Virus record (IMG/VR): IMGVR_UViG_3300044645_002359
Location: 62,001 to 126,000 of that record
Length of the DNA: 64,000 bases
Reading direction: 5' to 3' (one strand)
In this document: one piece after another, positions 1 through 64,000 of the stretch
How the letters are laid out: the number at the start of each line of letters is the position of its first letter
Numbering within the stretch: position 1 is the first letter of the stretch
Made by a program: the position numbers and the translations under genes
The notes under the pieces: generated by a model
The model's input: the letters and a program-made list of their open reading frames with translations, nothing else
What the model was told of the DNA's origin: nothing
Databases searched by the model: none

Positions 1-30
1 CTTACAGTTCAAACAACCCTAACAAACAAA

Positions 31-858
31 ATGCCCGCATTTGCAGTCACAGACAACCTCAACTGGGAAGTTGAGCAGCGTCCCGTTTTCTTCCCTGATT
101 CCCAGGGTAATCCCGTCCGCTTCGAGGACCGGGTTGCTATTGTTCGCAGCGACAATGAGTTCCCCCTGGGTATCGTGTCCGAGGATTACGAAACGGTCCA
201 GAACAAAGACCTGCTTGGTCTCATCAACCCTATGGTTGAAGAAGGTCTGCTTACCATTGAAAACATGGGTTATCTGGCCCACGGCGCCAAAGTGTTCGCC
301 CAGGCTGAGATTAACCAAGAGTTCCGCGTGATCGGCGAAGATTACAAAGCTTTCATCACCCTGCTGAACGGTCACGTGGGTAATGCCTCTGTGGCTATCG
401 GTCCGGTGGCCACCCGCGTTATTTGCGGTAACACTTTCTCCATGGCATACTCTAACATTGGAGAGAAGTTCCGCCACTCTCTGGGTGTGAATGAGCGCAT
501 TCTTGAGAGCACCGCAGTGCTTGACTTTGTGAATAGCGCCATGGAAAAGTATTCCAAAAACGTTGAAACCATCGCCTCGGCAACTTGCACTTCCGCTCAA
601 TTCCGCACCTTCCTGGAAGCAACCTATAAGAAGGAAGCGGATAAGATGCGCAATGTGAACGTTCTCAACGATCTGTTCTACAACGGCGCTGGCAACGAAG
701 GTCGTACCTTCTACGACGCCATGAATGCGGTCACGGACTTCAGCTCCAATCGCAGCCGGAAGACTTCCTCTGGCCGCTTCGGCTACGCCAACTTCGGTCA
801 AGGTGCCTCCATCAACCAACGGGCGATGCGAGTGGCCCTGGAGATGGCGGCGGTCTGA
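31..858 (+). CDS. DUF932 / TIGR03299-like phage-plasmid protein
   Basis: LNWEVEQRP, LGIVSEDYETVQN, LLNGHVG, RVICGNT and H-S-L-G motifs typical of the family. Confidence 0.8.
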   Translation: MPAFAVTDNLNWEVEQRPVFFPDSQGNPVRFEDRVAIVRSDNEFPLGIVSEDYETVQNKDLLGLINPMVEEGLLTIENMGYLAHGAKVFAQAEINQEFRVIGEDYKAFITLLNGHVGNASVAIGPVATRVICGNTFSMAYSNIGEKFRHSLGVNERILESTAVLDFVNSAMEKYSKNVETIASATCTSAQFRTFLEATYKKEADKMRNVNVLNDLFYNGAGNEGRTFYDAMNAVTDFSSNRSRKTSSGRFGYANFGQGASINQRAMRVALEMAAV

Positions 859-872
859 CCTGAGCTTACAAG

Positions 873-900
873 GGTCACAGGGTTGTCCCTGTGGCCTTTT
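873..900 (+). terminator. Intrinsic terminator
   Basis: GGTCACAGGG-TTGT-CCCTGTGGCC followed by TTTT, just after the stop. Confidence 0.65.
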
Positions 901-925
901 CACACTGGTACACACCCTGTAAACT

Positions 926-1525
926 ATGAATATCGAAACGCTAGAAAAGTTCTGTTCGTCTTGGAGAACAAACTTTGAGAAGCCCTTCGTCTACGATAAA
1001 AAAACTTATTCTACTGATGGGCACATTCTCCTCCGTATCGACAGGATGCTAGAAGGTGTTGAAGAGAATCCTGACTTTCCTTATGACAGGATTAAGGAAA
1101 ACTTCGACGGATCTTTTTTGAACCCTGCTCCCTTGGCCGACTATCGCACTGAGGAGAAGACAGAGATCTGTCCCGAGTGTAATGGAAAAGGAATTGTGTC
1201 GACTTGCCCTGAATGTGCAGGAAGTAGGGAGGTAGAATGGGACTCCGGATGGAACTACTACACTGCTGAATGCCAATCTTGTGAAGGTACAGGGACCCTA
1301 GCTGACGGAGATTCGGGGGATGAATGCGATAACTGCGATGGAAAGGGAGTAATTGCGGTGAGAGAGACAGTACAGATTGGAAACTCAACTTTCACTAATC
1401 TCCTAATCAACAAACTTCTAAACAATTTGCCCGAAGACCTTGAGATCTTCCCGAGCACCGAGAAGCGAAAGCCAGCACTCCTGCGTTGGAATGGTGGTGA
1501 CGGTCTTCTTATGCCCCTCCTCTGA
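926..1525 (+). CDS. Phage protein with DnaJ-type CxxCxGxG zinc-finger repeats
   Basis: CPECNGKG, CPECAGSR, CQSCEGTG, CDNCDGKG. Confidence 0.7.
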   Translation: MNIETLEKFCSSWRTNFEKPFVYDKKTYSTDGHILLRIDRMLEGVEENPDFPYDRIKENFDGSFLNPAPLADYRTEEKTEICPECNGKGIVSTCPECAGSREVEWDSGWNYYTAECQSCEGTGTLADGDSGDECDNCDGKGVIAVRETVQIGNSTFTNLLINKLLNNLPEDLEIFPSTEKRKPALLRWNGGDGLLMPLL

Positions 1526-1557
1526 TTCACCTCGTAAACAACAAAACTCACAAAAAA

Positions 1558-2028
1558 ATGACAATCACCAACCTTGCACAATCCGCTCGCCTAAGCATTC
1601 AACTGGACACTTCCCCAGGTCTTCCAAAGCTGCCCCACATTCCCCGCAACATCCTCGCCGACAAACTGACTCCGGAACAGCAGGAGGCAAACCTCCTTCA
1701 CGTGTCTCTCTGGATCGTTGAGCGCGACCAGGGAAACTTGAAGATGAACTCGTGGCATGATTCTTGGGCGAACAATTTTGGCTGTGATTTGGATGGCAAG
1801 TACTGGAAGTGGTGCGGTGAACCCTCCTATAAGGAAGGTTTCTACAGCTGCGGTACCGTTCACTGCATTGCCGGTTTCGCCCAGGCAATGGCCGGAGAGG
1901 TGGCGTTTGCTACGTACCCGGCTGCTGCCGGTGAGCACCTGCTCGGAATAGAAGCTGCCTGCCACTTTAACGACAAAGAACACACAGCACTGCAATACCT
2001 GAATAAAGTCATCGCCCGCAACTCCTGA
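1558..2028 (+). CDS. Hypothetical phage protein (CGTVHCIAG motif)
   Basis: ORF on coding strand with a recurrent phage motif. Confidence 0.55.
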   Translation: MTITNLAQSARLSIQLDTSPGLPKLPHIPRNILADKLTPEQQEANLLHVSLWIVERDQGNLKMNSWHDSWANNFGCDLDGKYWKWCGEPSYKEGFYSCGTVHCIAGFAQAMAGEVAFATYPAAAGEHLLGIEAACHFNDKEHTALQYLNKVIARNS

Positions 2029-2176
2029 ACTAACCTGAATCGAAAAACGTGAACATCCGCCCCCATGCCTTCCTGCAATCCGTCCGATTTATCGAGAGGG
2101 GTGGCACCATCTTAATGCCAAAAGACTTAACCCTGGCAACAAACGCAAACATTCGTTTCCTACTTAAAGACCAAAA

Positions 2177-3195
2177 ATGCAAATCACATACAAAGCCCCA
2201 ACTGCCATTGAACGCACAGTCGAACTTGACGAGTCCGAGTTGCCGCCCCTATATGCTGCAATCCGAGACTGCTTCCTACAACGTCTCAGAACTTTTGGAT
2301 TGGCGGACCCTTACTTACCCTTCGAAGAGGCAGCGATTGAAGTCTGCCGTAAAGTTGGTGTGGACCCGTCTAATCGCTTCGATGTAGTTGCATTCTTTGA
2401 TGGTTTTCTTATTGGCGGGGAACCTGAAAATTCTAGTGAGGTAGAAAACAATGGAAATGAATGACTTTTACGATTATATCGTTGAGTATGAGGTTGAAAG
2501 TATTGAAGAAGAGTTTTTCCTGAGGTCCATAAAGAACATTTGTGATTCAGTTCCTGCAGAACATACGCCACTACTGTTATGGAAATGCGTTCTAGATATG
2601 TACAGGTTTTCGGTCCAAAGTGGAGACGCAATGTCTGAAGCTAAGAGAGTAATTGACGGGCAGACTAGGCTTTTAGTGGAGAATGACAATGCAATGACTG
2701 AAGCACAAATAGTTTTTGAGAAAATTTCAAAACAGATGAAATCACAAGAAGTCGGCGATGGAAACTAAAATAACTAGCTTGAGAGTAACTGAAAGGGTTA
2801 CAAAATCCAAAGGCAACTACCCCGATATTCCATTCCTAATAGTCGATATAACTTGGAAAATCTCTGAAGGTGACTTTTATTTTTTCAGGTTTCTAAGGGA
2901 TTCACACGATGTGATTGAAGGACTGGCAATTGATAACCCTTTATCTTACGGTCTGTGTGGAGTCCCGACAAAGTTCACGAAGGTTTGGACTCCCCATGAC
3001 CAAAAGTGGGTGTATCTGGAGAAGTTCCAAACTTTTTGGATGAAAGCATGGGTTTCTGATTGCCCTGTAGTTAGGATAGTGCTAGATGAACTAAGGCATT
3101 TTCATCAAACTGGTGAGTTCTCGTCGGTTTACAGGTTCTACAAAGAATCCACTCTCTATGCCCATTTGTCTACGTTGGATTCTTTCATGGATTAA
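2177..3195 (+). CDS. Three hypothetical proteins (2177-2464, 2451-2768, 2758-3195)
   Basis: Tightly overlapping plus-strand ORFs. Confidence 0.55.
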
Positions 3196-3221
3196 ACAGG
3201 GTAAAATTAGCTAGGTCAACT

Positions 3222-3512
3222 ATGGAAAACTTGGAAAAGAACGACGAAAATCCAGAGTGTTGCCGCCGCAGTTTCGGTGCCTCTCTCAAAGATACCGCCG
3301 CTAGATTGCTGGCCGACCCTACAATTGCCCCTCGCCAAGTTGCGAAAGATAGGTTAGCAATTTGCGAAAGTAATGTTTGCGGAGCGTTTAACGAAAAGAG
3401 TTCAACTTGTGAGCAATGTGGATGCTATATGCCATTAAAAACGACGATGGCGAACATGAGGTGCCCACGAGATTATTGGACTGAATGGAAGAGAGGGCAA
3501 AGTGAAGATTGA
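3222..3512 (+). CDS. Cys-rich DUF6171-like protein
   Basis: RLAICxxxxC...TCEQCGCYM.LK....RCP..W. Confidence 0.6.
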   Translation: MENLEKNDENPECCRRSFGASLKDTAARLLADPTIAPRQVAKDRLAICESNVCGAFNEKSSTCEQCGCYMPLKTTMANMRCPRDYWTEWKRGQSED

Positions 3513-3789
3513 TCGCCTAACCTTCAAAGTCTGGCCATCCGAGTTCGTTAAAGACTTTTTGCAAGCTGACAACGAAGTGAGACTCCCATGGTTGCAAAGA
3601 CAGCCCGGTTTCCTGAACAAAACTTCCGAGTTCAAAGCGAATGGTGAAGTTTCTATCCTGATTTTCTGGAAAAGTGATTCAGATTGGTCCGAAGCTAAGA
3701 AAAAAGTTCTCGAGTTGGAAAACGTAGAGCGTTTACTGAAACAACGCTCTCCGGGTTCTTTTAGACTCATAAGTTCACTTTCTCTTTGA
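3502..3789 (+). CDS. TIGR03792-like cyanobacterial ABM-fold protein
   Basis: L.FKV...F..AD.EV...WL..QPGFL.K...I.W pattern. Confidence 0.6.
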   Translation: MKIDRLTFKVWPSEFVKDFLQADNEVRLPWLQRQPGFLNKTSEFKANGEVSILIFWKSDSDWSEAKKKVLELENVERLLKQRSPGSFRLISSLSL

Positions 3790-3834
3790 GAGAGAGTTTA
3801 CCTCTTCTCAGTCAACGCTAGACTAAATGTGAAT

Positions 3835-3906
3835 GCCCTGGTAGCTCAGTGGAAGAGCAGCGACCTTCTAAGTCGTCGGTCGGGGGTTCGAATCCCTCTC
3901 AGGGTG
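3835..3906 (+). tRNA. tRNA-Arg(TCT)
   Basis: Cloverleaf: GCCCTGG/TCAGGGT acceptor, GCGAC-CT TCT AA-GTCGT, TTCGAAT T-loop; no encoded CCA. Confidence 0.95.
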
Positions 3907-4151
3907 TCGGTTGCTTTCGCAACCCTATCAAACAACAACATATCAAATGGCAAATCTTTCTCTAACCGCGAGAGCAGCAAGGATCTCTACCAAGAGCCCT
4001 TCTGGAGCTAATCTCTTGCTGAAGCTTGGCGAAGCTAAGACTAAGTCAGAAGTCCAACTGGCTTTGGAAGAATACGACAGAGCTCTAACTTCGAACTGAT
4101 TCACTTGTCAGGGTTGGCCTAAACGTGAACAACCCTGACGTTTCAACTCAT

Positions 4152-4241
4152 GGGCGTGTGGTGTACGGTAGCACAGGGTCCCTTATGAAGACCACTCCGG
4201 CAGATTACCGGCTAGTTAGGGTTCGACTCCCTACGCGCCTA
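4152..4241 (+). tRNA. Atypical tRNA, probably Ile(TAT), with long variable arm
   Basis: GGGCGTG/CGCGCCT acceptor; GGTC/GACC stem around C-CTTATGA-A; V-arm CCGG-CAGATTA-CCGG; TAGGG-TTCGACT-CCCTA. Confidence 0.8.
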
Positions 4242-4325
4242 TTTGATTTTGGGTAATAATGACCATGCTTTGTAACCAAAGCATTAACAACCTGCATTAG
4301 CAATCTACGCTAACAACGACAAAAA

Positions 4326-4871
4326 ATGGCAAACACCAATCTAATTAAAAAACTAACGGAAAAATGGTCTCAGCCTGATAGTATGCCTGGTAAAGGATAC
4401 GAACTGGTTAAAGCCCTAAAGCAAGATTATTATGTACAGCCCTTATCATTTTGCAATCTAGAAAATTCATCTTCGAAAGAAGGGTCTGAATGGGCCATCT
4501 CAGGTGGGAGAGAAGAGAAGTTCAAGCCAAGATTCAACGCACCCAAAGGTTTCAATTCATAAGCCATGTCACTAATTTCCAAACAAGATAAAGAACTCGC
4601 AATCGAAGCCCTTGATTTTTACGCATCAGAGTTAATCTTAGAAAGGGAATTTCTCACCTCAGGGGTAGATTCCAAACTTGGATACGTCTCCGCAGGCTAT
4701 GATTCTGCTCAAAACGATATTATTCTAAATGAGGTTGACTCCTTAGCCAAGGCTGGCATTCACTGCGAAAGTTCCAATGCTCGTGCAGTTTTGTCTAACA
4801 AGATTCGGAGCGTTCAAACCCTTAAAAACTGGATTGCATTGGACCTTGCCAAGTCTAATTTGAAAGGTTAG
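4326..4871 (+). CDS. Two hypothetical proteins (4326-4562, 4566-4871)
   Basis: Plus-strand ORFs between tRNAs. Confidence 0.5.
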
Positions 4872-4920
4872 TGCGCCGGGGGAGGGTAAAATTGAGGGTA
4901 GGTCTACCCCCCCTTCAGCC

Positions 4921-5841
4921 GTGAAACTCGAAGCCGTTATTGTTTGCGTCAACTACTCTGACTTTTTGGCGCATACCCTACCAAGTACCAGAAATCAATT
5001 CGATAAACTTGTAGTTGTTACCGATACTAAGGATAACGATACTAAGAAGCTATGCGAATACTACAATGTAGAATGTGTTCAAACAGACGTATTCTATGAG
5101 GGGGGAGACGCATTTAATAAAGGTAAGGGTATCAATGCCGGTTTAGAGCGATTGGACCTTGATGGCTGGGTTATTCACTTAGATTCAGACATTTACTTGC
5201 CACCTCAAACACGGTCGATTCTAGAGAATTTGCCTCTAGATAATGGGAAAATCTACGGGGCTGACCGTCTAATGTGCCCTGGTTACGAAGAGTGGTTGAG
5301 ATTCTTAGATAAACCCTCCCCTATTCAAGACTCTTGGATTTTCATCCACCCTACAAGATTCCCGGTCGGAGTCCGAATCGCAGAGTATAAAACTTGGCAC
5401 GGTGGCTATGAACCAATTGGCTACTTCCAGCTATGGAATCCAGAAGGGTCAGGTATTCACCGTTACCCGAATGAACACGGGTTCGCCGACCGTACAGATG
5501 TTCTGCATTGCAAAAAATGGCCTAGAGAAAAAAGAGAATTGCTTCCTGAAATTCTCGTTATACACCTAGAAAGCGAAGCAGGAATAGGTCTAAATTGGAA
5601 AGGCAGAAAGACTCCAATGTTTGGGCCAAAAGCCACCTTGCCAACCCTATCTTGGCTGGACAAACTATTTTTATTCTTAAATAAATTAAGCAAGTGCGGT
5701 TACAAACCTAACCTTAAAGTCTCAAAGGAATCAAAGAAAGAAAAATTAAGTAAGTTAGAACAAGGTGAGATAAAAGTCATAGGTGCAGGCTCAATTGAAG
5801 GTCCATTAGATGACTCATTGGAAGAGTGGCTGAGAGGCTGA
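4921..5841 (+). CDS. GT-A fold (GT2-like) glycosyltransferase
   Basis: VIVCVNYSDFL, FNKGKGIN, DxD motif HLDSDI, GYFQL. Confidence 0.75.
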   Translation: MKLEAVIVCVNYSDFLAHTLPSTRNQFDKLVVVTDTKDNDTKKLCEYYNVECVQTDVFYEGGDAFNKGKGINAGLERLDLDGWVIHLDSDIYLPPQTRSILENLPLDNGKIYGADRLMCPGYEEWLRFLDKPSPIQDSWIFIHPTRFPVGVRIAEYKTWHGGYEPIGYFQLWNPEGSGIHRYPNEHGFADRTDVLHCKKWPREKRELLPEILVIHLESEAGIGLNWKGRKTPMFGPKATLPTLSWLDKLFLFLNKLSKCGYKPNLKVSKESKKEKLSKLEQGEIKVIGAGSIEGPLDDSLEEWLRG

Positions 5842-5904
5842 TAGCAGCAGTTTCGAAAACTGCAGAGGGTTAAACCTCCGGGGGTTCAAATCCCTCCTCT
5901 TCCG
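5820..5904 (+). tRNA. tRNA-Ser(CGA)
   Basis: GGAAGAG/CTCTTCC acceptor, GCAGT-TT CGA AA-ACTGC, long V-arm, G discriminator. Confidence 0.93.
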
Positions 5905-5942
5905 TTTACGGTTTTTTCCGATGAATAATAATAAGTTCAGCG

Positions 5943-6212
5943 GTGCTGAAGAAACCGTCTTACACAAAATTTAACATGACAATTGAAAACAAAACAGACT
6001 TCGTGAACGAAGTTATTTCACGAGTGCTTAGCAATGCCCCTGTGAGCGAAGTTATGAGAGTTTATTCTCTATCGGTCCAGGCAGCAATTGAAGAACTTGA
6101 CGACGAAGGATTCCTTCAAGCTGTTCTTAACGCGGGGTACACAGACTTAATTGAAAAGTATGTCGAACCCGAAGACTTTTTCGAAGAGGGAGAGCTTGCA
6201 GAGGTTATCTGA
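5943..6212 (+). CDS. Hypothetical acidic protein
   Basis: ORF track; true start possibly the internal ATG (MTIENK). Confidence 0.5.
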   Translation: MLKKPSYTKFNMTIENKTDFVNEVISRVLSNAPVSEVMRVYSLSVQAAIEELDDEGFLQAVLNAGYTDLIEKYVEPEDFFEEGELAEVI

Positions 6213-6218
6213 CGAAGA

Positions 6219-6290
6219 CGGTTAACCGAACGGAAACTGACGGTTTCCTCCCTTGTTTTGCTCCGGCGAAACCGCTATAGTAGGTTCATG
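6219..6290 (+). promoter_or_regulatory. Operator-promoter module copy 1
   Basis: CGGTTAACCG; TTGTTT-17-TATAGT-6-ATG(6288). Confidence 0.8.
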
Positions 6291-6309
6291 AACGAGCCTA
6301 CTTTTACGT

Positions 6310-6807
6310 ATGAAGAGAGCCATTCAAATTAAAGGAAGGGTTTCTCTGCCAGAGGACACTCTTCACCGATTGTTTAAGATTGCGAACAAAATTGTTGTTC
6401 CTTCCAGTTGGACCCTCGGTGAAGTGGGTTCCAGGGCTCAACCCCCTTGGCTTCTACCTCTAGTGGAAGAAGCTTTAGTAAGGTTAAACTCACAAGGATC
6501 CCGTAAGTTTCGGTTCCTGAGTAAGGACTCCCCGGCCATGAGGGAAATCTCGGCAATTGCTTATGGAAAAGGTTCCGTACCGACGCACACGGACCACGTC
6601 TCGGGGTTATCTCTGCTGACTTTCCTTGGTGGTTCTCTTGAAGATAGCGACGGATGTCATCTTGTGGCAGAGGGAGAGTTCTACGCTGGAGGGCAAATGG
6701 TAACCCTTAACGCTGGACAGTCGCTTGTTTTCGACGACAGTGAGCCTCACTCTTGGATGCATAACGGTTACTGGTTTTTTGCTTGCAATGCGCTTGAGAA
6801 AGTTTAG
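6310..6807 (+). CDS. Small 2OG-Fe(II)/DSBH-like oxygenase A
   Basis: PTHTD...GLSLL...LVFDDSEPHSW (HxD...H). Confidence 0.6.
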   Translation: MKRAIQIKGRVSLPEDTLHRLFKIANKIVVPSSWTLGEVGSRAQPPWLLPLVEEALVRLNSQGSRKFRFLSKDSPAMREISAIAYGKGSVPTHTDHVSGLSLLTFLGGSLEDSDGCHLVAEGEFYAGGQMVTLNAGQSLVFDDSEPHSWMHNGYWFFACNALEKV

Positions 6808-7028
6808 CATGGCAAAATACTACCCCTGAAAGCTTTCGTTGAACTTGTGGCAGAAGCCACTTTGCATAACTATTTGAACAGTGGAACCGACCGAGTCACA
6901 GAGCCACACTGGCCATCCGTCATATACGAAATTTCCGAAGTTAAGCTAGAGAGGAAAGTCCGGCGAGGGCCGGAAAGAATGAAAGCAAAGCACTACGAAA
7001 GTTCCAACCAGTAACCAGATACCAATAA

Positions 7029-7610
7029 ATGAAAACGAACAGCGTTCTCTGTCAAATTGACCGGCGCGGTCGCTTGAGCAAGCCCGAAACTCTGAGGGAT
7101 TATGGCAAACTTAGAGACCACATGATTCAGCGACCTTGGGAGTTGCTGAGCGACGAGACTTTTATAGATTTAATTACCGAAAAGGGTTGTACCTTTCACG
7201 GGTGCTTGTTTAAGGGTCTTGATCTCATGGAGCTACAGTACCAGCGTCTTTGCTGGCACACTCAAACCCTCATCGGCGTAGACTTTGATAAGTGTAAAAT
7301 TCACCCGGAGGAAATGACAGACCTTTACTCACACTTGGGCTACCGACCTTGGATTGCCTATCGGACTTTCTCTGACGGGGAATTTCAGGGGAGGAATTCT
7401 TACCGACTGCTGTGGAAAGTCTGCGTCAATTTAAATGTTTCCTACGAACGAACCCATGCTTTCATCAAAGCCTTCGCAGCACTTGCCGGAGAAGGCATCG
7501 CCGACAAACACAGTATGGACCCCAGTCGAATGTGGCAGGGTAGCCGAAAAGGCTTCACCCATTACGACCCGGAATCCCCTTCACTAGACCTGCAATGCTC
7601 AGTACTTTGA
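7029..7610 (+). CDS. Primase/AEP-like domain protein
   Basis: IGVDFD, YRTFS, SYRLLW, DPSRMW resemble prim-pol-like domains. Confidence 0.4.
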   Translation: MKTNSVLCQIDRRGRLSKPETLRDYGKLRDHMIQRPWELLSDETFIDLITEKGCTFHGCLFKGLDLMELQYQRLCWHTQTLIGVDFDKCKIHPEEMTDLYSHLGYRPWIAYRTFSDGEFQGRNSYRLLWKVCVNLNVSYERTHAFIKAFAALAGEGIADKHSMDPSRMWQGSRKGFTHYDPESPSLDLQCSVL

Positions 7611-8113
7611 CCGAAATTACTGTGGTTTCCCGGTACCTCTACGTCACAAGTGAGATGGCAGAAGACCTTGTAAGAGAAGCAAGAAGTTACCCGGAAGAGT
7701 GGTCATTCGGTGCTGTCGACGTGGCGAAACTTCCGGAATCTTGTCAGCACTTGGGGCAACAAGCGATTGAGTCTTTGAACGAAGAGACAAGAGATTTCAC
7801 ATGGAGTCTCGGCGGTCAGTCACATGCAAAACCAGCAATGGCGTTTGGCCGTGGGAGCATCCCTTTCCATATTGACGAAATTACGGGGTTGACTTTGCTG
7901 ATTCTCGTATATTGCCGCCCTTTGCAGTTTAACCAGGCTGCTCACGACAATTTAACTTTGTCCGGTCAATTCTTATCGGAAGACGGGTACACCCCATTGA
8001 CCCTGGGAAAAGCTCTAGTCTTTAACGATTGCAAACCCCACGCCTGGTTGACAAACTCGGCCTGGGCCTTCGCTACGTTCCCTGTCGTAAAGGAGCGCAG
8101 GTACGCTCTCTGA
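7595..8113 (+). CDS. Small 2OG-Fe(II)/DSBH-like oxygenase B (paralog of 6310)
   Basis: PFHID...GLTLL...LVFNDCKPHAW. Confidence 0.6.
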   Translation: MLSTLTEITVVSRYLYVTSEMAEDLVREARSYPEEWSFGAVDVAKLPESCQHLGQQAIESLNEETRDFTWSLGGQSHAKPAMAFGRGSIPFHIDEITGLTLLILVYCRPLQFNQAAHDNLTLSGQFLSEDGYTPLTLGKALVFNDCKPHAWLTNSAWAFATFPVVKERRYAL

Positions 8114-8226
8114 GGCCCTGTAAGAGCCTTCGCTCCGCTCCGCCCCCCGACCCCCTGGCCCAGCTCTGAAGCTCCCCTCTCGGCCTTCTAGGCCCCCTTC
8201 ACAAAGTTCACCCTATTGCCTTAAAA

Positions 8227-8748
8227 GTGAGAAGCAAAATTGCTTTAACGTTCGGCCGGTTCAATATCGGTCACTCAGGCCATGTTGAGCTGATTGAGAA
8301 ATTGCTCATCCACGGCGATATTGCCAAAGTGTACGTATCGTCCGGTGGGAAGAACAACGACTGGAACCTTCGCGTTCTCCTCCTGCGCACGTTGTGTCGC
8401 CAAGCGGGACTTGACCTAAACAGGGTATCATTTCTCAAGGCCATTAATCCTTTCAAGGCTCTCTCCGAGACTTTAGAAGGTTGTGACCCTGAGAACGTTT
8501 CTCTGGTTCTCGGCTCTGACCAAGTTACGATTGGAAGGGAACTTTCGCAAAGATTCGACGTTTTCTTCTTTGAAAATGGAAGAAGTAGTTCAAGCACTGA
8601 AGTGAGAAAGATCCTAGACAGGGGTGCAACCTTAACCCTTTACTCCAATAACCGATACGCCTTGAAACTTGCAAAACTCTTGAGACACGAGGAAACTTCA
8701 AATGAAAAGTTCAGAAAAACTCAAAGAAAAACTAAGAACCCTGCTTAA
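8227..8748 (+). CDS. Cytidylyltransferase-like (HIGH) nucleotidyltransferase
   Basis: TFGRFNIGHSGH, LVLGSDQ, SSTEVR. Confidence 0.75.
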   Translation: MRSKIALTFGRFNIGHSGHVELIEKLLIHGDIAKVYVSSGGKNNDWNLRVLLLRTLCRQAGLDLNRVSFLKAINPFKALSETLEGCDPENVSLVLGSDQVTIGRELSQRFDVFFFENGRSSSSTEVRKILDRGATLTLYSNNRYALKLAKLLRHEETSNEKFRKTQRKTKNPA

Positions 8749-8930
8749 GAACTACCCTGGGCTTAAGGTCAGTGCTCGCTGGCCTTGGGAAGAACAAACC
8801 TTTCAGGAAATTGCCTGGGTGGTTCAAGACTACGTGAACAACAGTGGGGACGTAATCAACGAGGATCCGCTGCAAGAGTGGATTGAAGAGTACAACTTTT
8901 TCCGGTTTGAAGTTGAAAAGTAAGCTCGGG

Positions 8931-9002
8931 CGGTAAACCGAACGGAAACTTTCGGCTTCCCACCTTGGCTCTGGCTCGCAAACCAGGTATAGTTGTTGTA
9001 TG
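8931..9002 (+). promoter_or_regulatory. Operator-promoter module copy 2
   Basis: CGGTAAACCG; TTGGCT-17-TATAGT-6-ATG(9000). Confidence 0.85.
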
Positions 9003-9461
9003 AACGAACTCGAAGCCTACGTGATGGTCGGTGCCCCTGGCTCTGGAAAGTCGACCCAAGTTTCTAAGCTGGTCGCCAGCCACCCGGATGCCATTGTGAT
9101 TTCCGGTGATGATATCCGCGCTGAACTCTACGGCGACGCAAACATCCAAGGCAATTACGTCGAAATTCACGACCGTATGCTGGAAATTCTCGAAGAGAAT
9201 GTCGGTCGCACCGTAATCATGGATGGCACCCACTACAGGGCCGCTTACCGCAAGGAAGCTATCGCTATGCTGAACTCATACGGGTACAACAAAGTTGTTG
9301 CTGTAGTAGTCGACAAACCTCTTGCTGTTTGCTTGCGACAGAACTCTTTGCGGGACCGTAAAGTTCCCGAGCATGTGATTGAGCGCATGCACAACTCTTT
9401 GCAAGCTTCCCTCAAGAGCATCATCAACGAACCCTTCCACCGAATTGACTTTATATACTGA
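9000..9461 (+). CDS. AAA_33 P-loop kinase (polynucleotide-kinase-like)
   Basis: GAPGSGKST, DDIR, R-N-R..R.VPEHVI. Confidence 0.85.
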   Translation: MNELEAYVMVGAPGSGKSTQVSKLVASHPDAIVISGDDIRAELYGDANIQGNYVEIHDRMLEILEENVGRTVIMDGTHYRAAYRKEAIAMLNSYGYNKVVAVVVDKPLAVCLRQNSLRDRKVPEHVIERMHNSLQASLKSIINEPFHRIDFIY

Positions 9462-9465
9462 CGCA

Positions 9466-10179
9466 ATGATCACCTACAGCAACAAATTACATCAAGGTGA
9501 CGTAGTTGCCCTCGGGGATATTCACGCGACCTGGACTCTTTTTGGGCAATTTCTGAGTTGGGTGAAAGACTCTCGGGCTACAGTCATCCTTTTGGGGGAT
9601 ATGTGTGACCGTGGCGGTGGCGACCTGAAAGTTTTAGAGCAGGTGAAAAGGCTCCTTAACGGTCCGGAGGACTGGGGGCTTCAAGCCTTTTATGCCCTGA
9701 TGGGAAACCATGAGAGAATGTTTCTTGATGCCATGTTGGGTGATCCTCATGGTCAAGGTTACCACTTGTGGATACAAAACGGGGGCAATTTTGATCAGGC
9801 ACCTGAGATGGTGAAAGAGCACGCAGCCTGGATAAAAGAACTACCAATCTACATGACCATCGGTGATACTTTATTTGTACACGGGGGTATTTACCCTGGT
9901 CACGACCCAGCTAAAGCTGTTGCGGAGAAACGAGGAGATGCTCTTCTGTGGATGCGCCAACCTTTCCTCACGTTTGGCCCTGAGTTCGAACTTTGGAACC
10001 CTAACTTAAAGAGGGTTGTTCACGGTCACACACCCACGGTTTTTGAAGAAGGTGGTCAAGATCGCGTGCCAATTCACAAAGGCGACAGGGTGAATATTGA
10101 CACCGGTGCTTACGCTCGTAAAGGGTGCCTCACTGCCTACAACGTTACTCAAGATACCTTTTGCCAGTTCTTCCGTTAG
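9466..10179 (+). CDS. Calcineurin-like Ser/Thr phosphatase
   Basis: GDIH, GDMCDRG, GNHE, HGHTP, IDTGA. Confidence 0.9.
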   Translation: MITYSNKLHQGDVVALGDIHATWTLFGQFLSWVKDSRATVILLGDMCDRGGGDLKVLEQVKRLLNGPEDWGLQAFYALMGNHERMFLDAMLGDPHGQGYHLWIQNGGNFDQAPEMVKEHAAWIKELPIYMTIGDTLFVHGGIYPGHDPAKAVAEKRGDALLWMRQPFLTFGPEFELWNPNLKRVVHGHTPTVFEEGGQDRVPIHKGDRVNIDTGAYARKGCLTAYNVTQDTFCQFFR

Positions 10180-10214
10180 GTTTAACTTTCAATCTAGACA
10201 ACAATTTCTAAACC

Positions 10215-11111
10215 ATGAAACTTTTGCTCGTTGATACTTCGGCCCTCCTATACCGCTCTCGTTCAGCACTTTGCCGGGCCATGGGAGAAATGGTTACGAG
10301 TTTCGGGGTGCCTGTTACCGGCACCTACGGTTTTTGTAACGCCTTGTTCGCTGTCATGGCGGAGAACAACTACGACTGCGTAATCCCTTGTTTCGATAAA
10401 GGAGGAAACTTTCGTAAGAAAGAAGAAGGAACTTACAAAGCGAATCGGGAAAAGGCTAGCGTTGAGCATTACTCCGACCTTAGCCTTTTGCTTGAGGACG
10501 TTCTTCCTACTCTTGGTTTCTCCCCTGTCGGCGCCCAAGGATTTGAGGCTGACGACGTTATCGCGCACATTTCTCGCAACTCTCCCGCTTATTCAGAAAT
10601 CCATATTTTTTCTTGCGATAAAGACCTTTTACAACTTGTAACTGAACGTGTGAAAGTGCTTCTATTTAGCTCAACCAAGAAGATGGAACTTGTTGACGTA
10701 GAAGGGGTGAAGAAACACTTCGGAGTAATGCCTTCGGAAGTCAAATACTTCAAGGCATTGGCAGGTGATTCTTCCGACAATATCGCGGGTATTGCTGGCA
10801 TCGGGCCGAAGACTGCTTTGAAAATTATTGAAGAGTGCCGAGCTGATAGCACCAGCGAAGGATTCTCGATTGCAGACCGGATCACCTTCCACCCAAAGGT
10901 TGTGTCTAAAGCCTCAACCTTCTTGGGGAATCTTCGCCTTGTAACTCTAGAAAACGATGTCCCCGATCTGTCTTGGTATGCTTCTTCACCACCTATAGAA
11001 TCACACGTGAAAACGTTGTTTGAAGGGCTTGAGTTCAAGTCATATTTGAAGCCTGCTCGGTTGGGTAAAGTCCTGAAAACTCTCAAAGTTCTACAAGTTA
11101 ATGAAACTTGA
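10215..11111 (+). CDS. 5'-3' exonuclease / flap endonuclease
   Basis: YKANR, EADDVIA, DKDLLQL, GDSSDNIAGIAGIGPKTA. Confidence 0.93.
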   Translation: MKLLLVDTSALLYRSRSALCRAMGEMVTSFGVPVTGTYGFCNALFAVMAENNYDCVIPCFDKGGNFRKKEEGTYKANREKASVEHYSDLSLLLEDVLPTLGFSPVGAQGFEADDVIAHISRNSPAYSEIHIFSCDKDLLQLVTERVKVLLFSSTKKMELVDVEGVKKHFGVMPSEVKYFKALAGDSSDNIAGIAGIGPKTALKIIEECRADSTSEGFSIADRITFHPKVVSKASTFLGNLRLVTLENDVPDLSWYASSPPIESHVKTLFEGLEFKSYLKPARLGKVLKTLKVLQVNET

Positions 11112-11359
11112 AAATGATCTCCCTAAAGTGCAGATTCACAACAAGTCAGTTTAGAGTCTTAGGCAACTTTGCTTTAATTGTAGGCCAATTCATTCTTCTT
11201 TTCAAAAGCAGGCAGATCGGTCTCCTGACACTTCTTCTTGGAAGCAGCCTCAGCCTCCCTTACTTTCTAAAACAAAAACAATGGGATGTCGTTGCTGTGA
11301 TCGTAATGGGAATTACCCTTAACCTTTCCGGCCTTTTCATAAACCCTTTTCTCATGTGA
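11108..11359 (+). CDS. Small membrane protein
   Basis: Three hydrophobic segments. Confidence 0.55.
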   Translation: MKMISLKCRFTTSQFRVLGNFALIVGQFILLFKSRQIGLLTLLLGSSLSLPYFLKQKQWDVVAVIVMGITLNLSGLFINPFLM

Positions 11360-11368
11360 GTGTAGAGT

Positions 11369-11440
11369 CGGATAACCGAACCGCTGAAGGCGGTTCACCC
11401 CCTTGTCTCTGAAGAGATGGCACGCTATGATTATAGTATG
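11369..11440 (+). promoter_or_regulatory. Operator-promoter module copy 3
   Basis: CGGATAACCG; TTGTCT-17-TATGAT-6-ATG(11438). Confidence 0.85.
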
Positions 11441-11575
11441 AAAAACGACTCGATTCGCTGCAAACTCGGACCCCGTGAGAAGGGCCGGAAACATAAGGGC
11501 AAGGCGAAGCCCCAAGCTCTGCGCCAGGCGAAATCCCGTCGTGCTAACCTCCTTCAAAAACTCGCTGCAAAATGA
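11438..11575 (+). CDS. 45-aa basic protein absent from ORF track
   Basis: MKNDSIRCKLGPREKGRKHKGKAKPQALRQAKSRRANLLQKLAAK; leaderless start, ATGA overlap with next gene. Confidence 0.7.
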   Translation: MKNDSIRCKLGPREKGRKHKGKAKPQALRQAKSRRANLLQKLAAK

Positions 11576-11829
11576 CAACCCTGCCCTGCATCCATCTTAA
11601 CGGCACTGGTGCCGCTTCCCTTGCCGCGGAGTACGAGGAGGCCTACAGAGCCCTTCAGAATGCCCAGAGCAAGCTGGCTGAAGCCACCTGTCATCCCCGC
11701 GACTTCTACCCTCTTGGAGACCAAGCCTGGTCTCAAGCCCGTGAAGAACGCGAGAGTGCCCTGAAAAAACTTCGCGAAGTTAAAGAGTACTTGGCAGGTT
11801 GGGTGAATCACTGCTCTGATTATTCCTGA
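11572..11829 (+). CDS. Conserved phage hypothetical (IHLNGT...HPRDFYP)
   Basis: Recurrent phage motif. Confidence 0.6.
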   Translation: MTTLPCIHLNGTGAASLAAEYEEAYRALQNAQSKLAEATCHPRDFYPLGDQAWSQAREERESALKKLREVKEYLAGWVNHCSDYS

Positions 11830-11863
11830 ACTTTTCGATAAACACTGAACCCCGTGAGTTAAA

Positions 11864-12184
11864 ATGAAAGAAAAGTACGCCATCTTTCTGTTGTTAATTC
11901 CTGTTATTATCTTTTCTTTTCTGTTTTCTAAGAATCGAGGAGGTAGTGAAAGATACTATACTAAGAAAAGTCTCTCAACAAGGGGAATAGAAATCACTAA
12001 GTCTGAAAACGAAATAGGTGACGAAGCGTGCTCACATCTCTCTTACTGCAAACAATCTAAACCGAGTGAATCACTGAAACCACCCGTGCCTTCAGTGCCA
12101 GGACCCTTACCAGTAGTAGGACTCTTTTCGGCTCTAGCCTACAGCCGCAAACTTCGACAGAGGATAAAAAATGAGCATCCATGA
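11864..12184 (+). CDS. Exported protein with PEP-CTERM-like VPGPLP sorting tail
   Basis: N-terminal hydrophobic segment; C-terminal VPGPLPVVGLFSALAYSRKLRQRIK. Confidence 0.7.
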   Translation: MKEKYAIFLLLIPVIIFSFLFSKNRGGSERYYTKKSLSTRGIEITKSENEIGDEACSHLSYCKQSKPSESLKPPVPSVPGPLPVVGLFSALAYSRKLRQRIKNEHP

Positions 12185-12987
12185 GTTCTGCGCTGAAGAA
12201 ATGATACGGTTCGCTCAAGCTAATCCCCAAGTTCAAAAAGAAAAAGACCACGAAGGACGGAGTGAAATGATTTCTTTTATAGCTTTACAAAATTGTAACT
12301 ATTTAGATTATCTCCAGGATAGAGAAGACAGCTTTTCTTTAAAGCCGAAAAATGTTTCTAATCCCTTAAGAAGTTCCAACCCGGCCTTCTAAACTGTGTC
12401 ACTTAACAAGAAAAGTCTAATCACCGAAAAAATGAACGACAACTTAAGCAGGATTAAGCCCAAGCTGAGAACCGAGGGTCGAGTCTCAGGCAACTTCGGC
12501 AGAAATAAAGTTGAGGGAAAAAGACAGACTCTGGATCTGAGCTCCAGCATATTGAACAAAGACATTTTGAGGATCCCCGATCCCCGAAAAGTTTACGAAA
12601 GGCTGGAACAAGCCTATACTATTACCACAGACCCCGAGCTGAAAGCTTTCCTAGCTGAAATGCTTAAGAAGCGTAAAGCAACGACCCAGACTAAAGTAGC
12701 CGAAAAAACTGCTCGTCCTCGGTCCGAATACTGGGAGGAAGTTAACCGTGTACGGTAACCCTGTGACTTATAAATCGCCTCTTCGAATATACGAAAACCT
12801 ACCATCACTTGTAGTTTACAAGTGCTCTCAAACAGAGACTGTGGTTGGTAAGGTTTACAAAACTCCCGAAGGGAAGTGGTTTTTAGCAACACGATATGTA
12901 AGCCATTGGCAACCTATTGAGGTATTTGCTAAGTACCAAGGTTTCCTTTTTCTAAACAAACTTCACAAACAACACACTCAAACTTGA
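12171..12987 (+). CDS. Three hypothetical proteins (12171-12392, 12396-12758, 12748-12987)
   Basis: Contiguous plus-strand ORFs. Confidence 0.5.
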
Positions 12988-12993
12988 GTCAAA

Positions 12994-13086
12994 CGTTCAG
13001 GCTGCTTCGGCAGCCCGGAAGTAGGTGACAAAGGAACGCATTCGTTCAGTCTGTTTACAGGCCGGGATTGTCTCCAAAGGAACGCG
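12994..13086 (+). ncRNA. Tandem glutamine-riboswitch-like (glnA motif) aptamers
   Basis: Two units CGTTCA-stem-...-AAAGGAACGC (12994-13039, 13043-13085); unit 1 has GGCTGC-TTCG-GCAGCC and CGGAAGTAGG. Confidence 0.72.
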
Positions 13087-13109
13087 CAAAGCAACCCTAG
13101 GAGAACACA

Positions 13110-13229
13110 ATGATTAACACTTCAGACAATTCAACCAAAGGTCTCAACCCTCTGTTTCTTATCAAAAAAAGCCTTATCAAAGAAAGCAAACTCAAAGAAG
13201 CACAGCTTGAGATGGCCAAGAAACCCTAA
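13110..13229 (+). CDS. 39-aa peptide downstream of riboswitch (not in ORF track)
   Basis: AGGAG SD at 13099; MINTSDNSTKGLNPLFLIKKSLIKESKLKEAQLEMAKKP. Confidence 0.72.
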   Translation: MINTSDNSTKGLNPLFLIKKSLIKESKLKEAQLEMAKKP

Positions 13230-13240
13230 ATTCTATAAAA

Positions 13241-13501
13241 ATGAGCTATATCCCTGTTTTAGTATTGCTTCCAGAGCCAGAAGCCGAAGAAATTCACCGA
13301 TCTGTAAACCTTTCTAACCATGAATGGCTTGTTCTTTCTCAATGCACAGAATCTTTTTCTGCTGCTTACCGGGAAAGTCACAGCCAAGTGATTGCAACTT
13401 ATGTCACTCGTGGGCAGCTAGATTTAGCTGTTGAAGAGGCGGCGAAAATGAACGGTTTGCTACAGCAACTCGATAAAATTCAAGCCAAACTTGTATCCTG
13501 A
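13241..13501 (+). CDS. Hypothetical protein
   Basis: ORF track. Confidence 0.5.
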   Translation: MSYIPVLVLLPEPEAEEIHRSVNLSNHEWLVLSQCTESFSAAYRESHSQVIATYVTRGQLDLAVEEAAKMNGLLQQLDKIQAKLVS

Positions 13502-13509
13502 CGAATCAA

Positions 13510-13908
13510 ATGCTTAGCAATGTTCCCCCTGTCGTGTTTGACATTGACATGACATTGACCAGCGAATGGTACTACAATGACAACGTCACTCGACTCCACG
13601 TGAACAAGCCGATCGTTCAACTTGCAAGAGCACTTGTTGATTCAGGAGTTCCAGTTGTGATTTCGACCGCTCGACCCGAACGATTGAGAATTGACTCTCA
13701 AATTTGGCTTCGAGGCATCGGGCTCAAATACGAAGCCTTGTATATGAGAGAAGACGGGGACGACCGTCCAGATCACTACGTTAAAACCGAACAAGCACTT
13801 TCGATTATCGAAGATTTCGGACGCCCTATGTTGTGGTATGACGACAACGCGGACAACTGCAAAGTTGTGAAAAACCTGGGAATCCCCTGCATACAAGTAA
13901 TTCAATGA
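13510..13908 (+). CDS. HAD phosphatase (PNK 3'-phosphatase-like)
   Basis: FDIDMTL, STARPE, LYMR..D.RPD..K, YDD. Confidence 0.85.
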   Translation: MLSNVPPVVFDIDMTLTSEWYYNDNVTRLHVNKPIVQLARALVDSGVPVVISTARPERLRIDSQIWLRGIGLKYEALYMREDGDDRPDHYVKTEQALSIIEDFGRPMLWYDDNADNCKVVKNLGIPCIQVIQ

Positions 13909-15117
13909 AGAAGGATCAAAAAGAAATAAGTTTAAAACCTCCGATTAAAATTGGCCTAAAAGAGGCTCAAAACCGCAGGGATTTGATGGCGACTATGGCA
14001 GAGATGAGCCAGCACTTACCTAACGTTTCTTCGGAAAAGCAAGAGCTAGTGGCTCAGTTCATGGTAGAACAACTCCGTGGGGCGGCTAACCGAACCGAAC
14101 CGTTCGGTTCTAACCCTGACTCCTAATGGAGACCCAAGCTAAACTAAAATTACCGAAACAACTTCCAATGGTTACCGAATCCGAAATTTCCATTACGTTT
14201 AACAACGAATCTTGGAAGCTCTTGTACGACCTTTTAAAAGTGAGGCAATATTCTCTCGAGCGCGATGTTGCCCGGGCAGACGAAACTGGCTCAATGGACT
14301 TTGCGCAAATTCTCCTGGACGAAGCTGCTGAATGCAAGGAGATTTCCGATCTGATCTCATTTAACATTACTCTCAACAACTTATCAGAAGCCTTTGTAGA
14401 TTAAAGTAAAGTTCACTGTTCACTCGCGAAGCTTTCATGCTATCCCCGAATACAAGGCTACGGTTAGAAAACATTGCAGATAGGATTTCAAAAAACGAAG
14501 AGGTTTCATTCGAAGAAGCCTCGTTCATTCAAAAATGGGCGAACCATAACCGTCACGCTTATGAGATCCTTCAGAGGGCTAGGCGGAGGGCAATATCGGG
14601 GGAGCCTGAGCCGGGGTCGCTTGACGATCTTATCGACGGTATGAACCTCGGCTTTGCAGATCCCTCCTCTCACCTAATCGGTCCTCAATCTCCAGACGAC
14701 CTTGCAAACTTTTTCAAAGCACCACCCTGGCTCAAAAATGACTGATAAACTCCCTGAAGAAAGCCTTGAGCTGTACGACGATTGCTTTCACGTGAAAGAA
14801 AGTGCGTGTAAAACTTGGAATTCTTGTCAGACTGATGGAACCAAACTAGTCACTTCATTGTCAAAACAACTTTGCATTAACGCCACCCGCTTCTACCTGA
14901 AAAATAAACAGGAAACATCCTTAGAAAATGTCAGAACTTACGAAGGAACGGTCGGAGGGAAACTTTGACTGCCGAGAGTAAACTGGAAACCTTGGACCCC
15001 TTAACTCCTTGGTACGAGTTTCTTTCATACTGCGAAGTTTGTCGGAGTCTGGGTGTGACTCCTTCAGTGGGCCGTTTCACTCGCTATCAAAACTACCTGA
15101 AGACAATCAAACAATGA
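13905..15117 (+). CDS. Run of small hypothetical genes (13905, 14126, 14437, ~14738, plus untracked 14965-15117)
   Basis: Coupled ORFs; MLS..TRLRLE.I, YEGTVGGKL and PWYEFLSYCE motifs recall cyanophage hypotheticals. Confidence 0.55.
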
Positions 15118-16058
15118 CAAACGAACTAACCAGCCCCATGTTAGATAGAGCCAAAGGCTGCTTAATCGGACTCGCAATCGGCGATGCCTTGGGTGCGCCA
15201 GTAGAATTTGGCAGTTACGGGTCTTTTGACCCTGTTGTTGGGTTCAGGGATGGAGGACCATTCAACCTTAAAGCGGGCCAATGGACCGATGATACTTCTC
15301 AGGCTTTGTGCTTGGCCGACTCCATTCTGTCCAACAAAGGGTTTAGCCAAGGCGACTTCCTAAACAGGATGATTAATTGGAAGCAGTATGGACACAACAG
15401 CAGTACTGGGAAGTGTTTTGACATTGGAATCGGAACGGCCCATGCTCTCCAGTCTTATAGCAGCACAGGCAAGGTGCCAGTGAATACAAATTCAGGTGGT
15501 AACGGAAACATAATGAGGCTCGCACCGGTTGCTATAGCTTTCTTTAGGGATAACTACAAAACCCAAGAGATTGCCAGCCTGTCGAGTCTAACTACCCATG
15601 GCCACATTTCAGCATTAACTTGCGCGGACTTCCTCAGTGTGATGCTAAGGTCTTATATCGTAAGTAGTGATTGCGAAGGGGACATTACATATAACTGTCA
15701 AACTAACGAGGAAACTTATGAAATTGACCTGTGTAGTGTGACTCTGGAAAGAATAGCGAATGCTGTGACTTCTGAGGAAAGTGAGTGGCATAATGTAAGC
15801 GGATTCTCAACCGACACTTTGTGTGCAGCTTTGTATTGTTTCTTCAACACGGAGTCCTTTGAAGAATGTGTATTGGCTGCGGTAAACCTTGGCGGAGACG
15901 CGGATAGCGTAGGCGCCGTAGCTGGACAAATTGCAGGAGCTTACTACGGGCTTTCCGGTATACCTCAAAGATTCATTGTTGGATTGCAGGACAGCGATAA
16001 GTTTCTGAATTTGGCAGAACAATTATTTAACTTGTATCGAAACAAAGATGAAAACTAA
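15114..16058 (+). CDS. ADP-ribosylglycohydrolase
   Basis: GLAIGDALGAPVE, WTDDT, GNGNIMRLAP, GGDADSVGAVAGQIAGA. Confidence 0.95.
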   Translation: MTNELTSPMLDRAKGCLIGLAIGDALGAPVEFGSYGSFDPVVGFRDGGPFNLKAGQWTDDTSQALCLADSILSNKGFSQGDFLNRMINWKQYGHNSSTGKCFDIGIGTAHALQSYSSTGKVPVNTNSGGNGNIMRLAPVAIAFFRDNYKTQEIASLSSLTTHGHISALTCADFLSVMLRSYIVSSDCEGDITYNCQTNEETYEIDLCSVTLERIANAVTSEESEWHNVSGFSTDTLCAALYCFFNTESFEECVLAAVNLGGDADSVGAVAGQIAGAYYGLSGIPQRFIVGLQDSDKFLNLAEQLFNLYRNKDEN

Positions 16059-16725
16059 AGCGGAAAAGGGCAAATTCATTGCCTTTGAAGGAATAGATGG
16101 ATGCGGAAAGACAACTCAACTGGCAAGTATCGCCGATTGGCTGTGGTCAAGTGGATTACTGCCGGAAGGGACTCACGTTGTAGAAACCAGAGAACCCGGT
16201 TGTTTGTCACAAGTTAGAGCCCTACTTAAAGATCCTGACACTACGTTGACTCCGAGAGCCGAACTCCTATTGTTAATGGCTGATCGAGCCCAACATGTAG
16301 AAACTGTAATTAAGCCCGAACTCGAAAGGGGCAATTGGGTACTATGCGATCGGTTCTACACCAGCACCATGGCATATCAAGGTTGGGGAAGAGCCCTAGG
16401 GTGGCAGGCTGTTAAGCAAGCCCACGAACTCGCTTGTGGTTTGTTTTATCCAGACTTTGAGATCTACTTCGATGTCCCTGCTGATGAAGCTGCTTTGAGG
16501 ATTGAAAGGAGGAATAAGCAACTGAGACGGGAGCATGGAAGGAACTTTGAGGTTAAAGACCGTTTTGAGGCACAGGGGTCCTCATTTATGAACAGGGTAA
16601 TTGAGGGGTTCGATAATGCGATTAAGCTCCCTTTCCTTAAAGAGTACTCTCACGTTACGATCGACGGGTGTCGCAAACCTGAAGAGGTTACTGCCGAGTG
16701 CATTGAGAAAATTTCGAGGCTATGA
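16048..16725 (+). CDS. tmk: Thymidylate kinase
   Basis: FEGIDGCGKTTQ, TREPG, DRAQH, CDRF..ST.AYQG. Confidence 0.95.
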   Translation: MKTKAEKGKFIAFEGIDGCGKTTQLASIADWLWSSGLLPEGTHVVETREPGCLSQVRALLKDPDTTLTPRAELLLLMADRAQHVETVIKPELERGNWVLCDRFYTSTMAYQGWGRALGWQAVKQAHELACGLFYPDFEIYFDVPADEAALRIERRNKQLRREHGRNFEVKDRFEAQGSSFMNRVIEGFDNAIKLPFLKEYSHVTIDGCRKPEEVTAECIEKISRL

Positions 16726-17564
16726 AACCTTTTCTACATGGGCGAAAACACGCCAAGAAGTACGGTGGGTCACCAGATGATTATGCCGACATCGACGACT
16801 TCATTGACAGCAGCAAGATCGCGTTTCCCGACATACGCCACCGTGCTTTATTGCATTCTTCTTTCGGCTGTTTCGTCGTCGAGCAAATGTTCGGACGCAC
16901 TCGTGTAAACTCTGCGGGGTTTACTTACTCTCCGCGAGACATTGCCGAAGACCATATAATTCAAGACCTAGGGTTTATCCCCACAGTCGAGAAATACTTG
17001 AACAACATGGAAATTCAGCCGTGGATGTCAGGTACCAACAAATCACCAAACAAACAAAACAAATTCATTCCGATCGGAGACTAAACCATGTCACAATCCC
17101 TTGACTCTCTCATTCAAGACTTCATCTCTTACCAAGAGCAATTCGGGAAGGTAGCTACGGAAAAACTCAAAGAATTCTTCGTAGAATTCTGGGAAAAGAA
17201 CCCTGCCATCAAAGCCGTAACTTGGAATCAATACGCACCTTACTTCAACGACGGAGATCCTTGTGAGTTTAGTGTAAATGACCCTTACTTCACGAACGCT
17301 GAAGGAGAAGACCTTGAGGAAATCACCCGGTGGGGTGAATACGAAGGGGAAAAAGAGGATATCTGGTCCGAGTACTCGTTCTCAGGTCGATACGGTGCTG
17401 TCGCACCTGAAGGAGTAGACCCCGTCTCAACAGACTCTCTTTCGACTCTTTTGACCTCTGAGGTGATGGAATCAATCATGAAGACAACCTTCGGGTCAGA
17501 CAACACCGTAATTGCAACACGAGAAGGGTTTCAGGTGGAGGACTTTTCGGGAGGGCATGACTGA
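16722..17564 (+). CDS. DUF6915-like protein (16722-17084) and acidic neighbour (17088-17564)
   Basis: HRALLHSSFG, RDIAEDHI.QDLG.IP; W.QYAPYFNDGDPCEF. Confidence 0.6.
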
Positions 17565-17594
17565 ACTTTCCAAGAGATAGGTTAAAAAAAAGGG

Positions 17595-17666
17595 GGGTTA
17601 ACCGAACCGAAACGGTCGGTCTCCGCCCTTGTTTTCGCTCCGAGAAAACGCTATAGTAAGAGCATG
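17595..17666 (+). promoter_or_regulatory. Operator-promoter module copy 4
   Basis: GGGTTAACCG; TTGTTT-17-TATAGT-6-ATG(17664). Confidence 0.85.
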
Positions 17667-18269
17667 GAACTCAAGTCTACCCTCTCCTCCTCGTTCTTCC
17701 GTCGGTTCTGCCCCGACCCCACCGTGATGTATGATCTTGGCGATCTCCACGCTGAGTTAAACGCTCGCTTCTTCAACGGTGAACTGCCTGTCCTTCCTTC
17801 CGACACTTACTCCGACAAGAACGGCGAGACTCGCACTCGCTTCGGCACCCTAAAGTGGGATGGCCGCATGGGACAGCGCACTCTGGGCACCTACAAGGCT
17901 TCGGCTCGCCGTGGACACGGAACCATCCGCCTGGCCCGCTCGATCGCCTCGGACCCTGTGAAGACCCGCAGCGTTCTTCTGCACGAGATGCTCCACAAGT
18001 ACCTTGACTTCAAAGGTATGGACGACGGTATTCTCGGACACGGCGAGAATTTCGTCACCGAAGCGAAACGCATCAATGAAAGCTGTCAAGCCGCTGGAGT
18101 TGACTACCGTATTCACTTCTACGATGAAGAAGTTACCAAGGACGAACCCTTCGTGATTTCCGAACTTGCTAAGAAAGAGATCTACTGCGGTAAAGACCTC
18201 GATGTAGCTCGCAACATGCAGGCTATTATGAGGGCAGCGTTCGACCAAAAGTTCGAATACTTCCAGTGA
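17664..18269 (+). CDS. SprT-like zinc metalloprotease
   Basis: LN.RFF.G.LP, LLHEMLH, HGENF. Confidence 0.85.
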   Translation: MELKSTLSSSFFRRFCPDPTVMYDLGDLHAELNARFFNGELPVLPSDTYSDKNGETRTRFGTLKWDGRMGQRTLGTYKASARRGHGTIRLARSIASDPVKTRSVLLHEMLHKYLDFKGMDDGILGHGENFVTEAKRINESCQAAGVDYRIHFYDEEVTKDEPFVISELAKKEIYCGKDLDVARNMQAIMRAAFDQKFEYFQ

Positions 18270-18290
18270 GACCTTCGGGTCTCTTTTTAT
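18268..18290 (+). terminator. Intrinsic terminator
   Basis: GAGACC-TTCG-GGTCTC-TTTTT. Confidence 0.8.
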
Positions 18291-18308
18291 TTCACCTTGA
18301 GACAGTAA

Positions 18309-18671
18309 ATGAAACCTACACAAGAACAATTAAACGAATGGGCAGAGTGCTACTTTTCGTCTGGCGCCGGCATGTCTACTATTCGAGAAACCATTATGCC
18401 AAACTTAGTTCAAAATGTTGTAGAGTGGGCCACCGAAGAGATTGCACAGGTGTTCGATAGAAAAGAACAAGCAGGAGCGAAAGGTTACGGACCGAGTGTG
18501 CCAGCTAAGATAGTACGAGAGTTAGGAGCCCCTGCTGGGTTAACCCTGAAAGAAATGTCTCTTCGTGCTCTTGAGGACTTGGTCCCCTTGGACCAAAGAA
18601 GAGGGAATTCTTACAAACTACTTGAAACAGTTCTGTCGAACATTCCTGAATCACCAACCAACATCAGGTGA
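18309..18671 (+). CDS. Hypothetical protein, distant member of the SLKE.AL family
   Basis: LTLKEMSLRALE tail. Confidence 0.5.
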   Translation: MKPTQEQLNEWAECYFSSGAGMSTIRETIMPNLVQNVVEWATEEIAQVFDRKEQAGAKGYGPSVPAKIVRELGAPAGLTLKEMSLRALEDLVPLDQRRGNSYKLLETVLSNIPESPTNIR

Positions 18672-18725
18672 AAGGGTGGGTAAATCTACTCTAGTTGGAC
18701 ACTGTTATACCAACCTACATACGAA

Positions 18726-20213
18726 ATGACTATGGCAATAGAAAGTACAAAGCAAGCCGCTGCGGCAGTCTGCGATAAAAATACCAAATGCGACAATAGC
18801 TGCTCCGTTGGTGAAACCGTTGTCTGTGACTTACGCTCTCGCTCTGCCCCACGCAGAATTGACCTCGATACACTTTACAAGTGCGACCCGAAAGATTACA
18901 TCGGTTACTTCGCTGACGATTCCTCCTACGACAATCTTATTCAAGAAGACTGCGACGTTTACGTTGCCGGTGTCAAAGTTGTCGCTTTTCGTAAGTCCCT
19001 GTTCCCAAAACTGAAGGAAGGTTCCAAGGGCGACCCAAAGACTTGGGAATACTTCCGCTGGGCAGCCCGCGATCTGTATTCTGACCAGCGCGGTCTGGTT
19101 GCCGGTCGGGAACTTACAACCGATCTCGAAATCAGAGTAACTAATGGTATTCTAAACTTCTTCAAAAAAGCCATTGCTGGGCAAGTCACAGAAGTTGAAG
19201 AGGCTCTTAAAATTGTTGCTCTTTCTCCAGATCATGGTAAGCTTACAGTAAGAATCACCGAAGTCAAGAAAGACTATCCGGAAATTGCCAAAGCTCTTGA
19301 GCCCATCGAAGCCGAACTTCGTAAGAAAACGACGAGCGAAGAAAGAAAAGTAGAGCTGAAGAAAGCAAAGGGAGAAGAACTTGCGAAGTGGTTCCCGACC
19401 TGGTTGACACGAACTTGGGCTAAGGCTGAAAACAAAGTAGAGGCAGCTAAGCTAGGGGACGACAGGTATATCAGCAAGCAGCTGCGTTCAAACAAGTGCT
19501 ATTCTAACGTTCTTGGTGCCTTCGATAGAGGGGCAAGAAATCCTTACGGTCGCTTAACCGCTACTACTCTTAAAAACTACGACGGTTTCGTGAGTCATAC
19601 AGACATCTACCAAACCGCTTGTGCCGCTCTGAAAGAAACCCTAAACACACAAGAAAACCCCCGTTGGGATCGTCTTCACGACCGCTTCGGTAACGTGAAA
19701 GATCCACATTATAACCTTTTCGGTACGGTATTTACCGCCCTCACCTTAAACTGGAATTTCCGCTGTGCTATGCACTATGACGGGAACAATTGCGAAGGCG
19801 GTATTGCCGTTCTTACCGCAATGACTCAAGGCGAGTACGAAGGTCATTACCTTGTATTCCCAGAAATCCGGTGCGCCTTTGATCTTCGTGACGGGGACTT
19901 TATTGCAGGTGACAACCAGGGTTTGATTCATGGCAACACCGCTATGATTCCAAAGACTCCTGATGCGGAAAGAGTATCCTTCGTTTTCTATTCTCGCGAG
20001 CGTATGACCTTGCTTGATGACATGGAGTGCGAGGACTGCCGCCGCGATTTCATGAAATACGCAGCTGAGAACTACACTCAGTACGGTAAAGGTCACAAAA
20101 CCTGGAATGGTGTGTGGCAGGGAATGTGGAAGTCTTCGGAATGGATGGACTTCAAAGAACTTAACGGTGCGGAGCGTTGCTCAAACACCAACTACTGGGG
20201 AACTGAAAATTAA
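18726..20213 (+). CDS. TET/JBP-like 2OG-Fe(II) dioxygenase 1
   Basis: FGTVFTALTLNWNFRCAMHYD, G.Y.G.YLVFPE, HGNT, RVSFVFYSRE: HxD...H triad plus 2OG-binding Arg. Confidence 0.85.
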   Translation: MTMAIESTKQAAAAVCDKNTKCDNSCSVGETVVCDLRSRSAPRRIDLDTLYKCDPKDYIGYFADDSSYDNLIQEDCDVYVAGVKVVAFRKSLFPKLKEGSKGDPKTWEYFRWAARDLYSDQRGLVAGRELTTDLEIRVTNGILNFFKKAIAGQVTEVEEALKIVALSPDHGKLTVRITEVKKDYPEIAKALEPIEAELRKKTTSEERKVELKKAKGEELAKWFPTWLTRTWAKAENKVEAAKLGDDRYISKQLRSNKCYSNVLGAFDRGARNPYGRLTATTLKNYDGFVSHTDIYQTACAALKETLNTQENPRWDRLHDRFGNVKDPHYNLFGTVFTALTLNWNFRCAMHYDGNNCEGGIAVLTAMTQGEYEGHYLVFPEIRCAFDLRDGDFIAGDNQGLIHGNTAMIPKTPDAERVSFVFYSRERMTLLDDMECEDCRRDFMKYAAENYTQYGKGHKTWNGVWQGMWKSSEWMDFKELNGAERCSNTNYWGTEN

Positions 20214-20301
20214 CCCTTAGGTCGGTTACCGGAGCGGAGTAGATTCAAATTTACTCTGCTTTTATCCAGCTATATTAGAACTGAAGTTTACCAAGAGAGA
20301 A

Positions 20302-20526
20302 ATGACAAACTTTGACGACCTCTTTGAAGCAGTAGAATCTTCTTCATACGACTTGTCCAGAAACCTGGACACCATACGTTATGAAATTGAAGGTCTCACT
20401 AGGGAATATGAGGAACTACTTAATCTGTTGCAAGTTTCTGACCATCAGTCAGCGGTAGAAGCAATTATTTCTCTTAAGTCTAAACGAGATCTTACTGCAC
20501 CTCGGAGAGGATCGGAAACGCTTTAA
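20302..20526 (+). CDS. Hypothetical coiled-coil protein
   Basis: ORF track. Confidence 0.5.
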   Translation: MTNFDDLFEAVESSSYDLSRNLDTIRYEIEGLTREYEELLNLLQVSDHQSAVEAIISLKSKRDLTAPRRGSETL

Positions 20527-20616
20527 CGAAGTCCATATCAAAAGCTAATAACACTTATAGAGACCTTGTGGATTTGAGCTAACTCTCTTTAATTTCACCA
20601 CTATACGACAACAAAC

Positions 20617-20928
20617 ATGACGACTGAACCGCAAGCCGAAAGTGAAGAACAATCCTCTCAGGAAACTTTACAAACAACTGTTACTATCAATCTACCCCCA
20701 GATTTTGCAGAGGCTTTCAACTCTCTGGCAGAACGCGAAGGACTATCTCAAGATGCGCTGGTTATGCGCTCTCTTGGCCTTTACTCCGTAGCATCGCAAG
20801 CTGAGAAGGGGGGTTACGCTTTGTCTTTCACCCGGATTGAAGGAACCAACGACCTGACTGCCAAGGAAGCTATTCGCATCGAAGACGAGCCAGAATCTAA
20901 CTTGTTTATTCCAGGCAAGAGGCAATGA
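20617..20928 (+). CDS. Ribbon-helix-helix (CopG-like) protein
   Basis: VTINLP....F..LAEREGLSQ..LV.R.L.LY. Confidence 0.6.
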   Translation: MTTEPQAESEEQSSQETLQTTVTINLPPDFAEAFNSLAEREGLSQDALVMRSLGLYSVASQAEKGGYALSFTRIEGTNDLTAKEAIRIEDEPESNLFIPGKRQ

Positions 20929-22411
20929 TTCGAGTAGCAATAGCGAAAGAATTGCAGTCTAGAGCTGAACCATTGCGGATCGATAGGGGAACCCTTGAAA
21001 ACTGCCCTCGCAGTGAATACATTGGACAATTCCCCAAGACAACAGATTATGACACTGTCATAGACAAAGACTGTGACGTTTACGTCTCAGGTGTGAAAGT
21101 CTTGTCCTTCCGAAAAGCTCTCTTTCCAATTCTTTCCGAGGGTTCTTCCAAACAGAAAGAAACTTGGGACTTTTTCCGAGCAGCTTCAAAAGAAGTTTAT
21201 GGCACCCAAAGAGGTGTCGTTGCGGGCACAGAGTTTACAACTCGTCCCGAGTCACGCTTAACTAAAGGCCAGGTTGCTTTCTTCGCCGGTGCTTCAGTGG
21301 GTTTGATTACAACGCTTCCTCAAGCGCGAGAGGCTCTGGAAAGTTCCAACGAACTCACTAGCAAGACTCTCAAGATCAAGTATATAAAGAAAGACTACCC
21401 AGAACTTGCGGAAAAATGAAGCCCTTGGAGGCAGAAATTCGCACACTGAGCCCCGAAGACCCGAAACTAGAAAGTCTGAGAAACCAGAGAAGGGAACTAC
21501 TTTGGTGTTGGTTTGAACCTTGGTTACTGGAAGTTTGGTTGCCCTCTGAAAACAAAGTAGAAGAAGTCAAAAAAGTTTTAAACACTTACATTAGCTCTCA
21601 GTTAAATTTCAACCATTGCTACAGTAACGTCCTGGGGGCAATTGACCGTGGGGCAAGATTCCCCTATGGTCGTTTGAGCGGAACCACTCAGAGATACTAT
21701 GAGCAGTTCTCTAAATACAGAGACATTTATTACGCGGCCTGCGAAGGTTTCAGGTACAATTTTCCGGAGACCTGGAGCAAAGTTAAAGAAGTAATTTCGA
21801 AGGCTAAAGACCCTAACTACAACTTGTTCGGCACTGCCTTTACGAGCGTAACTCTAAACTTCAATTTTAAGACTGCCTACCACGTTGACAAGAACAACTT
21901 GAAAGGGGGGCTGGCTGTCTTGACTGCGTTCACAAAGGGAGACTATGAGGGCCACTACTTAGTGTTCCCCGAAGTTAAGCTAGCTTTCAACTTGAGAGAC
22001 GGGGACTTTATCGTAGGAGACACTCAAGTCCTACTTCACGGGAACAGCCCCATGACAAAACTCACTGAGGATGCTGAGCGGGTTTCTCTGGTTTTCTACT
22101 CTCGAGAGAATATGACCCGATTGGACGATCTTGATTGTGAAGAATGCCGAAAACAATTCATGAAGTTTTCACTTCAGTCCCTGAAGGAACGGGGCAAAGA
22201 TCACAAAGACTGGAGGGGCGTGTGGCAAGGAATGTGGACTTCTCAGGAGTGGTTAGACTTTCGAAAAGAAAGAAACTTGGAACACTGTTCAAACTCCAAC
22301 TGGCAGCTTTCTTCGCCTTACGAGAATGAAGTTACGAAAGAGATGAAGCTGTTTAAGGACGATCCAGGTGAGGGATGGAAACTCGTACAAGTATTTACAC
22401 AAGGTCGGTAA
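20925..22411 (+). CDS. TET/JBP-like dioxygenase 2, split by a 1-nt frameshift (20925-21419 + 21416-22411)
   Basis: Colinear paralog of 18726; [17 protein letters not shown]; break in A5 run at 21412-21416. Confidence 0.82.
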
Positions 22412-22476
22412 CCGCCCGGAAGCCTTCGGCTTCCTCCCTTGTTTCTGATCCACATAAACGCTATGATTGTTGTATG
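22406..22476 (+). promoter_or_regulatory. Operator-promoter module copy 5
   Basis: CGGTAACCG; TTGTTT-17-TATGAT-6-ATG(22474). Confidence 0.85.
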
Positions 22477-23058
22477 GAAATCTACTTTAGCACAGACGTT
22501 GAAACTGACGGGCCGATTCCCGGCCCCAACAGCATGCTCTCCCTAGGGTCAGCTGCGTTCTCCTCTTCAGGAAAGCTGCTGGCTACCTTCTCGGTGAACC
22601 TGGAGACCCTCCCCGGAGCCGAGCCGGACCCCTCTACCCAAGCGTGGTGGGAGGCCCACCCAGAGGCTTACAGAGCCTCCAGAGAAGGGACCCTGGCCCC
22701 GGACCAAGCCATGCTTGCCTTTTCACAGTGGGTCACTGCTACGGTCAGCTCGTACACTCAAGCGACTGTTAGAAAAGTTTCTCCAGTATTCGTCGGGTTC
22801 CCTGCAGGTTTTGACTTCCTCTTCGTGTATTGGTACCTTATTAAATTCACAGGGCAATCCCCGTTCAGCTTCTCCGCACTTGACGGTAAGACCTATGCCA
22901 TGGCACTTCTTAAGAAAGGCTACCGGCAATCTACAAAAAAGAACTATCCGAAGGAATGGTTCCCCCCGACTGACAAACACACTCACATTGCTGTGGAAGA
23001 TGCCATCGAGCAGGGTCGTATTTTCTGTAAGATGCTGGCCGCAAATGGACAATCTTGA
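22474..23058 (+). CDS. DEDDh 3'-5' exonuclease
   Basis: [19 protein letters not shown]; start refined by promoter geometry. Confidence 0.85.
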
Positions 23059-23454
23059 AATTTACAACCGTAAGCATAAGCTCGTGCTAGAACTGAGAGA
23101 ACTAGGCGAAGAAGAAGCTGAAGATAGCCTGTTGGAGGAGTTGGACGATCTCTGGCATAAGATGAATGAATCAGACCGTCATAAGGCCCAAGCTTTCACC
23201 TATACTTTGCTTTACGGATCCTCCTTACCCCCTACAATCTCCCATTCAGAAAAGATGAGAGAGTACTCTGGAAAAGTTAATGCATCTTTTAAGGCGCTAC
23301 TGGAAGGGGATATCGAAACTAGTGATACTCTCCTAAAGGAAGTCAGATCGCTATGGGAAGAATTAATCTCAGATGATTTCCCAGAAGAATGATTGAGATC
23401 CTAGCTGCATTCATAGCCTTCGGCTTGTTCATGTTTGTATTATCTGTCCTTTAA
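23045..23454 (+). CDS. Hypothetical (23045-23392) and 21-aa hydrophobic peptide (23389-23454)
   Basis: MDNLEIY...; [21 protein letters not shown] with ATGA overlap. Confidence 0.5.
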
Positions 23455-23466
23455 CTCTCAACCTTA

Positions 23467-24231
23467 ATGAAAGACCCACTCTTCCTTCTCCAAGCCGGAG
23501 GCCCGCTACCCACCGAGAAAATTGCCTGCAGCTTTTCGTGTTATCCAGTGAAGTATTGTCCTTTTTCGGATATCAAGAAGTTAGACCCCAAGGAATCCTT
23601 AACTCAACTTGTCCCAGTAGGTTCCGTAGAGTTTGTTAAAGCTTATAGTGAGCACGTGAGCATCGAGCTTCCCAGGGACTTTTCTTATGGCATTTGCGAC
23701 GGTCAACTTGACCAGTTCCTGATGAGATCTATGCGAAAGGGGACTTACGGTGAGGCAACCCTTATTGATTTTGTCAAACCCATTGAGATAAAGTTTTTCA
23801 CAGGAAATGTAAAAGGGCATCTTGAAATGGAGGCACCGGGGCTCATTCCGAATGATACTCCAGTCTGGGTTACCGAAGCCGTACCCTTCGGAGCCGAATT
23901 TCGCTTCTATATTCACGACTTCATTGGTGGTGGTAAAATCCAAGGTTGGTCTCGATACGATGATTCAAACATGCAATGTTCAGAGCCTGACTTTGGCCTG
24001 GTTGAAGCCGTAATGAAAGAGTTGGAGTACGGGGGTGCTCCAGGTGCCTATACAATTGACATTGGGTGGAGGCCTGATTTAGAACGCTATTGCTTAGTTG
24101 AACTCAATGATGCATGGGCATTAGGATTATACGAAAATGCAGACCCTCAATCTAATCCACCTACCCGACAGCAGTACGCCGATATGTTGGTCTCTCGCTG
24201 GAGACAAATTCTTTTCTGCAGTTTAGTATAA
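23467..24231 (+). CDS. ATP-grasp domain protein (DUF4343/R2K-like)
   Basis: PVGSVEFV, FVKP...K.FTG, EFRFYI, AYTIDIG, LVELND. Confidence 0.8.
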   Translation: MKDPLFLLQAGGPLPTEKIACSFSCYPVKYCPFSDIKKLDPKESLTQLVPVGSVEFVKAYSEHVSIELPRDFSYGICDGQLDQFLMRSMRKGTYGEATLIDFVKPIEIKFFTGNVKGHLEMEAPGLIPNDTPVWVTEAVPFGAEFRFYIHDFIGGGKIQGWSRYDDSNMQCSEPDFGLVEAVMKELEYGGAPGAYTIDIGWRPDLERYCLVELNDAWALGLYENADPQSNPPTRQQYADMLVSRWRQILFCSLV

Positions 24232-24890
24232 TGTGTGCTTTATTCGGATGTGACCTAGAAGAAGTCACGCAAAACAACATCCAAACAATACAACGCATTG
24301 CTCTTGAATCACAGGTCAGAGGCAAACATGCTACTGGCATCTCCTACATTGGAAAAAACGGTCTTGAGACAATCACTGAGCCTGTTTGTGCACAGGAATT
24401 TCTGAACATCTATGACATAAATGTTTGTGTCTCAGACGGCTGTCTGACTTTGATCGGTCATTGCCGCTATTCTACCTCTGATATTCGGTATAACCAGCCG
24501 CTAACGAACGGATCTCTTGCTATTGCTCACAATGGTGTCATTGAGCAGTCGCCTCCAGAGACTTGGACAAAGTTTGGGTACCAGCTAGAAACCACCAACG
24601 ATTCAGAGCTTGTGCTTCGAGCTATCGAAAATAAAGAACAACCCCTGAAAAAGTTTCCTGAAGCTTCTATGGCTGTCTTGGAGCTAAGAGAGACTGGCTC
24701 CATGCGCTATTACCGCAATGGTAAGAGACCTTTATGGAAGAGCGAAGTTGAGAACGGTTTTTTCCTCACCTCAACAAAAGACATTGCATTGAGGGCGGGA
24801 TTGAAGAATCCGGTCCGCTGCCTTCCGGGCTTCCTTTACCAAGGGAAGGCAGCAACTAAAATAATTGAAGTTGAAGAGCTGATTGCATGA
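24231..24890 (+). CDS. Class II (Ntn) glutamine amidotransferase
   Basis: N-terminal MC, RG.HATG, GHCRYST, NQP, HNGVI, NDSE. Confidence 0.88.
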   Translation: MCALFGCDLEEVTQNNIQTIQRIALESQVRGKHATGISYIGKNGLETITEPVCAQEFLNIYDINVCVSDGCLTLIGHCRYSTSDIRYNQPLTNGSLAIAHNGVIEQSPPETWTKFGYQLETTNDSELVLRAIENKEQPLKKFPEASMAVLELRETGSMRYYRNGKRPLWKSEVENGFFLTSTKDIALRAGLKNPVRCLPGFLYQGKAATKIIEVEELIA

Positions 24891-25765
24891 CTTACGATCC
24901 TCGAAAGTTTACATATGGTTACGAAATTGAGTGGGGGGATATACCGAGGGATTTCAACATACCTAAGCACTTGGGAACTTGGGAACATGCGGAAACTGAC
25001 ATCCTAAATTTGCACGGGGATTACGCTCTTAGAGCTGTAGATCCTTTGGGAACTGACCCACCCATGGGCGGCGAGATAAACACCAAGCCAACTCATACCT
25101 GGGAAGAGCAAGTTGAGAGAATCATAGAAATTCGCGACATGTTTATCAACGTCGGACACAATCCGACTGCATCTTTGGTGAACCACGGTCACTTACATGT
25201 TTTCGTGCCAGGGCTGAAGGAAGACTTAACAAGCTTACAAAAATTGGTCTCTTACGTTCGAGACAACCAACAACTGACTGTAGAAAAGTGTTACGGTTAC
25301 TATGACGATCCGGACATGAAGGGGGCGGTCAGAGGAGCCAAGACTTACTTGAAGCTCGATGGGGGCAGGTTAATGCCTCAGTACATGATTGATAACATAC
25401 TGAATTTGTCCACGGACTTTAACCACTTGATTAAGTTGCACGCTGCAGGCAAAGATGGTGTGTCAATGGGACGACCGTTCCGGTATGCAATAAACATCTA
25501 CTGTATGAAGCACACAGGTACTGTTGAGTTCCGCTGTTTTAGATCTAGTGTAAATCGCCGAGAGATTGAAGATCAGTTTCGCTTCGTAGAGGCATTCATT
25601 GATGCCGCCCTTAATGATGGTCCACCTGTTGAAACTATTCTTAAAGAGAACAATTATCAGTTCCCCCCTTACGTATGGAACAAGGAACACTGGAATGCTT
25701 GGGCGCTTACCAAGTGGGACAAGTCCAGGGGCAAAAAAGTCAGAAATTACTACGAGGTCCAATGA
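24887..25765 (+). CDS. Putative amidoligase (COOH-NH2 ligase) 1
   Basis: TYGYEIE, GGEINT.P, HLHV, RYAIN, TVEFRCF. Confidence 0.8.
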   Translation: MTYDPRKFTYGYEIEWGDIPRDFNIPKHLGTWEHAETDILNLHGDYALRAVDPLGTDPPMGGEINTKPTHTWEEQVERIIEIRDMFINVGHNPTASLVNHGHLHVFVPGLKEDLTSLQKLVSYVRDNQQLTVEKCYGYYDDPDMKGAVRGAKTYLKLDGGRLMPQYMIDNILNLSTDFNHLIKLHAAGKDGVSMGRPFRYAINIYCMKHTGTVEFRCFRSSVNRREIEDQFRFVEAFIDAALNDGPPVETILKENNYQFPPYVWNKEHWNAWALTKWDKSRGKKVRNYYEVQ

Positions 25766-26712
25766 TTGAGGCTACTTTCGGTGCTGAATATGAACTCGGA
25801 GACGTCAACCGCTTGCTGGAACTGCCTACTGGGGCGAATTGGAACTTTAAAGATCACAGCATTGCCAATTCCACGGGTATCGCAAATGATGAAAAAGCCA
25901 AGTTGTATACCATTGGCGGTGAGATAAACTCCGAGCCAACAGACACAATTGAAGGGCAGTTGAAAATCTGGGAATCTATAAGGGATTCCCAAAGTCAGAT
26001 TCATATTAATCACAGGACCAATTTACACTTACACATTCATGTGCCTGGGTTGAGAGAAGACCTTGGTCGGTTGAAGCGTCTGATGCAATACGTTCAAGAA
26101 CAACAAGACAGGGTCTACCAATTAATAGAACCCTTAGATCCCCCTGAGAAAGAAAATTACAAAACAGCAGCATCTTATAAGGGTGCTATGGATCGTTACA
26201 AGCGCCGTTTAGTTAGTCATCAGAACAGACTCAAACCGGCCCAGGTTAAGTCTTGTATGGAAGCCGTGACTGCTGAAGAGTTTATCAACGGTCACGCACC
26301 GAAAAACAAGAAGGGTGAACCCTTGTGGGCTTTGGCAGTTAGAGGTGGAATCAATATATCTCAACTTCGTGAAACTAATACAATTGAATTCCGGCACTTT
26401 ACACCTACCTTGAGTGCAGAAGAGCTAGAGTGTTGCTTCACTTGGATCCATGAGTTCATGCATGCCGCCTTGGTTACAGGCGAATCTGTCGATGATATCT
26501 ACTCAAGAAAAACCTGGAAGTTCCCACCGTTCGCTGCCTACGACCACGATATCGATGTGGTTTTCCGCTGGACAGACTTGGAAAAGAACAAACGTTCCGA
26601 AGTGAAACAACGACTCGATCGCTTGGCAGAACACTTTGATACTTATTCCCAACCAGCGAGGGATATGTCAGAATTTGTCAGCTCAGAAAGTGGTGGAAAA
26701 CTAGCTCTTTGA
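25762..26712 (+). CDS. Putative amidoligase 2 (paralog)
   Basis: TFGAEYE, GGEINS.P, LHLHIH, RGGIN, TIEFRHF; ATGA overlap. Confidence 0.8.
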   Translation: MIEATFGAEYELGDVNRLLELPTGANWNFKDHSIANSTGIANDEKAKLYTIGGEINSEPTDTIEGQLKIWESIRDSQSQIHINHRTNLHLHIHVPGLREDLGRLKRLMQYVQEQQDRVYQLIEPLDPPEKENYKTAASYKGAMDRYKRRLVSHQNRLKPAQVKSCMEAVTAEEFINGHAPKNKKGEPLWALAVRGGINISQLRETNTIEFRHFTPTLSAEELECCFTWIHEFMHAALVTGESVDDIYSRKTWKFPPFAAYDHDIDVVFRWTDLEKNKRSEVKQRLDRLAEHFDTYSQPARDMSEFVSSESGGKLAL

Positions 26713-27088
26713 TTTGCTGAGCTACTGCGCGATGCATTTCTTCACCCTTGTGTCTGAATGGGTCTTCAACGTTCCAGTTTCGAACCTTCAACGGATCCAC
26801 AGAAAAGTTCTTGTTTATACGGTCTACGTGCAAATGAGACATGCAAATGACTTGGTCCGCCCAGTCCAACAAGTCTTGAGAGTAAGGTTGTGCGATGTGT
26901 TGCTCACCACTGTAGCCCATCTCTGCCAAAACTCGTCTCATTTTGGGAGCCATTCTTGAGCGGTCCACAGCTTGTTTAGAAGTGCCACACGAATCTACTT
27001 TGTACAATCCCGTATTATGAAAACTAAGGATAACATGAGCAGCAGCACTACGATTCACACACCCTGTACAAATAAAGAGTACTTTCAT
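26678..27088 (-). CDS. LMW phosphatase / arsenate-reductase fold protein
   Basis: VLFICTGCVNRS (CX5R), WAD.VICM, EDPF. Confidence 0.88.
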   Translation of the reverse strand: MKVLFICTGCVNRSAAAHVILSFHNTGLYKVDSCGTSKQAVDRSRMAPKMRRVLAEMGYSGEQHIAQPYSQDLLDWADQVICMSHLHVDRINKNFSVDPLKVRNWNVEDPFRHKGEEMHRAVAQQIKELVFHHFLS

Positions 27089-27136
27089 GTTCAGTGCCTA
27101 TAATAAGTATGCATAACCTTACCCTAATGCTTCGTC

Positions 27137-27793
27137 ATGTACTATGTATACAAAATAACTTTCGAAGAGGTACCCCACTTTTACATTGGAATTCGCAAGT
27201 GCCCACCCCTTATAGCACCACAGGAGGATAAATACTTGGGAAGCCCTTGCACACACCGGTCTTATTGGAAAATATACACACCCAAAAAACATATAATGCA
27301 TTGCTACGAGAGTCAAGAAGAGGCTTACCAGGTGGAGCACACCCTTATTATACAGAACTGGAAGAATAAGTATTCCTTGAACAGAGGGGTTGCAGGAGCT
27401 GTACACGAAGAGATATTATCGAATAATGGCAAAAGAGTGGCACAACTCTGGCACAACCGGGTTGAAGAGGACCACAAATTAAGAGAGTGGGCAACGGAAA
27501 ATGCTAGAAAATGTTTGTCTGGGTATCATGAGAGACGTCAGGAGAACGAGGAGGAAAACGAAAGATTTCTAAGTCAATGTTCCGAGAACGGGAAGAGAAC
27601 AGGAGCCTCTAACATAGGCAAATATAACGAAAGAAAAGATGAGCTGGAGTATATAAGAGTAAGAAAAGAGAACGGCAGGAACCGAAAAGGCATGATTTGG
27701 ATTAACAACGGCTCAGAAAATAAAGTGGTCTGGCCGCACATGATGGAGGAGTACTCTACCCGGGGATACAAAAGAGGTAGGAAACATGCTTGA
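27137..27793 (+). mobile_element. Free-standing GIY-YIG-like homing endonuclease
   Basis: YVYKIT...FYIG, D.YLGS, E..LI, SLN; C-terminal WINNG..NK. Confidence 0.7.
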
Positions 27794-28802
27794 AGTTACA
27801 GCTTGCTCATCAGACTACAGATTGTTGGAGAATAGAAGGGAGGGTTTTTTGCAATGGTGGATTGCCTCAACGGCGGCACTTGACGTCGACCCCAGCATGT
27901 GGATGATGAGGTACTTAAACGACCGTTATGAGCATAGCACCGAAGAGAAGCTTTGGTTCGCTTGGCTGTTCCACACATATAATTTACCCACATGTTGGAC
28001 CCTGAAGCAAGAATTTCCAGACGAAGAGCTGGCAAGCGTGGAAAGATTCGACACTTTCGTTGGTGAAAATTACCCTCGAATTCGTCATGAAAAAGACACT
28101 AAGTGGTCGCGTGGACACCTGGCAGCAATGTATGCGAGTTACCATGATTGGGTTGGTGAGAGTACTCAGAGAGACAAGTTCTGGGAACTGTGCCAAGGCT
28201 CCCCCGAAGAGAACTTTTGGGCAATCTGGAATTTGGTTATGGAGAAGTTTTTCAAGTTCGGCCGGTACACCACTTTCTTTTACTTACAAACTCTTAAGCA
28301 AACTTGCAATTTGCCTTTAGACTGTCCCTCTCTATTTTTGAGCGATTACTCTGGCAGTAAAAGCCATAGAAATGGCCTGTGTTTTGCTGCCGGCAAAGAC
28401 GATTGGGTCAACCAAAAATTGACTCCCGCAGAGTACTCTTGGCTAGAGGGCTTCGGTGCTGACTTGCTTGTAGAAGCATATTCGCGGTGGCCCGACTTCA
28501 AAGGCGACATGGACAACTTCGCCCTTGAAACCTGTCTGTGCTCATACAAAAAAGTTTTCCGGACAGCTAACGGTCGTTATGTCAATTATTACAACGATCG
28601 AGTCTCTGAGCAAATTGCCAAGGCAGAAGGAGATGGTTGGTCAGGTATTGACTGGAATGTTTTGCATCAGTGCCGCAGCGAATGCTCCAACGGGCGTCTT
28701 CGTAAAAAAGACAAAATTGACAAAACGAAAATGCACCTTTTCATGGAGCGTGGAACTTTTCATTTTCTGTGGCACGATGGGGAACTGTCTCAGCTTACTT
28801 AG
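27786..28802 (+). CDS. aGPT-pyrophosphorylase clade 2-like amino acid:DNA transferase
   Basis: KFGRYTTFFYLQTL, SHRNGL, LETCLCSYKK, GRY..YY.DR. Confidence 0.78.
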   Translation: MLEVTACSSDYRLLENRREGFLQWWIASTAALDVDPSMWMMRYLNDRYEHSTEEKLWFAWLFHTYNLPTCWTLKQEFPDEELASVERFDTFVGENYPRIRHEKDTKWSRGHLAAMYASYHDWVGESTQRDKFWELCQGSPEENFWAIWNLVMEKFFKFGRYTTFFYLQTLKQTCNLPLDCPSLFLSDYSGSKSHRNGLCFAAGKDDWVNQKLTPAEYSWLEGFGADLLVEAYSRWPDFKGDMDNFALETCLCSYKKVFRTANGRYVNYYNDRVSEQIAKAEGDGWSGIDWNVLHQCRSECSNGRLRKKDKIDKTKMHLFMERGTFHFLWHDGELSQLT

Positions 28803-28854
28803 AGCTGAAGAAGCTATACTGACTTTGTAACCAACTTTCTCTTTGCATTCACGT

Positions 28855-29343
28855 ATGAAACTGACACATTACTTCGGAGTTCCAGGGTGCGGCAAAACCA
28901 CTCTGATGCGCAACAAACTTAGTGTCCTTGAAGCCAATGAGCCGGGGGAAAACGTACAAGAAGGACTCGTCAGATACCACAAGTTTGAAAAACAAAAAAC
29001 TATCGTGCTAGGGGTGTACGACGATAGCACTTTCGCTGGTTTAGACAAACTTTCAAAAGGGGTTGGTCCAAAGTTCCGTCAATGGCTGTTAGACAACGCA
29101 GAAAAGTATAAGGGTTGGGAAGTTTTCTCAGAAGGAGAAAGATTCTCTAACAACCCCACTCTAGACGCAATGTTTGCTACAGGGAACATGACACTTGTGC
29201 TTGTCCAGGTTAGCGACGAAGAACTTGAGAAAAGAAGAGCAGCTAGGAACAATACCCAAAATGAGACTTGGATGAAAGGTATGCAAACTCGGATGAATAA
29301 CCTTGCCCAAAAGTATACTCACACCGTGCTCAACAACGACTGA
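28855..29343 (+). CDS. P-loop nucleotide kinase of the type linked to aGPT-PPase2
   Basis: GVPGCGKTT, GVY...FAG.D.LS, EGERF.N, R..R...Q...W.KG..T. Confidence 0.75.
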   Translation: MKLTHYFGVPGCGKTTLMRNKLSVLEANEPGENVQEGLVRYHKFEKQKTIVLGVYDDSTFAGLDKLSKGVGPKFRQWLLDNAEKYKGWEVFSEGERFSNNPTLDAMFATGNMTLVLVQVSDEELEKRRAARNNTQNETWMKGMQTRMNNLAQKYTHTVLNND

Positions 29344-29350
29344 AACTTCA

Positions 29351-29866
29351 ATGTCAAACTCTCAAGAAATTATTGAAAAACTGAAAGACCAGATTGCTTT
29401 TCTGACCGCCGAACTTAACCGGGTTGAGCAAAAGTCCAATTCTTTATGGGGCCAATTACAAGACGCTTTCCTTCAAGAAGGGAATGATTTAGAAAATGCA
29501 AACTTCTGGGCAGACCGAATTTCACAGATTTTTTCTACATGGGTCCATAGTCAGAGAACCAACCTCACTCAGAGAATTGTATCAACGGGCGTAATGCCTC
29601 CCTACACTGACTGCCTTAACGATTTGGTCGTAAGTATTTCCCCTCCGGGGTCTACACCACCGAGTTTGCCCCCTGAATTTGCAGAATTAGCTAACACTCC
29701 TGTAGTTGGACCTACCCTCGCAACTCCAAGTTTTGATAGACCCGCCTACGAAGGGCTCTCAGCAGATGCTCAGATTGGCCCACCGAAGCAACGGAAAATT
29801 GGTGTCCCGAAACCCATTCCTGGGGCAGTCCCCTTGCCGTTACCTCCCTTGACTGGAGCAGATTGA
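29351..29866 (+). CDS. Hypothetical protein, Pro-rich C-terminus
   Basis: ORF track; start refined to MSNSQ. Confidence 0.5.
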   Translation: MSNSQEIIEKLKDQIAFLTAELNRVEQKSNSLWGQLQDAFLQEGNDLENANFWADRISQIFSTWVHSQRTNLTQRIVSTGVMPPYTDCLNDLVVSISPPGSTPPSLPPEFAELANTPVVGPTLATPSFDRPAYEGLSADAQIGPPKQRKIGVPKPIPGAVPLPLPPLTGAD

Positions 29867-29927
29867 AAGACTGTCTGAAATGATTGCTGAAGTGAGGGTA
29901 AAAAATTAGGAAATTTACCCGTAGGAA

Positions 29928-31271
29928 ATGTCAAAAGAGAGTCAACCACAAAAAGACCCAATATTGCAATCGATCCGAATTGCCCTAGACGCCGTTAAAT
30001 CAGCAGGCAGCACAGGAAAGCCGGGTATCCCGCCTACAACAGGGACAAGGCTGATGGCTCTTCTATCCGTTGCAATGTTAAACACTTTGGCGTCCTTTGA
30101 CAGAAGTGTAAAGCCCTACTTCAAATCTAGCAAAGCACTTAATGGTGCAAATCAAAGTGCGGCCATCCTGGGAGCAGCCCAAAGGATTTTGTTGAGGGGA
30201 ATTCCCGGTGAATCGCGACTTATCTATTCTGAGTTTGCCAAGGCATTTCGGGGGTTGAAGCTCAAGTCGGTGAAAGACTTAATAAGTGTAAAATTCGGGG
30301 TTGAAATTGCCGACAAGGTGATAGCCTCAAGGTCGCAAGATGGGTCTGAAAATCAAACTCCGCTTAACAGCAACGGAAACCCTCAGGATTATTTATGGAA
30401 ACCCGCGACATCTGGCCCCACTGCTGGGATCGCACTTGGGGTTAATTGGGGCTCGGTTAAGCCGTGGGTCATTGGGAGTACCAGTGCGTACCAGACAGAT
30501 GGCTTGAATGCTAGGCCAGGCGCGAATTTAGAAGCATATGCCCAGCAATTAGCAGAAGTGAGGTTGTTCGGGGGCTTAAATGATACATCCCTCACCAAGA
30601 CTCAACGCACAGAGAACCAGACGCATATCGCTAAGTTCTGGGCCTATGACCGAGCTGATACGTTCCGCCCCTACGGACAACTCCTAGACATTGCCTCTGA
30701 GATAGCAGCAAACCAGAAAACAAGCACTCAGACCAATGCCAAATTGTTCGCAAGCTTGAGCATGGCAATGGCTGACTCCGTGATTTGTGCGTGGAACGAG
30801 AAGTACAAAGTCCTGCAACCACGACCCTATGACGTTATTACCGGGGCGTTTTCTGATAAGGATGGGACACCGATCACTGTTCGCGACTCCGAGTGGCAAT
30901 CTCTCTTGTCATCTATCAATGGTGTTCAATCGCCACCGTTTCCAGATTTCTTATCGGGGCACTCAGCCATGGGTGGAGCCTTCGCCAGCGTAATGACTCA
31001 CTTTTTCGGAGACAAGCTAGTCTTCTCGACCCAATCCCAGGATTTACCAGGTTTTACAAGAACTTTCGATGGTAGTATACCTGCAGGTTCTCTTGGTGAC
31101 ATTGGCCTTATCGTGAACTCACCAATATACCGCCCAAATAGCTTCTACGAAGCTGGAATTGAGGATGCTGTTAGCCGTGTGTATGGAGGAGTCCATGTAC
31201 GGGAAGCCTGCCTTGACTCCTTTAATCTGGGGGTCAAAGTCGGTATTGCGGCTGTCTTGTGGGGTCGGTAA
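29928..31271 (+). CDS. Vanadium-dependent haloperoxidase-like (PAP2 superfamily)
   Basis: KYKVLQPRP (KX6RP), PPFPDFLSGHS, SRVYGGVH. Confidence 0.85.
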   Translation: MSKESQPQKDPILQSIRIALDAVKSAGSTGKPGIPPTTGTRLMALLSVAMLNTLASFDRSVKPYFKSSKALNGANQSAAILGAAQRILLRGIPGESRLIYSEFAKAFRGLKLKSVKDLISVKFGVEIADKVIASRSQDGSENQTPLNSNGNPQDYLWKPATSGPTAGIALGVNWGSVKPWVIGSTSAYQTDGLNARPGANLEAYAQQLAEVRLFGGLNDTSLTKTQRTENQTHIAKFWAYDRADTFRPYGQLLDIASEIAANQKTSTQTNAKLFASLSMAMADSVICAWNEKYKVLQPRPYDVITGAFSDKDGTPITVRDSEWQSLLSSINGVQSPPFPDFLSGHSAMGGAFASVMTHFFGDKLVFSTQSQDLPGFTRTFDGSIPAGSLGDIGLIVNSPIYRPNSFYEAGIEDAVSRVYGGVHVREACLDSFNLGVKVGIAAVLWGR

Positions 31272-31335
31272 ACCGCCTAGAACAGTTCTGTTTCCACCCT
31301 TGTCTCCGAGTCCCGGAAGCGCTATAATTAGAGTA
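31266..31335 (+). promoter_or_regulatory. Operator-promoter module copy 6
   Basis: CGGTAAACCG; TTGTCT-17-TATAAT; short leader with GGGAG. Confidence 0.82.
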
Positions 31336-31350
31336 TAAAGGGAGAGATCA

Positions 31351-31983
31351 GTGGAAACCTGCACCAAATATCCCCGCACCTTGCACCTTCCGTGGTCCCT
31401 GAGCGTAACATCCGATGATAAGGTTGTGCCTTCGGTCGCTCATTTTAGGGGCCGCCAAGTGATTGTGACCGAAAAGATGGACGGAGAGAATACGACCATG
31501 TACCGCAACCATATTCATGCCAGAAGCCTGGATAGCAAAGGTGGTGAGGACAGGGCTTGGGTCAAGCAGTTTTGGGGGTCAATCCGAAATGAAATCCCTG
31601 AAGGGTGGCGAATCTGTGGTGAAAACCTATGGGCTTGCCATAGCGTCCAATACACCGATCTGAAATCATATTTCTATGGGTTTAGCATATGGGATAGCCA
31701 CAACATTGCCCTACCCTGGAGTGACACTTTAGAGTATTTTTCTATGCTCGGAATAAAACCTGTACCCGTTCTCTGGGGCGGTAAATGGAATGAACTCGCA
31801 ATCCGCAGTCTCTGCGATACCCTAAACCCAGATCAAACCGAAGGCTACGTCGTTCGCCTTGCTGACTCCTTTCATTACGATGATTTTGGTATGTCAGTGG
31901 CTAAGTTTGTTCGTGCCAACCATGTTCGTGCCAACAAGCACTGGCGGTCACAGCAATTTGTTGCCAATGGCCTAGCTGTCTGA
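31351..31983 (+). CDS. RNA ligase family protein
   Basis: KYPRT.HLPWS, TEKMDGEN, EGYVVR, AKFVR. Confidence 0.88.
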   Translation: METCTKYPRTLHLPWSLSVTSDDKVVPSVAHFRGRQVIVTEKMDGENTTMYRNHIHARSLDSKGGEDRAWVKQFWGSIRNEIPEGWRICGENLWACHSVQYTDLKSYFYGFSIWDSHNIALPWSDTLEYFSMLGIKPVPVLWGGKWNELAIRSLCDTLNPDQTEGYVVRLADSFHYDDFGMSVAKFVRANHVRANKHWRSQQFVANGLAV

Positions 31984-32023
31984 CCCTAACATCCTGATCT
32001 TCAAGTACAAAACCAAAACCAAA

Positions 32024-32548
32024 ATGGCAACCACATACAAACCACCCGCACCACTCCCGCCGAAATGGCAGGGCTACAGCGTTTTTCTCGCCGGATCCAT
32101 CGAAATGGGTGCTGCTCCTAATTGGCAAGCCGAGGTAGAACGCAACCTTGCCGGTCTTGACATCGATATCTTCAATCCTCGCCGCGACAACTGGGACCCA
32201 ACATGGATGCAAAGCGCAGACAATCCCCAGTTCCGTGAACAAGTCGAGTGGGAACTTGATACCCTAGATAGGGCCAACTTGGCCGTGATGTATTTAGTAC
32301 CGGGAACCCTGAGCCCGATATCGTTATTGGAACTTGGGATTTATGCTGCCAAGGAGAGAAATAAGCTGATTGTATGCTGCCCTGAAGGCTTCCACCGAAA
32401 GGGTAACGTTGACATTGTTTGCGAGCGATACGGCGTCAAGCAAGTTGCTTCCCTAGATGAGCTTACGGACGCTATTCGGACTCGGTATTCTGAGTGGCAA
32501 ATGATATGGGAAGAATGTGGGTTTGGCAACCGGGTGATCCATCTCTAA
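32024..32548 (+). CDS. Nucleoside 2-deoxyribosyltransferase-like protein
   Basis: VFLAGSIEMG..W, FNPRR, QVEWE, SPISLLELG. Confidence 0.85.
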   Translation: MATTYKPPAPLPPKWQGYSVFLAGSIEMGAAPNWQAEVERNLAGLDIDIFNPRRDNWDPTWMQSADNPQFREQVEWELDTLDRANLAVMYLVPGTLSPISLLELGIYAAKERNKLIVCCPEGFHRKGNVDIVCERYGVKQVASLDELTDAIRTRYSEWQMIWEECGFGNRVIHL

Positions 32549-32944
32549 ATAAATGACAACTCCATTCAACCAACCACCCCATCTCCCTGACTTCGATGAT
32601 ATGGACCCTGACGGGTGCATTGAAATCCTACTGGGCGAAGACGAGGATGGCTATCAACATCTGGACTATCAGCATGTGAGCCACTATAGGGACGATTGTA
32701 CCAAACTAGGTAGGACTCGACCCTGGAGACGAACCAAAGAATGGACTCCCAAAAATCCGGAGTACACCGATGCTGATTTCGCCTGGGCATTGAGCCGGGT
32801 CTTGAAAAACATTAGAACCACCTACGACCTAAAGAGTCTCAAAATTGGACTTACCGATGAGGAGTGTGGCCGCATTATGCTTATGAGAGAACAAGCTAAT
32901 AAGAAGTCTTCCACCCAAGCTAACTAACCTGAACGTCAAAGGGT

Positions 32945-32993
32945 CGGTAAACCGCCCTATACACCCAGGCAGGAACACCCTATAATACACTGA
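32945..32993 (+). promoter_or_regulatory. Short variant of operator-promoter
   Basis: CGGTAAACCG-ccc-TATACA-17-TATAAT. Confidence 0.7.
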
Positions 32994-33008
32994 GACCCAA
33001 CCATAAAA

Positions 33009-33491
33009 ATGCAAACCCCGAGCAAAATGCAAAAAGGCGAACAGCTAAACAAGATGCTGGTTCTGGCAACCAATGCCCATGCCGGTCAGTATGACAAAGG
33101 CGGAAACCCCTACATCCTTCACCCGCTGAAGGTAATGTATTTCCTAAAATCAGACGACGAAGACCTCCAGTGCATTGCGCTTGGTCACGACATTATCGAA
33201 GATACCAAGGTGACGTATGCGGATCTCCGAGAGCAAGGATTCACCCATCGGGTAATCGAAGGCATCCGCGCCCTTACTAAGCTTCCGGGGGAAACCTACG
33301 ATGAATACAAGCACCGAGTCTTTGCCAATGAGGATGCAATGAGGGTGAAACTCTGCGACCTCCGACATAACACCGATGTGCGCCGCCTCAAAGGTGTAAC
33401 CGAGAAGGATATTGCTCGAATGGCGAAGTACCATGTTTTCTACATGGAGATTATGGCTAGACTACAGGATATTGACGGAGGTGAATTTTGA
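33009..33491 (+). CDS. HD-domain small alarmone hydrolase-like protein
   Basis: HAGQYDKGGNPYILHP, HDIIEDT, VKLCDLRHN. Confidence 0.85.
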   Translation: MQTPSKMQKGEQLNKMLVLATNAHAGQYDKGGNPYILHPLKVMYFLKSDDEDLQCIALGHDIIEDTKVTYADLREQGFTHRVIEGIRALTKLPGETYDEYKHRVFANEDAMRVKLCDLRHNTDVRRLKGVTEKDIARMAKYHVFYMEIMARLQDIDGGEF

Positions 33492-35640
33492 TGGAATTTC
33501 AAGCCCCCAAAAAGCCAGAATGTTACAGTCCGGGCCGAACCAAATCTTTTCAGGAAATTGCTGAGAACGACTGCTTTACGTGTCCTGAAAGAGTAACTTG
33601 CCTAGAGTTTGTTGCTGAAGTTAGGGGAATAGATGCCACCGATGCGTCAACCAGTCACCGTCCCCCACCACTCCCCACCACAGACCAAATCATTGCGTTG
33701 GCTGTTTCAACGGACTTAGTCTACGAAAATTCTTACGGGGGCGCTTGTTCTCCCTATGTTGAAGATACCGACATTCGGGACATCGTAGTGGATTTTGCCA
33801 CCAAACTCCTACACACTTACGGCAACCTGCCATGACTGATTCCCCAAAGCCCAAACTAACTCACATCAAGCCTGTCAAGGAGTACAAGATACTCGATTGC
33901 TTACTCCCTTTTCGTTACTTGTATCAGAATACTTTAGAGGAACTGAACGCACAGCTTAACGAGTTCAAGGAAAAACTTGACCAATTTAAGGAAGATGGTT
34001 GGGAGGGCATCATGGAAGCCTACGAAGAAGGCCACCCTGTGATCCATCTTTATAAAACCCACCTAGTAGAGGATGAAGAATACGATAAGGCAATTACTGC
34101 CGCCCTACAAAATAAGCCTAGTTGGGATGATTTAGAAGAAGAGGTGATGGCCATCGGACTTCCCCTCTGGGAATGTGACTACCAATATGAATGGACGTAT
34201 TTCTACCACACTGACCCCGACAATTGCGTTTTCGTTGAGAACAGGCCCCGAAACCAATGACGACTGAAAAAGAAGCCCAACGACTGCTTGAAAGTAGAGA
34301 AGAATGAACTTTTTTAATAAAATCACCAACTTTCTGTTTCCTAAAAAAGAACCAATAAAATTCTCACTCACAGACAAAGAAACAGGAGATCTAGTGCTTA
34401 ATTTGCTCACTAATTGTAGAGTCGAATATATTACAGGGTATCTTTTAGGTTACTATCTTTCTGGCAGCAATAAAAATGAAATAGAGCAGAAAATCAAAAC
34501 ATTACGGGAAGCCATCGTTAAGTCTCAAGAAAGGGAAAACTCATTGATGGAAGACAATGGAAACTAGATTCGACGTAATTATGCCACTCGACCTTGCTCA
34601 GGACATGCAAGACCTTGTTGAACAAACGGGCCATTCCCGTGGTGAAATCTTCCGCCGTGCCATGGCTCTCTATAAGAAAGCAATAGATACCCGTAGGCAA
34701 GGGGGCAATGTGATTCTTCGCGATTCGGGCGGCACCTTGCGTGATGTTGTGGGGTTAGGGATATGACTGTAATTGGTAAAGAACCCGTAGAAATCCTACT
34801 CAGAGTCCTGCTAGCAGGCAACACCGTGACTGACGTTAGTGGGGAGGAATATGGTATGGATGAGGACGGGCACATTCTAATTAAGGCCCAGAGGTTCTAT
34901 GCCGGGTCTGCCTGTGTGGATCCAGAAGTATTCTGGATGAGGGTACCGTGCGATGTGTCCGAACTGAAAATAATCGCTGACAGAATTGGCCGCGATGCCC
35001 TTTGGTTGAAAGCTTGTGAAATCTCGATGGGGTCCCTAATATGAGGAGTTCTGGAGAGGATTGGCTCGAACCCCCTCGACAAAGCATAGAACGTATTCGC
35101 AAAAAGAATGCCGCCATAAGGGAAGAGACTGAAAGGATAAGGGAAGATACTGAAAAGCTCCGCCAACAAAATGCCTCTTTGAAATCATTGACAGAGTTAC
35201 AAGAAAAACTCAAACGAATTGTTGAAGCATCCATTATCAAATCAACCCTCATGGACGACGAACAACTATTGGAACAAGTGTCTTATGGCTTAGACCTCAT
35301 TAAGAACCAGATGCGACAAAATAAGGAAACTTTAGTCACCAACGAAAAATATCTTAGAGAAATCCAGGAGTCATCTCACCTAGTCGCAAAGGAAGACCTA
35401 TTCGATACCCAAGCTGCATCGTCCTATTTGGGAATAACCAACCCAGACACAATCCGCAATTGGTTAGAAGGCGGCAGCTTCCCCGGAGCATTCCAGTCTA
35501 GGGGGCAATGGTTTTTCCCTGTGGTGGAATTGAACAAGGTGAAGCATCGGATAGATGAAATCCAAACAAAAAACAAGAACAGAGACCTTCAACCTCCTGA
35601 TCCAAGTGATGACTATGATCTCTGGGCAGTCTATGACTGA
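33488..35640 (+). CDS. Hypotheticals incl. RHH protein 34557-34766 and coiled-coil+HTH 35041-35640
   Basis: RFDV..P..L...L...TG.SRGEIFRRA; AASYLGI..TIRNWL. Confidence 0.55.
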
Positions 35641-35839
35641 GGCAGAGTCCACAACCACACTCAAACCATGTCCCTATTGCGGAAGTATAAACCTTAGAGG
35701 CACACACTGCACCGACTATCACGGAGATACTTACGCTCCAACATGGCAGGTAGAGTGTGAAGACTGCCCCGCCAGCATGGAAGTTGCAGGAGATACACCA
35801 GAACCGCTGATTGGAGCCTGGAATCGCCGCCCAAACTAA
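35633..35839 (+). CDS. Lar-like restriction alleviation zinc ribbon
   Basis: LKPCPYCG...CEDC...AWNRR. Confidence 0.7.
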   Translation: MTEAESTTTLKPCPYCGSINLRGTHCTDYHGDTYAPTWQVECEDCPASMEVAGDTPEPLIGAWNRRPN

Positions 35840-36145
35840 ATACATTCCACCTCCCAATGACTGACTTAGAACTTGCCCAAGACCCTAAAACTGAAACACC
35901 CGGCCACTCCGAAAGGAAACGTATTTGCAATCTAGCAACAGCTCAGGCCAAAACCACCTTAAAGCGAGGTGACAGACTGAGAGTAACCAAATGTCCTGGC
36001 ACCAAACGATGGATCACCTTTGAGCGCTGGGACGGGGACTGGATCGTGTCTAAATCAGGAATTAACGACTATCATGCGATTAATATTGATATGGTAAACG
36101 ACAAAGCTATTAACTTTCCCACCGAATTCCTACCGAAGCCCAACA

Positions 36146-37225
36146 ATGACAACAATCCTATACCACCCATTCTCCAAGCTCCACAACCCAACTTACAACC
36201 ACCCGGACAACCCTGCTCGAATTGATGCAATTCTAGAAGCAATCAAGCCGTACCGCACTCAGCGGCCACTGCGCCCAGCCACCTTCGAGGAAATTGCCAC
36301 AGTTCATACGCCAGATTACATCCGCAGCGTCCTCAAACAGCAAGGCCAGAAAGGATCCGCAGGACCCGGAGCACTATTAACTGAACATTCAGTCGATGCT
36401 GCCTTGTGGAGTGCTGGGGCTGCGATTGAAGCTGCCGATGTGGCCATGGGTGAAGATGCCGCCGTAGCACTATGCCGTCCTGCAGGCCATCACGCCCGCC
36501 CCCATACAGGGATGGGTTTTTGCGTATTTAACAACGTTGCCATCGCTGCAGCCCACTGCCTGGCCAAAGGGGCGGAAAGAGTCTTCATCCTGGATTGGGA
36601 TGTCCACCATGGTAATGGCACCCAGGAGATTTTCTACGAGAGCGACAAAGTGTTTTTCTTCTCAATTCATCAGAAGTCGGCTTACCCTTCTTCAGGAACA
36701 AGCGAAGAAATGGGGGATGGGGCCGGACTTGGCTTCAATCGTAACATTGTCTTGGAAGAAGAATCCGACGATAACGATTACCTATTTTGCATCAAGGAAA
36801 TTGTGGTTCCAGTCATTCGAGACTTCGACCCCCAAGTCATCCTAATATCGGCCGGATTTGACGCGCATAGGGATGACCCTCTGTCCAATATGGCAATGAC
36901 GAGTTCCGGTTATGGGGAAATGACTCAGCAAATCTGGGAAATTGCCCAAGAGTTAGATATTGGCTTAGCCCTGATTCTAGAGGGCGGTTACTCAATACAT
37001 TCCCTCGGTGGCTGCATTGCAAGTTGCCTCGATGCCCTGCCAGAACCTACCCTATTTGGGGAGGAAACTACGGGGCCAGACCCCGCCCTCCTAGAGTCAA
37101 TGGCAATGCGATACCGCCACGATTTCGGATTGCTTGACTCTAAGCACCAAGCTGCTATACTAGTAACGATGCGGCAGCTTTGGGAAGAGGTTGCTGGCGT
37201 CGGATTTTATCGGCCCCTTAGTTAA
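36146..37225 (+). CDS. Zn-dependent histone-deacetylase-family enzyme with extra C-terminal segment
   Basis: HPDNPARI, RPAGHHA, GFCVFNN, DWDVHHGNGTQ, SAGFDAH.DDPL, LEGGY. Confidence 0.93.
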   Translation: MTTILYHPFSKLHNPTYNHPDNPARIDAILEAIKPYRTQRPLRPATFEEIATVHTPDYIRSVLKQQGQKGSAGPGALLTEHSVDAALWSAGAAIEAADVAMGEDAAVALCRPAGHHARPHTGMGFCVFNNVAIAAAHCLAKGAERVFILDWDVHHGNGTQEIFYESDKVFFFSIHQKSAYPSSGTSEEMGDGAGLGFNRNIVLEEESDDNDYLFCIKEIVVPVIRDFDPQVILISAGFDAHRDDPLSNMAMTSSGYGEMTQQIWEIAQELDIGLALILEGGYSIHSLGGCIASCLDALPEPTLFGEETTGPDPALLESMAMRYRHDFGLLDSKHQAAILVTMRQLWEEVAGVGFYRPLS

Positions 37226-38768
37226 TTGCCACCCTATAGGACACCCTACAACCTCACCCACAACAAGATGCAAATCACCACCTCGCACACCCTTAAATCC
37301 AAAGCAGTACGAATAGTTTTTCATTATGACTGGGATGAATTTGTAGAAGAAGTCTATGGGAAGACATATAGTGTCCAGGCACAGCCTGATCAGAGATTTA
37401 CAAAAATGCAGTACATCACTGTACCCCTAGAGGAAGTGGAAGAGTATAAAAATACAGAAATTACATTCGAGCCTTTTCCTCTCCGATTTGGGGTTAAGTT
37501 TGAAACTTGGAAGAATACAACACCAGAAGAAACCCTGAAACACTTTGAATTTGACTGGGATAATGATTATTTTTGGGCACATGGATTTTTTCCGCATATC
37601 CAAATGATTGCCAATGACCTGTACGCTAATGGTCTTTTGGAAGCTGGTGAGTACGTTATTGTGCATGTTGATAGGACATACTGCCAAAATACCGATTAAA
37701 TCTTTTGACTTAGAAATTAACTTATCCCCAACCAAACATCACAATGCAAACCGCCACCTTATACACCCTTCGATCTAAAGTCATTCCGGTGTACCATCAC
37801 GAAAGCGTGAGATATATGACTGAAGAAGTGTCTCCTCTCCGGGTTGAAGGGGGGCCACCCTTGTATATTCCATCGTATTTAAAAGAGACCTACCTGCCTT
37901 TGCACCATGTGTGTAAATCGTTTAGAGTGTCTAGGGGATGCTCTGAAATTTCACCTCCGGGACTGTGGCAACGGTATGACTCTGAGAAAGATTGGAAGAC
38001 CGGGGACGATATAAATACCTACCACCACCTGTTCGCCGTCGAACCTGAACTAGAGGGTATCCTGTGGCACGTATTTAATGGAGAAAAAGTTGCAGGAAAA
38101 ATCTCAAAGTTAGAGCATGAGAATAGGGTAGGGACGGATAAACTTAATAAATGCCATGCGGATCTTACCGAAGCCAAGAACAAAAACGCGGAATTGCAAA
38201 GAGAATTAGTCTTAACCCGCAAAGACTACCTTCAACTTGGGTCAAGTGTTGATTATTTCCGCAGGTGCAATGTCTTTAGGAGGCTATGGGTTGCGTTCCG
38301 TAACGAACTTACACCATTTATTGCTAAGGACATTAACCCGCAATAAAGATGAATAATGCCGCCGATAAAACCACAAGATGCAACACCGAACAAGAGTCAT
38401 GGTCATGCCCGAACATGCTAGAAACAGGGTCCGACTTTAATTGCGAGTACTACAGGTGCAAGCTATGCGACCGTAGAATGACCCTATATTATGATGATAT
38501 GCGATGAGTACCTCTTTGAAACCGATGAATAACAACGAAGACCAGGTAAAAAAGCAACCGATAGTCATGTCTCTCCAGGAAATTATGGACGCTAGGGGAC
38601 CGGGCTCCCTATACCAGGCTGCACTCGATATGGAAGCGGAGTTCTTAGCCTTTTGGTACGACACTCACGCAGAAGAACCAACCCGAAAAGACTTGAGGGC
38701 TTGGTGTTGGAACAACCTTCGAAAAGAACACCTAGAAAAGTGCTTAATGCACCCAATCGTATAAAACC

Positions 38769-41673
38769 ATGAAATCACATAACCAACACACTATCGAACC
38801 ACCATCGCAAGACCTAGTTAGAAAGTGGATAGAAGATTGGGGAGGAGGCCAAATGAAAGGTCCTGTAACTGAAGATCTTGTAGAAATCGCAACCCAAGCA
38901 GCCCGCTGGGGTGCAGACCAGGAACTGGACGCTTGTTGCGAGTGGCTTCAAGATCCGGATCTCAATGTTGATACCTACAAACTTCGCACCGACCGCCGCC
39001 CTAAGCCGCCGAGCCTGAAAGAAGAGGCACTAGCTGAGTTGAGGGATCTAACTGAAAAGGCCCGAAAACGTAATTTCGCCGGTTTTGACCCTGAAACCAT
39101 TCGCCGCGCACTAGAGGCACTACCCAATGACTGATAAACACCCGATTACCCCTCCCGCCACTCTTGTGGCAGAATGGGCCAGCGAAAGCCTGGCCACTCA
39201 ATCTCTATGCACCAAGGCTGCCCGATGGGGCGCCGACCAGGAGCTGGAGGCGTGTCTTGAAGTTATTGCTGAAGAGTATCCTGGTGCTACTTGCGATGGT
39301 AAAAAATATAATAGTGCAATTTATGAGTTGGTATGCGATGCCCGCCGACCCAAACCTCCGAGCTTGAAAGAGCAAGCGTTAGAAGGATTAGACAAAGTTG
39401 GAAGCTTTACGCTTGGCGAATGTGAAGGATGCAGTCATTATAGTAAATACAAAACTTATGTTGACAACATCCGCCGCGCACTGGAAACCCTGCCCGAGGG
39501 TGCCCAATGAATGACCCCTGGATTGACTATTTGGGCGATGGTGTATATGCCCAGTTTGACGGATATGCCGTCTCACTAATGGTAAATGACCACCGCAATG
39601 AGCCCGTAGTTGTGCTAGAGCCAAGTGTGCTCGAAGCACTTAATGACTTTTACAATAAAGCAGTGAGCCAGTATGCCTAAATTATCCCCCGCTGCTCAGG
39701 CAGTATTAGATGCCTATTGGACCGAGGCTGATCGCCTGGGCCGCGATGCCGACAACTCAGAATTGATTGCCGCTGTCCTTCGAGCCGTTGCTGATGAAGT
39801 GACCCCGCACATGTTTCTCAAACCACAAGAGAATCTTGAGAGCAAGAGAGAAGCTATGGTTTGGGGTATGGACCAACAAACTCAACTTACACGGCAAAAA
39901 ATCCGTTCCATCGCTTCTGAATTGGGAGACTACAATGTGTAAACCATCACAAGGCTACTACGGTTCAAATAACGCGCTAAGTCCTGCTGCCCAAGCGGTA
40001 CTTGATGCCTGGTCTGCAGACGAAGGTAGAGTCTACTTACTGGGCGATCCTGAACGTCTCGCTGTTGCCCTCCGCACCGCCGCTAGTGAGGTAGTTGAAG
40101 AATTCACACCGGGTCAGTCAACTTGGGGAGAAGGATACTATGAAGGGGCATGTAAGTTTAACGAACATCTTAAAGCAATTGCCTCTGAACTTGAGGGCCT
40201 CAACTAATGAAGAAACCCCAGAGGAATAAATGACCCAACCTCAACCCCGCCGCGATCCCCGCGACGGCAGCTACTACTTCGAGCTGGAAAATCCCTTTCC
40301 CGGCGGTGGAACATTCAGTCGAATTGAAATCTATCAGTACGACGACTACGAGTGGTTTTGGCGGGACTACATGGACCATTACTTGGGCCCATACCCTTCA
40401 CGCAAGATTGCTGAGGCGGATGCTCGTGCCACTTATGAACAAGGGTGGAAATTGCCATCGAACTTTAATCCCAAACTTAACCCCATGTCAAATCTCTCAC
40501 CAACAACCCAAGCCGCATGGGACGCCTTTAATGATGTAGCTGAAAAGGTTGGCGTCTTTGATGATTACGGCAATGCCCTCGCTGCGTTTCTCAGGGTCGT
40601 TGCTGACGAAGTAGTTCCTTTTGAGACCGAAGAAATCCAAGGTTGCTGGTACGAGAAGAGAAATCCAATCCGAGAATCGATCCTTGCAATCGCAACCGAA
40701 CTTGAAACCCCCAATAACAACAACCAATGACCGCCAAACTTGAATTCACCATTGAACCTGAAGTAATTGAATACTTTTGGGGTACTACGGCAAACTATAA
40801 AACATTTGCTAATTCTATTGCAAAAATGATGGTTTCTAGTACCAACGAGAAAATATCAAACCAGTGGGCAGAAGCACTCACAAATTTCATTAACGAAATT
40901 GGAGGTGACGGCCCTTCTCTTTGGCAGTGGAGAGGAATTACTCCAACTCCAGAAAAGATTGTAGAATATCTCCGAGAGTATATCCAGTACCTTGAGCAAA
41001 GTGCTGCCGATGGTGAACTAAATGCCTGTTGTAACGTTATGGAAATAAATGGAGCGTATGTATCTGGGAATGTTCTTCGTGCTATTCGGCGCCCAAAGTC
41101 CCCAACTCTAGACGAGTTGGCTCTACAATTCCTGGGCACTATCGAAAAAGACGGTAGATACTTGCCCGAAATCACAGATACAATTCGCAAGGCTTTGACT
41201 GCTAAATGTAACTCACCGGAATCACAATGACTACCTACGATATCTTGCTAACGGTTGGCCTACTGGTCACCATGGTTACAGTTTATCTATTGTATGGCCG
41301 ACAATTACAAATCATCAAAAAACTACGCTCCTTCGGTCCAACAATCGCCCCGAATCCCTACGCCCCTAAGGAACGAAGATTCTCCGAAAACTTAAAAGAA
41401 ATCCGGGAAATGAGAAAAATGCTCGAACTAGAAAGAAAACTCAGAGAAGCTGACATCAGGATCGAAGCCAATATGGCAAGGATTGGGGAAATTCTGGGGG
41501 ACACCCGTGAAACTTTAGAAACCCTACAAGGCAAAGGGGCGCTGGGCCCAACACGCCAACAAGCCCTAACTGCTCTGAACGCAATTGCATCCGGTGCAAA
41601 TGACATCCGCGAACAGTACCAGGACATTGAAACAATCAGAGACGCTCTGAACCGGCTGCCTGCCGATATCTAA
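38769..41673 (+). repeat. Paralog family A (ARWGADQELxAC...RRPKPPSLKE.AL...IRRALE.LP)
   Basis: 38769, 39127, 40727, partial 41227. Confidence 0.8.
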
Positions 41674-44600
41674 CCATTCGGTTACCCGCCCTTTACAACC
41701 ATCTGGTGACTGCTACAATAGGAACATGACTGACAAAACCCCGCTACAACAACTTGCCGAATGGCAAGAGCTTTCTAATTTCTTTCATTCAACACATAGG
41801 AAAGAGCTTATTTGCCCCGAAAACACACTAACACTTGTTGTTGATTCTTACGAAGATGTTTTAATGGGTAATTGCATTTTGGGGGCCAAGTGTAAAATCA
41901 ATGGCGAAGAGATTGTAAAAGAAGAGACTTTCTGCGTTTGGGACGATCACGATGGAACCCTTGCGATCAAAACTGTAGAAAAGATGATGGCTAGCCTTGC
42001 AAACCGTATCACTCAAGGCCTGGTAGAGGAAACTTGTCGTGTCTTACTAACTCAACCCAATTACGATGGCCTTGGGCAAATGGTTAAAGACGGGCTTATC
42101 TCAAGAGCAAGGCAATGATTGAAACATTTCTTTTTCTCATGGTATACACGGGCATTGTCGGTGCCACTGGGTTCTTAATAGGAAGGGTAATCTACCGAAA
42201 TGAAAAGCAACTCCGAAAGATTGAGACCCGGATCAAGACACGCCCAGACACAGGTTTTGCAAAAGACGCTGAGAATATTCGCAGAGACTGGGATAGAGTT
42301 CTAGGAGTTGTATCACAGAAGAAACCATGAGCAAACGACCTGAATACATCCGCTGCATACAGCACACTGACACGACCTTTTCAAAGCAGTCATGGTGCGG
42401 TTGCCCCTTGAGCAATTTTGACCTCCCTTTCGTAGACATTGACCACGCTGCCTATACTGTTAGGAACGAATCCCGCCTTGTTCCCTGCCCAGACTGCATC
42501 AATGTAATTACTTCGCTGTTTATCCCGCAAGCGAAATGATTGAGAAGATTTGCCTCAAGTGCCGTGAGGTATCTTACGGTCCCGAAAACAGAACGTGCTG
42601 TGGCGAATTGGTTCCGTTCGACTCTTGCGAGCACGGGAAACTTCTAGTCTCCGGAGCAAACGGTTGGAACATGGTTTACCGACACTGGGTCAACCATCCC
42701 ATTTTTGAAGCTGTTAGCCAAGACATGCTCAGAGGCAATAGCGCAAGTGCCCCAGGCCACCTGAATGAGTTTATTCGGCGCCTCCTGGATGACAAAGAAG
42801 CATTACTGGAGCCGAGACCTATCAAGACAGAGGGGTTGCCGTACCCTGAAGATTGCCATCCAAAGGGAGGCTGGGCTTGGTTTTCTACTGACCGGGACGA
42901 TTGGACACAGGACAAACCTCCGGAAGATTTTCTCTTGAAAAAAGTTGGTATGTTGACCGCACTGACCCTGACACAGGGAAGTTCATATACAGCCATTGGC
43001 TCCCTTACTGGGCTATTCCATCAACCGAACTTTCTTGAACATGAGCAAAAGTTGCGGATCCTGCGTCTACTACACCAAGTGGAAAAAGATTCCCTTGTCA
43101 AAATAAACGGCGGCAAAGGTGGAGAGCTAGCTTCCGGGCTATGCGAGTTTCTAGATGGTCGAACCAAGCCAGATTGGGGCCACACTTGTCCCATTGGACC
43201 GGCAAACGCTACGACCGGAACTTGCAAAAACAACTAATATCAAAAGAGTTAAACAATGACGACCAAAATTGACGAAATCTCAAATCGCCCAGACCATAGA
43301 CTTAATTGGATTGCCGAGTTAGGGCGGGACCAAATTCAATTGGACGGGTCATTCACAAGAGGACAACTTTTAGAGCTGGCCCTTGCTATGGGTGGCCAAA
43401 GTTTGGACCCTGGGACCCATAGCATCTCCTACTCTGTAGACCCTACTCAATTCGAACCCTTAGGTGGACCCCTCGTGGTTTACACCGAAGAAATGGCTGC
43501 AGAAGACGATGAGTTACTGGCAAATGTACCTACCCCTCTAAGCACATCAACGGGTGGTCATTTAACCAGGGCACATGTCGATGACTTCCTATCAGAGCAC
43601 CCAACCCGCGAAGATGCCCTGAAGCTCCTACAGGAAATGGGGCAAGTTGATGAACAATGACCCAGACAATGTCTGAAGCACCTACCCCCATTTCCCTGGC
43701 CGACCGTTTGCCTAGTGACCAAGACTGTGACATTGTTGAATGCTCTGCTTGGAAGATGAGACTCTGCTGGCTAGGAAAACCGCTTTATCATGCCGGAAAC
43801 AAACTATGGATCTGGGAGTGGGCGATTGCTCCAGAGACCATGAAACTAGCGCCCTGGCCCCATACTCATTGGCTTCCTGCCGATACCGAAACCTTACCTG
43901 CCCGCAATGACTGACGCAGAAAAAGCCTTAAAATTATTCCAATTGCTCGAAGCAACAGACCCTGACATAGATTGGACAGCCGTACCTGAACTAACCCCAG
44001 AGCAAACGCGACTTGTGACAGTATTAATCGAACAACAAGTTTTAGAGGCTATGGACGAAGGGATGGCCCTTGCGGTAGAAATGATCCGTTTGAGCCCTCC
44101 ACATCTTACCAAAGATGAAATTGCTAACCTAATTGTTAGTAGTATGCACGACCCCAAATGATTGAAGCTGAACCTCGCGAAACGCCAATGCCCGAAGCGT
44201 ACACAAAAGAAGAAATGCGCCAGATGTTTCTGGATCAACTGCAATCGATAGCGTCCTATTGGTCTCAGCTAGGGGGCGTAACCCCGAGAGAAATGTGTGA
44301 CGGTGTCGTATTTTGCGTCTTAAGTGTCTTCGATGGCTGCTCTGGTGGATTCCCTGCTGCCATTGATCTTGCTTTGGCTCCACACCCCGAAGACAAAGAG
44401 TATTACACCTCAAATGGTGAAAACTGGGTAGAACCAGGCCAAGTGATTAACGACGATGTTATGCTACATGATCTATTTTACAATCCTTAAAGAAAATGAA
44501 CGAATCAGCCCCCAAACCAAGTGACCTATCTCCTGCCGCACAGGCGGTGATGAACGCCTACTACATGACACTTGATCACGAGGGACCCAGGGTTTATGAC

Positions 44601-45465
44601 ACGCTCCTGATTGCCGCCGCCATCAGCGCTGTGGCAGATCTGGTGGTCCCCCCTGCTGTGATGCTTGAGTATTACGAGCGCAATGAAAGCCCTGTGTTAG
44701 GGAAGGCGATTGAGATTAGAAGCAAACTCCTTGCCATTGTCACCGAGTTGGAGGGCCGCAATGGCTGAGAGAAACTTCCCAATTCAAGTCGTCGGCGTTG
44801 AATACATATGTGACAAGTGCGGGATCGGGACCATGGAGCCCCGCCCTGATGTGGCAATCAGATGGTCAGAAAACCCCGCGAAGTACCCGCATAGTTGCAC
44901 CCATTGTGGCGCGACCGCAGCACTTACCGAGAGATACCCCACTGTGCGCCATTTGCGCGTTGAAACAGGGGAATCAAATGACTGACAAACAGCTCTACGC
45001 CCTTTGTGGCACGATCAGCATGGTAGGGTCGTTCATAGCAAACTCCCATATCCTTGGCTTAATGGCGGTTGTCTGGTTCGTTTGGGCGCGTCTCGAAAAA
45101 GAGGATCCCCGACTTAAGTAATCTACCCCCTCCGTTAACCCACAATGACTGATCTATCCCCTGCCGCCCAAAACCTAGTAATGGCACTATGTCAACGTCG
45201 GTACCCTGCTTCCACAGGCCCTTGCGTGAAACCGTGCGAAGAGTGCCGGGAAGACGTTGCGTTTCTTCTTCGTGCCTTTGTGGAACAGGAGTTCCCCCAG
45301 GAAGCTCTCAGTCCAACTCAGGGTAGCGCTAAGGGTCTTCCCTCCAACGATGAATTCGCCCTAGAGACTTTAACTGAAGCAGCCGAAATCTTTAAACGTC
45401 ATTGGCGTCAGCATACCCGTCGCAAACTCATAGGCATCGCAACAGAACTTGACTCTGACATCTAA
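39673..45465 (+). repeat. Paralog family B (LSPAAQAV...A.LR.VAD.V...AIA.EL)
   Basis: 39673, 39935, 40485, 44496, 45145. Confidence 0.82.
41679..41728 (+). promoter_or_regulatory. Short variant of operator-promoter
   Basis: CGGTTACCCG-ccc-TTTACA-16-TACAAT-6-ATG(41726). Confidence 0.7.
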
Positions 45466-45969
45466 CTACACCCCCACCCTTCTCACCCCAAAACTCACAA
45501 TGACAGAACTTACAAAAGCAGACACTTTTCAACAGCGAATGTTTGAACGCATCCGTGAATCAATGGGAGAACTTCTCTCAGAAGACGACTTGAAAGAACT
45601 CCTAGAAAGAACCATTGAAAAGTCATTTTTCGAAGAACGAATTGTTCCCTCTTCGAGTCATTATTATGATCGCGATAAAAAGAAACCATCCCTATTCCAA
45701 GAACTTGTAACCGAACAAGTGCAGCCCATGATGGAAAAAGCGATCACTGCTTGGCTTCAGGATAATTCCGAGCAGGTAACCACTACAATCGATGCTGTAC
45801 TGAAAGATGGGTTACTAGGGGCGCTATCAAAAGCCATCGAGTACAAAATGCAAACCCCCATCTTAAGTCTCAGGCAAGAAATTTCAAACAAACTCCTTTC
45901 TTGACCTCGACTTCGGCCTTGACCCTGACCCTATAATTACCCTGCACAACATAGAAGCCGGTCAAGCCA

Positions 45970-45998
45970 TTGACTTTGGCTGGATCTTTCCCTATAAT
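45970..45998 (+). promoter_or_regulatory. Near-consensus sigma70 promoter
   Basis: TTGACT-17-TATAAT in intergenic DNA. Confidence 0.75.
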
Positions 45999-48356
45999 AC
46001 TTTCGGTAACTGCAACCGGAATAATTCCAATTCTAATCAGCTAATCCCACCATAAACATCCCACCATAAACACCCAACAAGCATGGACACCCTACACATT
46101 TACGGCCAAGACGCTTGGCATGATACTGCCTACATCGTCGGTGACCGCCAGTCTCTGGCTGCATTACTCGACTGTTTGGCCGAAGCATTATATTCCGGAG
46201 AAGCAACAAAATTCAACTCATTTACAAACGACGGCGAAGGTTACACCATTGAGGTGATCCCCCTAGATGAACCACGGATGGAAACGATGCGGTTGCCCTA
46301 CCATGGGGACATTGCCATTGATAATAACCCCGAGAGGATCTGGCCCCACGTTTTAGTTGCGGCTAACGGGGTAGTGGGCGAAAGAATTACAAAAAGGGAA
46401 CAGCTGGTGCCCGAACAACAAGTACCCGAAAAGCCCGAATTCCTGGAAGTTTTCGCCAAAGTCAGATATTGGGAAGATGCCCATGTTTACGGTGACAGGG
46501 ACATTGATGGTACAATGATTCCTTTCAGAAATGGGGACTTATGGGTCCCTACAATCCGACTCAGCGATGGTAAAGTCATGGATTGGCCTGAAGGGATGAC
46601 TGCACGGGTGTATTACAAAGTTTGTGACGAAGGCGAATACTGGTTGCGTAATACCACCCGTAGACTATTTAAGTATAAGGACTATTACGTTCCCGATTCG
46701 TATCTTTGCCACGGGGACGAAGGATTCGGGGATTACATCATTCTGAATATTGGCCCCGATGGAATAATCAAAGATTGGCAAGAGCCACGGTTCGACCCGG
46801 AGAGTTGGGATCTGGTGGTTCCTGATTAGGGCTCGCAAATTGTTACACCATGCTATACCATTGGCAACTCCTCAGCCAACAATGCCATCTCCCATACCAA
46901 AATGTCCCAACTACCTGAAAACCATAAAGAAGACATCAAACAATTCAAAAAACAAGTTGCCAACCACCAACTAACCATAATCAAAGACGAAGGCACCCAC
47001 CGTCACCTACGCTTTAAGAATCCAACCACCACCAACCAGTATTTTGACATTGTCACATGGCCAGGTACCCTGTGCTATAATGGTGATATGGGCACGTATG
47101 TGTTTAGTCGCATAACGGATATGTTTGAGTTTTTTCGTGGGGGCCACGATAGATACCAAATCAGCTACAGCTACTGGGCAGAAAAGATCCAAGCCGTCGA
47201 TAAGCGGACGGGCATTTCTAAATTTAGTCCCAGAATCTTCAAAGAAAACGTCAAGGATCGTTTCGATAGTTGGGTCGAAAGCTTGAGAGATGGTGACTAT
47301 AATAGCTCCGAAAAAAAGGAACTAATTACCAATGTCTGGCAGCAAGTCGAAGATGAAATTCTACATTATGCCGACGACAATGAATATGCTGCCCAGCAAG
47401 CTGCCTATGATTTTTCCCATAGTGCCTATCCTAACTTGTTCCAGGACTTTTATGAGTACGACTGCACGGAATACACCTACCAATTCACATGGTGCTGCTG
47501 GGCCCTGAGGTGGGGTATCGCTTTGTATGACGACGCCAAGGGGTTCACCAATGGTTAAGAACTGCAAGGTAACAACAAAACTTGTTTTAAACACCCCCTA
47601 CAAAGCCCGTATAGTCGCGTATGACAACGAAACTGGGCGTCAGGTAGCCGTAATCACTGCGGATGCTGCTGAACCCGAGGACATCACACCGTTCATGACC
47701 GAATGGTTTTTCAAGGTTTCAGTACCGATTGAGGGTATGAATGGGTGGACCATCGAATGCAACAACTGGATGGCAATAGAAGCAATTGTAACTAGGGAAT
47801 GTTCTGTCCTTGGGAAGTTACAAAATCGCTTAGTTACCCTACCAATCGCATACCTTAGGGGGAACCTCCTTTAAATTTAAACTACAGCAGTACCATGACA
47901 CACGAAAGCACCCAACTCCAATCAGACGGCTACCATACTTTTGCCGAACTCTACGAGCACCGGCACGCTTTGTTTTTGGCACTGATGCGTTTCAACCCCG
48001 AAAGAAGCTGGGTCAGCCTGAGACACCACGACGGGGAGATTCCCTTTGGTGACCCAAACTGGTTTATTGCAGGGATGGGCTTAGGGGTCTTAGATTCCCG
48101 TGGATCCGAAGTCATGATAACCTATCACTTGCCTATAGAGTTATGGCCCCATGCAATGGCTACTGGCGCCCACATCCTTGAAAACGGCAAAGAGTGGGAC
48201 GGTCATACCCCGCAAGATGTTGTTGATCGGTTGTTGGCATGGGTAACCATCTAATGGCAGCACTCGAAAATTTCGGGAGGGGGGCGAAGCCCCCGACCAG
48301 GGACGGGCGCCGCAGGCGATACCCGGCCCACACCACCCTCTACAACCTACCCACAA

Positions 48357-48887
48357 ATGACCTTCCTCCTACTAGTCCCAGTCCTTTTAACTACTTTAGC
48401 ATTCTACATTAGTGGAAAAACCCGAAAAGCCCCTGAAGTCGAACATAAAGGAGACACTTTCGGGAAGCCTGAACCCTCAGCCCTATACCAAGGTTTCAAA
48501 GGTCCTATAGACCCTATACTCCTTAGTCGTATTCGAAACTCTTACGGTGAAGCTACTGCTATTCTGGTCAATAAGCACTATGAAAACAATCGGAGGGACC
48601 AAACATCCAAAAAGTCACAAACACTAAGAAGCAATCGTACAAATATTCCCAACATAAGGGGAGGGGATAATTACACATTCCTATATGACTTGGACTCAGC
48701 ATTAGCCGCAGGTTACGATCTTAACTCTAACCCCCTTAGTCATTCTGATACCGGATCTAGCCACGGCCATAGTTGCCATGACTCCAGTCACAGCCATAGC
48801 AGCCATGACTATGGAAGCAGCCATGACTACGGGGGCCATGATTGCGGTGGTCACGACTTTGGCGGCTTTGATTGTGGTAGTGATTAA
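48357..48887 (+). CDS. Membrane-anchored protein with His/Asp/Gly/Cys-rich tail
   Basis: N-terminal TM; SHDYGSSHDYGGHDCGGHDFGG. Confidence 0.65.
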   Translation: MTFLLLVPVLLTTLAFYISGKTRKAPEVEHKGDTFGKPEPSALYQGFKGPIDPILLSRIRNSYGEATAILVNKHYENNRRDQTSKKSQTLRSNRTNIPNIRGGDNYTFLYDLDSALAAGYDLNSNPLSHSDTGSSHGHSCHDSSHSHSSHDYGSSHDYGGHDCGGHDFGGFDCGSD

Positions 48888-48912
48888 GGCTGTGATTGAT
48901 TAAACCCAAGGA

Positions 48913-48989
48913 CGGTTAACCGAACGGAAGCCTTCGGCTTCCCACCCTTGTTTTCGACCAGCGAAAACGGTATGATTAGCGTATAAATG
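48913..48989 (+). promoter_or_regulatory. Operator-promoter module copy 7
   Basis: CGGTTAACCG; TTGTTT-17-TATGAT; ATG 10 nt after -10. Confidence 0.85.
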
Positions 48990-50069
48990 AAACCTATGAA
49001 ACTCACAAAAGCAACGATTCTTGCACTCACGGTTGCGATGCTACTAACGGCATCACCCACTTTTGCTGCATCTGCCGGTCGTATCGGCGGTAGTAACTTC
49101 CGCAGCCGCTCAAGCTCCCCGAGTTATAGTCGTCCTAGCTCCCCGAGCTACAGCCGTCGTGGTTCTTCCCCGAGCTATAGCAGCCCTAGATCCCCAAGTA
49201 TCAGTAGCCCCAGCCATAGTTACTCGGCACCGAGAACATACACTCCTTTGCCTGTTCTCAGGCCCCCCTACAACCCCCCAAGTCGTTCAAGCACTAACAT
49301 CATCGTCATGCCTGACTTGACTCCAAATGTTGTACCGGCTATCCCATACTCCTTGCCTTCTCGGGTGACTACAGTTAGCCAACAGCCTGCCAACCCTATA
49401 GTTCTTTTGGCTCTGCTTACTTCAGTGGGTGTGGTAATTATTGCCGTCATTCTCTTGTTAGGGGGTTGGGAAGATTTTGTAAGCCCGTGGTTAAGCACCC
49501 AAAAGGAAAAGTATAAGAAACTCACGGTAGTGCGCCAAAGGGTAGCTCTACTCGCTTCTGCTAAAGACATTCAATCTGACCTAATTCGGATGGCCGAACA
49601 AGGGGATACCAACAGTCCGAATGGCCTTGCCAAGATCCTCCAAGAAACAACCCTTGCTCTTCTCAGGCACCCTGATAAGGTAGTCTACGCATGGAGTGAT
49701 AAAAATAGGGAGTCCCTTGACAATGCGGAAGATCTATTTAACCAGTTCTCTATGGAAGAGCGTTCCCGAGCGTCTGAAGAAACTTTAACGAACGTGAACG
49801 GTCGTGTCTTCGAGAGCAAAGTAAAGTCCCGCAAGAAAACTCAGGAGAACGAATACATCCTTGTAAACGTTCTGGTGGTTACCTATGAGAACCTGGACCT
49901 TAAACCGTCAGATTCGCAAGAGAACTTAAAGTCAAATCTGGTGGTCCTGGGATCAATTTCTGCTGAGGACTTGGTCGCCCTTGAGATTATCTGGCAACCA
50001 GAAGATGAGTATGACGTTCTCTCGAAAGAGGAACTCTTGACCTTGTACCCCGACTTGAACATCTTGTGA
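48987..50069 (+). CDS. DUF1517 (FLAP1-like) membrane protein
   Basis: Signal, GRIGG..F, TM, LQETTLALLRHP, EYILV, LEIIWQP..D.LS.EELLTLYPDL. Confidence 0.9.
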   Translation: MKPMKLTKATILALTVAMLLTASPTFAASAGRIGGSNFRSRSSSPSYSRPSSPSYSRRGSSPSYSSPRSPSISSPSHSYSAPRTYTPLPVLRPPYNPPSRSSTNIIVMPDLTPNVVPAIPYSLPSRVTTVSQQPANPIVLLALLTSVGVVIIAVILLLGGWEDFVSPWLSTQKEKYKKLTVVRQRVALLASAKDIQSDLIRMAEQGDTNSPNGLAKILQETTLALLRHPDKVVYAWSDKNRESLDNAEDLFNQFSMEERSRASEETLTNVNGRVFESKVKSRKKTQENEYILVNVLVVTYENLDLKPSDSQENLKSNLVVLGSISAEDLVALEIIWQPEDEYDVLSKEELLTLYPDLNIL

Positions 50070-50080
50070 GGGCCAAGGGG

Positions 50081-50152
50081 CGGTAAACCGCCCCACCCGG
50101 TTCGGTTCTCCACCTTGCTTTCGCCTGGAGAAAACGGTATAATAAAAGTATG
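50081..50152 (+). promoter_or_regulatory. Operator-promoter module copy 8
   Basis: CGGTAAACCG; TTGCTT-17-TATAAT-6-ATG(50150). Confidence 0.88.
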
Positions 50153-50311
50153 GAAAAGACAACTCCCACTGACTTTCGCGCTCTGTGCGCTGAGCTTGCT
50201 TCCCAATTGCAAGGCAGAAAAGATGACGAATACGGCTGGCCTGGAGAGGATCCGGAGCAGGATCTTCTCGATCGCGCCTGGGCCGCCTTGAAAGAGACTG
50301 AGACAAAATAG
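50150..50311 (+). CDS. 53-aa protein (TDFRALCAEL...LLDRA.AAL), not in ORF track
   Basis: Leaderless start from promoter; cyanophage-type motif. Confidence 0.72.
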   Translation: MEKTTPTDFRALCAELASQLQGRKDDEYGWPGEDPEQDLLDRAWAALKETETK

Positions 50312-50319
50312 GAGACAAT

Positions 50320-50955
50320 ATGCAAATTAGATTCATCGGCGATGTACATTGTAAATGGGGACCCTACAAAAAGCTGATTAAGGGTTGTGAACGCTCTCTC
50401 CAAGTGGGAGATTTCGGTGTGGGTTTTATCAACTCCGTGACCCAAAAGCCTTACAGCAATCCCCCTTACGACCACATGGTTAAGGGAGAACACTTCTTCA
50501 TTCGGGGTAACCACGACAATCCAAGTGCGTGTAAAAGGCACCCGTTCTGGGTAAAAGATGGTGGTTCAGTATTCGGCCGCGATGACATCTTTTGTGTTGG
50601 TGGAGCCTTCTCGATTGACAAAGATCGACGGACCGAAAACTACGATTGGTGGCATGATGAGGAATTGTCCTACGGGCAATTATGCAATATCATGGATGCC
50701 TACGAGCTGGTAAAGCCGAAAATTGTAGTCACTCACGAGTGTCCAGACTCGGTGATTTCCCGAGTTTGCCAGGCAAGGGGCATGCACAAGTATGATATCC
50801 CGTCTGTGACTCGAAGATGTTTCGACAATATGCTCGAAATTCACAAACCGGATCTCTGGATCCATGGCCACTGGCATCTAAGTGCGCATACAGTTCACCA
50901 GGGAGTAGAATTTATAGCTCTGGGTGAACTTGATCACGTAGACCTTGACGTTTGA
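50320..50955 (+). CDS. Metallophosphoesterase
   Basis: GDVH, GDFG, GNHD, THECP, HGHWH. Confidence 0.9.
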   Translation: MQIRFIGDVHCKWGPYKKLIKGCERSLQVGDFGVGFINSVTQKPYSNPPYDHMVKGEHFFIRGNHDNPSACKRHPFWVKDGGSVFGRDDIFCVGGAFSIDKDRRTENYDWWHDEELSYGQLCNIMDAYELVKPKIVVTHECPDSVISRVCQARGMHKYDIPSVTRRCFDNMLEIHKPDLWIHGHWHLSAHTVHQGVEFIALGELDHVDLDV

Positions 50956-50975
50956 GGGGTTTACCCCCTCTTTTT
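50954..50975 (+). terminator. Intrinsic terminator
   Basis: GAGGGG-TTTAC-CCCCTC-TTTTT. Confidence 0.7.
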
Positions 50976-51490
50976 ATTACTTGGTCTAAATGAGTTACCC
51001 CGAAATCCTCCATCTCCAAAACTGCCCTCACTGCGGCACCAATCTTGTATCAGCAGAATTGATGATCCCTGAGACTTGCGAACCGGGTGCCTTCCACTCA
51101 CGTCTACTCGGCATTCTTAATGACGGCGTAGTAACCGGTTGGAAATGCCCTAACTGTGACCACACTCTTCCTTAGCCGTGAGGCGCTTACCGTCCGGGGT
51201 ATCAGCTAAACTGGCTGTAGCGTCTCACTCCTAACAATTGACCCCTTCTACCATGGTATGGGTGACATTAATCGCTGTCTTCACTTATGCTGCTTCGCGA
51301 GACCCTAATGTTATCCCATATCTTTTTCTACTCTCTGAGTGGCTGAGTTCTTCACTCTCGGGTATCAAGTATAGTTTGACTTTAAACTCAGATCACTTCT
51401 GGGTAAAGTGGAAAATTAGCAAAAACGCAGACGAAAACGCCCGCAAACTCCCAAAAGAACTCGGTTTAGACAAAAACAAGGACTGGTACG

Positions 51491-52060
51491 ATGACAACAG
51501 TAATTAATCTTTTTGGTGGCTCAGGTTGTGGAAAGTCTACCACCGCCGCTCTGCTTTTTGCTCGAATGAAACTGACCGGGATTCACGTTGAACTCGTAAG
51601 AGAATACGTGAAGTACTGGGCTTGGAACGACCGTAAGGTTAGAGAGTGGGACCAACTTTACTTGCTTGGAAAACAGAGTGCATACGAAAGCATGCTCTAC
51701 GGTAAAGTGGATTACATTGTAACCGATAGCCCAATCTTGCTAGCAGGTATATACCAAGAGTTTCGCTCCAGTGGCAAAGACTCCTACGTAAGCAACGCTG
51801 CTCAAGCTTTCATGGCCCACGCAGAAGAACAAGGTGTGACTTACAAGAACTTTTTCCTGAAGCGCAACAAGCCCTTCGATCCCCGTGGCAGATATGAAAC
51901 AGAAGATCAAGCGAGAGAGGTTGACCGATTTGTATACGATTATCTGTGCAAATACAGCGGGTTTAAGCCGATTGAAATCTCTGGTCCCGACGAGCACAGA
52001 GACGCGGAAATTCTGGGCTACCTTGGCGACATGAACTTCAAGGAACCACCCTCACTGTGA
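51491..52060 (+). CDS. AAA_28 / NadR-like P-loop kinase
   Basis: INLFGGSGCGKST, EYVK, TDSPILL, GRYET. Confidence 0.8.
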   Translation: MTTVINLFGGSGCGKSTTAALLFARMKLTGIHVELVREYVKYWAWNDRKVREWDQLYLLGKQSAYESMLYGKVDYIVTDSPILLAGIYQEFRSSGKDSYVSNAAQAFMAHAEEQGVTYKNFFLKRNKPFDPRGRYETEDQAREVDRFVYDYLCKYSGFKPIEISGPDEHRDAEILGYLGDMNFKEPPSL

Positions 52061-52079
52061 ATTCCACTTAAGGAGAGTT

Positions 52080-52151
52080 CGGTAAACCGCCCTAACCATT
52101 CGGCTTACCCTCCTTGTGCTTACTCCGCAGAAGCGGTATCATATCATTATG
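52080..52151 (+). promoter_or_regulatory. Operator-promoter module copy 9
   Basis: CGGTAAACCG; TTGTGC-17-TATCAT-6-ATG(52149). Confidence 0.85.
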
Positions 52152-52415
52152 AGCTACAACCGAGACTGGACCGTACCACCGGGACACCTGATTGAAGAAC
52201 TCCGTCAAGAGCGAAGAATTTCTCTTCACGACTTCGCCGGAGAAACCGGCTTGACGGTCCCTGAAGTTCTAGAACTTGACTCAGGAGATCTCAAAATTGA
52301 CCCCCTGCTTGCTGAGCGCCTCGAGTACGTGTTCGGCATCCCGGAAAATTTCTGGCTAACTTTGCAAAGCAACTACGAAAAAGACCTTAAGAAAGGAAGA
52401 AAAGTTTATGATTGA
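52149..52415 (+). CDS. HigA-like HTH protein
   Basis: VPPG..I.E, A.RLE.VFG...FWL.LQ.NY. Confidence 0.8.
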   Translation: MSYNRDWTVPPGHLIEELRQERRISLHDFAGETGLTVPEVLELDSGDLKIDPLLAERLEYVFGIPENFWLTLQSNYEKDLKKGRKVYD

Positions 52416-52680
52416 GCTCTGCGTATCCGAAAACAAAAGCTTCGACCCGTTCCGATTTTGCATGAACAGGGTGAGGGTGTTCTTAGACAGAGATTACCGT
52501 TACGGTTTGTGGATTGACGAAGACAAGCTGTTTGACCTTCTGTCTGACGAGCAGAAAAAACAGTACCTAACCGACAGGTCTACTGAAGGAATGTACTACA
52601 AAGTCTCAAAAGAAATTGCCCAGAAGGTACTAGAACGAGGTCATACTCCGTACAGCAAGCAAAAACTCAATTGAAAACTT

Positions 52681-54696
52681 ATGGAAAATTCCGTTAATCT
52701 TGTATCGCAACTCAAGGAAGACTACCTGAGTTATTCAATGGCGGTGCTCGTAGGAAGAAGCATCCCGGACATTTATGACGGACTAAAGCCAGCTCAAAGG
52801 CGCATCCTTCAAACAATGATTGAAGAGGGGTTGCTGCCGAACAAACCTTACGTGAAGTGTGCCCGCACCACGGGTTTGACAAGTGCTTACTATCACCCTC
52901 ATGGCTCAGCCTATGGGGCACTCATAAACATGGCAACTCCATGGAACAATAACGTTCCTTGGATTGACTGTCATGGTAATGTCGGTAGCTCCGTTGACAG
53001 TCCTGCAGCCGAGCGATACGTAGAAAATAGGCTAAGGGTATCTGCAGTAGATCTTCTGCTGCAAGACAGAGAAGTATGGGAAACCCGCCCAAACTACGAT
53101 GGAAGTCGCCAGGAGGCTATTCGCTTCAACACTGCAGTTCCTTCCGTTTTGTTAAACGGAGATTCCGGTATTGCCGTAGGTTTTGCAACCCGTCTCGCGC
53201 CGCATAGTCTGCGCTCAGTAGTCGAAGCCGTTAAGCTCGTATGTAAAGATGCAGTAACCGAAAAGTCCCACTTAGAAAACCTTCGGAAAGCACGAGAAGT
53301 CCTTCTTCCAGACTTCCCCACAGGGACCCAAATCGTCAAAGACGAGCAACTTGAAATCTATACGAAAACGGGTAGTGGAAACATTCGTTGCATGGCACGT
53401 GTAGAACAAGGTATCCAGAAAAGGGAAGGTAGAGCAAAAGATCGCGTTACTTTGTCTTTCACACACTTGCCTCCCAACTCCAACCCTGAAAAGCTCGGGG
53501 AGCAAATCAAGAATGAACTAGAAAAAGGCCGCATCGAAGGTGTAGCTGAAGTCAACGACTTGTCAGACATGACCGGAGATTGCCTGGAAATTGTGGCAAA
53601 GCCGGGTGTCGACATTGAAAAACTCAAGCAGCTGCTCTACGCTTACACGGACCTTGAACTGAAATACTCTGCTAAGACTCTCGTGATCGATGGGGTCAAA
53701 CCCGTTGAACTCTCACCCGTCCAAATTGTCCAGCGTTGGGTGAGTTGGAGGCTCGACCGCCTTCAAGTGAAGTTCAATAGGGAACTCGACCTCAAAGAAT
53801 CTCGCCTGCACATTGTTCAGGGGTTGCTCAAGGCCATCGACAAGATGGATCTGATCATCAAAAAGATTCGGGCAGCCAAGGACAAAGCCGAAGCGAAATC
53901 GGCCCTGATTGCCACACCCCTGAAATTCTCTGATAAGCAAGCAGAAGCGATCTTAGAGATGCGCCTGCGCCAGCTTACCAACTTGGATCAAAACGACCTT
54001 ATCATTGAGGATAATTCACTTCAAGGGAGGATTCAAGAGCTAGAGGAACTTTCCAGCGACGAGGTGAGTGGGATCACGGCAAGGAAGACCTACATGGTGG
54101 AAGAGCTGAGCGAACTCAGCAAGCGCCACGGAGAGGCCCGCAGGAGCCCCCTCGTGGAGCCCCCAGTGGGAGAGGTGGCCCGTAGCCCAGGCGAGAGAGC
54201 GAAGCGCCCTGCAGCCGCTCCGAAGCCCCGATTCCTTAAGGTTGACGCGAAAAAAGGCACGGTTGAACAAGCAAAGGGACCTCGGGGTGCCCTCGTTGTT
54301 GATGCCAAGGAGAAGGTTATCCTTATGGCAGAGGATGGAATGCTCAAAAAAGTTCCGGCAAACTTCAAGGGAACAATTTCAACTTCTTACTCTGCAGTGG
54401 TTTTGGCTAAGCGAGAAGCTGACGTTTTTAAGCGGAAGTACCTTGTTGTATTTGAACTTGAGGGGCAACTCAAGGCTCTGACCCTCAACGGCGAAGACCT
54501 TTGCAGGGCTACAAGTAAGGGCAAAATGTGGTTACCGGAAGGTGCTACTTTGAGACACTTCGGAGAAGGTGATTACACTGTGAACTGGGTTTCAACTCGA
54601 AAGAAAGCAGTGAAACTCAACTTGTCCGTTAAAGCGGGTAAGCCCGGTGGTAAAGGCATCAAGGTTGCCAATATCTCAGAGGTGAAACTCCCTTAG
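52681..54696 (+). CDS. Type IIA topoisomerase A subunit (GyrA/ParC-like)
   Basis: DGLKPAQRR, YHPHG, AAERY, NG.SGIAVG.AT, PDFPTG, QAEAILEMRLRQL. Confidence 0.95.
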   Translation: MENSVNLVSQLKEDYLSYSMAVLVGRSIPDIYDGLKPAQRRILQTMIEEGLLPNKPYVKCARTTGLTSAYYHPHGSAYGALINMATPWNNNVPWIDCHGNVGSSVDSPAAERYVENRLRVSAVDLLLQDREVWETRPNYDGSRQEAIRFNTAVPSVLLNGDSGIAVGFATRLAPHSLRSVVEAVKLVCKDAVTEKSHLENLRKAREVLLPDFPTGTQIVKDEQLEIYTKTGSGNIRCMARVEQGIQKREGRAKDRVTLSFTHLPPNSNPEKLGEQIKNELEKGRIEGVAEVNDLSDMTGDCLEIVAKPGVDIEKLKQLLYAYTDLELKYSAKTLVIDGVKPVELSPVQIVQRWVSWRLDRLQVKFNRELDLKESRLHIVQGLLKAIDKMDLIIKKIRAAKDKAEAKSALIATPLKFSDKQAEAILEMRLRQLTNLDQNDLIIEDNSLQGRIQELEELSSDEVSGITARKTYMVEELSELSKRHGEARRSPLVEPPVGEVARSPGERAKRPAAAPKPRFLKVDAKKGTVEQAKGPRGALVVDAKEKVILMAEDGMLKKVPANFKGTISTSYSAVVLAKREADVFKRKYLVVFELEGQLKALTLNGEDLCRATSKGKMWLPEGATLRHFGEGDYTVNWVSTRKKAVKLNLSVKAGKPGGKGIKVANISEVKLP

Positions 54697-54769
54697 GAAC
54701 CGGGTAAAAGTGGTTGTGAGGCTTTACTGAAAGCCTCCCCAGCTAAACTCTAATTAGTTGATAAGAGCC

Positions 54770-56496
54770 ATGACTGTAGTCTACCCTGTCTCTCGGTTAC
54801 TCGCTAACCCTCGACTGTTTCTAGCAATCTCAAGTTATTTGGGAGGAGTTTTCGATCCAGACGTCTTAAGAGATGTTTTTTACGAGTTGTTAGAAGCAGA
54901 GGTTAATGAATTGCCCGATGAGGAATGTGAATTTTTAGCTGAAGAAGTTTGCTTTGAAGTTGAAGACGAAGGCATGGTCTTTAACATGTACTTTGATACA
55001 GGATCTTCAATAAAAATAGAAGCGACTGAAGAAGGTTACAAGCCTCAAATTACATCAGAGTTCGAAATGGCTACTGCGTCGGCTGTTAATAATCGACTCA
55101 TTTGTGCGATTGAGGACTCCCATCCAGAACTCAAAGATGATATTGCCTTTGAGCATCCTCCAACCCCCGGTAATGGGTTTCTGAGTTCTAAAGACGGTTT
55201 TTCCGGAAGTTTTCATCTTCGCTCAGATCCCAACAAAAAGTATGCGTTCAATATAACTATTATAGACCCTGATACCGATCACTTGGTAGCTAAAATTCGA
55301 CCCATTTAAAGCAAAACAACCATGATGGACAACATAGTGTTTGCGACCGATAGTATGAGATCTTCGGTTTCTTCACTCAAGAAAAAACTATCAAACCTGA
55401 AAATTAGCGTAGAGCAACTTGGTTCCGAAGTTGAAAAAATTGAAACGAAATTCGACAAATTGCTCACCCAAACTGAAATTTATAAAGCCAAACTAGAACG
55501 AGAAAAGGGTCGGGAAGTGCGCCGACTTGAACTCGAACTTTCGAAACTTAAGAAGCAGCTGAAAGACGTAAACCCTGTCATTGACTCCCAGGAAGATCCC
55601 ACAGAACTTAGTATCGCTTCTACAATAGCCGTCTTTGAGTGTCTTCTTCGCCACATATGCGAAGGCGCAGACGACTTCCGCCTCATGAGTTACGCTTTTA
55701 TATTCCCTACCATAGTCGAGAGGGTCGTGTCCTCTGAAGACCCTGCATACTTCCTTCACAAACTGCCCGAGTCTTCTCAAATTGTTATCAATCGGGGTAA
55801 AGAATACGTTGCTTACTTAAGAGAAAACTGTGAAACACACGTTACGGACCCGGAAGCATGGGAGCAATACGTTCCTTCAGTTACAGATTGGTGGAGAAAC
55901 GACGCGCTCCCGTTGCTTTATGGTTCGAGAGATGAGCAGTGGGACTTCGATGTTCCATTGTCTTTGGTAGAAATTCTAATGTGGCGGGATGAACCAGGAG
56001 AAAGACCCATTCATTTCTCCCCCGTATTTGATGCCTACGAGATTTACAGGGCGCACAAAGACGAAGTCTACAATAGTAGCGGAGTTAGAGCTTTTGACCT
56101 CAAAATGTTTAAGTTTGAATTAGCGGATCCCTCTGAAGAAGGGGTAAGTTAAGTTATCAATGAATGAAATTTATGGTCCCCCGCACAGTACAAATGGCAA
56201 AAGCCGTGGCCGACCTTTTGGGACCGGCAGAGATTGAAGAGTACGGTAACATAATCTCAAAGCCTTACCAAGGCTGGAGCAACATCTACCAAGGTTACTT
56301 CCTAGGTTCGGCAGGTGCAGCTCCATCGGACACTTTGGGAAGACCCGTAATGTTCAGTTACTACGTCCATAGCTGGTTAGAAAAACAACCTCGTTGGGCT
56401 CAACCACCTGAGCGCAAATCCGGCAATGGTTTCAGTGCTATTCTTTTCCCAGTGGCTGATAGCCTCGTGCCCCCTCCTCTGAACTCTATCACCTGA
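54770..56496 (+). CDS. Three hypothetical proteins (54770-55309, 55322-56152, 56164-56496)
   Basis: ORF track. Confidence 0.55.
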
Positions 56497-56546
56497 GTTT
56501 ACCACCCCCCAAACCAAGCTAAACTAAACCAGAACAATCAAACGAC

Positions 56547-59483
56547 ATGAGAACCAGCGAACTCGGATATCCTGTCCTTTCAAGCACTCTTCACGAGAAG
56601 GTGTTTGGCGGTGAAAAGATGGCGCCCATGAGTACCTCTGCTCGCCGCAAGGCCGAGCGCCTTCTGAAGCAATTCGACATTTCAGTTCCAGTAGATCACC
56701 CTGATAACTTGTATGATGGCCCCCTGCCACTACCTAGTTTGAAGGGTGATTCTTTGCATGAGCACTTTGAGAGAATTGCTACAGAGCAAGTAGGAGTGTA
56801 TAAAGAACTCGGCGATAATCTGTCCAAGTGCGAACTACCTAAACTGCCCCCAACTTCCGACTTCGTTTACCAAGCAGGTTGGACGCGCTACGAGTGGCTT
56901 GAGGAAGAAGGCAAGTTTCAAACAGAAGCTGTGCCCTTCCCTTCGGAAGAAGCTTTCACCTTTGACACGGAAACTTTCGTAAAAGCTGGAGCATTCCCCA
57001 TCATTGGCACCGCCCTTAGCGAAAAAGCAACTTACATCTGGCTAGCGGCTGAACTAATTGATCCTACCTTGCCGGAAGAAGAGTGGGATCAACGCGACCT
57101 TATCCCCATCGGAGAGAACAGATTTGTAGCGGGTCACAATATCAGCTACGACCGTGTTCGATCACGGGAAGGTTACTCGCTCGACCGAATCAAGCCTGAA
57201 AACTTCTACTTTGACACCCTCTCGGCTCACATTGGGGTGTCCGGTTTGGCATCTGGTCAGCGGTGGTTGTACCTACTTGCAGCCAAAGACCCAGATAACT
57301 TAACCGAGGAAGAAAAGAGAAAGCTTCGATACGCACCGAAGTGGCTCGACGAGGGTTCGACGAACAGTCTTGTCCAATGCTACAACTTTCACGTTTACGA
57401 AGTTAGAAAGTACTTCGGGGATGAGACGGTTCGCCCTCTAAACCAAGGAGACAAGAAAGTTCGAGACATTTTCGTAGACGCTACGCACATTTCTCAAATT
57501 ACTGCTGTTCTTGAAAAAGCAGTTGAGTATGCCGTAAGAGACGCATTTTACACTGCGGAACTGTTTCAAGCACTATGGCCAAAGTATCTAGACAGTACTC
57601 CCTCTATGGTAGGACTTTGCGGTCATTACCACTTGAACGGTTCCGTTGTCCCTCTGGTGGATGACTGGGCTGAATGGATCCGTAATACTGAGAAAGTTTT
57701 TCACGAGCATAGCCAGGAAATGACTGAGTTGTGTAGAAAACTTGTTTGGAAGACCTATGAAGAGTGGAAAGGAATCTTCGAAAGTGAGGAAGATCCTGAG
57801 GAAGGGTTGAGGCAAGCTACGGCCTGGGTGAAGCTTGACCCTTGGGTGTCCCAACTTAACTGGAAGATCGAGAGTCGTAAAGGAAAGTACGCCTGGATCC
57901 CAACTTGGATGCGCCCATTTATCAAGGACCCTGAGCAACATATTGGGGTTAAATCTCAACTGGCCCACTTGCTATTGAGGCTTAAGTACGAAGGGTCCCA
58001 CATGGTTCTCACCAAGGAAGACGGGTGGTGCTATTACGACGAGAATCACAAACTTACAAAAATTCCTCACCCGAAAGGTAACGGGGATAACTGCGGAGGT
58101 GTCCTGTCAAAAGACTTCGTTCAAGACATGGAAACAGGCAGACTGAGTAGTGATTTACCCGAAGCTAAAAGAGCACTTGACATTTCCAACTCAATCTCAT
58201 ACTGGACATCCGTTCGTAAGCGTGTGATGGATAGGATTTTCCTTGATGTCAAGAACCCCTACGGTACGGACACCCTTGTGACTCTACCCGAAATTCTGTG
58301 CCACGGCACTGTTACACGGAGAACGGTTGAAAGTCTTATGGCAACCATGTGCTCTACGAAGAACTGGCGCATTGGTACTGAGCTTAAAACCAGGGTTCAG
58401 GCGCCAGAAGGCTGGAAAATCGTAAGTGCCGACTACGACGGGCAAGAACTTCAAATCGCCTCCATTTATAGCGATAAGTGGGAGGGTGGTTTCGTAGGCT
58501 GCTCCCCGATGGGTTACAACGTTTTGTCTGGATCAAAAGAGAACGGAACTGACCCGCATACTGCCCTGGCTAGAGCTATTCTACCTGAACTGTACAAAGG
58601 TCTCGTTTGGGATAGAAAGTTGGGGGTGTGCTACAAATTTGAAACCGAGCCTCTAAATACTCCAGACTGTGTAAAAATCGGCGAACATTGGCTTTGCCCT
58701 ATTGATGACAAGAAAGACAAGCTGCTGAAAAAAGCCCGAGATCTGAGCAAGATTGTTGGTTTCGCAACTTTGTATGGAGGAAGTGTGAGAGCCCTCAGCA
58801 CCCCGATTCGTAGAACTTTCCCTGAAAAGAAAGAGCGAGAGGTTAAAGACTTTGCCTTGAAAGCTTTGTCTTCGAAGAAAGGAGTGTTGTCAAATGGAAC
58901 TTATGAGGGTGGCTCCGACTCCGGTGCCTTCAATTTGATGGAACAAATTTCCATGAAAACGAAAGTTCCTCAGCTCCCGTGCTTGGGCACAAAAATCTCA
59001 ACTGCAATGCGCCCTGCTGCGGTCGGAAACGACTTTAAGACAGGCAGAACAAACTGGACCATCCAAGCCTCCGGTGCCGAGATTCTTTCCATCACGCTAA
59101 CCGCAGTCGCGTGGTTGGCGGAAGAATACAAGATTCCCTATCGTTTCATTATCAGTATTCATGACGAACTTCACTTCATGACTCCTGAAAGATACGCAGA
59201 GCAATTCGCTGTGGTATTTCAAATTGCCCACTTGTACACTTGGGCAAACTTCCATAGCGCTGTGAGTATTCCGGAACTGCCTCTCAGTCGGGCGTTTTTC
59301 TCCTCTGTGGCTATTGACTACAGGCTCAGAAAGTCCCCGAAAGAATGTACTGTGACACCTTCCAATTTGAGAGGGTCCGAGGAGCCGAACGGCGTCGAAT
59401 ACTCAATGAGCGAGCTTAGCGAGATCGGCGCTGTCGACAAGTTGAAAATTCGGTATGAAGCTATCCAAAAAGGTTTAATTTGA
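56547..59483 (+). CDS. Family A DNA polymerase, mitochondrial pol-gamma-like
   Basis: LS..LH...F, GWTRY, FDTE, GHNISYDR, PHPKGNG.N.G, GTVTRR.VE, ADYDGQEL, R.NW.IQ.S, ISIHDE, AFFS.V.ID..LRK. Confidence 0.95.
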   Translation: MRTSELGYPVLSSTLHEKVFGGEKMAPMSTSARRKAERLLKQFDISVPVDHPDNLYDGPLPLPSLKGDSLHEHFERIATEQVGVYKELGDNLSKCELPKLPPTSDFVYQAGWTRYEWLEEEGKFQTEAVPFPSEEAFTFDTETFVKAGAFPIIGTALSEKATYIWLAAELIDPTLPEEEWDQRDLIPIGENRFVAGHNISYDRVRSREGYSLDRIKPENFYFDTLSAHIGVSGLASGQRWLYLLAAKDPDNLTEEEKRKLRYAPKWLDEGSTNSLVQCYNFHVYEVRKYFGDETVRPLNQGDKKVRDIFVDATHISQITAVLEKAVEYAVRDAFYTAELFQALWPKYLDSTPSMVGLCGHYHLNGSVVPLVDDWAEWIRNTEKVFHEHSQEMTELCRKLVWKTYEEWKGIFESEEDPEEGLRQATAWVKLDPWVSQLNWKIESRKGKYAWIPTWMRPFIKDPEQHIGVKSQLAHLLLRLKYEGSHMVLTKEDGWCYYDENHKLTKIPHPKGNGDNCGGVLSKDFVQDMETGRLSSDLPEAKRALDISNSISYWTSVRKRVMDRIFLDVKNPYGTDTLVTLPEILCHGTVTRRTVESLMATMCSTKNWRIGTELKTRVQAPEGWKIVSADYDGQELQIASIYSDKWEGGFVGCSPMGYNVLSGSKENGTDPHTALARAILPELYKGLVWDRKLGVCYKFETEPLNTPDCVKIGEHWLCPIDDKKDKLLKKARDLSKIVGFATLYGGSVRALSTPIRRTFPEKKEREVKDFALKALSSKKGVLSNGTYEGGSDSGAFNLMEQISMKTKVPQLPCLGTKISTAMRPAAVGNDFKTGRTNWTIQASGAEILSITLTAVAWLAEEYKIPYRFIISIHDELHFMTPERYAEQFAVVFQIAHLYTWANFHSAVSIPELPLSRAFFSSVAIDYRLRKSPKECTVTPSNLRGSEEPNGVEYSMSELSEIGAVDKLKIRYEAIQKGLI

Positions 59484-59491
59484 GACAAACT

Positions 59492-59928
59492 ATGAAAAAA
59501 CACACCAAGGTTAAAAAGCCCAGAGTTCAATCAGCAGACATCTTCCCTTGCAAGACGAAGGTGGGTATGTACTGGTGGCCTGTTCCATATGATAAGAAAG
59601 ACAAGTTCATCCCTTCATCCGTTGATTGCTTGTACTCTCAAGAATACTTTTCTGAAAGAGATGCTATTACCATGCTTCGGGCTCTTTAAAGATAAAGAGA
59701 AGCTGAACAATGCCTTTCCCCTTACCCCTTGACCCTGCCTTTAGAAAAGAAGTCATAAAAAGTTGGATAGATGATGTTCACGATAGACTAGAGTTAGGAG
59801 ACAGAAAAAGTGCTGAGTTAAGCTGGAAAATTGCTAATAGTCTGTTCGTCTCCCTTCCAGCTGGACAGGGGGACTTTTCTCTTGAGAATGACTTGATAGA
59901 AAGCAGGGTAAAACTAGAGCAGCATTGA
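59492..59928 (+). CDS. Two small hypothetical proteins (59492-59689, 59710-59928)
   Basis: ORF track. Confidence 0.5.
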
Positions 59929-59941
59929 TACTACACAAACC

Positions 59942-60690
59942 ATGCGCTCAGTAACAACCGAACCCAACCAACCTTCAGAACCAAAGTCTATTTCTAATCT
60001 TCAGACTTTCAGTGCAACTCTGTCAGATGGCAGAGAAATTACCATCCGTGAAATGACCGGTCGCGACCTCATTTATATGGAAGAAGATCTAGCCAAATAT
60101 GGGGAAACTCGTCAGAGTTTTTACCTTGTTGAAAGGCTGAATGTGGGTCCCGCAAAGGTGACCTTCGACGAGGTGGCCGATATGGGTGCTCGCGACTTGA
60201 AAGTTGTTTCCGAACTTGTCAAGAAAGCCAATGGTGGCGAGGAGGAAGAAAATAAAAACCCAAAATAGAGGTTGAGGAACTTGAGGACTTTTCCTTCAGG
60301 GTGATTGTAGAGTCTAACGAGCCAGTTCACATAAGGGATATCTCCCCGAAAGACTTCTTGTTTGCTAGAATTTTACAGGACAAGGGAGAAGGTGCTCTCA
60401 AGTTAATATCAAGACTTGTAATCAACCCCGAAAGTTTAAACCCCATGCCCGCGAGAGACTTTAGAACCTTCACTGTATGGGTGTCAGATAATATACTAAA
60501 TGAAAGTATTCTAATCCCCGAAAGTTGGATGGAAATTGCTTTTCATTTGAATAAACAACGATGGGATGAGGGCATAGACTGGTTAGAAGTTCAGCCCATG
60601 ACGCGAATAAAGCGTATGATTGAAATCAACCAAAAAGTGGCTGAAGAACAGCAAGATGCTATAAAAAACTCAAAGGGTAAGAGGCGCTAA
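59942..60690 (+). CDS. Putative tail assembly chaperone pair (59942-60268; -1 frame to 60690)
   Basis: TLSDGREITIREMTGRDL; slippery C CCA AAA at 60259-60265 before TAG. Confidence 0.55.
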
Positions 60691-61100
60691 TGTTCAAATT
60701 CAGCACTAAAATGAACTTTGGGGTAAAGCTATTCAACCCCGATTGGTGGGAGCCCACGAAGTTAGAATGGGCTCCTGTTCTTCTAAACGAAAACAAGCCC
60801 TTTTGGAAAAACCAGACACAACCGAACGGACGACCCTGGAAACCTCTGACAAACCAGTACAGAGCGTGGAAGAAGAAGAAGTACGGTGAGCAGCCAATTT
60901 TAAGGGCAACAGGAAAGATGCAGGATACGGCAAAAATTCTAACGAATTTAAGAAACGATCGCTTCGAGGTTTTAACAACTAGTGTTGGTCCTTACCACCA
61001 ATTCGGTACTAAAAAGATGGCTGCAAGGCCCTGGATGAGTGTACCCGATTCATCCCTTGAAAAACTCTCAGGCATAGCCTGGAAAAACATTCTTAAATAA
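60690..61100 (+). CDS. Virion morphogenesis protein (Mu gpG-like)
   Basis: W.PL...Y, ILRATG.M, YHQFGT.KM.ARPW. Confidence 0.8.
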   Translation: MFKFSTKMNFGVKLFNPDWWEPTKLEWAPVLLNENKPFWKNQTQPNGRPWKPLTNQYRAWKKKKYGEQPILRATGKMQDTAKILTNLRNDRFEVLTTSVGPYHQFGTKKMAARPWMSVPDSSLEKLSGIAWKNILK

Positions 61101-61102
61101 CT

Positions 61103-61932
61103 ATGACAAAACGTCGCGCTAGAGACCAAGAAGGCGAATACGCCGGTGATAATCCGGCTAAGCCGGATGTGAACGAAGCTTGGGTTGAAACCCCGAGCGA
61201 AAGCCCGAAGGAAGAAAAGAGTCTTCCAATTGAACCAGTAGTTGCGGAACCGTTAGAGGAACCCGCCGCTGTAGAAGCTGTTGTCGAGGTTCCAGTTATT
61301 GTGGAGCCCGCTGGGACAGAACCTGCAGTTGTAAAACTCAAAACCTCCGACACTACCGAGCTGAAAGAAAAGCAGAGCAAAGAAGCCATTGAAGCTTCTG
61401 TTCAGGAAAAACTCTCAAAGAGATCTTCTGAGGAAGTAGACCCCTTTGTACCCTCAGCTCAGCTTCAAAAAGAAGTGAAAGAAATTGCAAAACAGGGGGG
61501 ATTCCCGCTCTCCAGAGGTACCGAGGCAGGTGCTGCCTTAATGGCTCGTGCACGTAGGCAAGCTAAATCGTGAACTCTTACGTCTTCCAACCTGGAATGA
61601 CTTGGAGAAAGTTAGGGTACGGGTTTTACTCGGACTCTTTAGCTTACCGTCAGGTCTTAGACAACAATCCCAGGTGGTCGGTAGTTGAACTGCCTCCTCC
61701 TGGAACAGTCCTAGTTGGAGGAACTACCAACTCAGGGGCTGGTGCATCGCAGCAGTCCCCTATATTTGGCAGAAGTTCGGGGCAAGAAGTTCTAGACTTT
61801 TATCCTTTTTCTAGTGAAGGGGAGTATTTTTCGTCTCTATCCTTGTACAGTCGCTCAAGTCTCAGAGAAGTAAGCAGGTTGAACGGCTGGTCAATGGATA
61901 GCTCTGAAGTTGTAACAGGACTTGTAGGGTAA
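61103..61932 (+). CDS. Acidic hypothetical (61103-61573) and LysM/tail-X-like protein (61570-61932)
   Basis: Y..QPG.TW..L...FY.....YR..L..NP.....PPPGTVL. Confidence 0.5.
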
Positions 61933-62031
61933 AATACAGAGGTATACACCCTAAACTTCTGGCCCACGGGCACCACCGCCGGACTTATCCTCGCCGGCAC
62001 AGAGGTAAGGAAAAGGAGGAATCTAACAAAA

Positions 62032-64000
62032 ATGGCAACTTTTTCATTCGGCACCGGAGTAGTTCCCGGCGCCCCTGGCACATACATCAACGAACGTGTT
62101 GGTAACGTAGCTTCAGCAGGAATCGCCTCTTTCAGCACTACTTACTTGTTGGTAGAAACTGAGGAAGACGTTCCAACCACACGCTTCCCCTTCAATAAGC
62201 CTGTTCCGGTATCTTCTCTACCCGACTACAAAGTACTAGTCGGTGGAGTGCCTGAAACTCGCATTCCCCTGCTAAGCTACAACTGCGTAAATTCTTTCTT
62301 CTCCAATGCACAAGTCGGCGATCTTCGGGTCGTTAGAGTTGGTACTCCGAATCAAATCGTAGAAATTGAGATTCTTCCTTCAGGATCAAAAATCAGCAAC
62401 TCGGGTTTGCCTTCCTCTTTACAAGCTGGAGATATAGTTTACGCTCAGCTTATTCTTAACGGCTTGAAACTTGTTGCCGGTGACGGCTCTACAGGTTACA
62501 CCTCCGAAGGAGAGTGGTTGGGTGTACCAACAGTTATCCCTGTCGACTATATTCCTGGAGACGAGGTAAATAATCGTAAAATTTCCGCTGCTATCTCAAG
62601 CGCTATCGCAGCAGCTATCGAGAGCAACCCTAGCGTTCGTAGTGCTATTTACGTCCGCGACTCTGGTCTCGTTAACGACTTGCTTCCTTCTTCCAACTCT
62701 GAAAACGGTTACATTACGATTGCAGCATCTACCTATGACGGCAACGTATCTGTAGTAACTGAGCAGCTTCCCGTTGGGGCTGAATATGTTCTGATGCAAA
62801 ATGCTTACGTAGTTCAGAACATCGTGGGCCTTCAAAATAACTTGGAGAGAGTTCCCCAAGATTATATTCAGTGCATCAATACCGCTTTTGACGGTCAGGT
62901 AAACCAAGGTTATCTTGCAACTCCGACCGCTTATGCCCAGTTCGATGCGGAAGGGCGTGCAGCAGTCGGTGCCGCAGCAGCAGCGCATTGTCAAGACAAC
63001 AACTTCAAGTGGATGGCGGTTGCTGATGCGGGTCCTTTTCTTGTTACCGATATTAACAAGTACAAGGAATATACATCCCATCAACCTGCAGATGACCTTG
63101 TAACAGACAATTTGTACCTGGTAGATAATGCCATGTACAAGTGGATTGGAAACGATGTTACTTACGATCGTCTAAAGTATCAAACTCTTGTGCAAGGTTA
63201 CGATCCTAAGGTTGCGATTCAAAGCTCCGTGGAAGGTGTAGCGGATGACGAGAAAGTAGGTCTTCTTGACCTTGCAAAGTTCACAGCAACTTCAACTTCT
63301 CCTTTAGCTCAACTTGGAGTTTTCCTCTTAGACTCAAATACAATTTGGCCCGTAGATTACCAAATTCAACTGGTAACCCTGAGTGACCTTGGCGCCGACT
63401 TCTTGCCTCTTCTCCCAGTTGGAGAAACTTCGGTTGAGGTTTACTTCGTAGCACCGCCTTTCAATAGCGCATTGTACGGACCTTACCCCTCAGACGGTTC
63501 TGATCAGTTTGTCTATATCGCTCAAACGGCTGCTGAAGCTGTTTCTATCCTAACAGAAGTCACTGCTCTTGGCGGTACTGCTTTAGCTTTAGACGCAACT
63601 CTGACCCCTACCGGCGCATTCAACGTTGTAACTCCTACCACGAGTACAGCAGCAGCGACTTACACCACTCCTCAGTGGAATTTGCCTGTAACGATTGAGG
63701 GTCAAACTTCTAACTTGATTCACAATTTAACTGGTGCTTCCACCTACGTGAATACACTTCACCTTCCTGGAAGTTTACAAGAGCCTACAGAAGAGTATCG
63801 TCTTGCCTTTGTGAGCAGAACTCTGTTTGATCCCGACGCTGTTCTTTCTTCAAGTACAGTGTCTGGCTATACCGGTGCTGCTTCTTTCGAGGTCGTTTCA
63901 CACAAACTGGTGAATGGGCAAAAGCTTTACTTCACTCAGCCGATCTTGAACAATTCTTCAACCTTGTTCAAGGCTACTTTGAGAAACAGCCTTCAAGCTT
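62032..64000 (+). CDS. Contractile tail sheath protein, truncated by window end (not in ORF track)
   Basis: AGGAGG SD; GAPGTYINE, VNSFFSN, LRVVRV; frame read open to 64000. Confidence 0.8.
   Translation, partial: MATFSFGTGVVPGAPGTYINERVGNVASAGIASFSTTYLLVETEEDVPTTRFPFNKPVPVSSLPDYKVLVGGVPETRIPLLSYNCVNSFFSNAQVGDLRVVRVGTPNQIVEIEILPSGSKISNSGLPSSLQAGDIVYAQLILNGLKLVAGDGSTGYTSEGEWLGVPTVIPVDYIPGDEVNNRKISAAISSAIAAAIESNPSVRSAIYVRDSGLVNDLLPSSNSENGYITIAASTYDGNVSVVTEQLPVGAEYVLMQNAYVVQNIVGLQNNLERVPQDYIQCINTAFDGQVNQGYLATPTAYAQFDAEGRAAVGAAAAAHCQDNNFKWMAVADAGPFLVTDINKYKEYTSHQPADDLVTDNLYLVDNAMYKWIGNDVTYDRLKYQTLVQGYDPKVAIQSSVEGVADDEKVGLLDLAKFTATSTSPLAQLGVFLLDSNTIWPVDYQIQLVTLSDLGADFLPLLPVGETSVEVYFVAPPFNSALYGPYPSDGSDQFVYIAQTAAEAVSILTEVTALGGTALALDATLTPTGAFNVVTPTTSTAAATYTTPQWNLPVTIEGQTSNLIHNLTGASTYVNTLHLPGSLQEPTEEYRLAFVSRTLFDPDAVLSSSTVSGYTGAASFEVVSHKLVNGQKLYFTQPILNNSSTLFKATLRNSLQA

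What the first reader, a model, noticed from the sequence alone, without database searches (positions are those of the whole stretch)
23467..26712. Translationally coupled ATP-grasp / GATase / amidoligase x2 cassette
Stop-start overlaps (TAATG at 24231, ATGA at 24887 and 25762) imply co-translation. Three ATP-dependent C-N ligases plus an ammonia donor is more than one amidation needs. This suggests a multi-step side chain, made either as a free donor or on DNA. Alternatively the cassette modifies proteins or a metabolite independently of DNA.
Basis: partly seen in the sequence, partly recalled or inferred. Interest (0 to 1): 0.65.

Follow-up and report, generated by a model that had tools for sequence, protein, structure and literature searches.

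The report
Amide-forming tailoring genes for phage thymine hypermodification
The four genes are real, but only the glutamine amidotransferase and the two glutamine-synthetase-like ligases (plus an overlooked phosphatase) belong to a phage pathway that decorates thymine in DNA; the ATP-grasp gene is an unrelated neighbour.

Summary
Four contiguous + strand ORFs (23467-26712) join by TAATG, ATGA and ATGA overlaps. They encode an R2K ATP-grasp, a stand-alone class-II glutamine amidotransferase (GAT), and two 31%-identical paralogs (AmL1, AmL2) with a glutamine-synthetase/YbdK/PafA-type carboxylate-amine ligase fold.

The window is a jumbo-phage fragment. The cassette sits between two TET/JBP dioxygenases and an amino-acid:DNA transferase (ADDT) plus a 5-hmU DNA kinase.

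In 157 related loci on several phage backbones:
- GAT-AmL is nearly always linked to TET, ADDT and kinase.
- AmL1 is always followed by a GNAT.
- AmL2 is followed by an LMW phosphatase in 76 of 77 loci.

It is absent from 155 of 157 amidoligase loci. Of 15 ATP-grasp-anchored relatives, 14 lack the amidoligase cassette: 8 carry a glycosyl cassette in its place and 3 have an empty slot.

Short start/stop overlaps occur at about a fifth of gene junctions here, so they are weak evidence.

Best reading: GAT plus AmL1/AmL2 amidate or extend the carboxylate of an amino acid installed on 5-hmU in DNA. The literature has noted this association but not characterised it. The product is unknown.

The parts
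18726..20213 (+). TET/JBP-family 2OG/Fe dioxygenase 1 (495 aa). Presumed thymine-to-5-hmU oxidase acting on DNA.
   Evidence: Pfam Tet_JBP E 8e-14, above cut-off. One of only two copies in the 201-kb record. No C5-methyltransferase, ThyA-like hydroxymethylase or ParB was found in the record.
21416..22411 (+). TET/JBP-family dioxygenase 2 (331 aa).
   Evidence: Pfam Tet_JBP E 8e-19. Present in only some relatives.
23467..24231 (+). R2K-clade ATP-grasp (254 aa). Adjacent and overlapping by 1 nt, but judged NOT part of the hypermodification module.
   Evidence: Pfam R2K_3 79 bits and R2K_2 67 bits. Invariant K104, K109, E144, R146, D198 and E212-x-N214. 14 of 15 ATP-grasp-anchored relatives lack GAT, amidoligase and ADDT; the gene is absent from 155 of 157 amidoligase loci.
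24231..24890 (+). Stand-alone class-II (Ntn) glutamine amidotransferase, 219 aa. Proposed ammonia donor for the amidoligase(s).
   Evidence: GATase_6 35.5 bits against a cut-off of 27. Starts Met-Cys. In 31 homologs C2, R30-G31, H77-x-R79-Y-S-T, N101-G102 and N123-D124-x-E126 are invariant. Lies immediately upstream of AmL1 in 71 of 72 loci.
24887..25765 (+). AmL1: glutamine-synthetase-fold carboxylate-amine ligase (Amidoligase_2-like), 292 aa.
   Evidence: 592 homologs, none with a Pfam annotation. AF2 pLDDT 92. The listed Foldseek hits are all GS, gamma-GCS or YbdK. Invariant G11, E13, E15, E63, N65, H102, H104, R199, E214 and R216. Falls in the AmL1 clade at 100% support.
25762..26712 (+). 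AmL2: paralogous glutamine-synthetase-fold ligase, 316 aa.
   Evidence: 31% identical to AmL1. AF2 pLDDT 95.7. The top 19 structural matches are all GS-fold ligases: YbdK Z 10.5, PafA 9.2, Dop 9.1, GS 9.1, GshA 9.0; the next match drops to Z 4.3. Relatives pass the PF12224 cut-off.
26678..27088 (-). LMW phosphatase (LMWPc family), 136 aa. Convergent with AmL2, overlapping its 3' end by 35 nt. Conserved partner of AmL2.
   Evidence: Pfam LMWPc 53.4 bits against a cut-off of 23.2. C7-x5-R13-S P-loop and a D-P motif are present. An LMWPc homolog lies within 6 kb of AmL2 in 76 of 77 loci and immediately downstream in 66 of 74.
27786..28802 (+). Amino acid:DNA transferase (ADDT / AADT / aGPT-Pplase).
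   Evidence: Pfam ADDT 66.6 bits against a cut-off of 26.2. Co-occurs with AmL1 in 69 of 80 loci and with AmL2 in 64 of 77.
28843..29343 (+). P-loop nucleotide kinase 3, the 5-hmU DNA kinase type.
   Evidence: Pfam Ploopntkinase3 44 bits against a cut-off of 27. Syntenic with ADDT in relatives.

Best explanation
The region is the tailoring part of a post-replicative thymidine hypermodification pathway of a jumbo phage.

Proposed order of steps:
1. The TET/JBP dioxygenases oxidise thymine in DNA to 5-hydroxymethyluracil.
2. The P-loop kinase phosphorylates it.
3. The ADDT replaces the phosphate with a free amino acid, bound through its amino group. This leaves a pendant carboxylate on the base.
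4. The glutamine-synthetase-fold ligases AmL1 and AmL2 activate carboxylate(s) with ATP, as acyl-phosphate. Ammonia from the stand-alone class-II GATase converts them to carboxamides. Alternatively, one of the two ligases uses another amine.

Two ligases would fit either an acidic amino acid with two carboxylates or two successive amide bonds.

The LMW phosphatase works with AmL2. Its step is unknown; it may remove a phosphate from an intermediate, from a phosphorylated co-substrate, or from left-over 5-phosphomethyl-U.

The R2K ATP-grasp upstream is a separate backbone gene, probably a protein-modifying ligase, and is not needed for this chemistry.

Shown here: gene identities, folds, conserved residues, synteny and assortment. 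Inferred: every chemical step, the substrate polarity and the product.
For: Context in the window: two Tet_JBP, ADDT, Ploopntkinase3 and LMWPc all score above Pfam cut-offs.

Source of 5-hmU: no C5-methyltransferase, ThyA-like enzyme or ParB was found in the 201-kb record. That points to thymine rather than 5mC as the dioxygenase substrate. This follows the published reasoning for such clusters (PMC8989533; PMC13229309).

Conserved synteny on independent backbones:
- TET-GAT-AmL1-GNAT-ADDT-kinase in T4-like contigs.
- TET-GAT-AmL2-LMWPc-ADDT-kinase in T4-like and other contigs.
- ADDT-DAO-AmL2-LMWPc-HMUDK in a third group.

GAT and ligase genes overlap in distant relatives.

The GAT keeps the class-II glutaminase residues but has no synthase domain of its own.

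AmL1 and AmL2 have a GS/YbdK/gamma-GCS/PafA fold with invariant acidic, His and Arg residues on the core strands.

Precedents: AADT installs free amino acids on 5-hmU (PMC8989533). An ATP-dependent amide ligase acts on a DNA-borne carboxylate (CmoY, PMC12783734).

ATP-grasp independence.
Against: - No chemistry was measured. The amino acid installed by this ADDT is unknown; its best cultured relatives are only 28% identical.
- The type without GAT pairs AmL2 with a DAO-type flavoenzyme. In PaMx11 that enzyme class unmasks a DNA-borne amine. AmL2 might therefore acylate an amine on DNA rather than amidate a carboxylate.
- Ten AmL2 loci (typed; L001 lacks an LMWPc hit) show no recognisable GAT or DAO; most also lack a recognisable ADDT or kinase within 10 kb, though two (L171, L175) carry one.
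- The GAT-AmL1 complex prediction gave no answer.
- Residue-level alignment to solved ligases was not significant.
- The ATP-grasp also sits directly upstream of GAT in the sister contigs L113 and L114. An accessory role when the cassette is present is therefore not excluded.
Confidence: 0.55

Rival explanations
1. Free-donor synthesis. GAT and the amidoligases act in the nucleotide or amino-acid pool. They build an unusual amine donor, such as an amino-acid amide, a dipeptide or a gamma-glutamyl amine. The ADDT then transfers this donor to phosphorylated 5-hmU, so no ligase touches DNA.
For: The synteny fits pre-transfer and post-transfer roles equally well. Glutamine-synthetase-fold ligases such as YbdK, GshA and GS, the best structural matches, act on small molecules. 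Known AADTs use free amino acids as donors.
Against: Characterised thymidine pathways tailor the appended amino acid on the DNA polymer (PMC8989533). PafA and Dop, which act on macromolecules, match as well as the small-molecule enzymes. CmoY shows that amide ligation on DNA is feasible.
Confidence: 0.2
2. Reverse polarity. The DNA carries the amine, either a diamine or an amine unmasked from the appended amino acid. AmL1 or AmL2 ligates a free carboxylic acid onto it, much as the GNAT acetylates 5-aminomethyl-U in PaMx11. GAT would serve another step.
For: The ADDT-DAO-AmL2-LMWPc-HMUDK clusters have no GAT. In them AmL2 occupies the position of the PaMx11 acetyltransferase, after a DAO-type flavoenzyme. 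PafA-type ligases attach an activated carboxylate to an amine on a macromolecule.
Against: The window has no DAO. GAT lies immediately upstream of the ligase, with overlap, in 71 of 72 AmL1 loci. That is the expected arrangement for a glutaminase/synthetase pair whose nucleophile is ammonia.
Confidence: 0.12
3. All four genes, ATP-grasp included, form one co-translated pathway that builds a multi-step side chain.
For: There is a 1-nt overlap between the ATP-grasp and GAT. The same adjacency is kept in L009, L010, L011, L113 and L114. Linked ATP-grasp and COOH-NH2 ligases are known in peptide-ligase operons (PMC4431377). PA11 carries the same domain set.
Against: The ATP-grasp is kept at 51-79% identity in relatives with no hypermodification genes or with a glycosyl cassette instead. 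It is absent from 155 of 157 amidoligase loci. In L108 and a JGI contig it lies kilobases away, next to a transaldolase. Overlaps are common genome-wide.
Confidence: 0.08
4. A protein- or metabolite-modifying cassette that is independent of DNA, like the amidoligase/GATase peptide-tagging systems predicted for phages such as PA11.
For: PA11 and TC6 carry a GATase, a COOH-NH2 ligase, an amidoligase and an ATP-grasp without TET, ADDT or kinase. Some AmL2-LMWPc pairs lack a recognisable ADDT nearby.
Against: The linkage to ADDT, kinase and TET is near-obligate across independent phage backbones. The PA11 ligases are not detectably related to AmL1 or AmL2. Even the orphan pairs sit among DNA-metabolism genes.
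Confidence: 0.05

Closest known systems
Post-replicative thymidine hypermodification pathways: 5-HMUDK plus amino acid:DNA transferase plus tailoring enzymes (phages M6, ViI, PaMx11, SP10; Lee et al. 2018 and 2021, PMC5889632, PMC8989533)
   Same: Both have a P-loop 5-hmU DNA kinase and an ADDT/AADT next to each other, with tailoring genes clustered around them. The 2021 paper explicitly notes uncharacterised amidoligase and glutamine amidotransferase genes, and TET_JBP genes, in metavirome clusters.
   Different: The characterised tailoring enzymes are PLP decarboxylases, radical-SAM isomerases, FAD lyases and GNATs. No GATase, amidoligase or LMW phosphatase step has been characterised. Here 5-hmU is presumably made in DNA by TET/JBP; no dUMP hydroxymethylase was found.
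Phage T-dioxygenase (5mYOX) clusters, clade C1 (PNAS 2026, PMC13229309)
   Same: TET/JBP enzymes without a neighbouring C5-methyltransferase, linked to GATases, P-loop kinases and AADTs.
   Different: That subclass is defined by a ParB partner. No ParB_N was found in the 201-kb record. The paper's main text has no occurrence of 'amidoligase', 'ligase' or 'phosphatase'. The window has two TET/JBP paralogs.
CmoX/CmoY of Synechococcus phage S-B43 (PMC12783734)
   Same: An ATP-dependent amide ligase acts on a carboxylate carried by a DNA base. This is the same logic as proposed here.
   Different: CmoY is an asparagine-synthetase-like, AMP-forming ligase. It acts on 5-carboxymethylcytosine with glycine as the amine. 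It has no GS-fold ligase, GATase, kinase or ADDT.
Amidoligase_2 (PF12224) and GS-fold carboxylate-amine ligases: YbdK/GCS2, GshA, glutamine synthetase, PafA/Dop
   Same: Same fold (Z 8-10.5). A GxExE strand, a further Glu, an HxH strand and an ExR strand are invariant in both paralog families.
   Different: AmL1 and AmL2 themselves score below the Pfam cut-off or not at all. They are about 300 aa with no extra domains. No sequence-level match to any solved structure was found.
GATase / COOH-NH2 ligase / amidoligase / RimK-like ATP-grasp cassette of Pseudomonas phages PA11 and TC6
   Same: Same set of enzyme superfamilies, encoded side by side in a cultured phage.
   Different: Only the GATase N-domain is detectably related (HMM E 2e-18). 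The ligase profiles find nothing in PA11. PA11 shows no annotated TET, ADDT or 5-hmU DNA kinase. The ATP-grasp is RimK-like, not R2K.
R2K-clade ATP-grasp enzymes (CDC123 relatives; Burroughs et al. 2015, PMC4431377)
   Same: Strong R2K_3 and R2K_2 matches and a conserved ExN motif. Phage members are predicted to be protein-modifying peptide ligases used in phage-host conflict.
   Different: No substrate is known. Here it is a lineage backbone gene next to a swappable DNA-modification slot.

Membership tests
Amidoligase_2 (PF12224) / GS-fold carboxylate-amine ligase | Match to the family HMM above the curated cut-off | tested here: inconclusive
   AmL1 scores 18.1 bits against a cut-off of 22. 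AmL2 gives no hit. However, 24 of 38 members of the two paralog families hit PF12224 at E<=0.01 (best 1.4e-6), and no other family was hit by more than one member. The L132 AmL2 ortholog scores 25.2 bits, above the cut-off.
Amidoligase_2 (PF12224) / GS-fold carboxylate-amine ligase | Glutamine-synthetase-like catalytic fold | tested here: met
   AF2 models have pLDDT 92 and 95.7. The listed Foldseek hits are all GS, GshF or YbdK. In VIA-align the top 19 chains are all GS-fold ligases at Z 5.7-10.5, and the next match drops to Z 4.3.
Amidoligase_2 (PF12224) / GS-fold carboxylate-amine ligase | Metal- and ATP-binding Glu, His and Arg residues equivalent to those of active ligases | tested here: inconclusive
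   Invariant across both families (AmL1 numbering): G11, E13, E15, E63, N65, H102, H104, R199, E214, R216. Most lie on predicted core strands. hhalign to E. coli YbdK and GshA was not significant.
Amidoligase_2 (PF12224) / GS-fold carboxylate-amine ligase | ATP-dependent amide bond formation | not testable with these tools
   Needs an enzyme assay.
Class-II (Ntn) glutamine amidotransferase | N-terminal catalytic Cys and family HMM match | tested here: met
   The protein starts Met-Cys. GATase_6 scores 35.5 bits against a cut-off of 27. C2 is invariant in 31 aligned homologs. All 91 extracted GAT homologs start Met-Cys, but the extraction script required an ATG-TGY start, so that count is not independent.
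Class-II (Ntn) glutamine amidotransferase | Glutamine-binding and oxyanion residues (Arg, Asn-Gly, Asp) | tested here: met
   R79 (in an H-x-R-Y-S-T motif), N101-G102 and N123-D124-x-E126 are invariant. Equating them with the PurF/GlmS catalytic residues rests on general knowledge of the family.
Class-II (Ntn) glutamine amidotransferase | Physical coupling to a synthase partner that accepts ammonia | tested here: inconclusive
   Gene adjacency with overlap is conserved: 71 of 72 loci for AmL1. The complex prediction gave no answer.
R2K ATP-grasp | Family HMM match and conserved Lys, Arg and ExN residues | tested here: met
   R2K_3 scores 79.3 bits and R2K_2 67.3 bits, both above cut-offs. K104, K109, E144, R146, D198 and E212-x-N214 are invariant in 11 homologs.
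   Of 15 ATP-grasp-anchored loci, 1 has GAT, amidoligase and ADDT; 8 have a TAGT glycosyl cassette; 3 have an empty slot. The ATP-grasp is found in 0 of 80 AmL1 loci and 2 of 77 AmL2 loci.
Thymidine hypermodification pathway (5-HMUDK + AADT type) | A 5-hmU DNA kinase and an amino acid:DNA transferase encoded together | tested here: met
   ADDT scores 66.6 bits against 26.2. Ploopntkinase3 scores 44 bits against 27. The two genes are 40 nt apart.
Thymidine hypermodification pathway (5-HMUDK + AADT type) | A source of 5-hmU and no 5mC route | tested here: met
   Two Tet_JBP genes are present. No PF00145 or PF00303 match was found in the 201-kb record, which is estimated about 71% complete, so the absence is provisional.
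Thymidine hypermodification pathway (5-HMUDK + AADT type) | A modified thymidine is actually present in virion DNA | not testable with these tools
   Needs nucleoside LC-MS of phage or recombinant DNA.
LMW phosphatase (LMWPc) | HMM match and a C-x5-R P-loop with a downstream Asp | tested here: met
   LMWPc scores 53.4 bits against 23.2. C7-x5-R13-S and a D-P motif near residue 118 are present.

The most novel reading that the evidence does not exclude
GAT, AmL1, AmL2 and the LMW phosphatase act on DNA itself. They convert an ADDT-installed (possibly acidic) amino acid on thymine into a mono- or di-amide, or a short peptide-like side chain. That would be the first glutamine-dependent amidation of a DNA base adduct.

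It would also define AmL2-LMWPc as an obligate ligase/phosphatase pair, and AmL1-GNAT as an alternative pair. Phages appear to swap these pairs as cassettes to diversify thymidine hypermodifications.
Probability: 0.35. Interest if true: 0.75.

Novelty: new variant of a known kind. Interest (0 to 1): 0.55.

Why it matters
Hypermodified thymidines protect phage DNA from host nucleases. Their enzymes are also useful tools for DNA functionalisation.

The kinase/AADT core is understood. Published metavirome surveys flag GATase and amidoligase genes as recurrent but unexplained companions.

This analysis makes several points:
- The companions form two distinct, mutually exclusive sub-modules: AmL1-GNAT and AmL2-LMW phosphatase.
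- Both sub-modules occur at the same locus of T4-like phages.
- The window's lineage combines AmL1 with AmL2-phosphatase.
- The neighbouring ATP-grasp should be left out of reconstitution experiments.

Together these give a concrete, small gene set for discovering a new amide-type DNA modification.

Tried and rejected
- Near-identity DNA search of the region against cultured phages: no match.
- Profile of AmL1 against PDB sequences: no hit at E<=10.
- hhalign of the amidoligase alignment against E. coli YbdK and GshA: not significant. The only aligned stretch was the N-terminal GxExE strand of YbdK, at E 0.17.
- Complex prediction for GAT plus AmL1: 'no answer', score 0.00. This is not evidence either way.
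- Promoter and terminator scan of 22300-29500: counts within about two standard deviations of shuffled sequence, so not informative about operon limits.
- NCBIfam: nothing for the ATP-grasp or the amidoligases.
- PHROGs: nothing for the amidoligases.
- PA11 cassette as a homolog: rejected. Only the GATase N-domain is related.
- ADDT specificity from cultured relatives: the best hits are 28%-identical ViI-like phages, too distant to infer the amino acid.
- The large representative-protein search was not used, because family scans, word searches and folds settled the identities.
- Model coordinates are not exposed to scripts, so spatial clustering of the invariant residues could not be computed.
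- The careful tree search did not finish; the quick IQ-TREE result was used.
- An analogy between AmL2-LMWPc and the McsB kinase/YwlE phosphatase pair was considered. It was set aside because phosphagen-kinase folds match only at Z about 4, against 8-10.5 for ligases.

Full report
**1. Observation.** The window is almost entirely + strand coding. It is part of a 201,260-bp IMG/VR virus record estimated about 71% complete, so it is a jumbo-phage fragment.

The four ORFs are as described:

| ORF | Coordinates | Length |
|---|---|---|
| 1 | 23467-24231 | 254 aa |
| 2 | 24231-24890 | 219 aa |
| 3 | 24887-25765 | 292 aa |
| 4 | 25762-26712 | 316 aa |

The junctions are TAATG, ATGA and ATGA.

The overlaps are real but ordinary for this genome. 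A crude + strand gene call finds 1- or 4-nt start/stop overlaps at 21 of 112 junctions. Other runs of two or three occur at 20617-22411, 40230-41673 and 41726-43237. The overlaps fit tight packing and possible translational coupling. They do not mark a functional unit.

**2. Identities.**

*ORF1* is an R2K-clade ATP-grasp. R2K_3 gives E 5e-22 and R2K_2 gives 2e-18. K104, K109, E144, R146, D198 and E212-x-N214 are invariant in 11 homologs.

*ORF2* is a stand-alone class-II glutamine amidotransferase.
- GATase_6 scores above the cut-off.
- It starts Met-Cys.
- C2, R30-G31, H77-x-R79-Y-S-T, N101-G102 and N123-D124-x-E126 are invariant in 31 homologs.

*ORF3 (AmL1) and ORF4 (AmL2)* are paralogs, 31% identical at E 4e-29. 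Pfam alone leaves them open: AmL1 scores 18.1 bits on Amidoligase_2 against a cut-off of 22, and AmL2 scores nothing. Three lines close the question.
- 24 of 38 members of the two families hit PF12224, and no other family was hit by more than one member. A 40%-identical AmL2 ortholog passes the cut-off.
- The AlphaFold models are confident, at pLDDT 92 and 95.7.
- The AmL1 model matches only glutamine synthetases, gamma-glutamylcysteine ligases and YbdK among the listed Foldseek hits. For the AmL2 model, the 19 best of 48,161 chains are all GS-fold carboxylate-amine ligases: YbdK Z 10.5, PafA 9.2, Dop 9.1, GS 9.1, GshA 9.0. The next match drops to Z 4.3.

Across both families the invariant residues (AmL1 numbering) are a GxExE strand (G11, E13, E15), E63/N65, H102/H104, R199 and E214-x-R216. 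Most lie on predicted core strands. General knowledge of the fold places metal and nucleotide ligands there.

Residue-level alignment to solved enzymes was not significant.

**3. Surroundings.**

Upstream:
- a thymidylate-kinase-like gene
- two TET/JBP dioxygenases (18726-20213 and 21416-22411)
- an exonuclease

Downstream:
- an LMW phosphatase on the minus strand (26678-27088; LMWPc 53 bits; C-x5-R P-loop)
- a homing endonuclease (27137-27793)
- an amino acid:DNA transferase (ADDT, 27786-28802)
- a Ploopntkinase3 kinase (28843-29343)

The 201-kb record shows no C5-cytosine methyltransferase, no ThyA-like hydroxymethylase and no ParB. It has just two TET/JBP genes and two amidoligases. This is the signature of a post-replicative thymidine hypermodification cluster fed by a T-dioxygenase, as discussed in PMC8989533 and PMC13229309.

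**4. Relatives.** AmL1 has 592 homologs in metagenomes, with no Pfam annotation among the 120 listed. AmL2 has 34. I fetched 186 loci and mapped the window's cluster proteins onto them by tblastn.

| Anchor | Loci | Linked genes within 6 kb | Immediate neighbours | ATP-grasp |
|---|---|---|---|---|
| AmL1 | 80 | GAT 78, ADDT 69, TET 68 | GAT upstream 71 of 72; GNAT downstream 76 of 76 | 0 |
| AmL2 | 77 | LMWPc 76, GAT 58, ADDT 64, kinase 53, TET 50 | LMWPc downstream 66 of 74 | 2 |

The shortfalls in ADDT and TET counts are largely contig ends.

Three module types emerge:
- Type A: TET-GAT-AmL1-GNAT-ADDT-kinase.
- Type B: TET-GAT-(GT1)-AmL2-LMWPc-ADDT-kinase.
- Type C: ADDT-DAO-AmL2-LMWPc-HMUDK-HMUDK_hel-Nmad5, with no GAT or TET.

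Types A and B both occur between UvsW/gp46 and gp45/gp44 of T4-like phages. They are therefore alternative cassettes at one locus.

A quick maximum-likelihood tree splits AmL1 and AmL2 into two clades with 100% support. It groups the window's AmL2 with the sister lineage's type-B genes (L108, L110, L112, L113). The window's AmL1 falls with the type-A genes. The window's arrangement, GAT-AmL1-AmL2-LMWPc, is thus a rare hybrid, also seen in L009/L023, L010 and L011/L027. An AmL1 without its GNAT sits inside a type-B module. It is not a local duplication.

**5. The ATP-grasp.** In the window's own lineage the backbone runs TMPK, DUF6915, SprT, (TET), Exo, ATP-grasp, then a slot, then o29303, RNA ligase and NDT. 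The ATP-grasp is kept whatever the slot holds:
- L012-L014 (78% identity) have no TET, and o29303 follows the ATP-grasp directly.
- L015-L021 and L024 carry a TET-associated glycosyltransferase, a HAD-like gene, a nucleotidyltransferase and an APH-like kinase in the slot.
- Only the window's closest kin carry the GAT/amidoligase/phosphatase/ADDT/kinase cassette.

In L108 and a JGI contig the ATP-grasp lies kilobases away, beside a transaldolase. S-CRM01 and several jumbo phages have it with none of the other genes.

Published work predicts that phage R2K enzymes modify proteins (PMC4431377 and PMC7824862).

**6. Mechanism.**

*Shown:* identities, folds, conserved residues, synteny and assortment.

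*Inferred, by analogy with characterised pathways:*
1. TET/JBP converts T to 5-hmU.
2. The kinase makes 5-phosphomethyl-U.
3. The ADDT installs an amino acid through its amino group.
4. The stand-alone glutaminase has no synthase domain. Its gene overlaps the ligase gene in distant lineages. The most economical reading is a two-subunit, glutamine-dependent amidotransferase. The GS-fold ligase activates a carboxylate and ammonia attacks it.

The DNA-borne carboxylate of the appended amino acid is the obvious substrate. CmoY is a precedent for amide ligation on a DNA base. Two ligases would suit two carboxylates or two successive bonds.

The role of the LMW phosphatase is open. Its near-obligate pairing with AmL2 suggests that a phosphorylated intermediate or co-substrate is specific to AmL2 chemistry.

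Alternatives are free-donor synthesis and reverse polarity, meaning acylation of a DNA-borne amine. Type C suggests the latter, because a DAO-type flavoenzyme precedes AmL2 there. Neither is excluded.

**7. Comparison and novelty.** The kinase/AADT core and the TET link are known. The co-association of amidoligases and GATases has been noted in print but left uncharacterised.

In the papers I could search, I found no mention of:
- the split into AmL1-GNAT and AmL2-LMWPc sub-modules
- the phosphatase partner
- the hybrid arrangement seen here

The PA11/TC6 cassette has the same enzyme superfamilies, but only its GATase N-domain is detectably related.

Verdict: a new variant of a known kind.

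**8. Limits.**
- There is no chemical evidence.
- Absences in the virus record are provisional, because it is about 71% complete.
- Co-occurrence rests on tblastn at E 1e-4 within at most 10-kb flanks, so divergent partners can be missed. An example is the orphan AmL2-LMWPc pairs that sit among PolIII-alpha, dCMP deaminase and RecA genes.
- The complex prediction gave no answer.
- The tree is from the quick search.

Noticed in passing
window 26678-27088 (- strand): An LMW phosphatase (LMWPc) gene is one of the few minus-strand genes here. It is convergent with AmL2 and overlaps its 3' end by 35 nt. A homolog follows AmL2 in 76 of 77 related loci, on the same strand in most lineages and inverted in the window's lineage.
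   Followed up: yes
window 27137-27793: A homing-endonuclease-like ORF (phrog_314) lies between the phosphatase and the ADDT. It is absent at this position in the close relative L009/L023, where the ADDT follows the phosphatase directly. It is probably a mobile insertion.
   Followed up: partly
window 29928-31271: A 447-aa PAP2 / vanadium-haloperoxidase-like ORF. Relative L009 goes straight from the o29303 homolog to the RNA ligase, so this gene looks specific to the window's genome.
   Followed up: partly
L015-L021 and L024, about 10760-13650; L012-L014: The slot between the ATP-grasp and the o29303 homolog is swappable. Sister phages hold a TET-associated glycosyltransferase, a HAD-like gene, a nucleotidyltransferase and an APH-like kinase there. 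Others have nothing there, and no TET either.
   Followed up: yes
L117-L173 (e.g. L132 8842-9987); L108 12664-13689: Many type-B clusters carry a GT1-family glycosyltransferase, either between GAT and AmL2 or between ADDT and kinase. This hints at combined amide and sugar decoration.
   Followed up: partly
L003 (phage Simon, PQ683277) 7980-10867: A phage record from raw sewage carries AmL2-like, LMWPc and HMUDK_hel-kinase genes in a row. It could serve as an experimental handle for the AmL2-phosphatase pair.
   Followed up: partly
L001 (Vibrio phage 2.275.O, MG592671) 7866-8978: A distant AmL homolog (25-26% identity) lies next to a 7-deazaguanine cluster: a QueF-like gene, a queuosine biosynthesis (QueC-like) gene, an Ntn aminohydrolase and GTP cyclohydrolase I. 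GS-fold ligases may therefore also tailor other DNA base modifications.
   Followed up: no
L036 5466 and 7125: One T4-like contig has two AmL1 copies flanking GAT. They are sister sequences in the tree, so this is an independent case of two amidoligases in one cluster.
   Followed up: no
L153-L157, L166, L185: AmL2-LMWPc pairs occur with no recognisable GAT, ADDT or kinase within 10 kb. In L153 the pair sits among PolIII-alpha, dCMP deaminase, RecA and several unannotated genes.
   Followed up: partly
window 23046-23392 and 23390-23455: Two small, unlisted + strand ORFs fill the apparent gap before the ATP-grasp. One is an acidic protein of about 115 aa. The other is a 21-aa hydrophobic peptide joined to it by an ATGA overlap.
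   Followed up: no
window 15009-16058, 31351-31983, 32024-32548, 36146-37225: Other unusual auxiliary genes lie nearby: an ADP-ribosylglycohydrolase, an RNA ligase, a nucleoside 2-deoxyribosyltransferase-like gene and a histone-deacetylase-family gene. R2K ATP-grasp genes are linked to ADP-ribosylglycohydrolases in some bacteria, according to PMC4431377.
   Followed up: no
window 24150-24231 (ATP-grasp C-terminus): The last 25 or so residues of the ATP-grasp are almost invariant from 51% to 83% overall identity. This suggests a conserved interaction motif.
   Followed up: no

What the first reader, a model, noticed from the sequence alone, without database searches (positions are those of the whole stretch)
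29928..31271. Phage-encoded vanadium haloperoxidase-like enzyme next to the modification locus
All three vanadate/phosphate-binding motifs are present in a 447-aa soluble protein. Such enzymes occur in some cyanobacteria, but I rarely associate them with phages. Possible roles are H2O2 removal, halogenation or anti-grazer chemistry, or acid-phosphatase activity. Upstream is an inverted repeat GGGTAAA...TTTACCC (29896-29920).
Basis: partly seen in the sequence, partly recalled or inferred. Interest (0 to 1): 0.6.

Follow-up and report, generated by a model that had tools for sequence, protein, structure and literature searches.

The report
Cyanophage-encoded vanadium-haloperoxidase-family enzyme
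A large lake phage that infects tiny cyanobacteria carries an intact copy, apparently taken from its host lineage, of an enzyme of the vanadium haloperoxidase family; if it is active it would be the first such enzyme known from a bacteriophage and only the second kind of virus-encoded halogenating enzyme.

Summary
The ORF is real: 29928-31271 (+), 447 aa, with no signal peptide and no membrane helix. It is not a generic PAP2 phosphatase. A family profile matches Zobellia vanadium iodoperoxidase (E 1e-68) and Curvularia chloroperoxidase (E 3.5e-57) over the full length. The AlphaFold model (pLDDT 90) has their two-helical-bundle fold (TM 0.73-0.78).

All first- and second-shell residues of the chloroperoxidase vanadate site are present: D241, W289, K292, R299, F338, S343-G344-H345, R417, H423.

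The window lies in a 201-kb IMG/VR jumbo-phage record from lake water. The gene nests inside a clade of freshwater Cyanobium/Synechococcaceae chromosomal genes (56-63% identity). The phage copy lacks the cell copies' N-terminal beta-sandwich domains. It has taken on phage base composition (49% GC against 65% in the cells) and is under purifying selection (dN/dS 0.08-0.18).

Relatives occur in at least three phage lineages. One is a psbA-carrying 277-kb relative with no thymidine-modification locus, so the adjacency to that locus looks incidental. The upstream inverted repeat exists but is at chance level.

Whether the activity is haloperoxidase or phosphatase cannot be settled from sequence. 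I favour haloperoxidase.

The parts
29928..31271 (+). Gene for a 447-aa, 48-kDa, pI 9.1 cytoplasmic enzyme of the vanadium haloperoxidase family (VCPO/VIPO type). It is the catalytic core only.
   Evidence: ORF. Pfam PAP2 scores 29.1 bits against a cutoff of 27.2. PDB phmmer gives 4cit E 3e-15 and VCPO E 9e-10. The profile gives 4cit E 1e-68 and VCPO E 3.5e-57. AF2 pLDDT is 90.4. Foldseek gives 4usz TM 0.73/0.78.
29955..30569 (+). N-terminal helical bundle (about residues 10-214), the domain that single-bundle acid phosphatases lack.
   Evidence: AF2 helices H11-27, H36-55, H76-91, H93-109, H115-134 and H201-214. The profile alignment to VIPO/VCPO covers this part. Acid phosphatases align only to the other half.
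30612..31262 (+). C-terminal helical bundle (about residues 229-445), carrying the vanadate/phosphate site. It includes D241 in the FWAYD segment, W289 and F338.
   Evidence: Pfam PAP2 covers 277-445 and VCPO_2nd covers 273-440. Residue mapping to Curvularia VCPO D292, W350 and F397 comes from the HMMER alignments. Conservation is shown.
30801..30827 (+). Motif 1, K292-YKVLQP-R299-P300 (equivalent to VCPO K353...R360).
   Evidence: Invariant in 35 diverse relatives and in all phage and host copies.
30954..30962 (+). Motif 2, S343-G344-H345 (equivalent to VCPO S402-G403-H404). H345 is the acid-base histidine.
31173..31196 (+). Motif 3, S416-R417-VYGGV-H423 (equivalent to VCPO R490...H496). H423 is the predicted vanadate ligand, or the phosphohistidine nucleophile.
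29896..29920 (+). 7-bp inverted repeat with an 11-nt loop in the 61-bp intergenic spacer. Chance-level; not treated as a functional part.
   Evidence: z = -0.74 against shuffles. Not conserved in sister phage L002. No terminator or promoter call here.

Best explanation
The gene is an auxiliary, host-derived enzyme of freshwater picocyanobacterial phages. It is the bare catalytic core of a vanadium-haloperoxidase-family protein, and its cellular counterparts in Cyanobium/Synechococcus carry extra N-terminal beta-sandwich (CARDB-like, SWM-repeat or Ig-like) domains. SHOWN: (1) the two-bundle VCPO/VIPO fold; (2) a complete vanadate/phosphate pocket with its second shell; (3) a position in the tree inside the picocyanobacterial clade; (4) phage-like base composition; (5) purifying selection; (6) recurrence in several phage lineages. 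INFERRED mechanism: made in the infected cell's cytoplasm, the enzyme binds orthovanadate covalently at H423. K292, R299, S343/G344 and R417 hold the oxyanion. H2O2 forms a peroxovanadate that K292 and H345 activate. A halide held near W289/F338 is oxidised to hypohalous acid. The result is that H2O2 is consumed and nearby organic matter is halogenated or oxidised during infection or after lysis. Confidence differs by level. Membership of the family with host origin is about 0.9. That the native activity is halide oxidation rather than phosphoester hydrolysis is about 0.5, and that is the figure given.
For: Family and fold:
- Profile against PDB gives Zobellia VIPO E 1e-68 and Curvularia VCPO E 3.5e-57, both full length.
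- Every significant full-length Foldseek hit is a VHPO or a VHPO homologue (VIPO, VCPO, NapH3, NapH1, XhnO11). Acid phosphatases cover only the C-terminal half.

Active site:
- D241, W289, K292, R299, F338, S343, G344, H345, R417 and H423 match VCPO D292, W350, K353, R360, F397, S402, G403, H404, R490 and H496 (alignments).
- VCPO mutant structures exist for D292A, R360A, H404A and H496A (one search list), and Hemrika 1999 is cited in PMC11871015.
- These residues are identical in 8 phage and 6 host copies. W289, K292, R299, G344, H345 and H423 are invariant in 35 diverse relatives.

Host origin:
- About 45 Cyanobium/Synechococcaceae MAG loci at 56-63% identity lie among core genes such as rsmH, ndhH, fabI, hisB, pgm and ruvB.
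- The phage copies nest inside that clade.

Domestication in the phage:
- The gene is 49.3% GC against 46.9% for the phage and 65-66% for host copies, whose GC3 is 0.82-0.85.
- dN/dS is 0.137 against the sister phage and 0.08-0.18 among the others.

Recurrence:
- Sister contigs L002/L003.
- A jumbo cyanophage of 277 kb, 98% complete, with psbA and a terminase 86% identical to this phage's.
- Phage-like contigs L007 and L013.
- A third clade in 88-90-kb genomes with terminases.

Assembly: an independent lake run bridges 29806-30070 with no differences.
Against: - No assay exists for this subfamily. The nearest characterised enzyme shares only about 21% identity.
- The same pocket binds phosphate, and apo-VCPO hydrolyses phosphoesters (PDB 3bb0).
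- From established knowledge: a cytoplasmic enzyme meets millimolar phosphate and only trace vanadate, which favours the phosphate-bound or apo form. Fresh water is also poor in bromide and iodide.
- NapH3 shows that VHPO homologues can have lost halogenation.
- A single-sequence Pfam VCPO_2nd hit is below its cutoff (16.7 against 27 bits). There is no NCBIfam or PHROG family.
- No RNA run holds the gene, so expression has not been shown.
Confidence: 0.5

Rival explanations
1. It works as a phosphatase. The pocket binds phosphate esters, H423 forms a phosphohistidine and H345 protonates the leaving group. This frees phosphate for phage DNA synthesis in phosphorus-poor lakes, in the same way as other cyanophage phosphate-acquisition genes.
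For: The PAP2 superfamily hit is above its cutoff. The catalytic residues are shared with acid phosphatases, and apo-VCPO traps a phosphate intermediate (3bb0). The protein is cytoplasmic, where phosphate greatly outweighs vanadate (plus general knowledge). NCBI names some cell homologues 'phosphatase PAP2 family' or 'phosphoesterase'. MazG-type pyrophosphohydrolase genes lie just upstream in two other phage contexts.
Against: The full two-bundle architecture and the second-shell residues W289, F338 and D241 are those of haloperoxidases. Solved acid phosphatases match only half of the model, with TM 0.22-0.32 normalised to the query. The third motif lacks the Asp of HxxxD (HVREA). From general knowledge, the phosphatase activity of apo-VHPOs is very slow. 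The database names are automatic.
Confidence: 0.3
2. It is a component of the neighbouring thymidine-hypermodification pathway, for example removing phosphate from 5-phosphomethyl-dU intermediates or halogenating or oxidising bases in phage DNA.
For: It lies 585 bp downstream of the P-loop nucleotide kinase 3 and ADDT genes, on the same strand, with no promoter-like site in between. The same order is kept in the sister phage.
Against: Four related phage records with the VHPO-like gene (G001-G004, including the 98%-complete G001) have no ADDT. In them, and in L007 and L013, the neighbours are unrelated. The sister phage has two genes (a 162-aa ORF and a fatty-acid desaturase) inserted between the locus and this gene. 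The cellular homologues sit among housekeeping genes.
Confidence: 0.05
3. It has diverged to another chemistry or a non-catalytic role, like NapH3, which keeps the fold but not halogenation. Or it acts outside the cell after lysis or on the virion.
For: It is only about 21% identical to characterised enzymes. The phage branches are long (0.43-0.47). Other phage clades keep N-terminal CARDB-like or SWM-repeat domains; such beta-sandwich domains on phage proteins are often virion-exposed (general knowledge).
Against: Every catalytic and second-shell residue is strictly kept under purifying selection in all copies, which argues for retained oxyanion chemistry. The window's copy has no extra domain that could anchor it.
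Confidence: 0.12
4. It is an artefact: a cyanobacterial gene joined to a phage contig by misassembly, or a cellular contig mislabelled as viral.
For: One IMG/VR contig (L008) carries a copy almost identical to the Cyanobium gene, with cell-like GC of 65%. Logan's contigs of the probable source run break at 29916-29928.
Against: The gene's GC and GC3 match the phage, not the cells. Phage genes flank it on both sides in three independent assemblies. An independent run's contig spans the junction 29806-30070 with no differences. The record has a terminase 86% identical to that of a 98%-complete phage.
Confidence: 0.02

Closest known systems
Zobellia galactanivorans vanadium iodoperoxidase (PDB 4CIT/4USZ)
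   Same: Best sequence and fold match: E 3e-15 with the single sequence, 1e-68 with the profile, TM 0.73/0.78. It is a monomer-sized two-helical-bundle protein of about 450 aa. K, R, S-G-H, R, H, W and F of the vanadate site are all aligned.
   Different: Only about 21% identity. The Zobellia enzyme has FWDCN plus an insert where this protein has FWAYD (D241), as in the fungal chloroperoxidase. It comes from a marine flavobacterium, not a phage. Halide preference here is unknown.
Curvularia inaequalis vanadium chloroperoxidase (PDB 1VNC, 1IDQ and others)
   Same: All ten first- and second-shell residues are conserved, including D292 (here D241), W350 (W289) and F397 (F338). Both bundles are homologous.
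   Different: The fungal enzyme is a secreted protein of 609 aa with long insertions. Identity is 18-20%.
Uncharacterised chromosomal homologues of freshwater Cyanobium/Synechococcaceae (for example Cyanobium sp. LBMAG41_11600)
   Same: 56-63% identical over the whole catalytic core, with an identical active site. This is the clade in which the phage gene nests.
   Different: The cell proteins are 545-770 aa, with N-terminal CARDB-like, SWM-repeat or Ig-like domains that the phage copy lacks. They are 65% GC against 49%. Their function has not been tested either.
VirX1, flavin-dependent halogenase of cyanophage Syn10
   Same: The only halogenating enzyme characterised from a virus, and also from a cyanophage (PMC8407142; PMC8213229).
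   Different: An unrelated fold and chemistry (FAD and O2, regioselective), from a marine T4-like phage.
Class A bacterial non-specific acid phosphatases (PAP2; for example E. blattae 1IW8, PhoC 9QCJ)
   Same: The same KX6RP / SGH / SRX5H oxyanion site and the same C-terminal bundle.
   Different: They are single-bundle proteins of about 210-230 aa and, from general knowledge, are periplasmic. They match only half of the model, and the Asp of HxxxD is absent here.
Klosneuvirus KNV1 uncharacterised protein A0A1V0SKZ4
   Same: The only full-length fold match among UniProt viral proteins (TM 0.80, E 4e-22).
   Different: It comes from a giant virus of eukaryotes, at 22% identity, and is uncharacterised.

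Membership tests
Vanadium-dependent haloperoxidases (VCPO/VIPO type) | Two homologous helical bundles in one chain of about 450-600 aa | tested here: met
   AF2 model pLDDT 90.4, pTM 0.92. Foldseek to 4usz/4cit gives TM 0.73/0.78, and VCPO TM is about 0.7. The profile alignment covers both domains.
Vanadium-dependent haloperoxidases (VCPO/VIPO type) | Axial histidine that binds vanadate (VCPO H496) | tested here: met
   H423 is aligned to H496 of VCPO and to the corresponding His of VIPO (chain position 424). It is invariant in 35 relatives and in all phage and host copies.
Vanadium-dependent haloperoxidases (VCPO/VIPO type) | Oxyanion cage K353, R360, S402, G403, R490 and catalytic H404 | tested here: met
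   K292, R299, S343, G344, R417 and H345.
Vanadium-dependent haloperoxidases (VCPO/VIPO type) | Second-shell residues of the chloro/iodoperoxidase type (W350, F397, D292) | tested here: met
   W289, F338 and D241. They are conserved in all phage and host copies. W289 is invariant and F338 and D241 are at least 90% conserved in the wider family.
Vanadium-dependent haloperoxidases (VCPO/VIPO type) | Curated family model passed | tested here: inconclusive
   With the single sequence, Pfam VCPO_2nd scores 16.7 bits against a cutoff of 27, while PAP2 passes with 29.1 against 27.2. PF22778 is precomputed for nearly all close homologues. There is no NCBIfam hit.
Vanadium-dependent haloperoxidases (VCPO/VIPO type) | Vanadate binding and H2O2-dependent halide oxidation | not testable with these tools
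   Needs purified protein, vanadate reconstitution and thymol-blue or monochlorodimedone assays.
Class A acid phosphatases (PAP2) | Motifs KX6RP, PSGH and SRX5HX3D | tested here: inconclusive
   The first two are present (LSGH instead of PSGH). The third reads SRVYGGVHVREA, with no Asp at +4.
Class A acid phosphatases (PAP2) | Single-bundle, exported protein of about 230 aa | tested here: not met
   447 aa, two bundles, no signal peptide. The acid phosphatases align to only about 250 columns.
Membrane PAP2 lipid phosphatases | Six transmembrane helices | tested here: not met
   No hydrophobic segment; the highest 19-residue Kyte-Doolittle mean is 1.36.
Phage auxiliary metabolic genes of host origin | Sits in a bona fide phage genome between phage genes, nests within the host clade, and is maintained by selection | tested here: met
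   Virus record with terminase. Synteny in independent assemblies. Tree. GC amelioration. dN/dS 0.08-0.18. Expression was not shown.

The most novel reading that the evidence does not exclude
The protein is an active vanadium haloperoxidase made by lake cyanophages. That would make it the first vanadium enzyme and the first haloperoxidase of any bacteriophage. Infection of picocyanobacteria would then become a sink for H2O2 and a source of hypohalous acid and organohalogens in fresh water. The repeated retention of the gene in at least three phage lineages would reflect a fitness benefit, such as control of oxidative stress in hosts or chemical warfare around lysing cells.
Probability: 0.4. 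Interest if true: 0.75.

Novelty: new member of a known kind. Interest (0 to 1): 0.58.

Why it matters
The only halogenating enzyme characterised from a virus so far is the flavin-dependent VirX1 of a marine cyanophage. A vanadium-type enzyme in phages would be a second, mechanistically different class, and the first link between phages and vanadium biochemistry.

The gene is kept intact in several unrelated freshwater cyanophage lineages. That points to a real benefit during infection of picocyanobacteria, the dominant small primary producers of lakes.

If it consumes H2O2 or makes hypohalous acid, viral infection would affect oxidative stress, dissolved organic matter chemistry and halogen cycling. 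Such effects are already suspected for algal viruses (PMC8213229). If it is instead a phosphatase, it adds a new fold to the phosphate-scavenging genes of cyanophages.

Either way, the compact 447-aa core is a convenient entry point for characterising a large, untested subfamily. That subfamily has about 4,400 clusters at 50% identity, and its members are often embedded in giant surface proteins.

Tried and rejected
- NCBIfam and PHROGs gave no usable family for the protein.
- Megablast of 16 kb of the window against 50,697 phage records found nothing. tblastn found only one weak hit, MT835866, at 24.7% identity.
- The inverted repeat was folded, compared with shuffles and aligned with the sister phage. 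It is at chance level and not conserved, so it was rejected as a regulatory element. The promoter/terminator scan found nothing in the spacer.
- A functional link to the thymidine-modification locus was tested by looking for ADDT in four related phage records that carry the gene. It was absent from all four, so a required link was rejected.
- Neighbours of six cellular paralogues were scanned for a functional hint such as a phosphate regulon, peroxide genes or a biosynthetic cluster. Only housekeeping genes turned up, which is uninformative.
- Independent acquisitions by the phage clades were tested with an AU test. A single phage clade is not rejected (p 0.54; the constrained tree is 3 lnL better), so the number of transfers stays open.
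- The expression search found only DNA lake-water runs and no RNA. Read laying had only contigs, so there is no information on depth or transcripts.
- Literature searches for a phage or Cyanobium vanadium haloperoxidase found nothing relevant.
Full report
OBSERVATION. A sister phage at 89% identity keeps the same start and N-terminus.

The three PAP2/haloperoxidase motifs are present:
- K292-x6-R299-P300 (nt 30801-30827);
- S343-G344-H345 (nt 30954-30962);
- S416-R417-x5-H423 (nt 31173-31196).

The protein is 48 kDa with pI 9.1. It has no hydrophobic segment (maximum 19-residue Kyte-Doolittle mean 1.36) and no signal peptide.

The inverted repeat GGGTAAA/TTTACCC at 29896-29920 exists, but it is a weak AT-rich hairpin:
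- -7.1 kcal/mol, z = -0.74, and 47 of 200 shuffles fold as well;
- no T-run follows it;
- it is disrupted in the sister phage.
By my own back-of-envelope estimate, about 60 such 7-bp repeats are expected by chance in 64 kb. I treat it as chance.

WHAT THE PROTEIN IS. Single-sequence searches are modest:
- Pfam PAP2 scores 29.1 bits, just over its cutoff of 27.2;
- Pfam VCPO_2nd is below its cutoff, at 16.7 against 27 bits;
- NCBIfam and PHROGs return nothing.

Against solved structures, however, every significant hit is a vanadium haloperoxidase: Zobellia iodoperoxidase 4CIT at E 3e-15 and Curvularia chloroperoxidase at E 9e-10.

A profile of 35 diverse relatives (A2) matches 4CIT at E 1e-68 and VCPO at E 3.5e-57 over the full length. 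It also matches other VHPOs (9PTR, XhnO11) and VHPO homologues (NapH3, NapH1).

The AlphaFold model built on that alignment is confident (pLDDT 90.4, pTM 0.92). Foldseek ranks 4USZ/4CIT first (TM 0.73/0.78), then VCPO, NapH3, NapH1 and XhnO11. Bacterial acid phosphatases align only to the C-terminal half. So this is the soluble two-bundle VCPO/VIPO architecture. It is neither a membrane PAP2 nor a class A phosphatase.

ACTIVE SITE. Reading the HMMER alignments, the correspondence with Curvularia VCPO is:

| This protein | VCPO |
|---|---|
| D241 | D292 |
| W289 | W350 |
| K292 | K353 |
| R299 | R360 |
| F338 | F397 |
| S343-G344-H345 | S402-G403-H404 |
| R417 | R490 |
| H423 | H496 |

- H496, K353, R360 and R490 are the mutagenised active-site residues of VCPO (Hemrika et al. 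1999, cited in PMC11871015).
- Structures of the D292A, R360A, H404A and H496A mutants are in the PDB hit list.
- Position F338 is Phe, as in chloro- and iodoperoxidases. From my own knowledge, algal bromoperoxidases have His there.
- All eleven positions checked are identical in eight phage and six cellular copies.
- W289, K292, R299, P300, G344, H345 and H423 are invariant across 35 distant relatives.
- The third motif reads HVREA, so it lacks the Asp of the phosphatase HxxxD signature.

THE GENOME AROUND IT. The window is bases 62001-126000 of a 201,260-bp IMG/VR virus record, estimated 71% complete. Almost all genes are on one strand. There are three tRNA genes and a large-terminase-like gene.

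Upstream lies a thymidine-hypermodification-type locus:
- two Tet/JBP dioxygenases;
- an R2K ATP-grasp protein;
- a glutamine amidotransferase;
- an amidoligase-like protein;
- a low-molecular-weight phosphatase on the minus strand;
- an amino-acid:DNA transferase (ADDT);
- a P-loop nucleotide kinase 3.

A homing endonuclease is inserted in this locus. Between the kinase and the VHPO-like gene is a proline-rich ORF of unknown function; its likely start is 29351, which gives 171 aa as in the sister phage. Downstream lie an RNA ligase, a nucleoside deoxyribosyltransferase-like gene and an HD-domain gene.

Two independent assemblies of a sister phage (L002, L003) have the same order. They also have two extra genes, a 162-aa ORF and a fatty-acid desaturase, inserted directly upstream of the VHPO-like gene.

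The stretch occurs only in lake-water or freshwater metagenome runs. Two runs hold half or more of its sampled words, and the rest hold only small shares. No RNA run holds it. A contig of an independent run bridges 29806-30070 without a difference. The Logan contigs of the probable source run break at 29916-29928, next to that variable spot.

ORIGIN. About 45 loci in freshwater Cyanobium / Synechococcaceae MAGs encode proteins 56-63% identical over the catalytic core, often as two or three paralogues per genome. The next relatives fall off sharply: Crocosphaera at 39%, Nostocales at about 33%, Planctomycetes at about 28%.

The cellular genes sit among core genes: RPE65, a FAD monooxygenase, hisB, fabI, rsmH, ndhH, pgm and ruvB. 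The cellular proteins are 545-770 aa, because they carry N-terminal CARDB-like, SWM-repeat or Ig-like domains without a classical signal peptide. The window's protein begins right at the catalytic core.

In the wider family, the domain is often embedded in giant proteins of 1,000-6,600 aa. There are 4,401 clusters at E below 1e-3. I infer, without having shown it, that the cellular enzymes are surface-exposed or secreted.

In maximum-likelihood trees the picocyanobacterial sequences form a strongly supported clade, and the phage copies nest inside it as two groups:
- window + L002 + L007;
- L009/L010/L012/L014 + L013.

A third phage group (L081-L084) is sister to the whole clade. L008 is essentially a Cyanobium sequence and is probably cellular. 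An AU test does not reject a single clade of the eight nested phage copies (p 0.54), so one or several transfers are possible.

The window's gene is 49.3% GC (GC3 0.49), like its phage at 46.9% and unlike the cellular copies at 65-66% (GC3 0.82-0.85). Each other phage copy likewise matches its own contig. dN/dS is 0.137 against the sister phage and 0.08-0.18 among the other phage pairs. The gene is therefore an old, maintained resident of phage genomes.

IS IT TIED TO THE MODIFICATION LOCUS? No.
- The record behind L010 (G001) is 277 kb and 98% complete. Its terminase is 86% identical to this phage's, and it carries psbA, so it is a related jumbo cyanophage.
- G001 carries a VHPO-like gene of 558 aa with an N-terminal SWM repeat. 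Its neighbours are a MazG-like gene, a radical-SAM gene and an EF-Ts gene.
- G001, and three further fragmentary records with the gene, have no ADDT.
- L007 (DnaB, MazG, cytidylyltransferase) and L013 (AAA_25 helicase-like, YqaJ) are yet other phage contexts.
- The third clade sits in genomes of 88-90 kb, 89-96% complete, with terminases. A more distant copy with a lipoprotein-type signal peptide is in a complete 88-kb genome with terminal repeats.

MECHANISM. Shown: the fold, the site, the origin, selection and recurrence. Inferred from the well-studied VCPO mechanism:
1. Vanadate is bound to H423 and caged by K292, R299, S343/G344 and R417.
2. H2O2 gives a peroxovanadate that is activated by K292 and H345.
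3. A halide near W289/F338 is oxidised to hypohalous acid.

The net effect would be consumption of H2O2 plus halogenation or oxidation of nearby compounds. The main rival is phosphoester hydrolysis through phospho-H423, as in apo-VCPO (PDB 3bb0). A cytoplasmic location with abundant phosphate and little vanadate would favour that rival (general knowledge).

My estimates are:

| Reading | Probability |
|---|---|
| Haloperoxidase | about 0.5 |
| Phosphatase | about 0.3 |
| Other or diverged chemistry | about 0.12 |
| Role in DNA modification | about 0.05 |
| Artefact | about 0.02 |

COMPARISON AND NOVELTY. The protein meets every sequence and structure criterion of the VCPO/VIPO-type haloperoxidases that can be tested here. 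Activity itself cannot be tested.
- It is a new, uncharacterised subfamily, about 21% identical to the nearest characterised enzyme.
- Among 50,697 deposited phage genomes only one weak relative exists.
- Among UniProt viral structures, only a Klosneuvirus protein has the full fold.
- No paper in the library describes a phage or Cyanobium enzyme of this kind.
- The only characterised viral halogenase is the unrelated flavin enzyme VirX1.

I therefore rate it as a new member of a known kind, an auxiliary gene of host origin, with moderate-to-good interest.

LIMITS. No alternative genetic code was used. The trees are 'quick' searches with SH-aLRT support only. The phage rows have long branches and unusual composition, so the exact number and direction of transfers is uncertain.

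Noticed in passing
window 18726-29343: A thymidine-hypermodification-type locus: two Tet/JBP dioxygenases (18726-20213, 21416-22411), an R2K ATP-grasp (23467-24231), a GATase (24231-24890), two paralogous amidoligase-like ORFs (24887-25765, 25675-26712), LMW phosphatase on the minus strand (26678-27088), amino-acid:DNA transferase ADDT (27786-28802) and P-loop nucleotide kinase 3 (28843-29343). This suggests amino-acid-decorated thymidine in this jumbo cyanophage's DNA.
   Followed up: partly
window 27137-27793: A homing endonuclease (phrog_314, E 3e-9; no Pfam hit) is inserted between the LMW phosphatase and ADDT genes. It is absent at that place in the sister phage L002/L003.
   Followed up: partly
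window 36146-37225: A strong histone-deacetylase-family gene (PF00850, E 1.6e-86, 359 aa) in a phage genome. It could be a deacetylase or acetylpolyamine amidohydrolase.
   Followed up: no
window 3834-5905: Three tRNA genes: Arg(tct), Ile(tat) and Ser(cga). The Ile(tat) gene is unusually long at 92 nt.
   Followed up: no
window 29866-29928; L002:8682-9918: A variable spot directly upstream of the VHPO-like gene. The sister phage has a 162-aa ORF and a fatty-acid desaturase (PF00487) inserted here, and Logan contigs of the probable source run break at 29916-29928.
   Followed up: partly
L010 (record G001, 277 kb): 12548-13156, 10152-11066; G001:C1:272210-273082: A related, 98%-complete jumbo cyanophage encodes an EF-Ts homologue (PF00889, E 9e-30), a radical-SAM protein and psbA. 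Its VHPO-like protein keeps an N-terminal SWM repeat.
   Followed up: partly
L081-L084, L086, L087: A third phage clade in genomes of about 88-90 kb carries a CARDB-like N-terminal domain fused to the VHPO core (46-48% identity). L087, a complete 88-kb genome with terminal repeats and 62% GC, encodes a distant copy with a lipoprotein-type signal peptide.
   Followed up: partly
L088, L090, L093, L101, L104, L107 and other GVMAG contigs: Many giant-virus MAG contigs in IMG/VR carry distant PAP2/VHPO-like C-terminal domains (22-30% identity). Klosneuvirus protein A0A1V0SKZ4 matches the full fold (TM 0.80).
   Followed up: no
window 31300-31328: The best sigma-70-like promoter match in the region (TTGTCT-17-TATAAT, 10 of 12) lies just after the VHPO-like gene and before the RNA ligase gene. 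This suggests a new transcription unit starts there.
   Followed up: no
window 31351-33491: A downstream trio of RNA ligase (PF09414), nucleoside 2-deoxyribosyltransferase-like (PF15891) and HD_4-domain genes is conserved in the sister phage.
   Followed up: no
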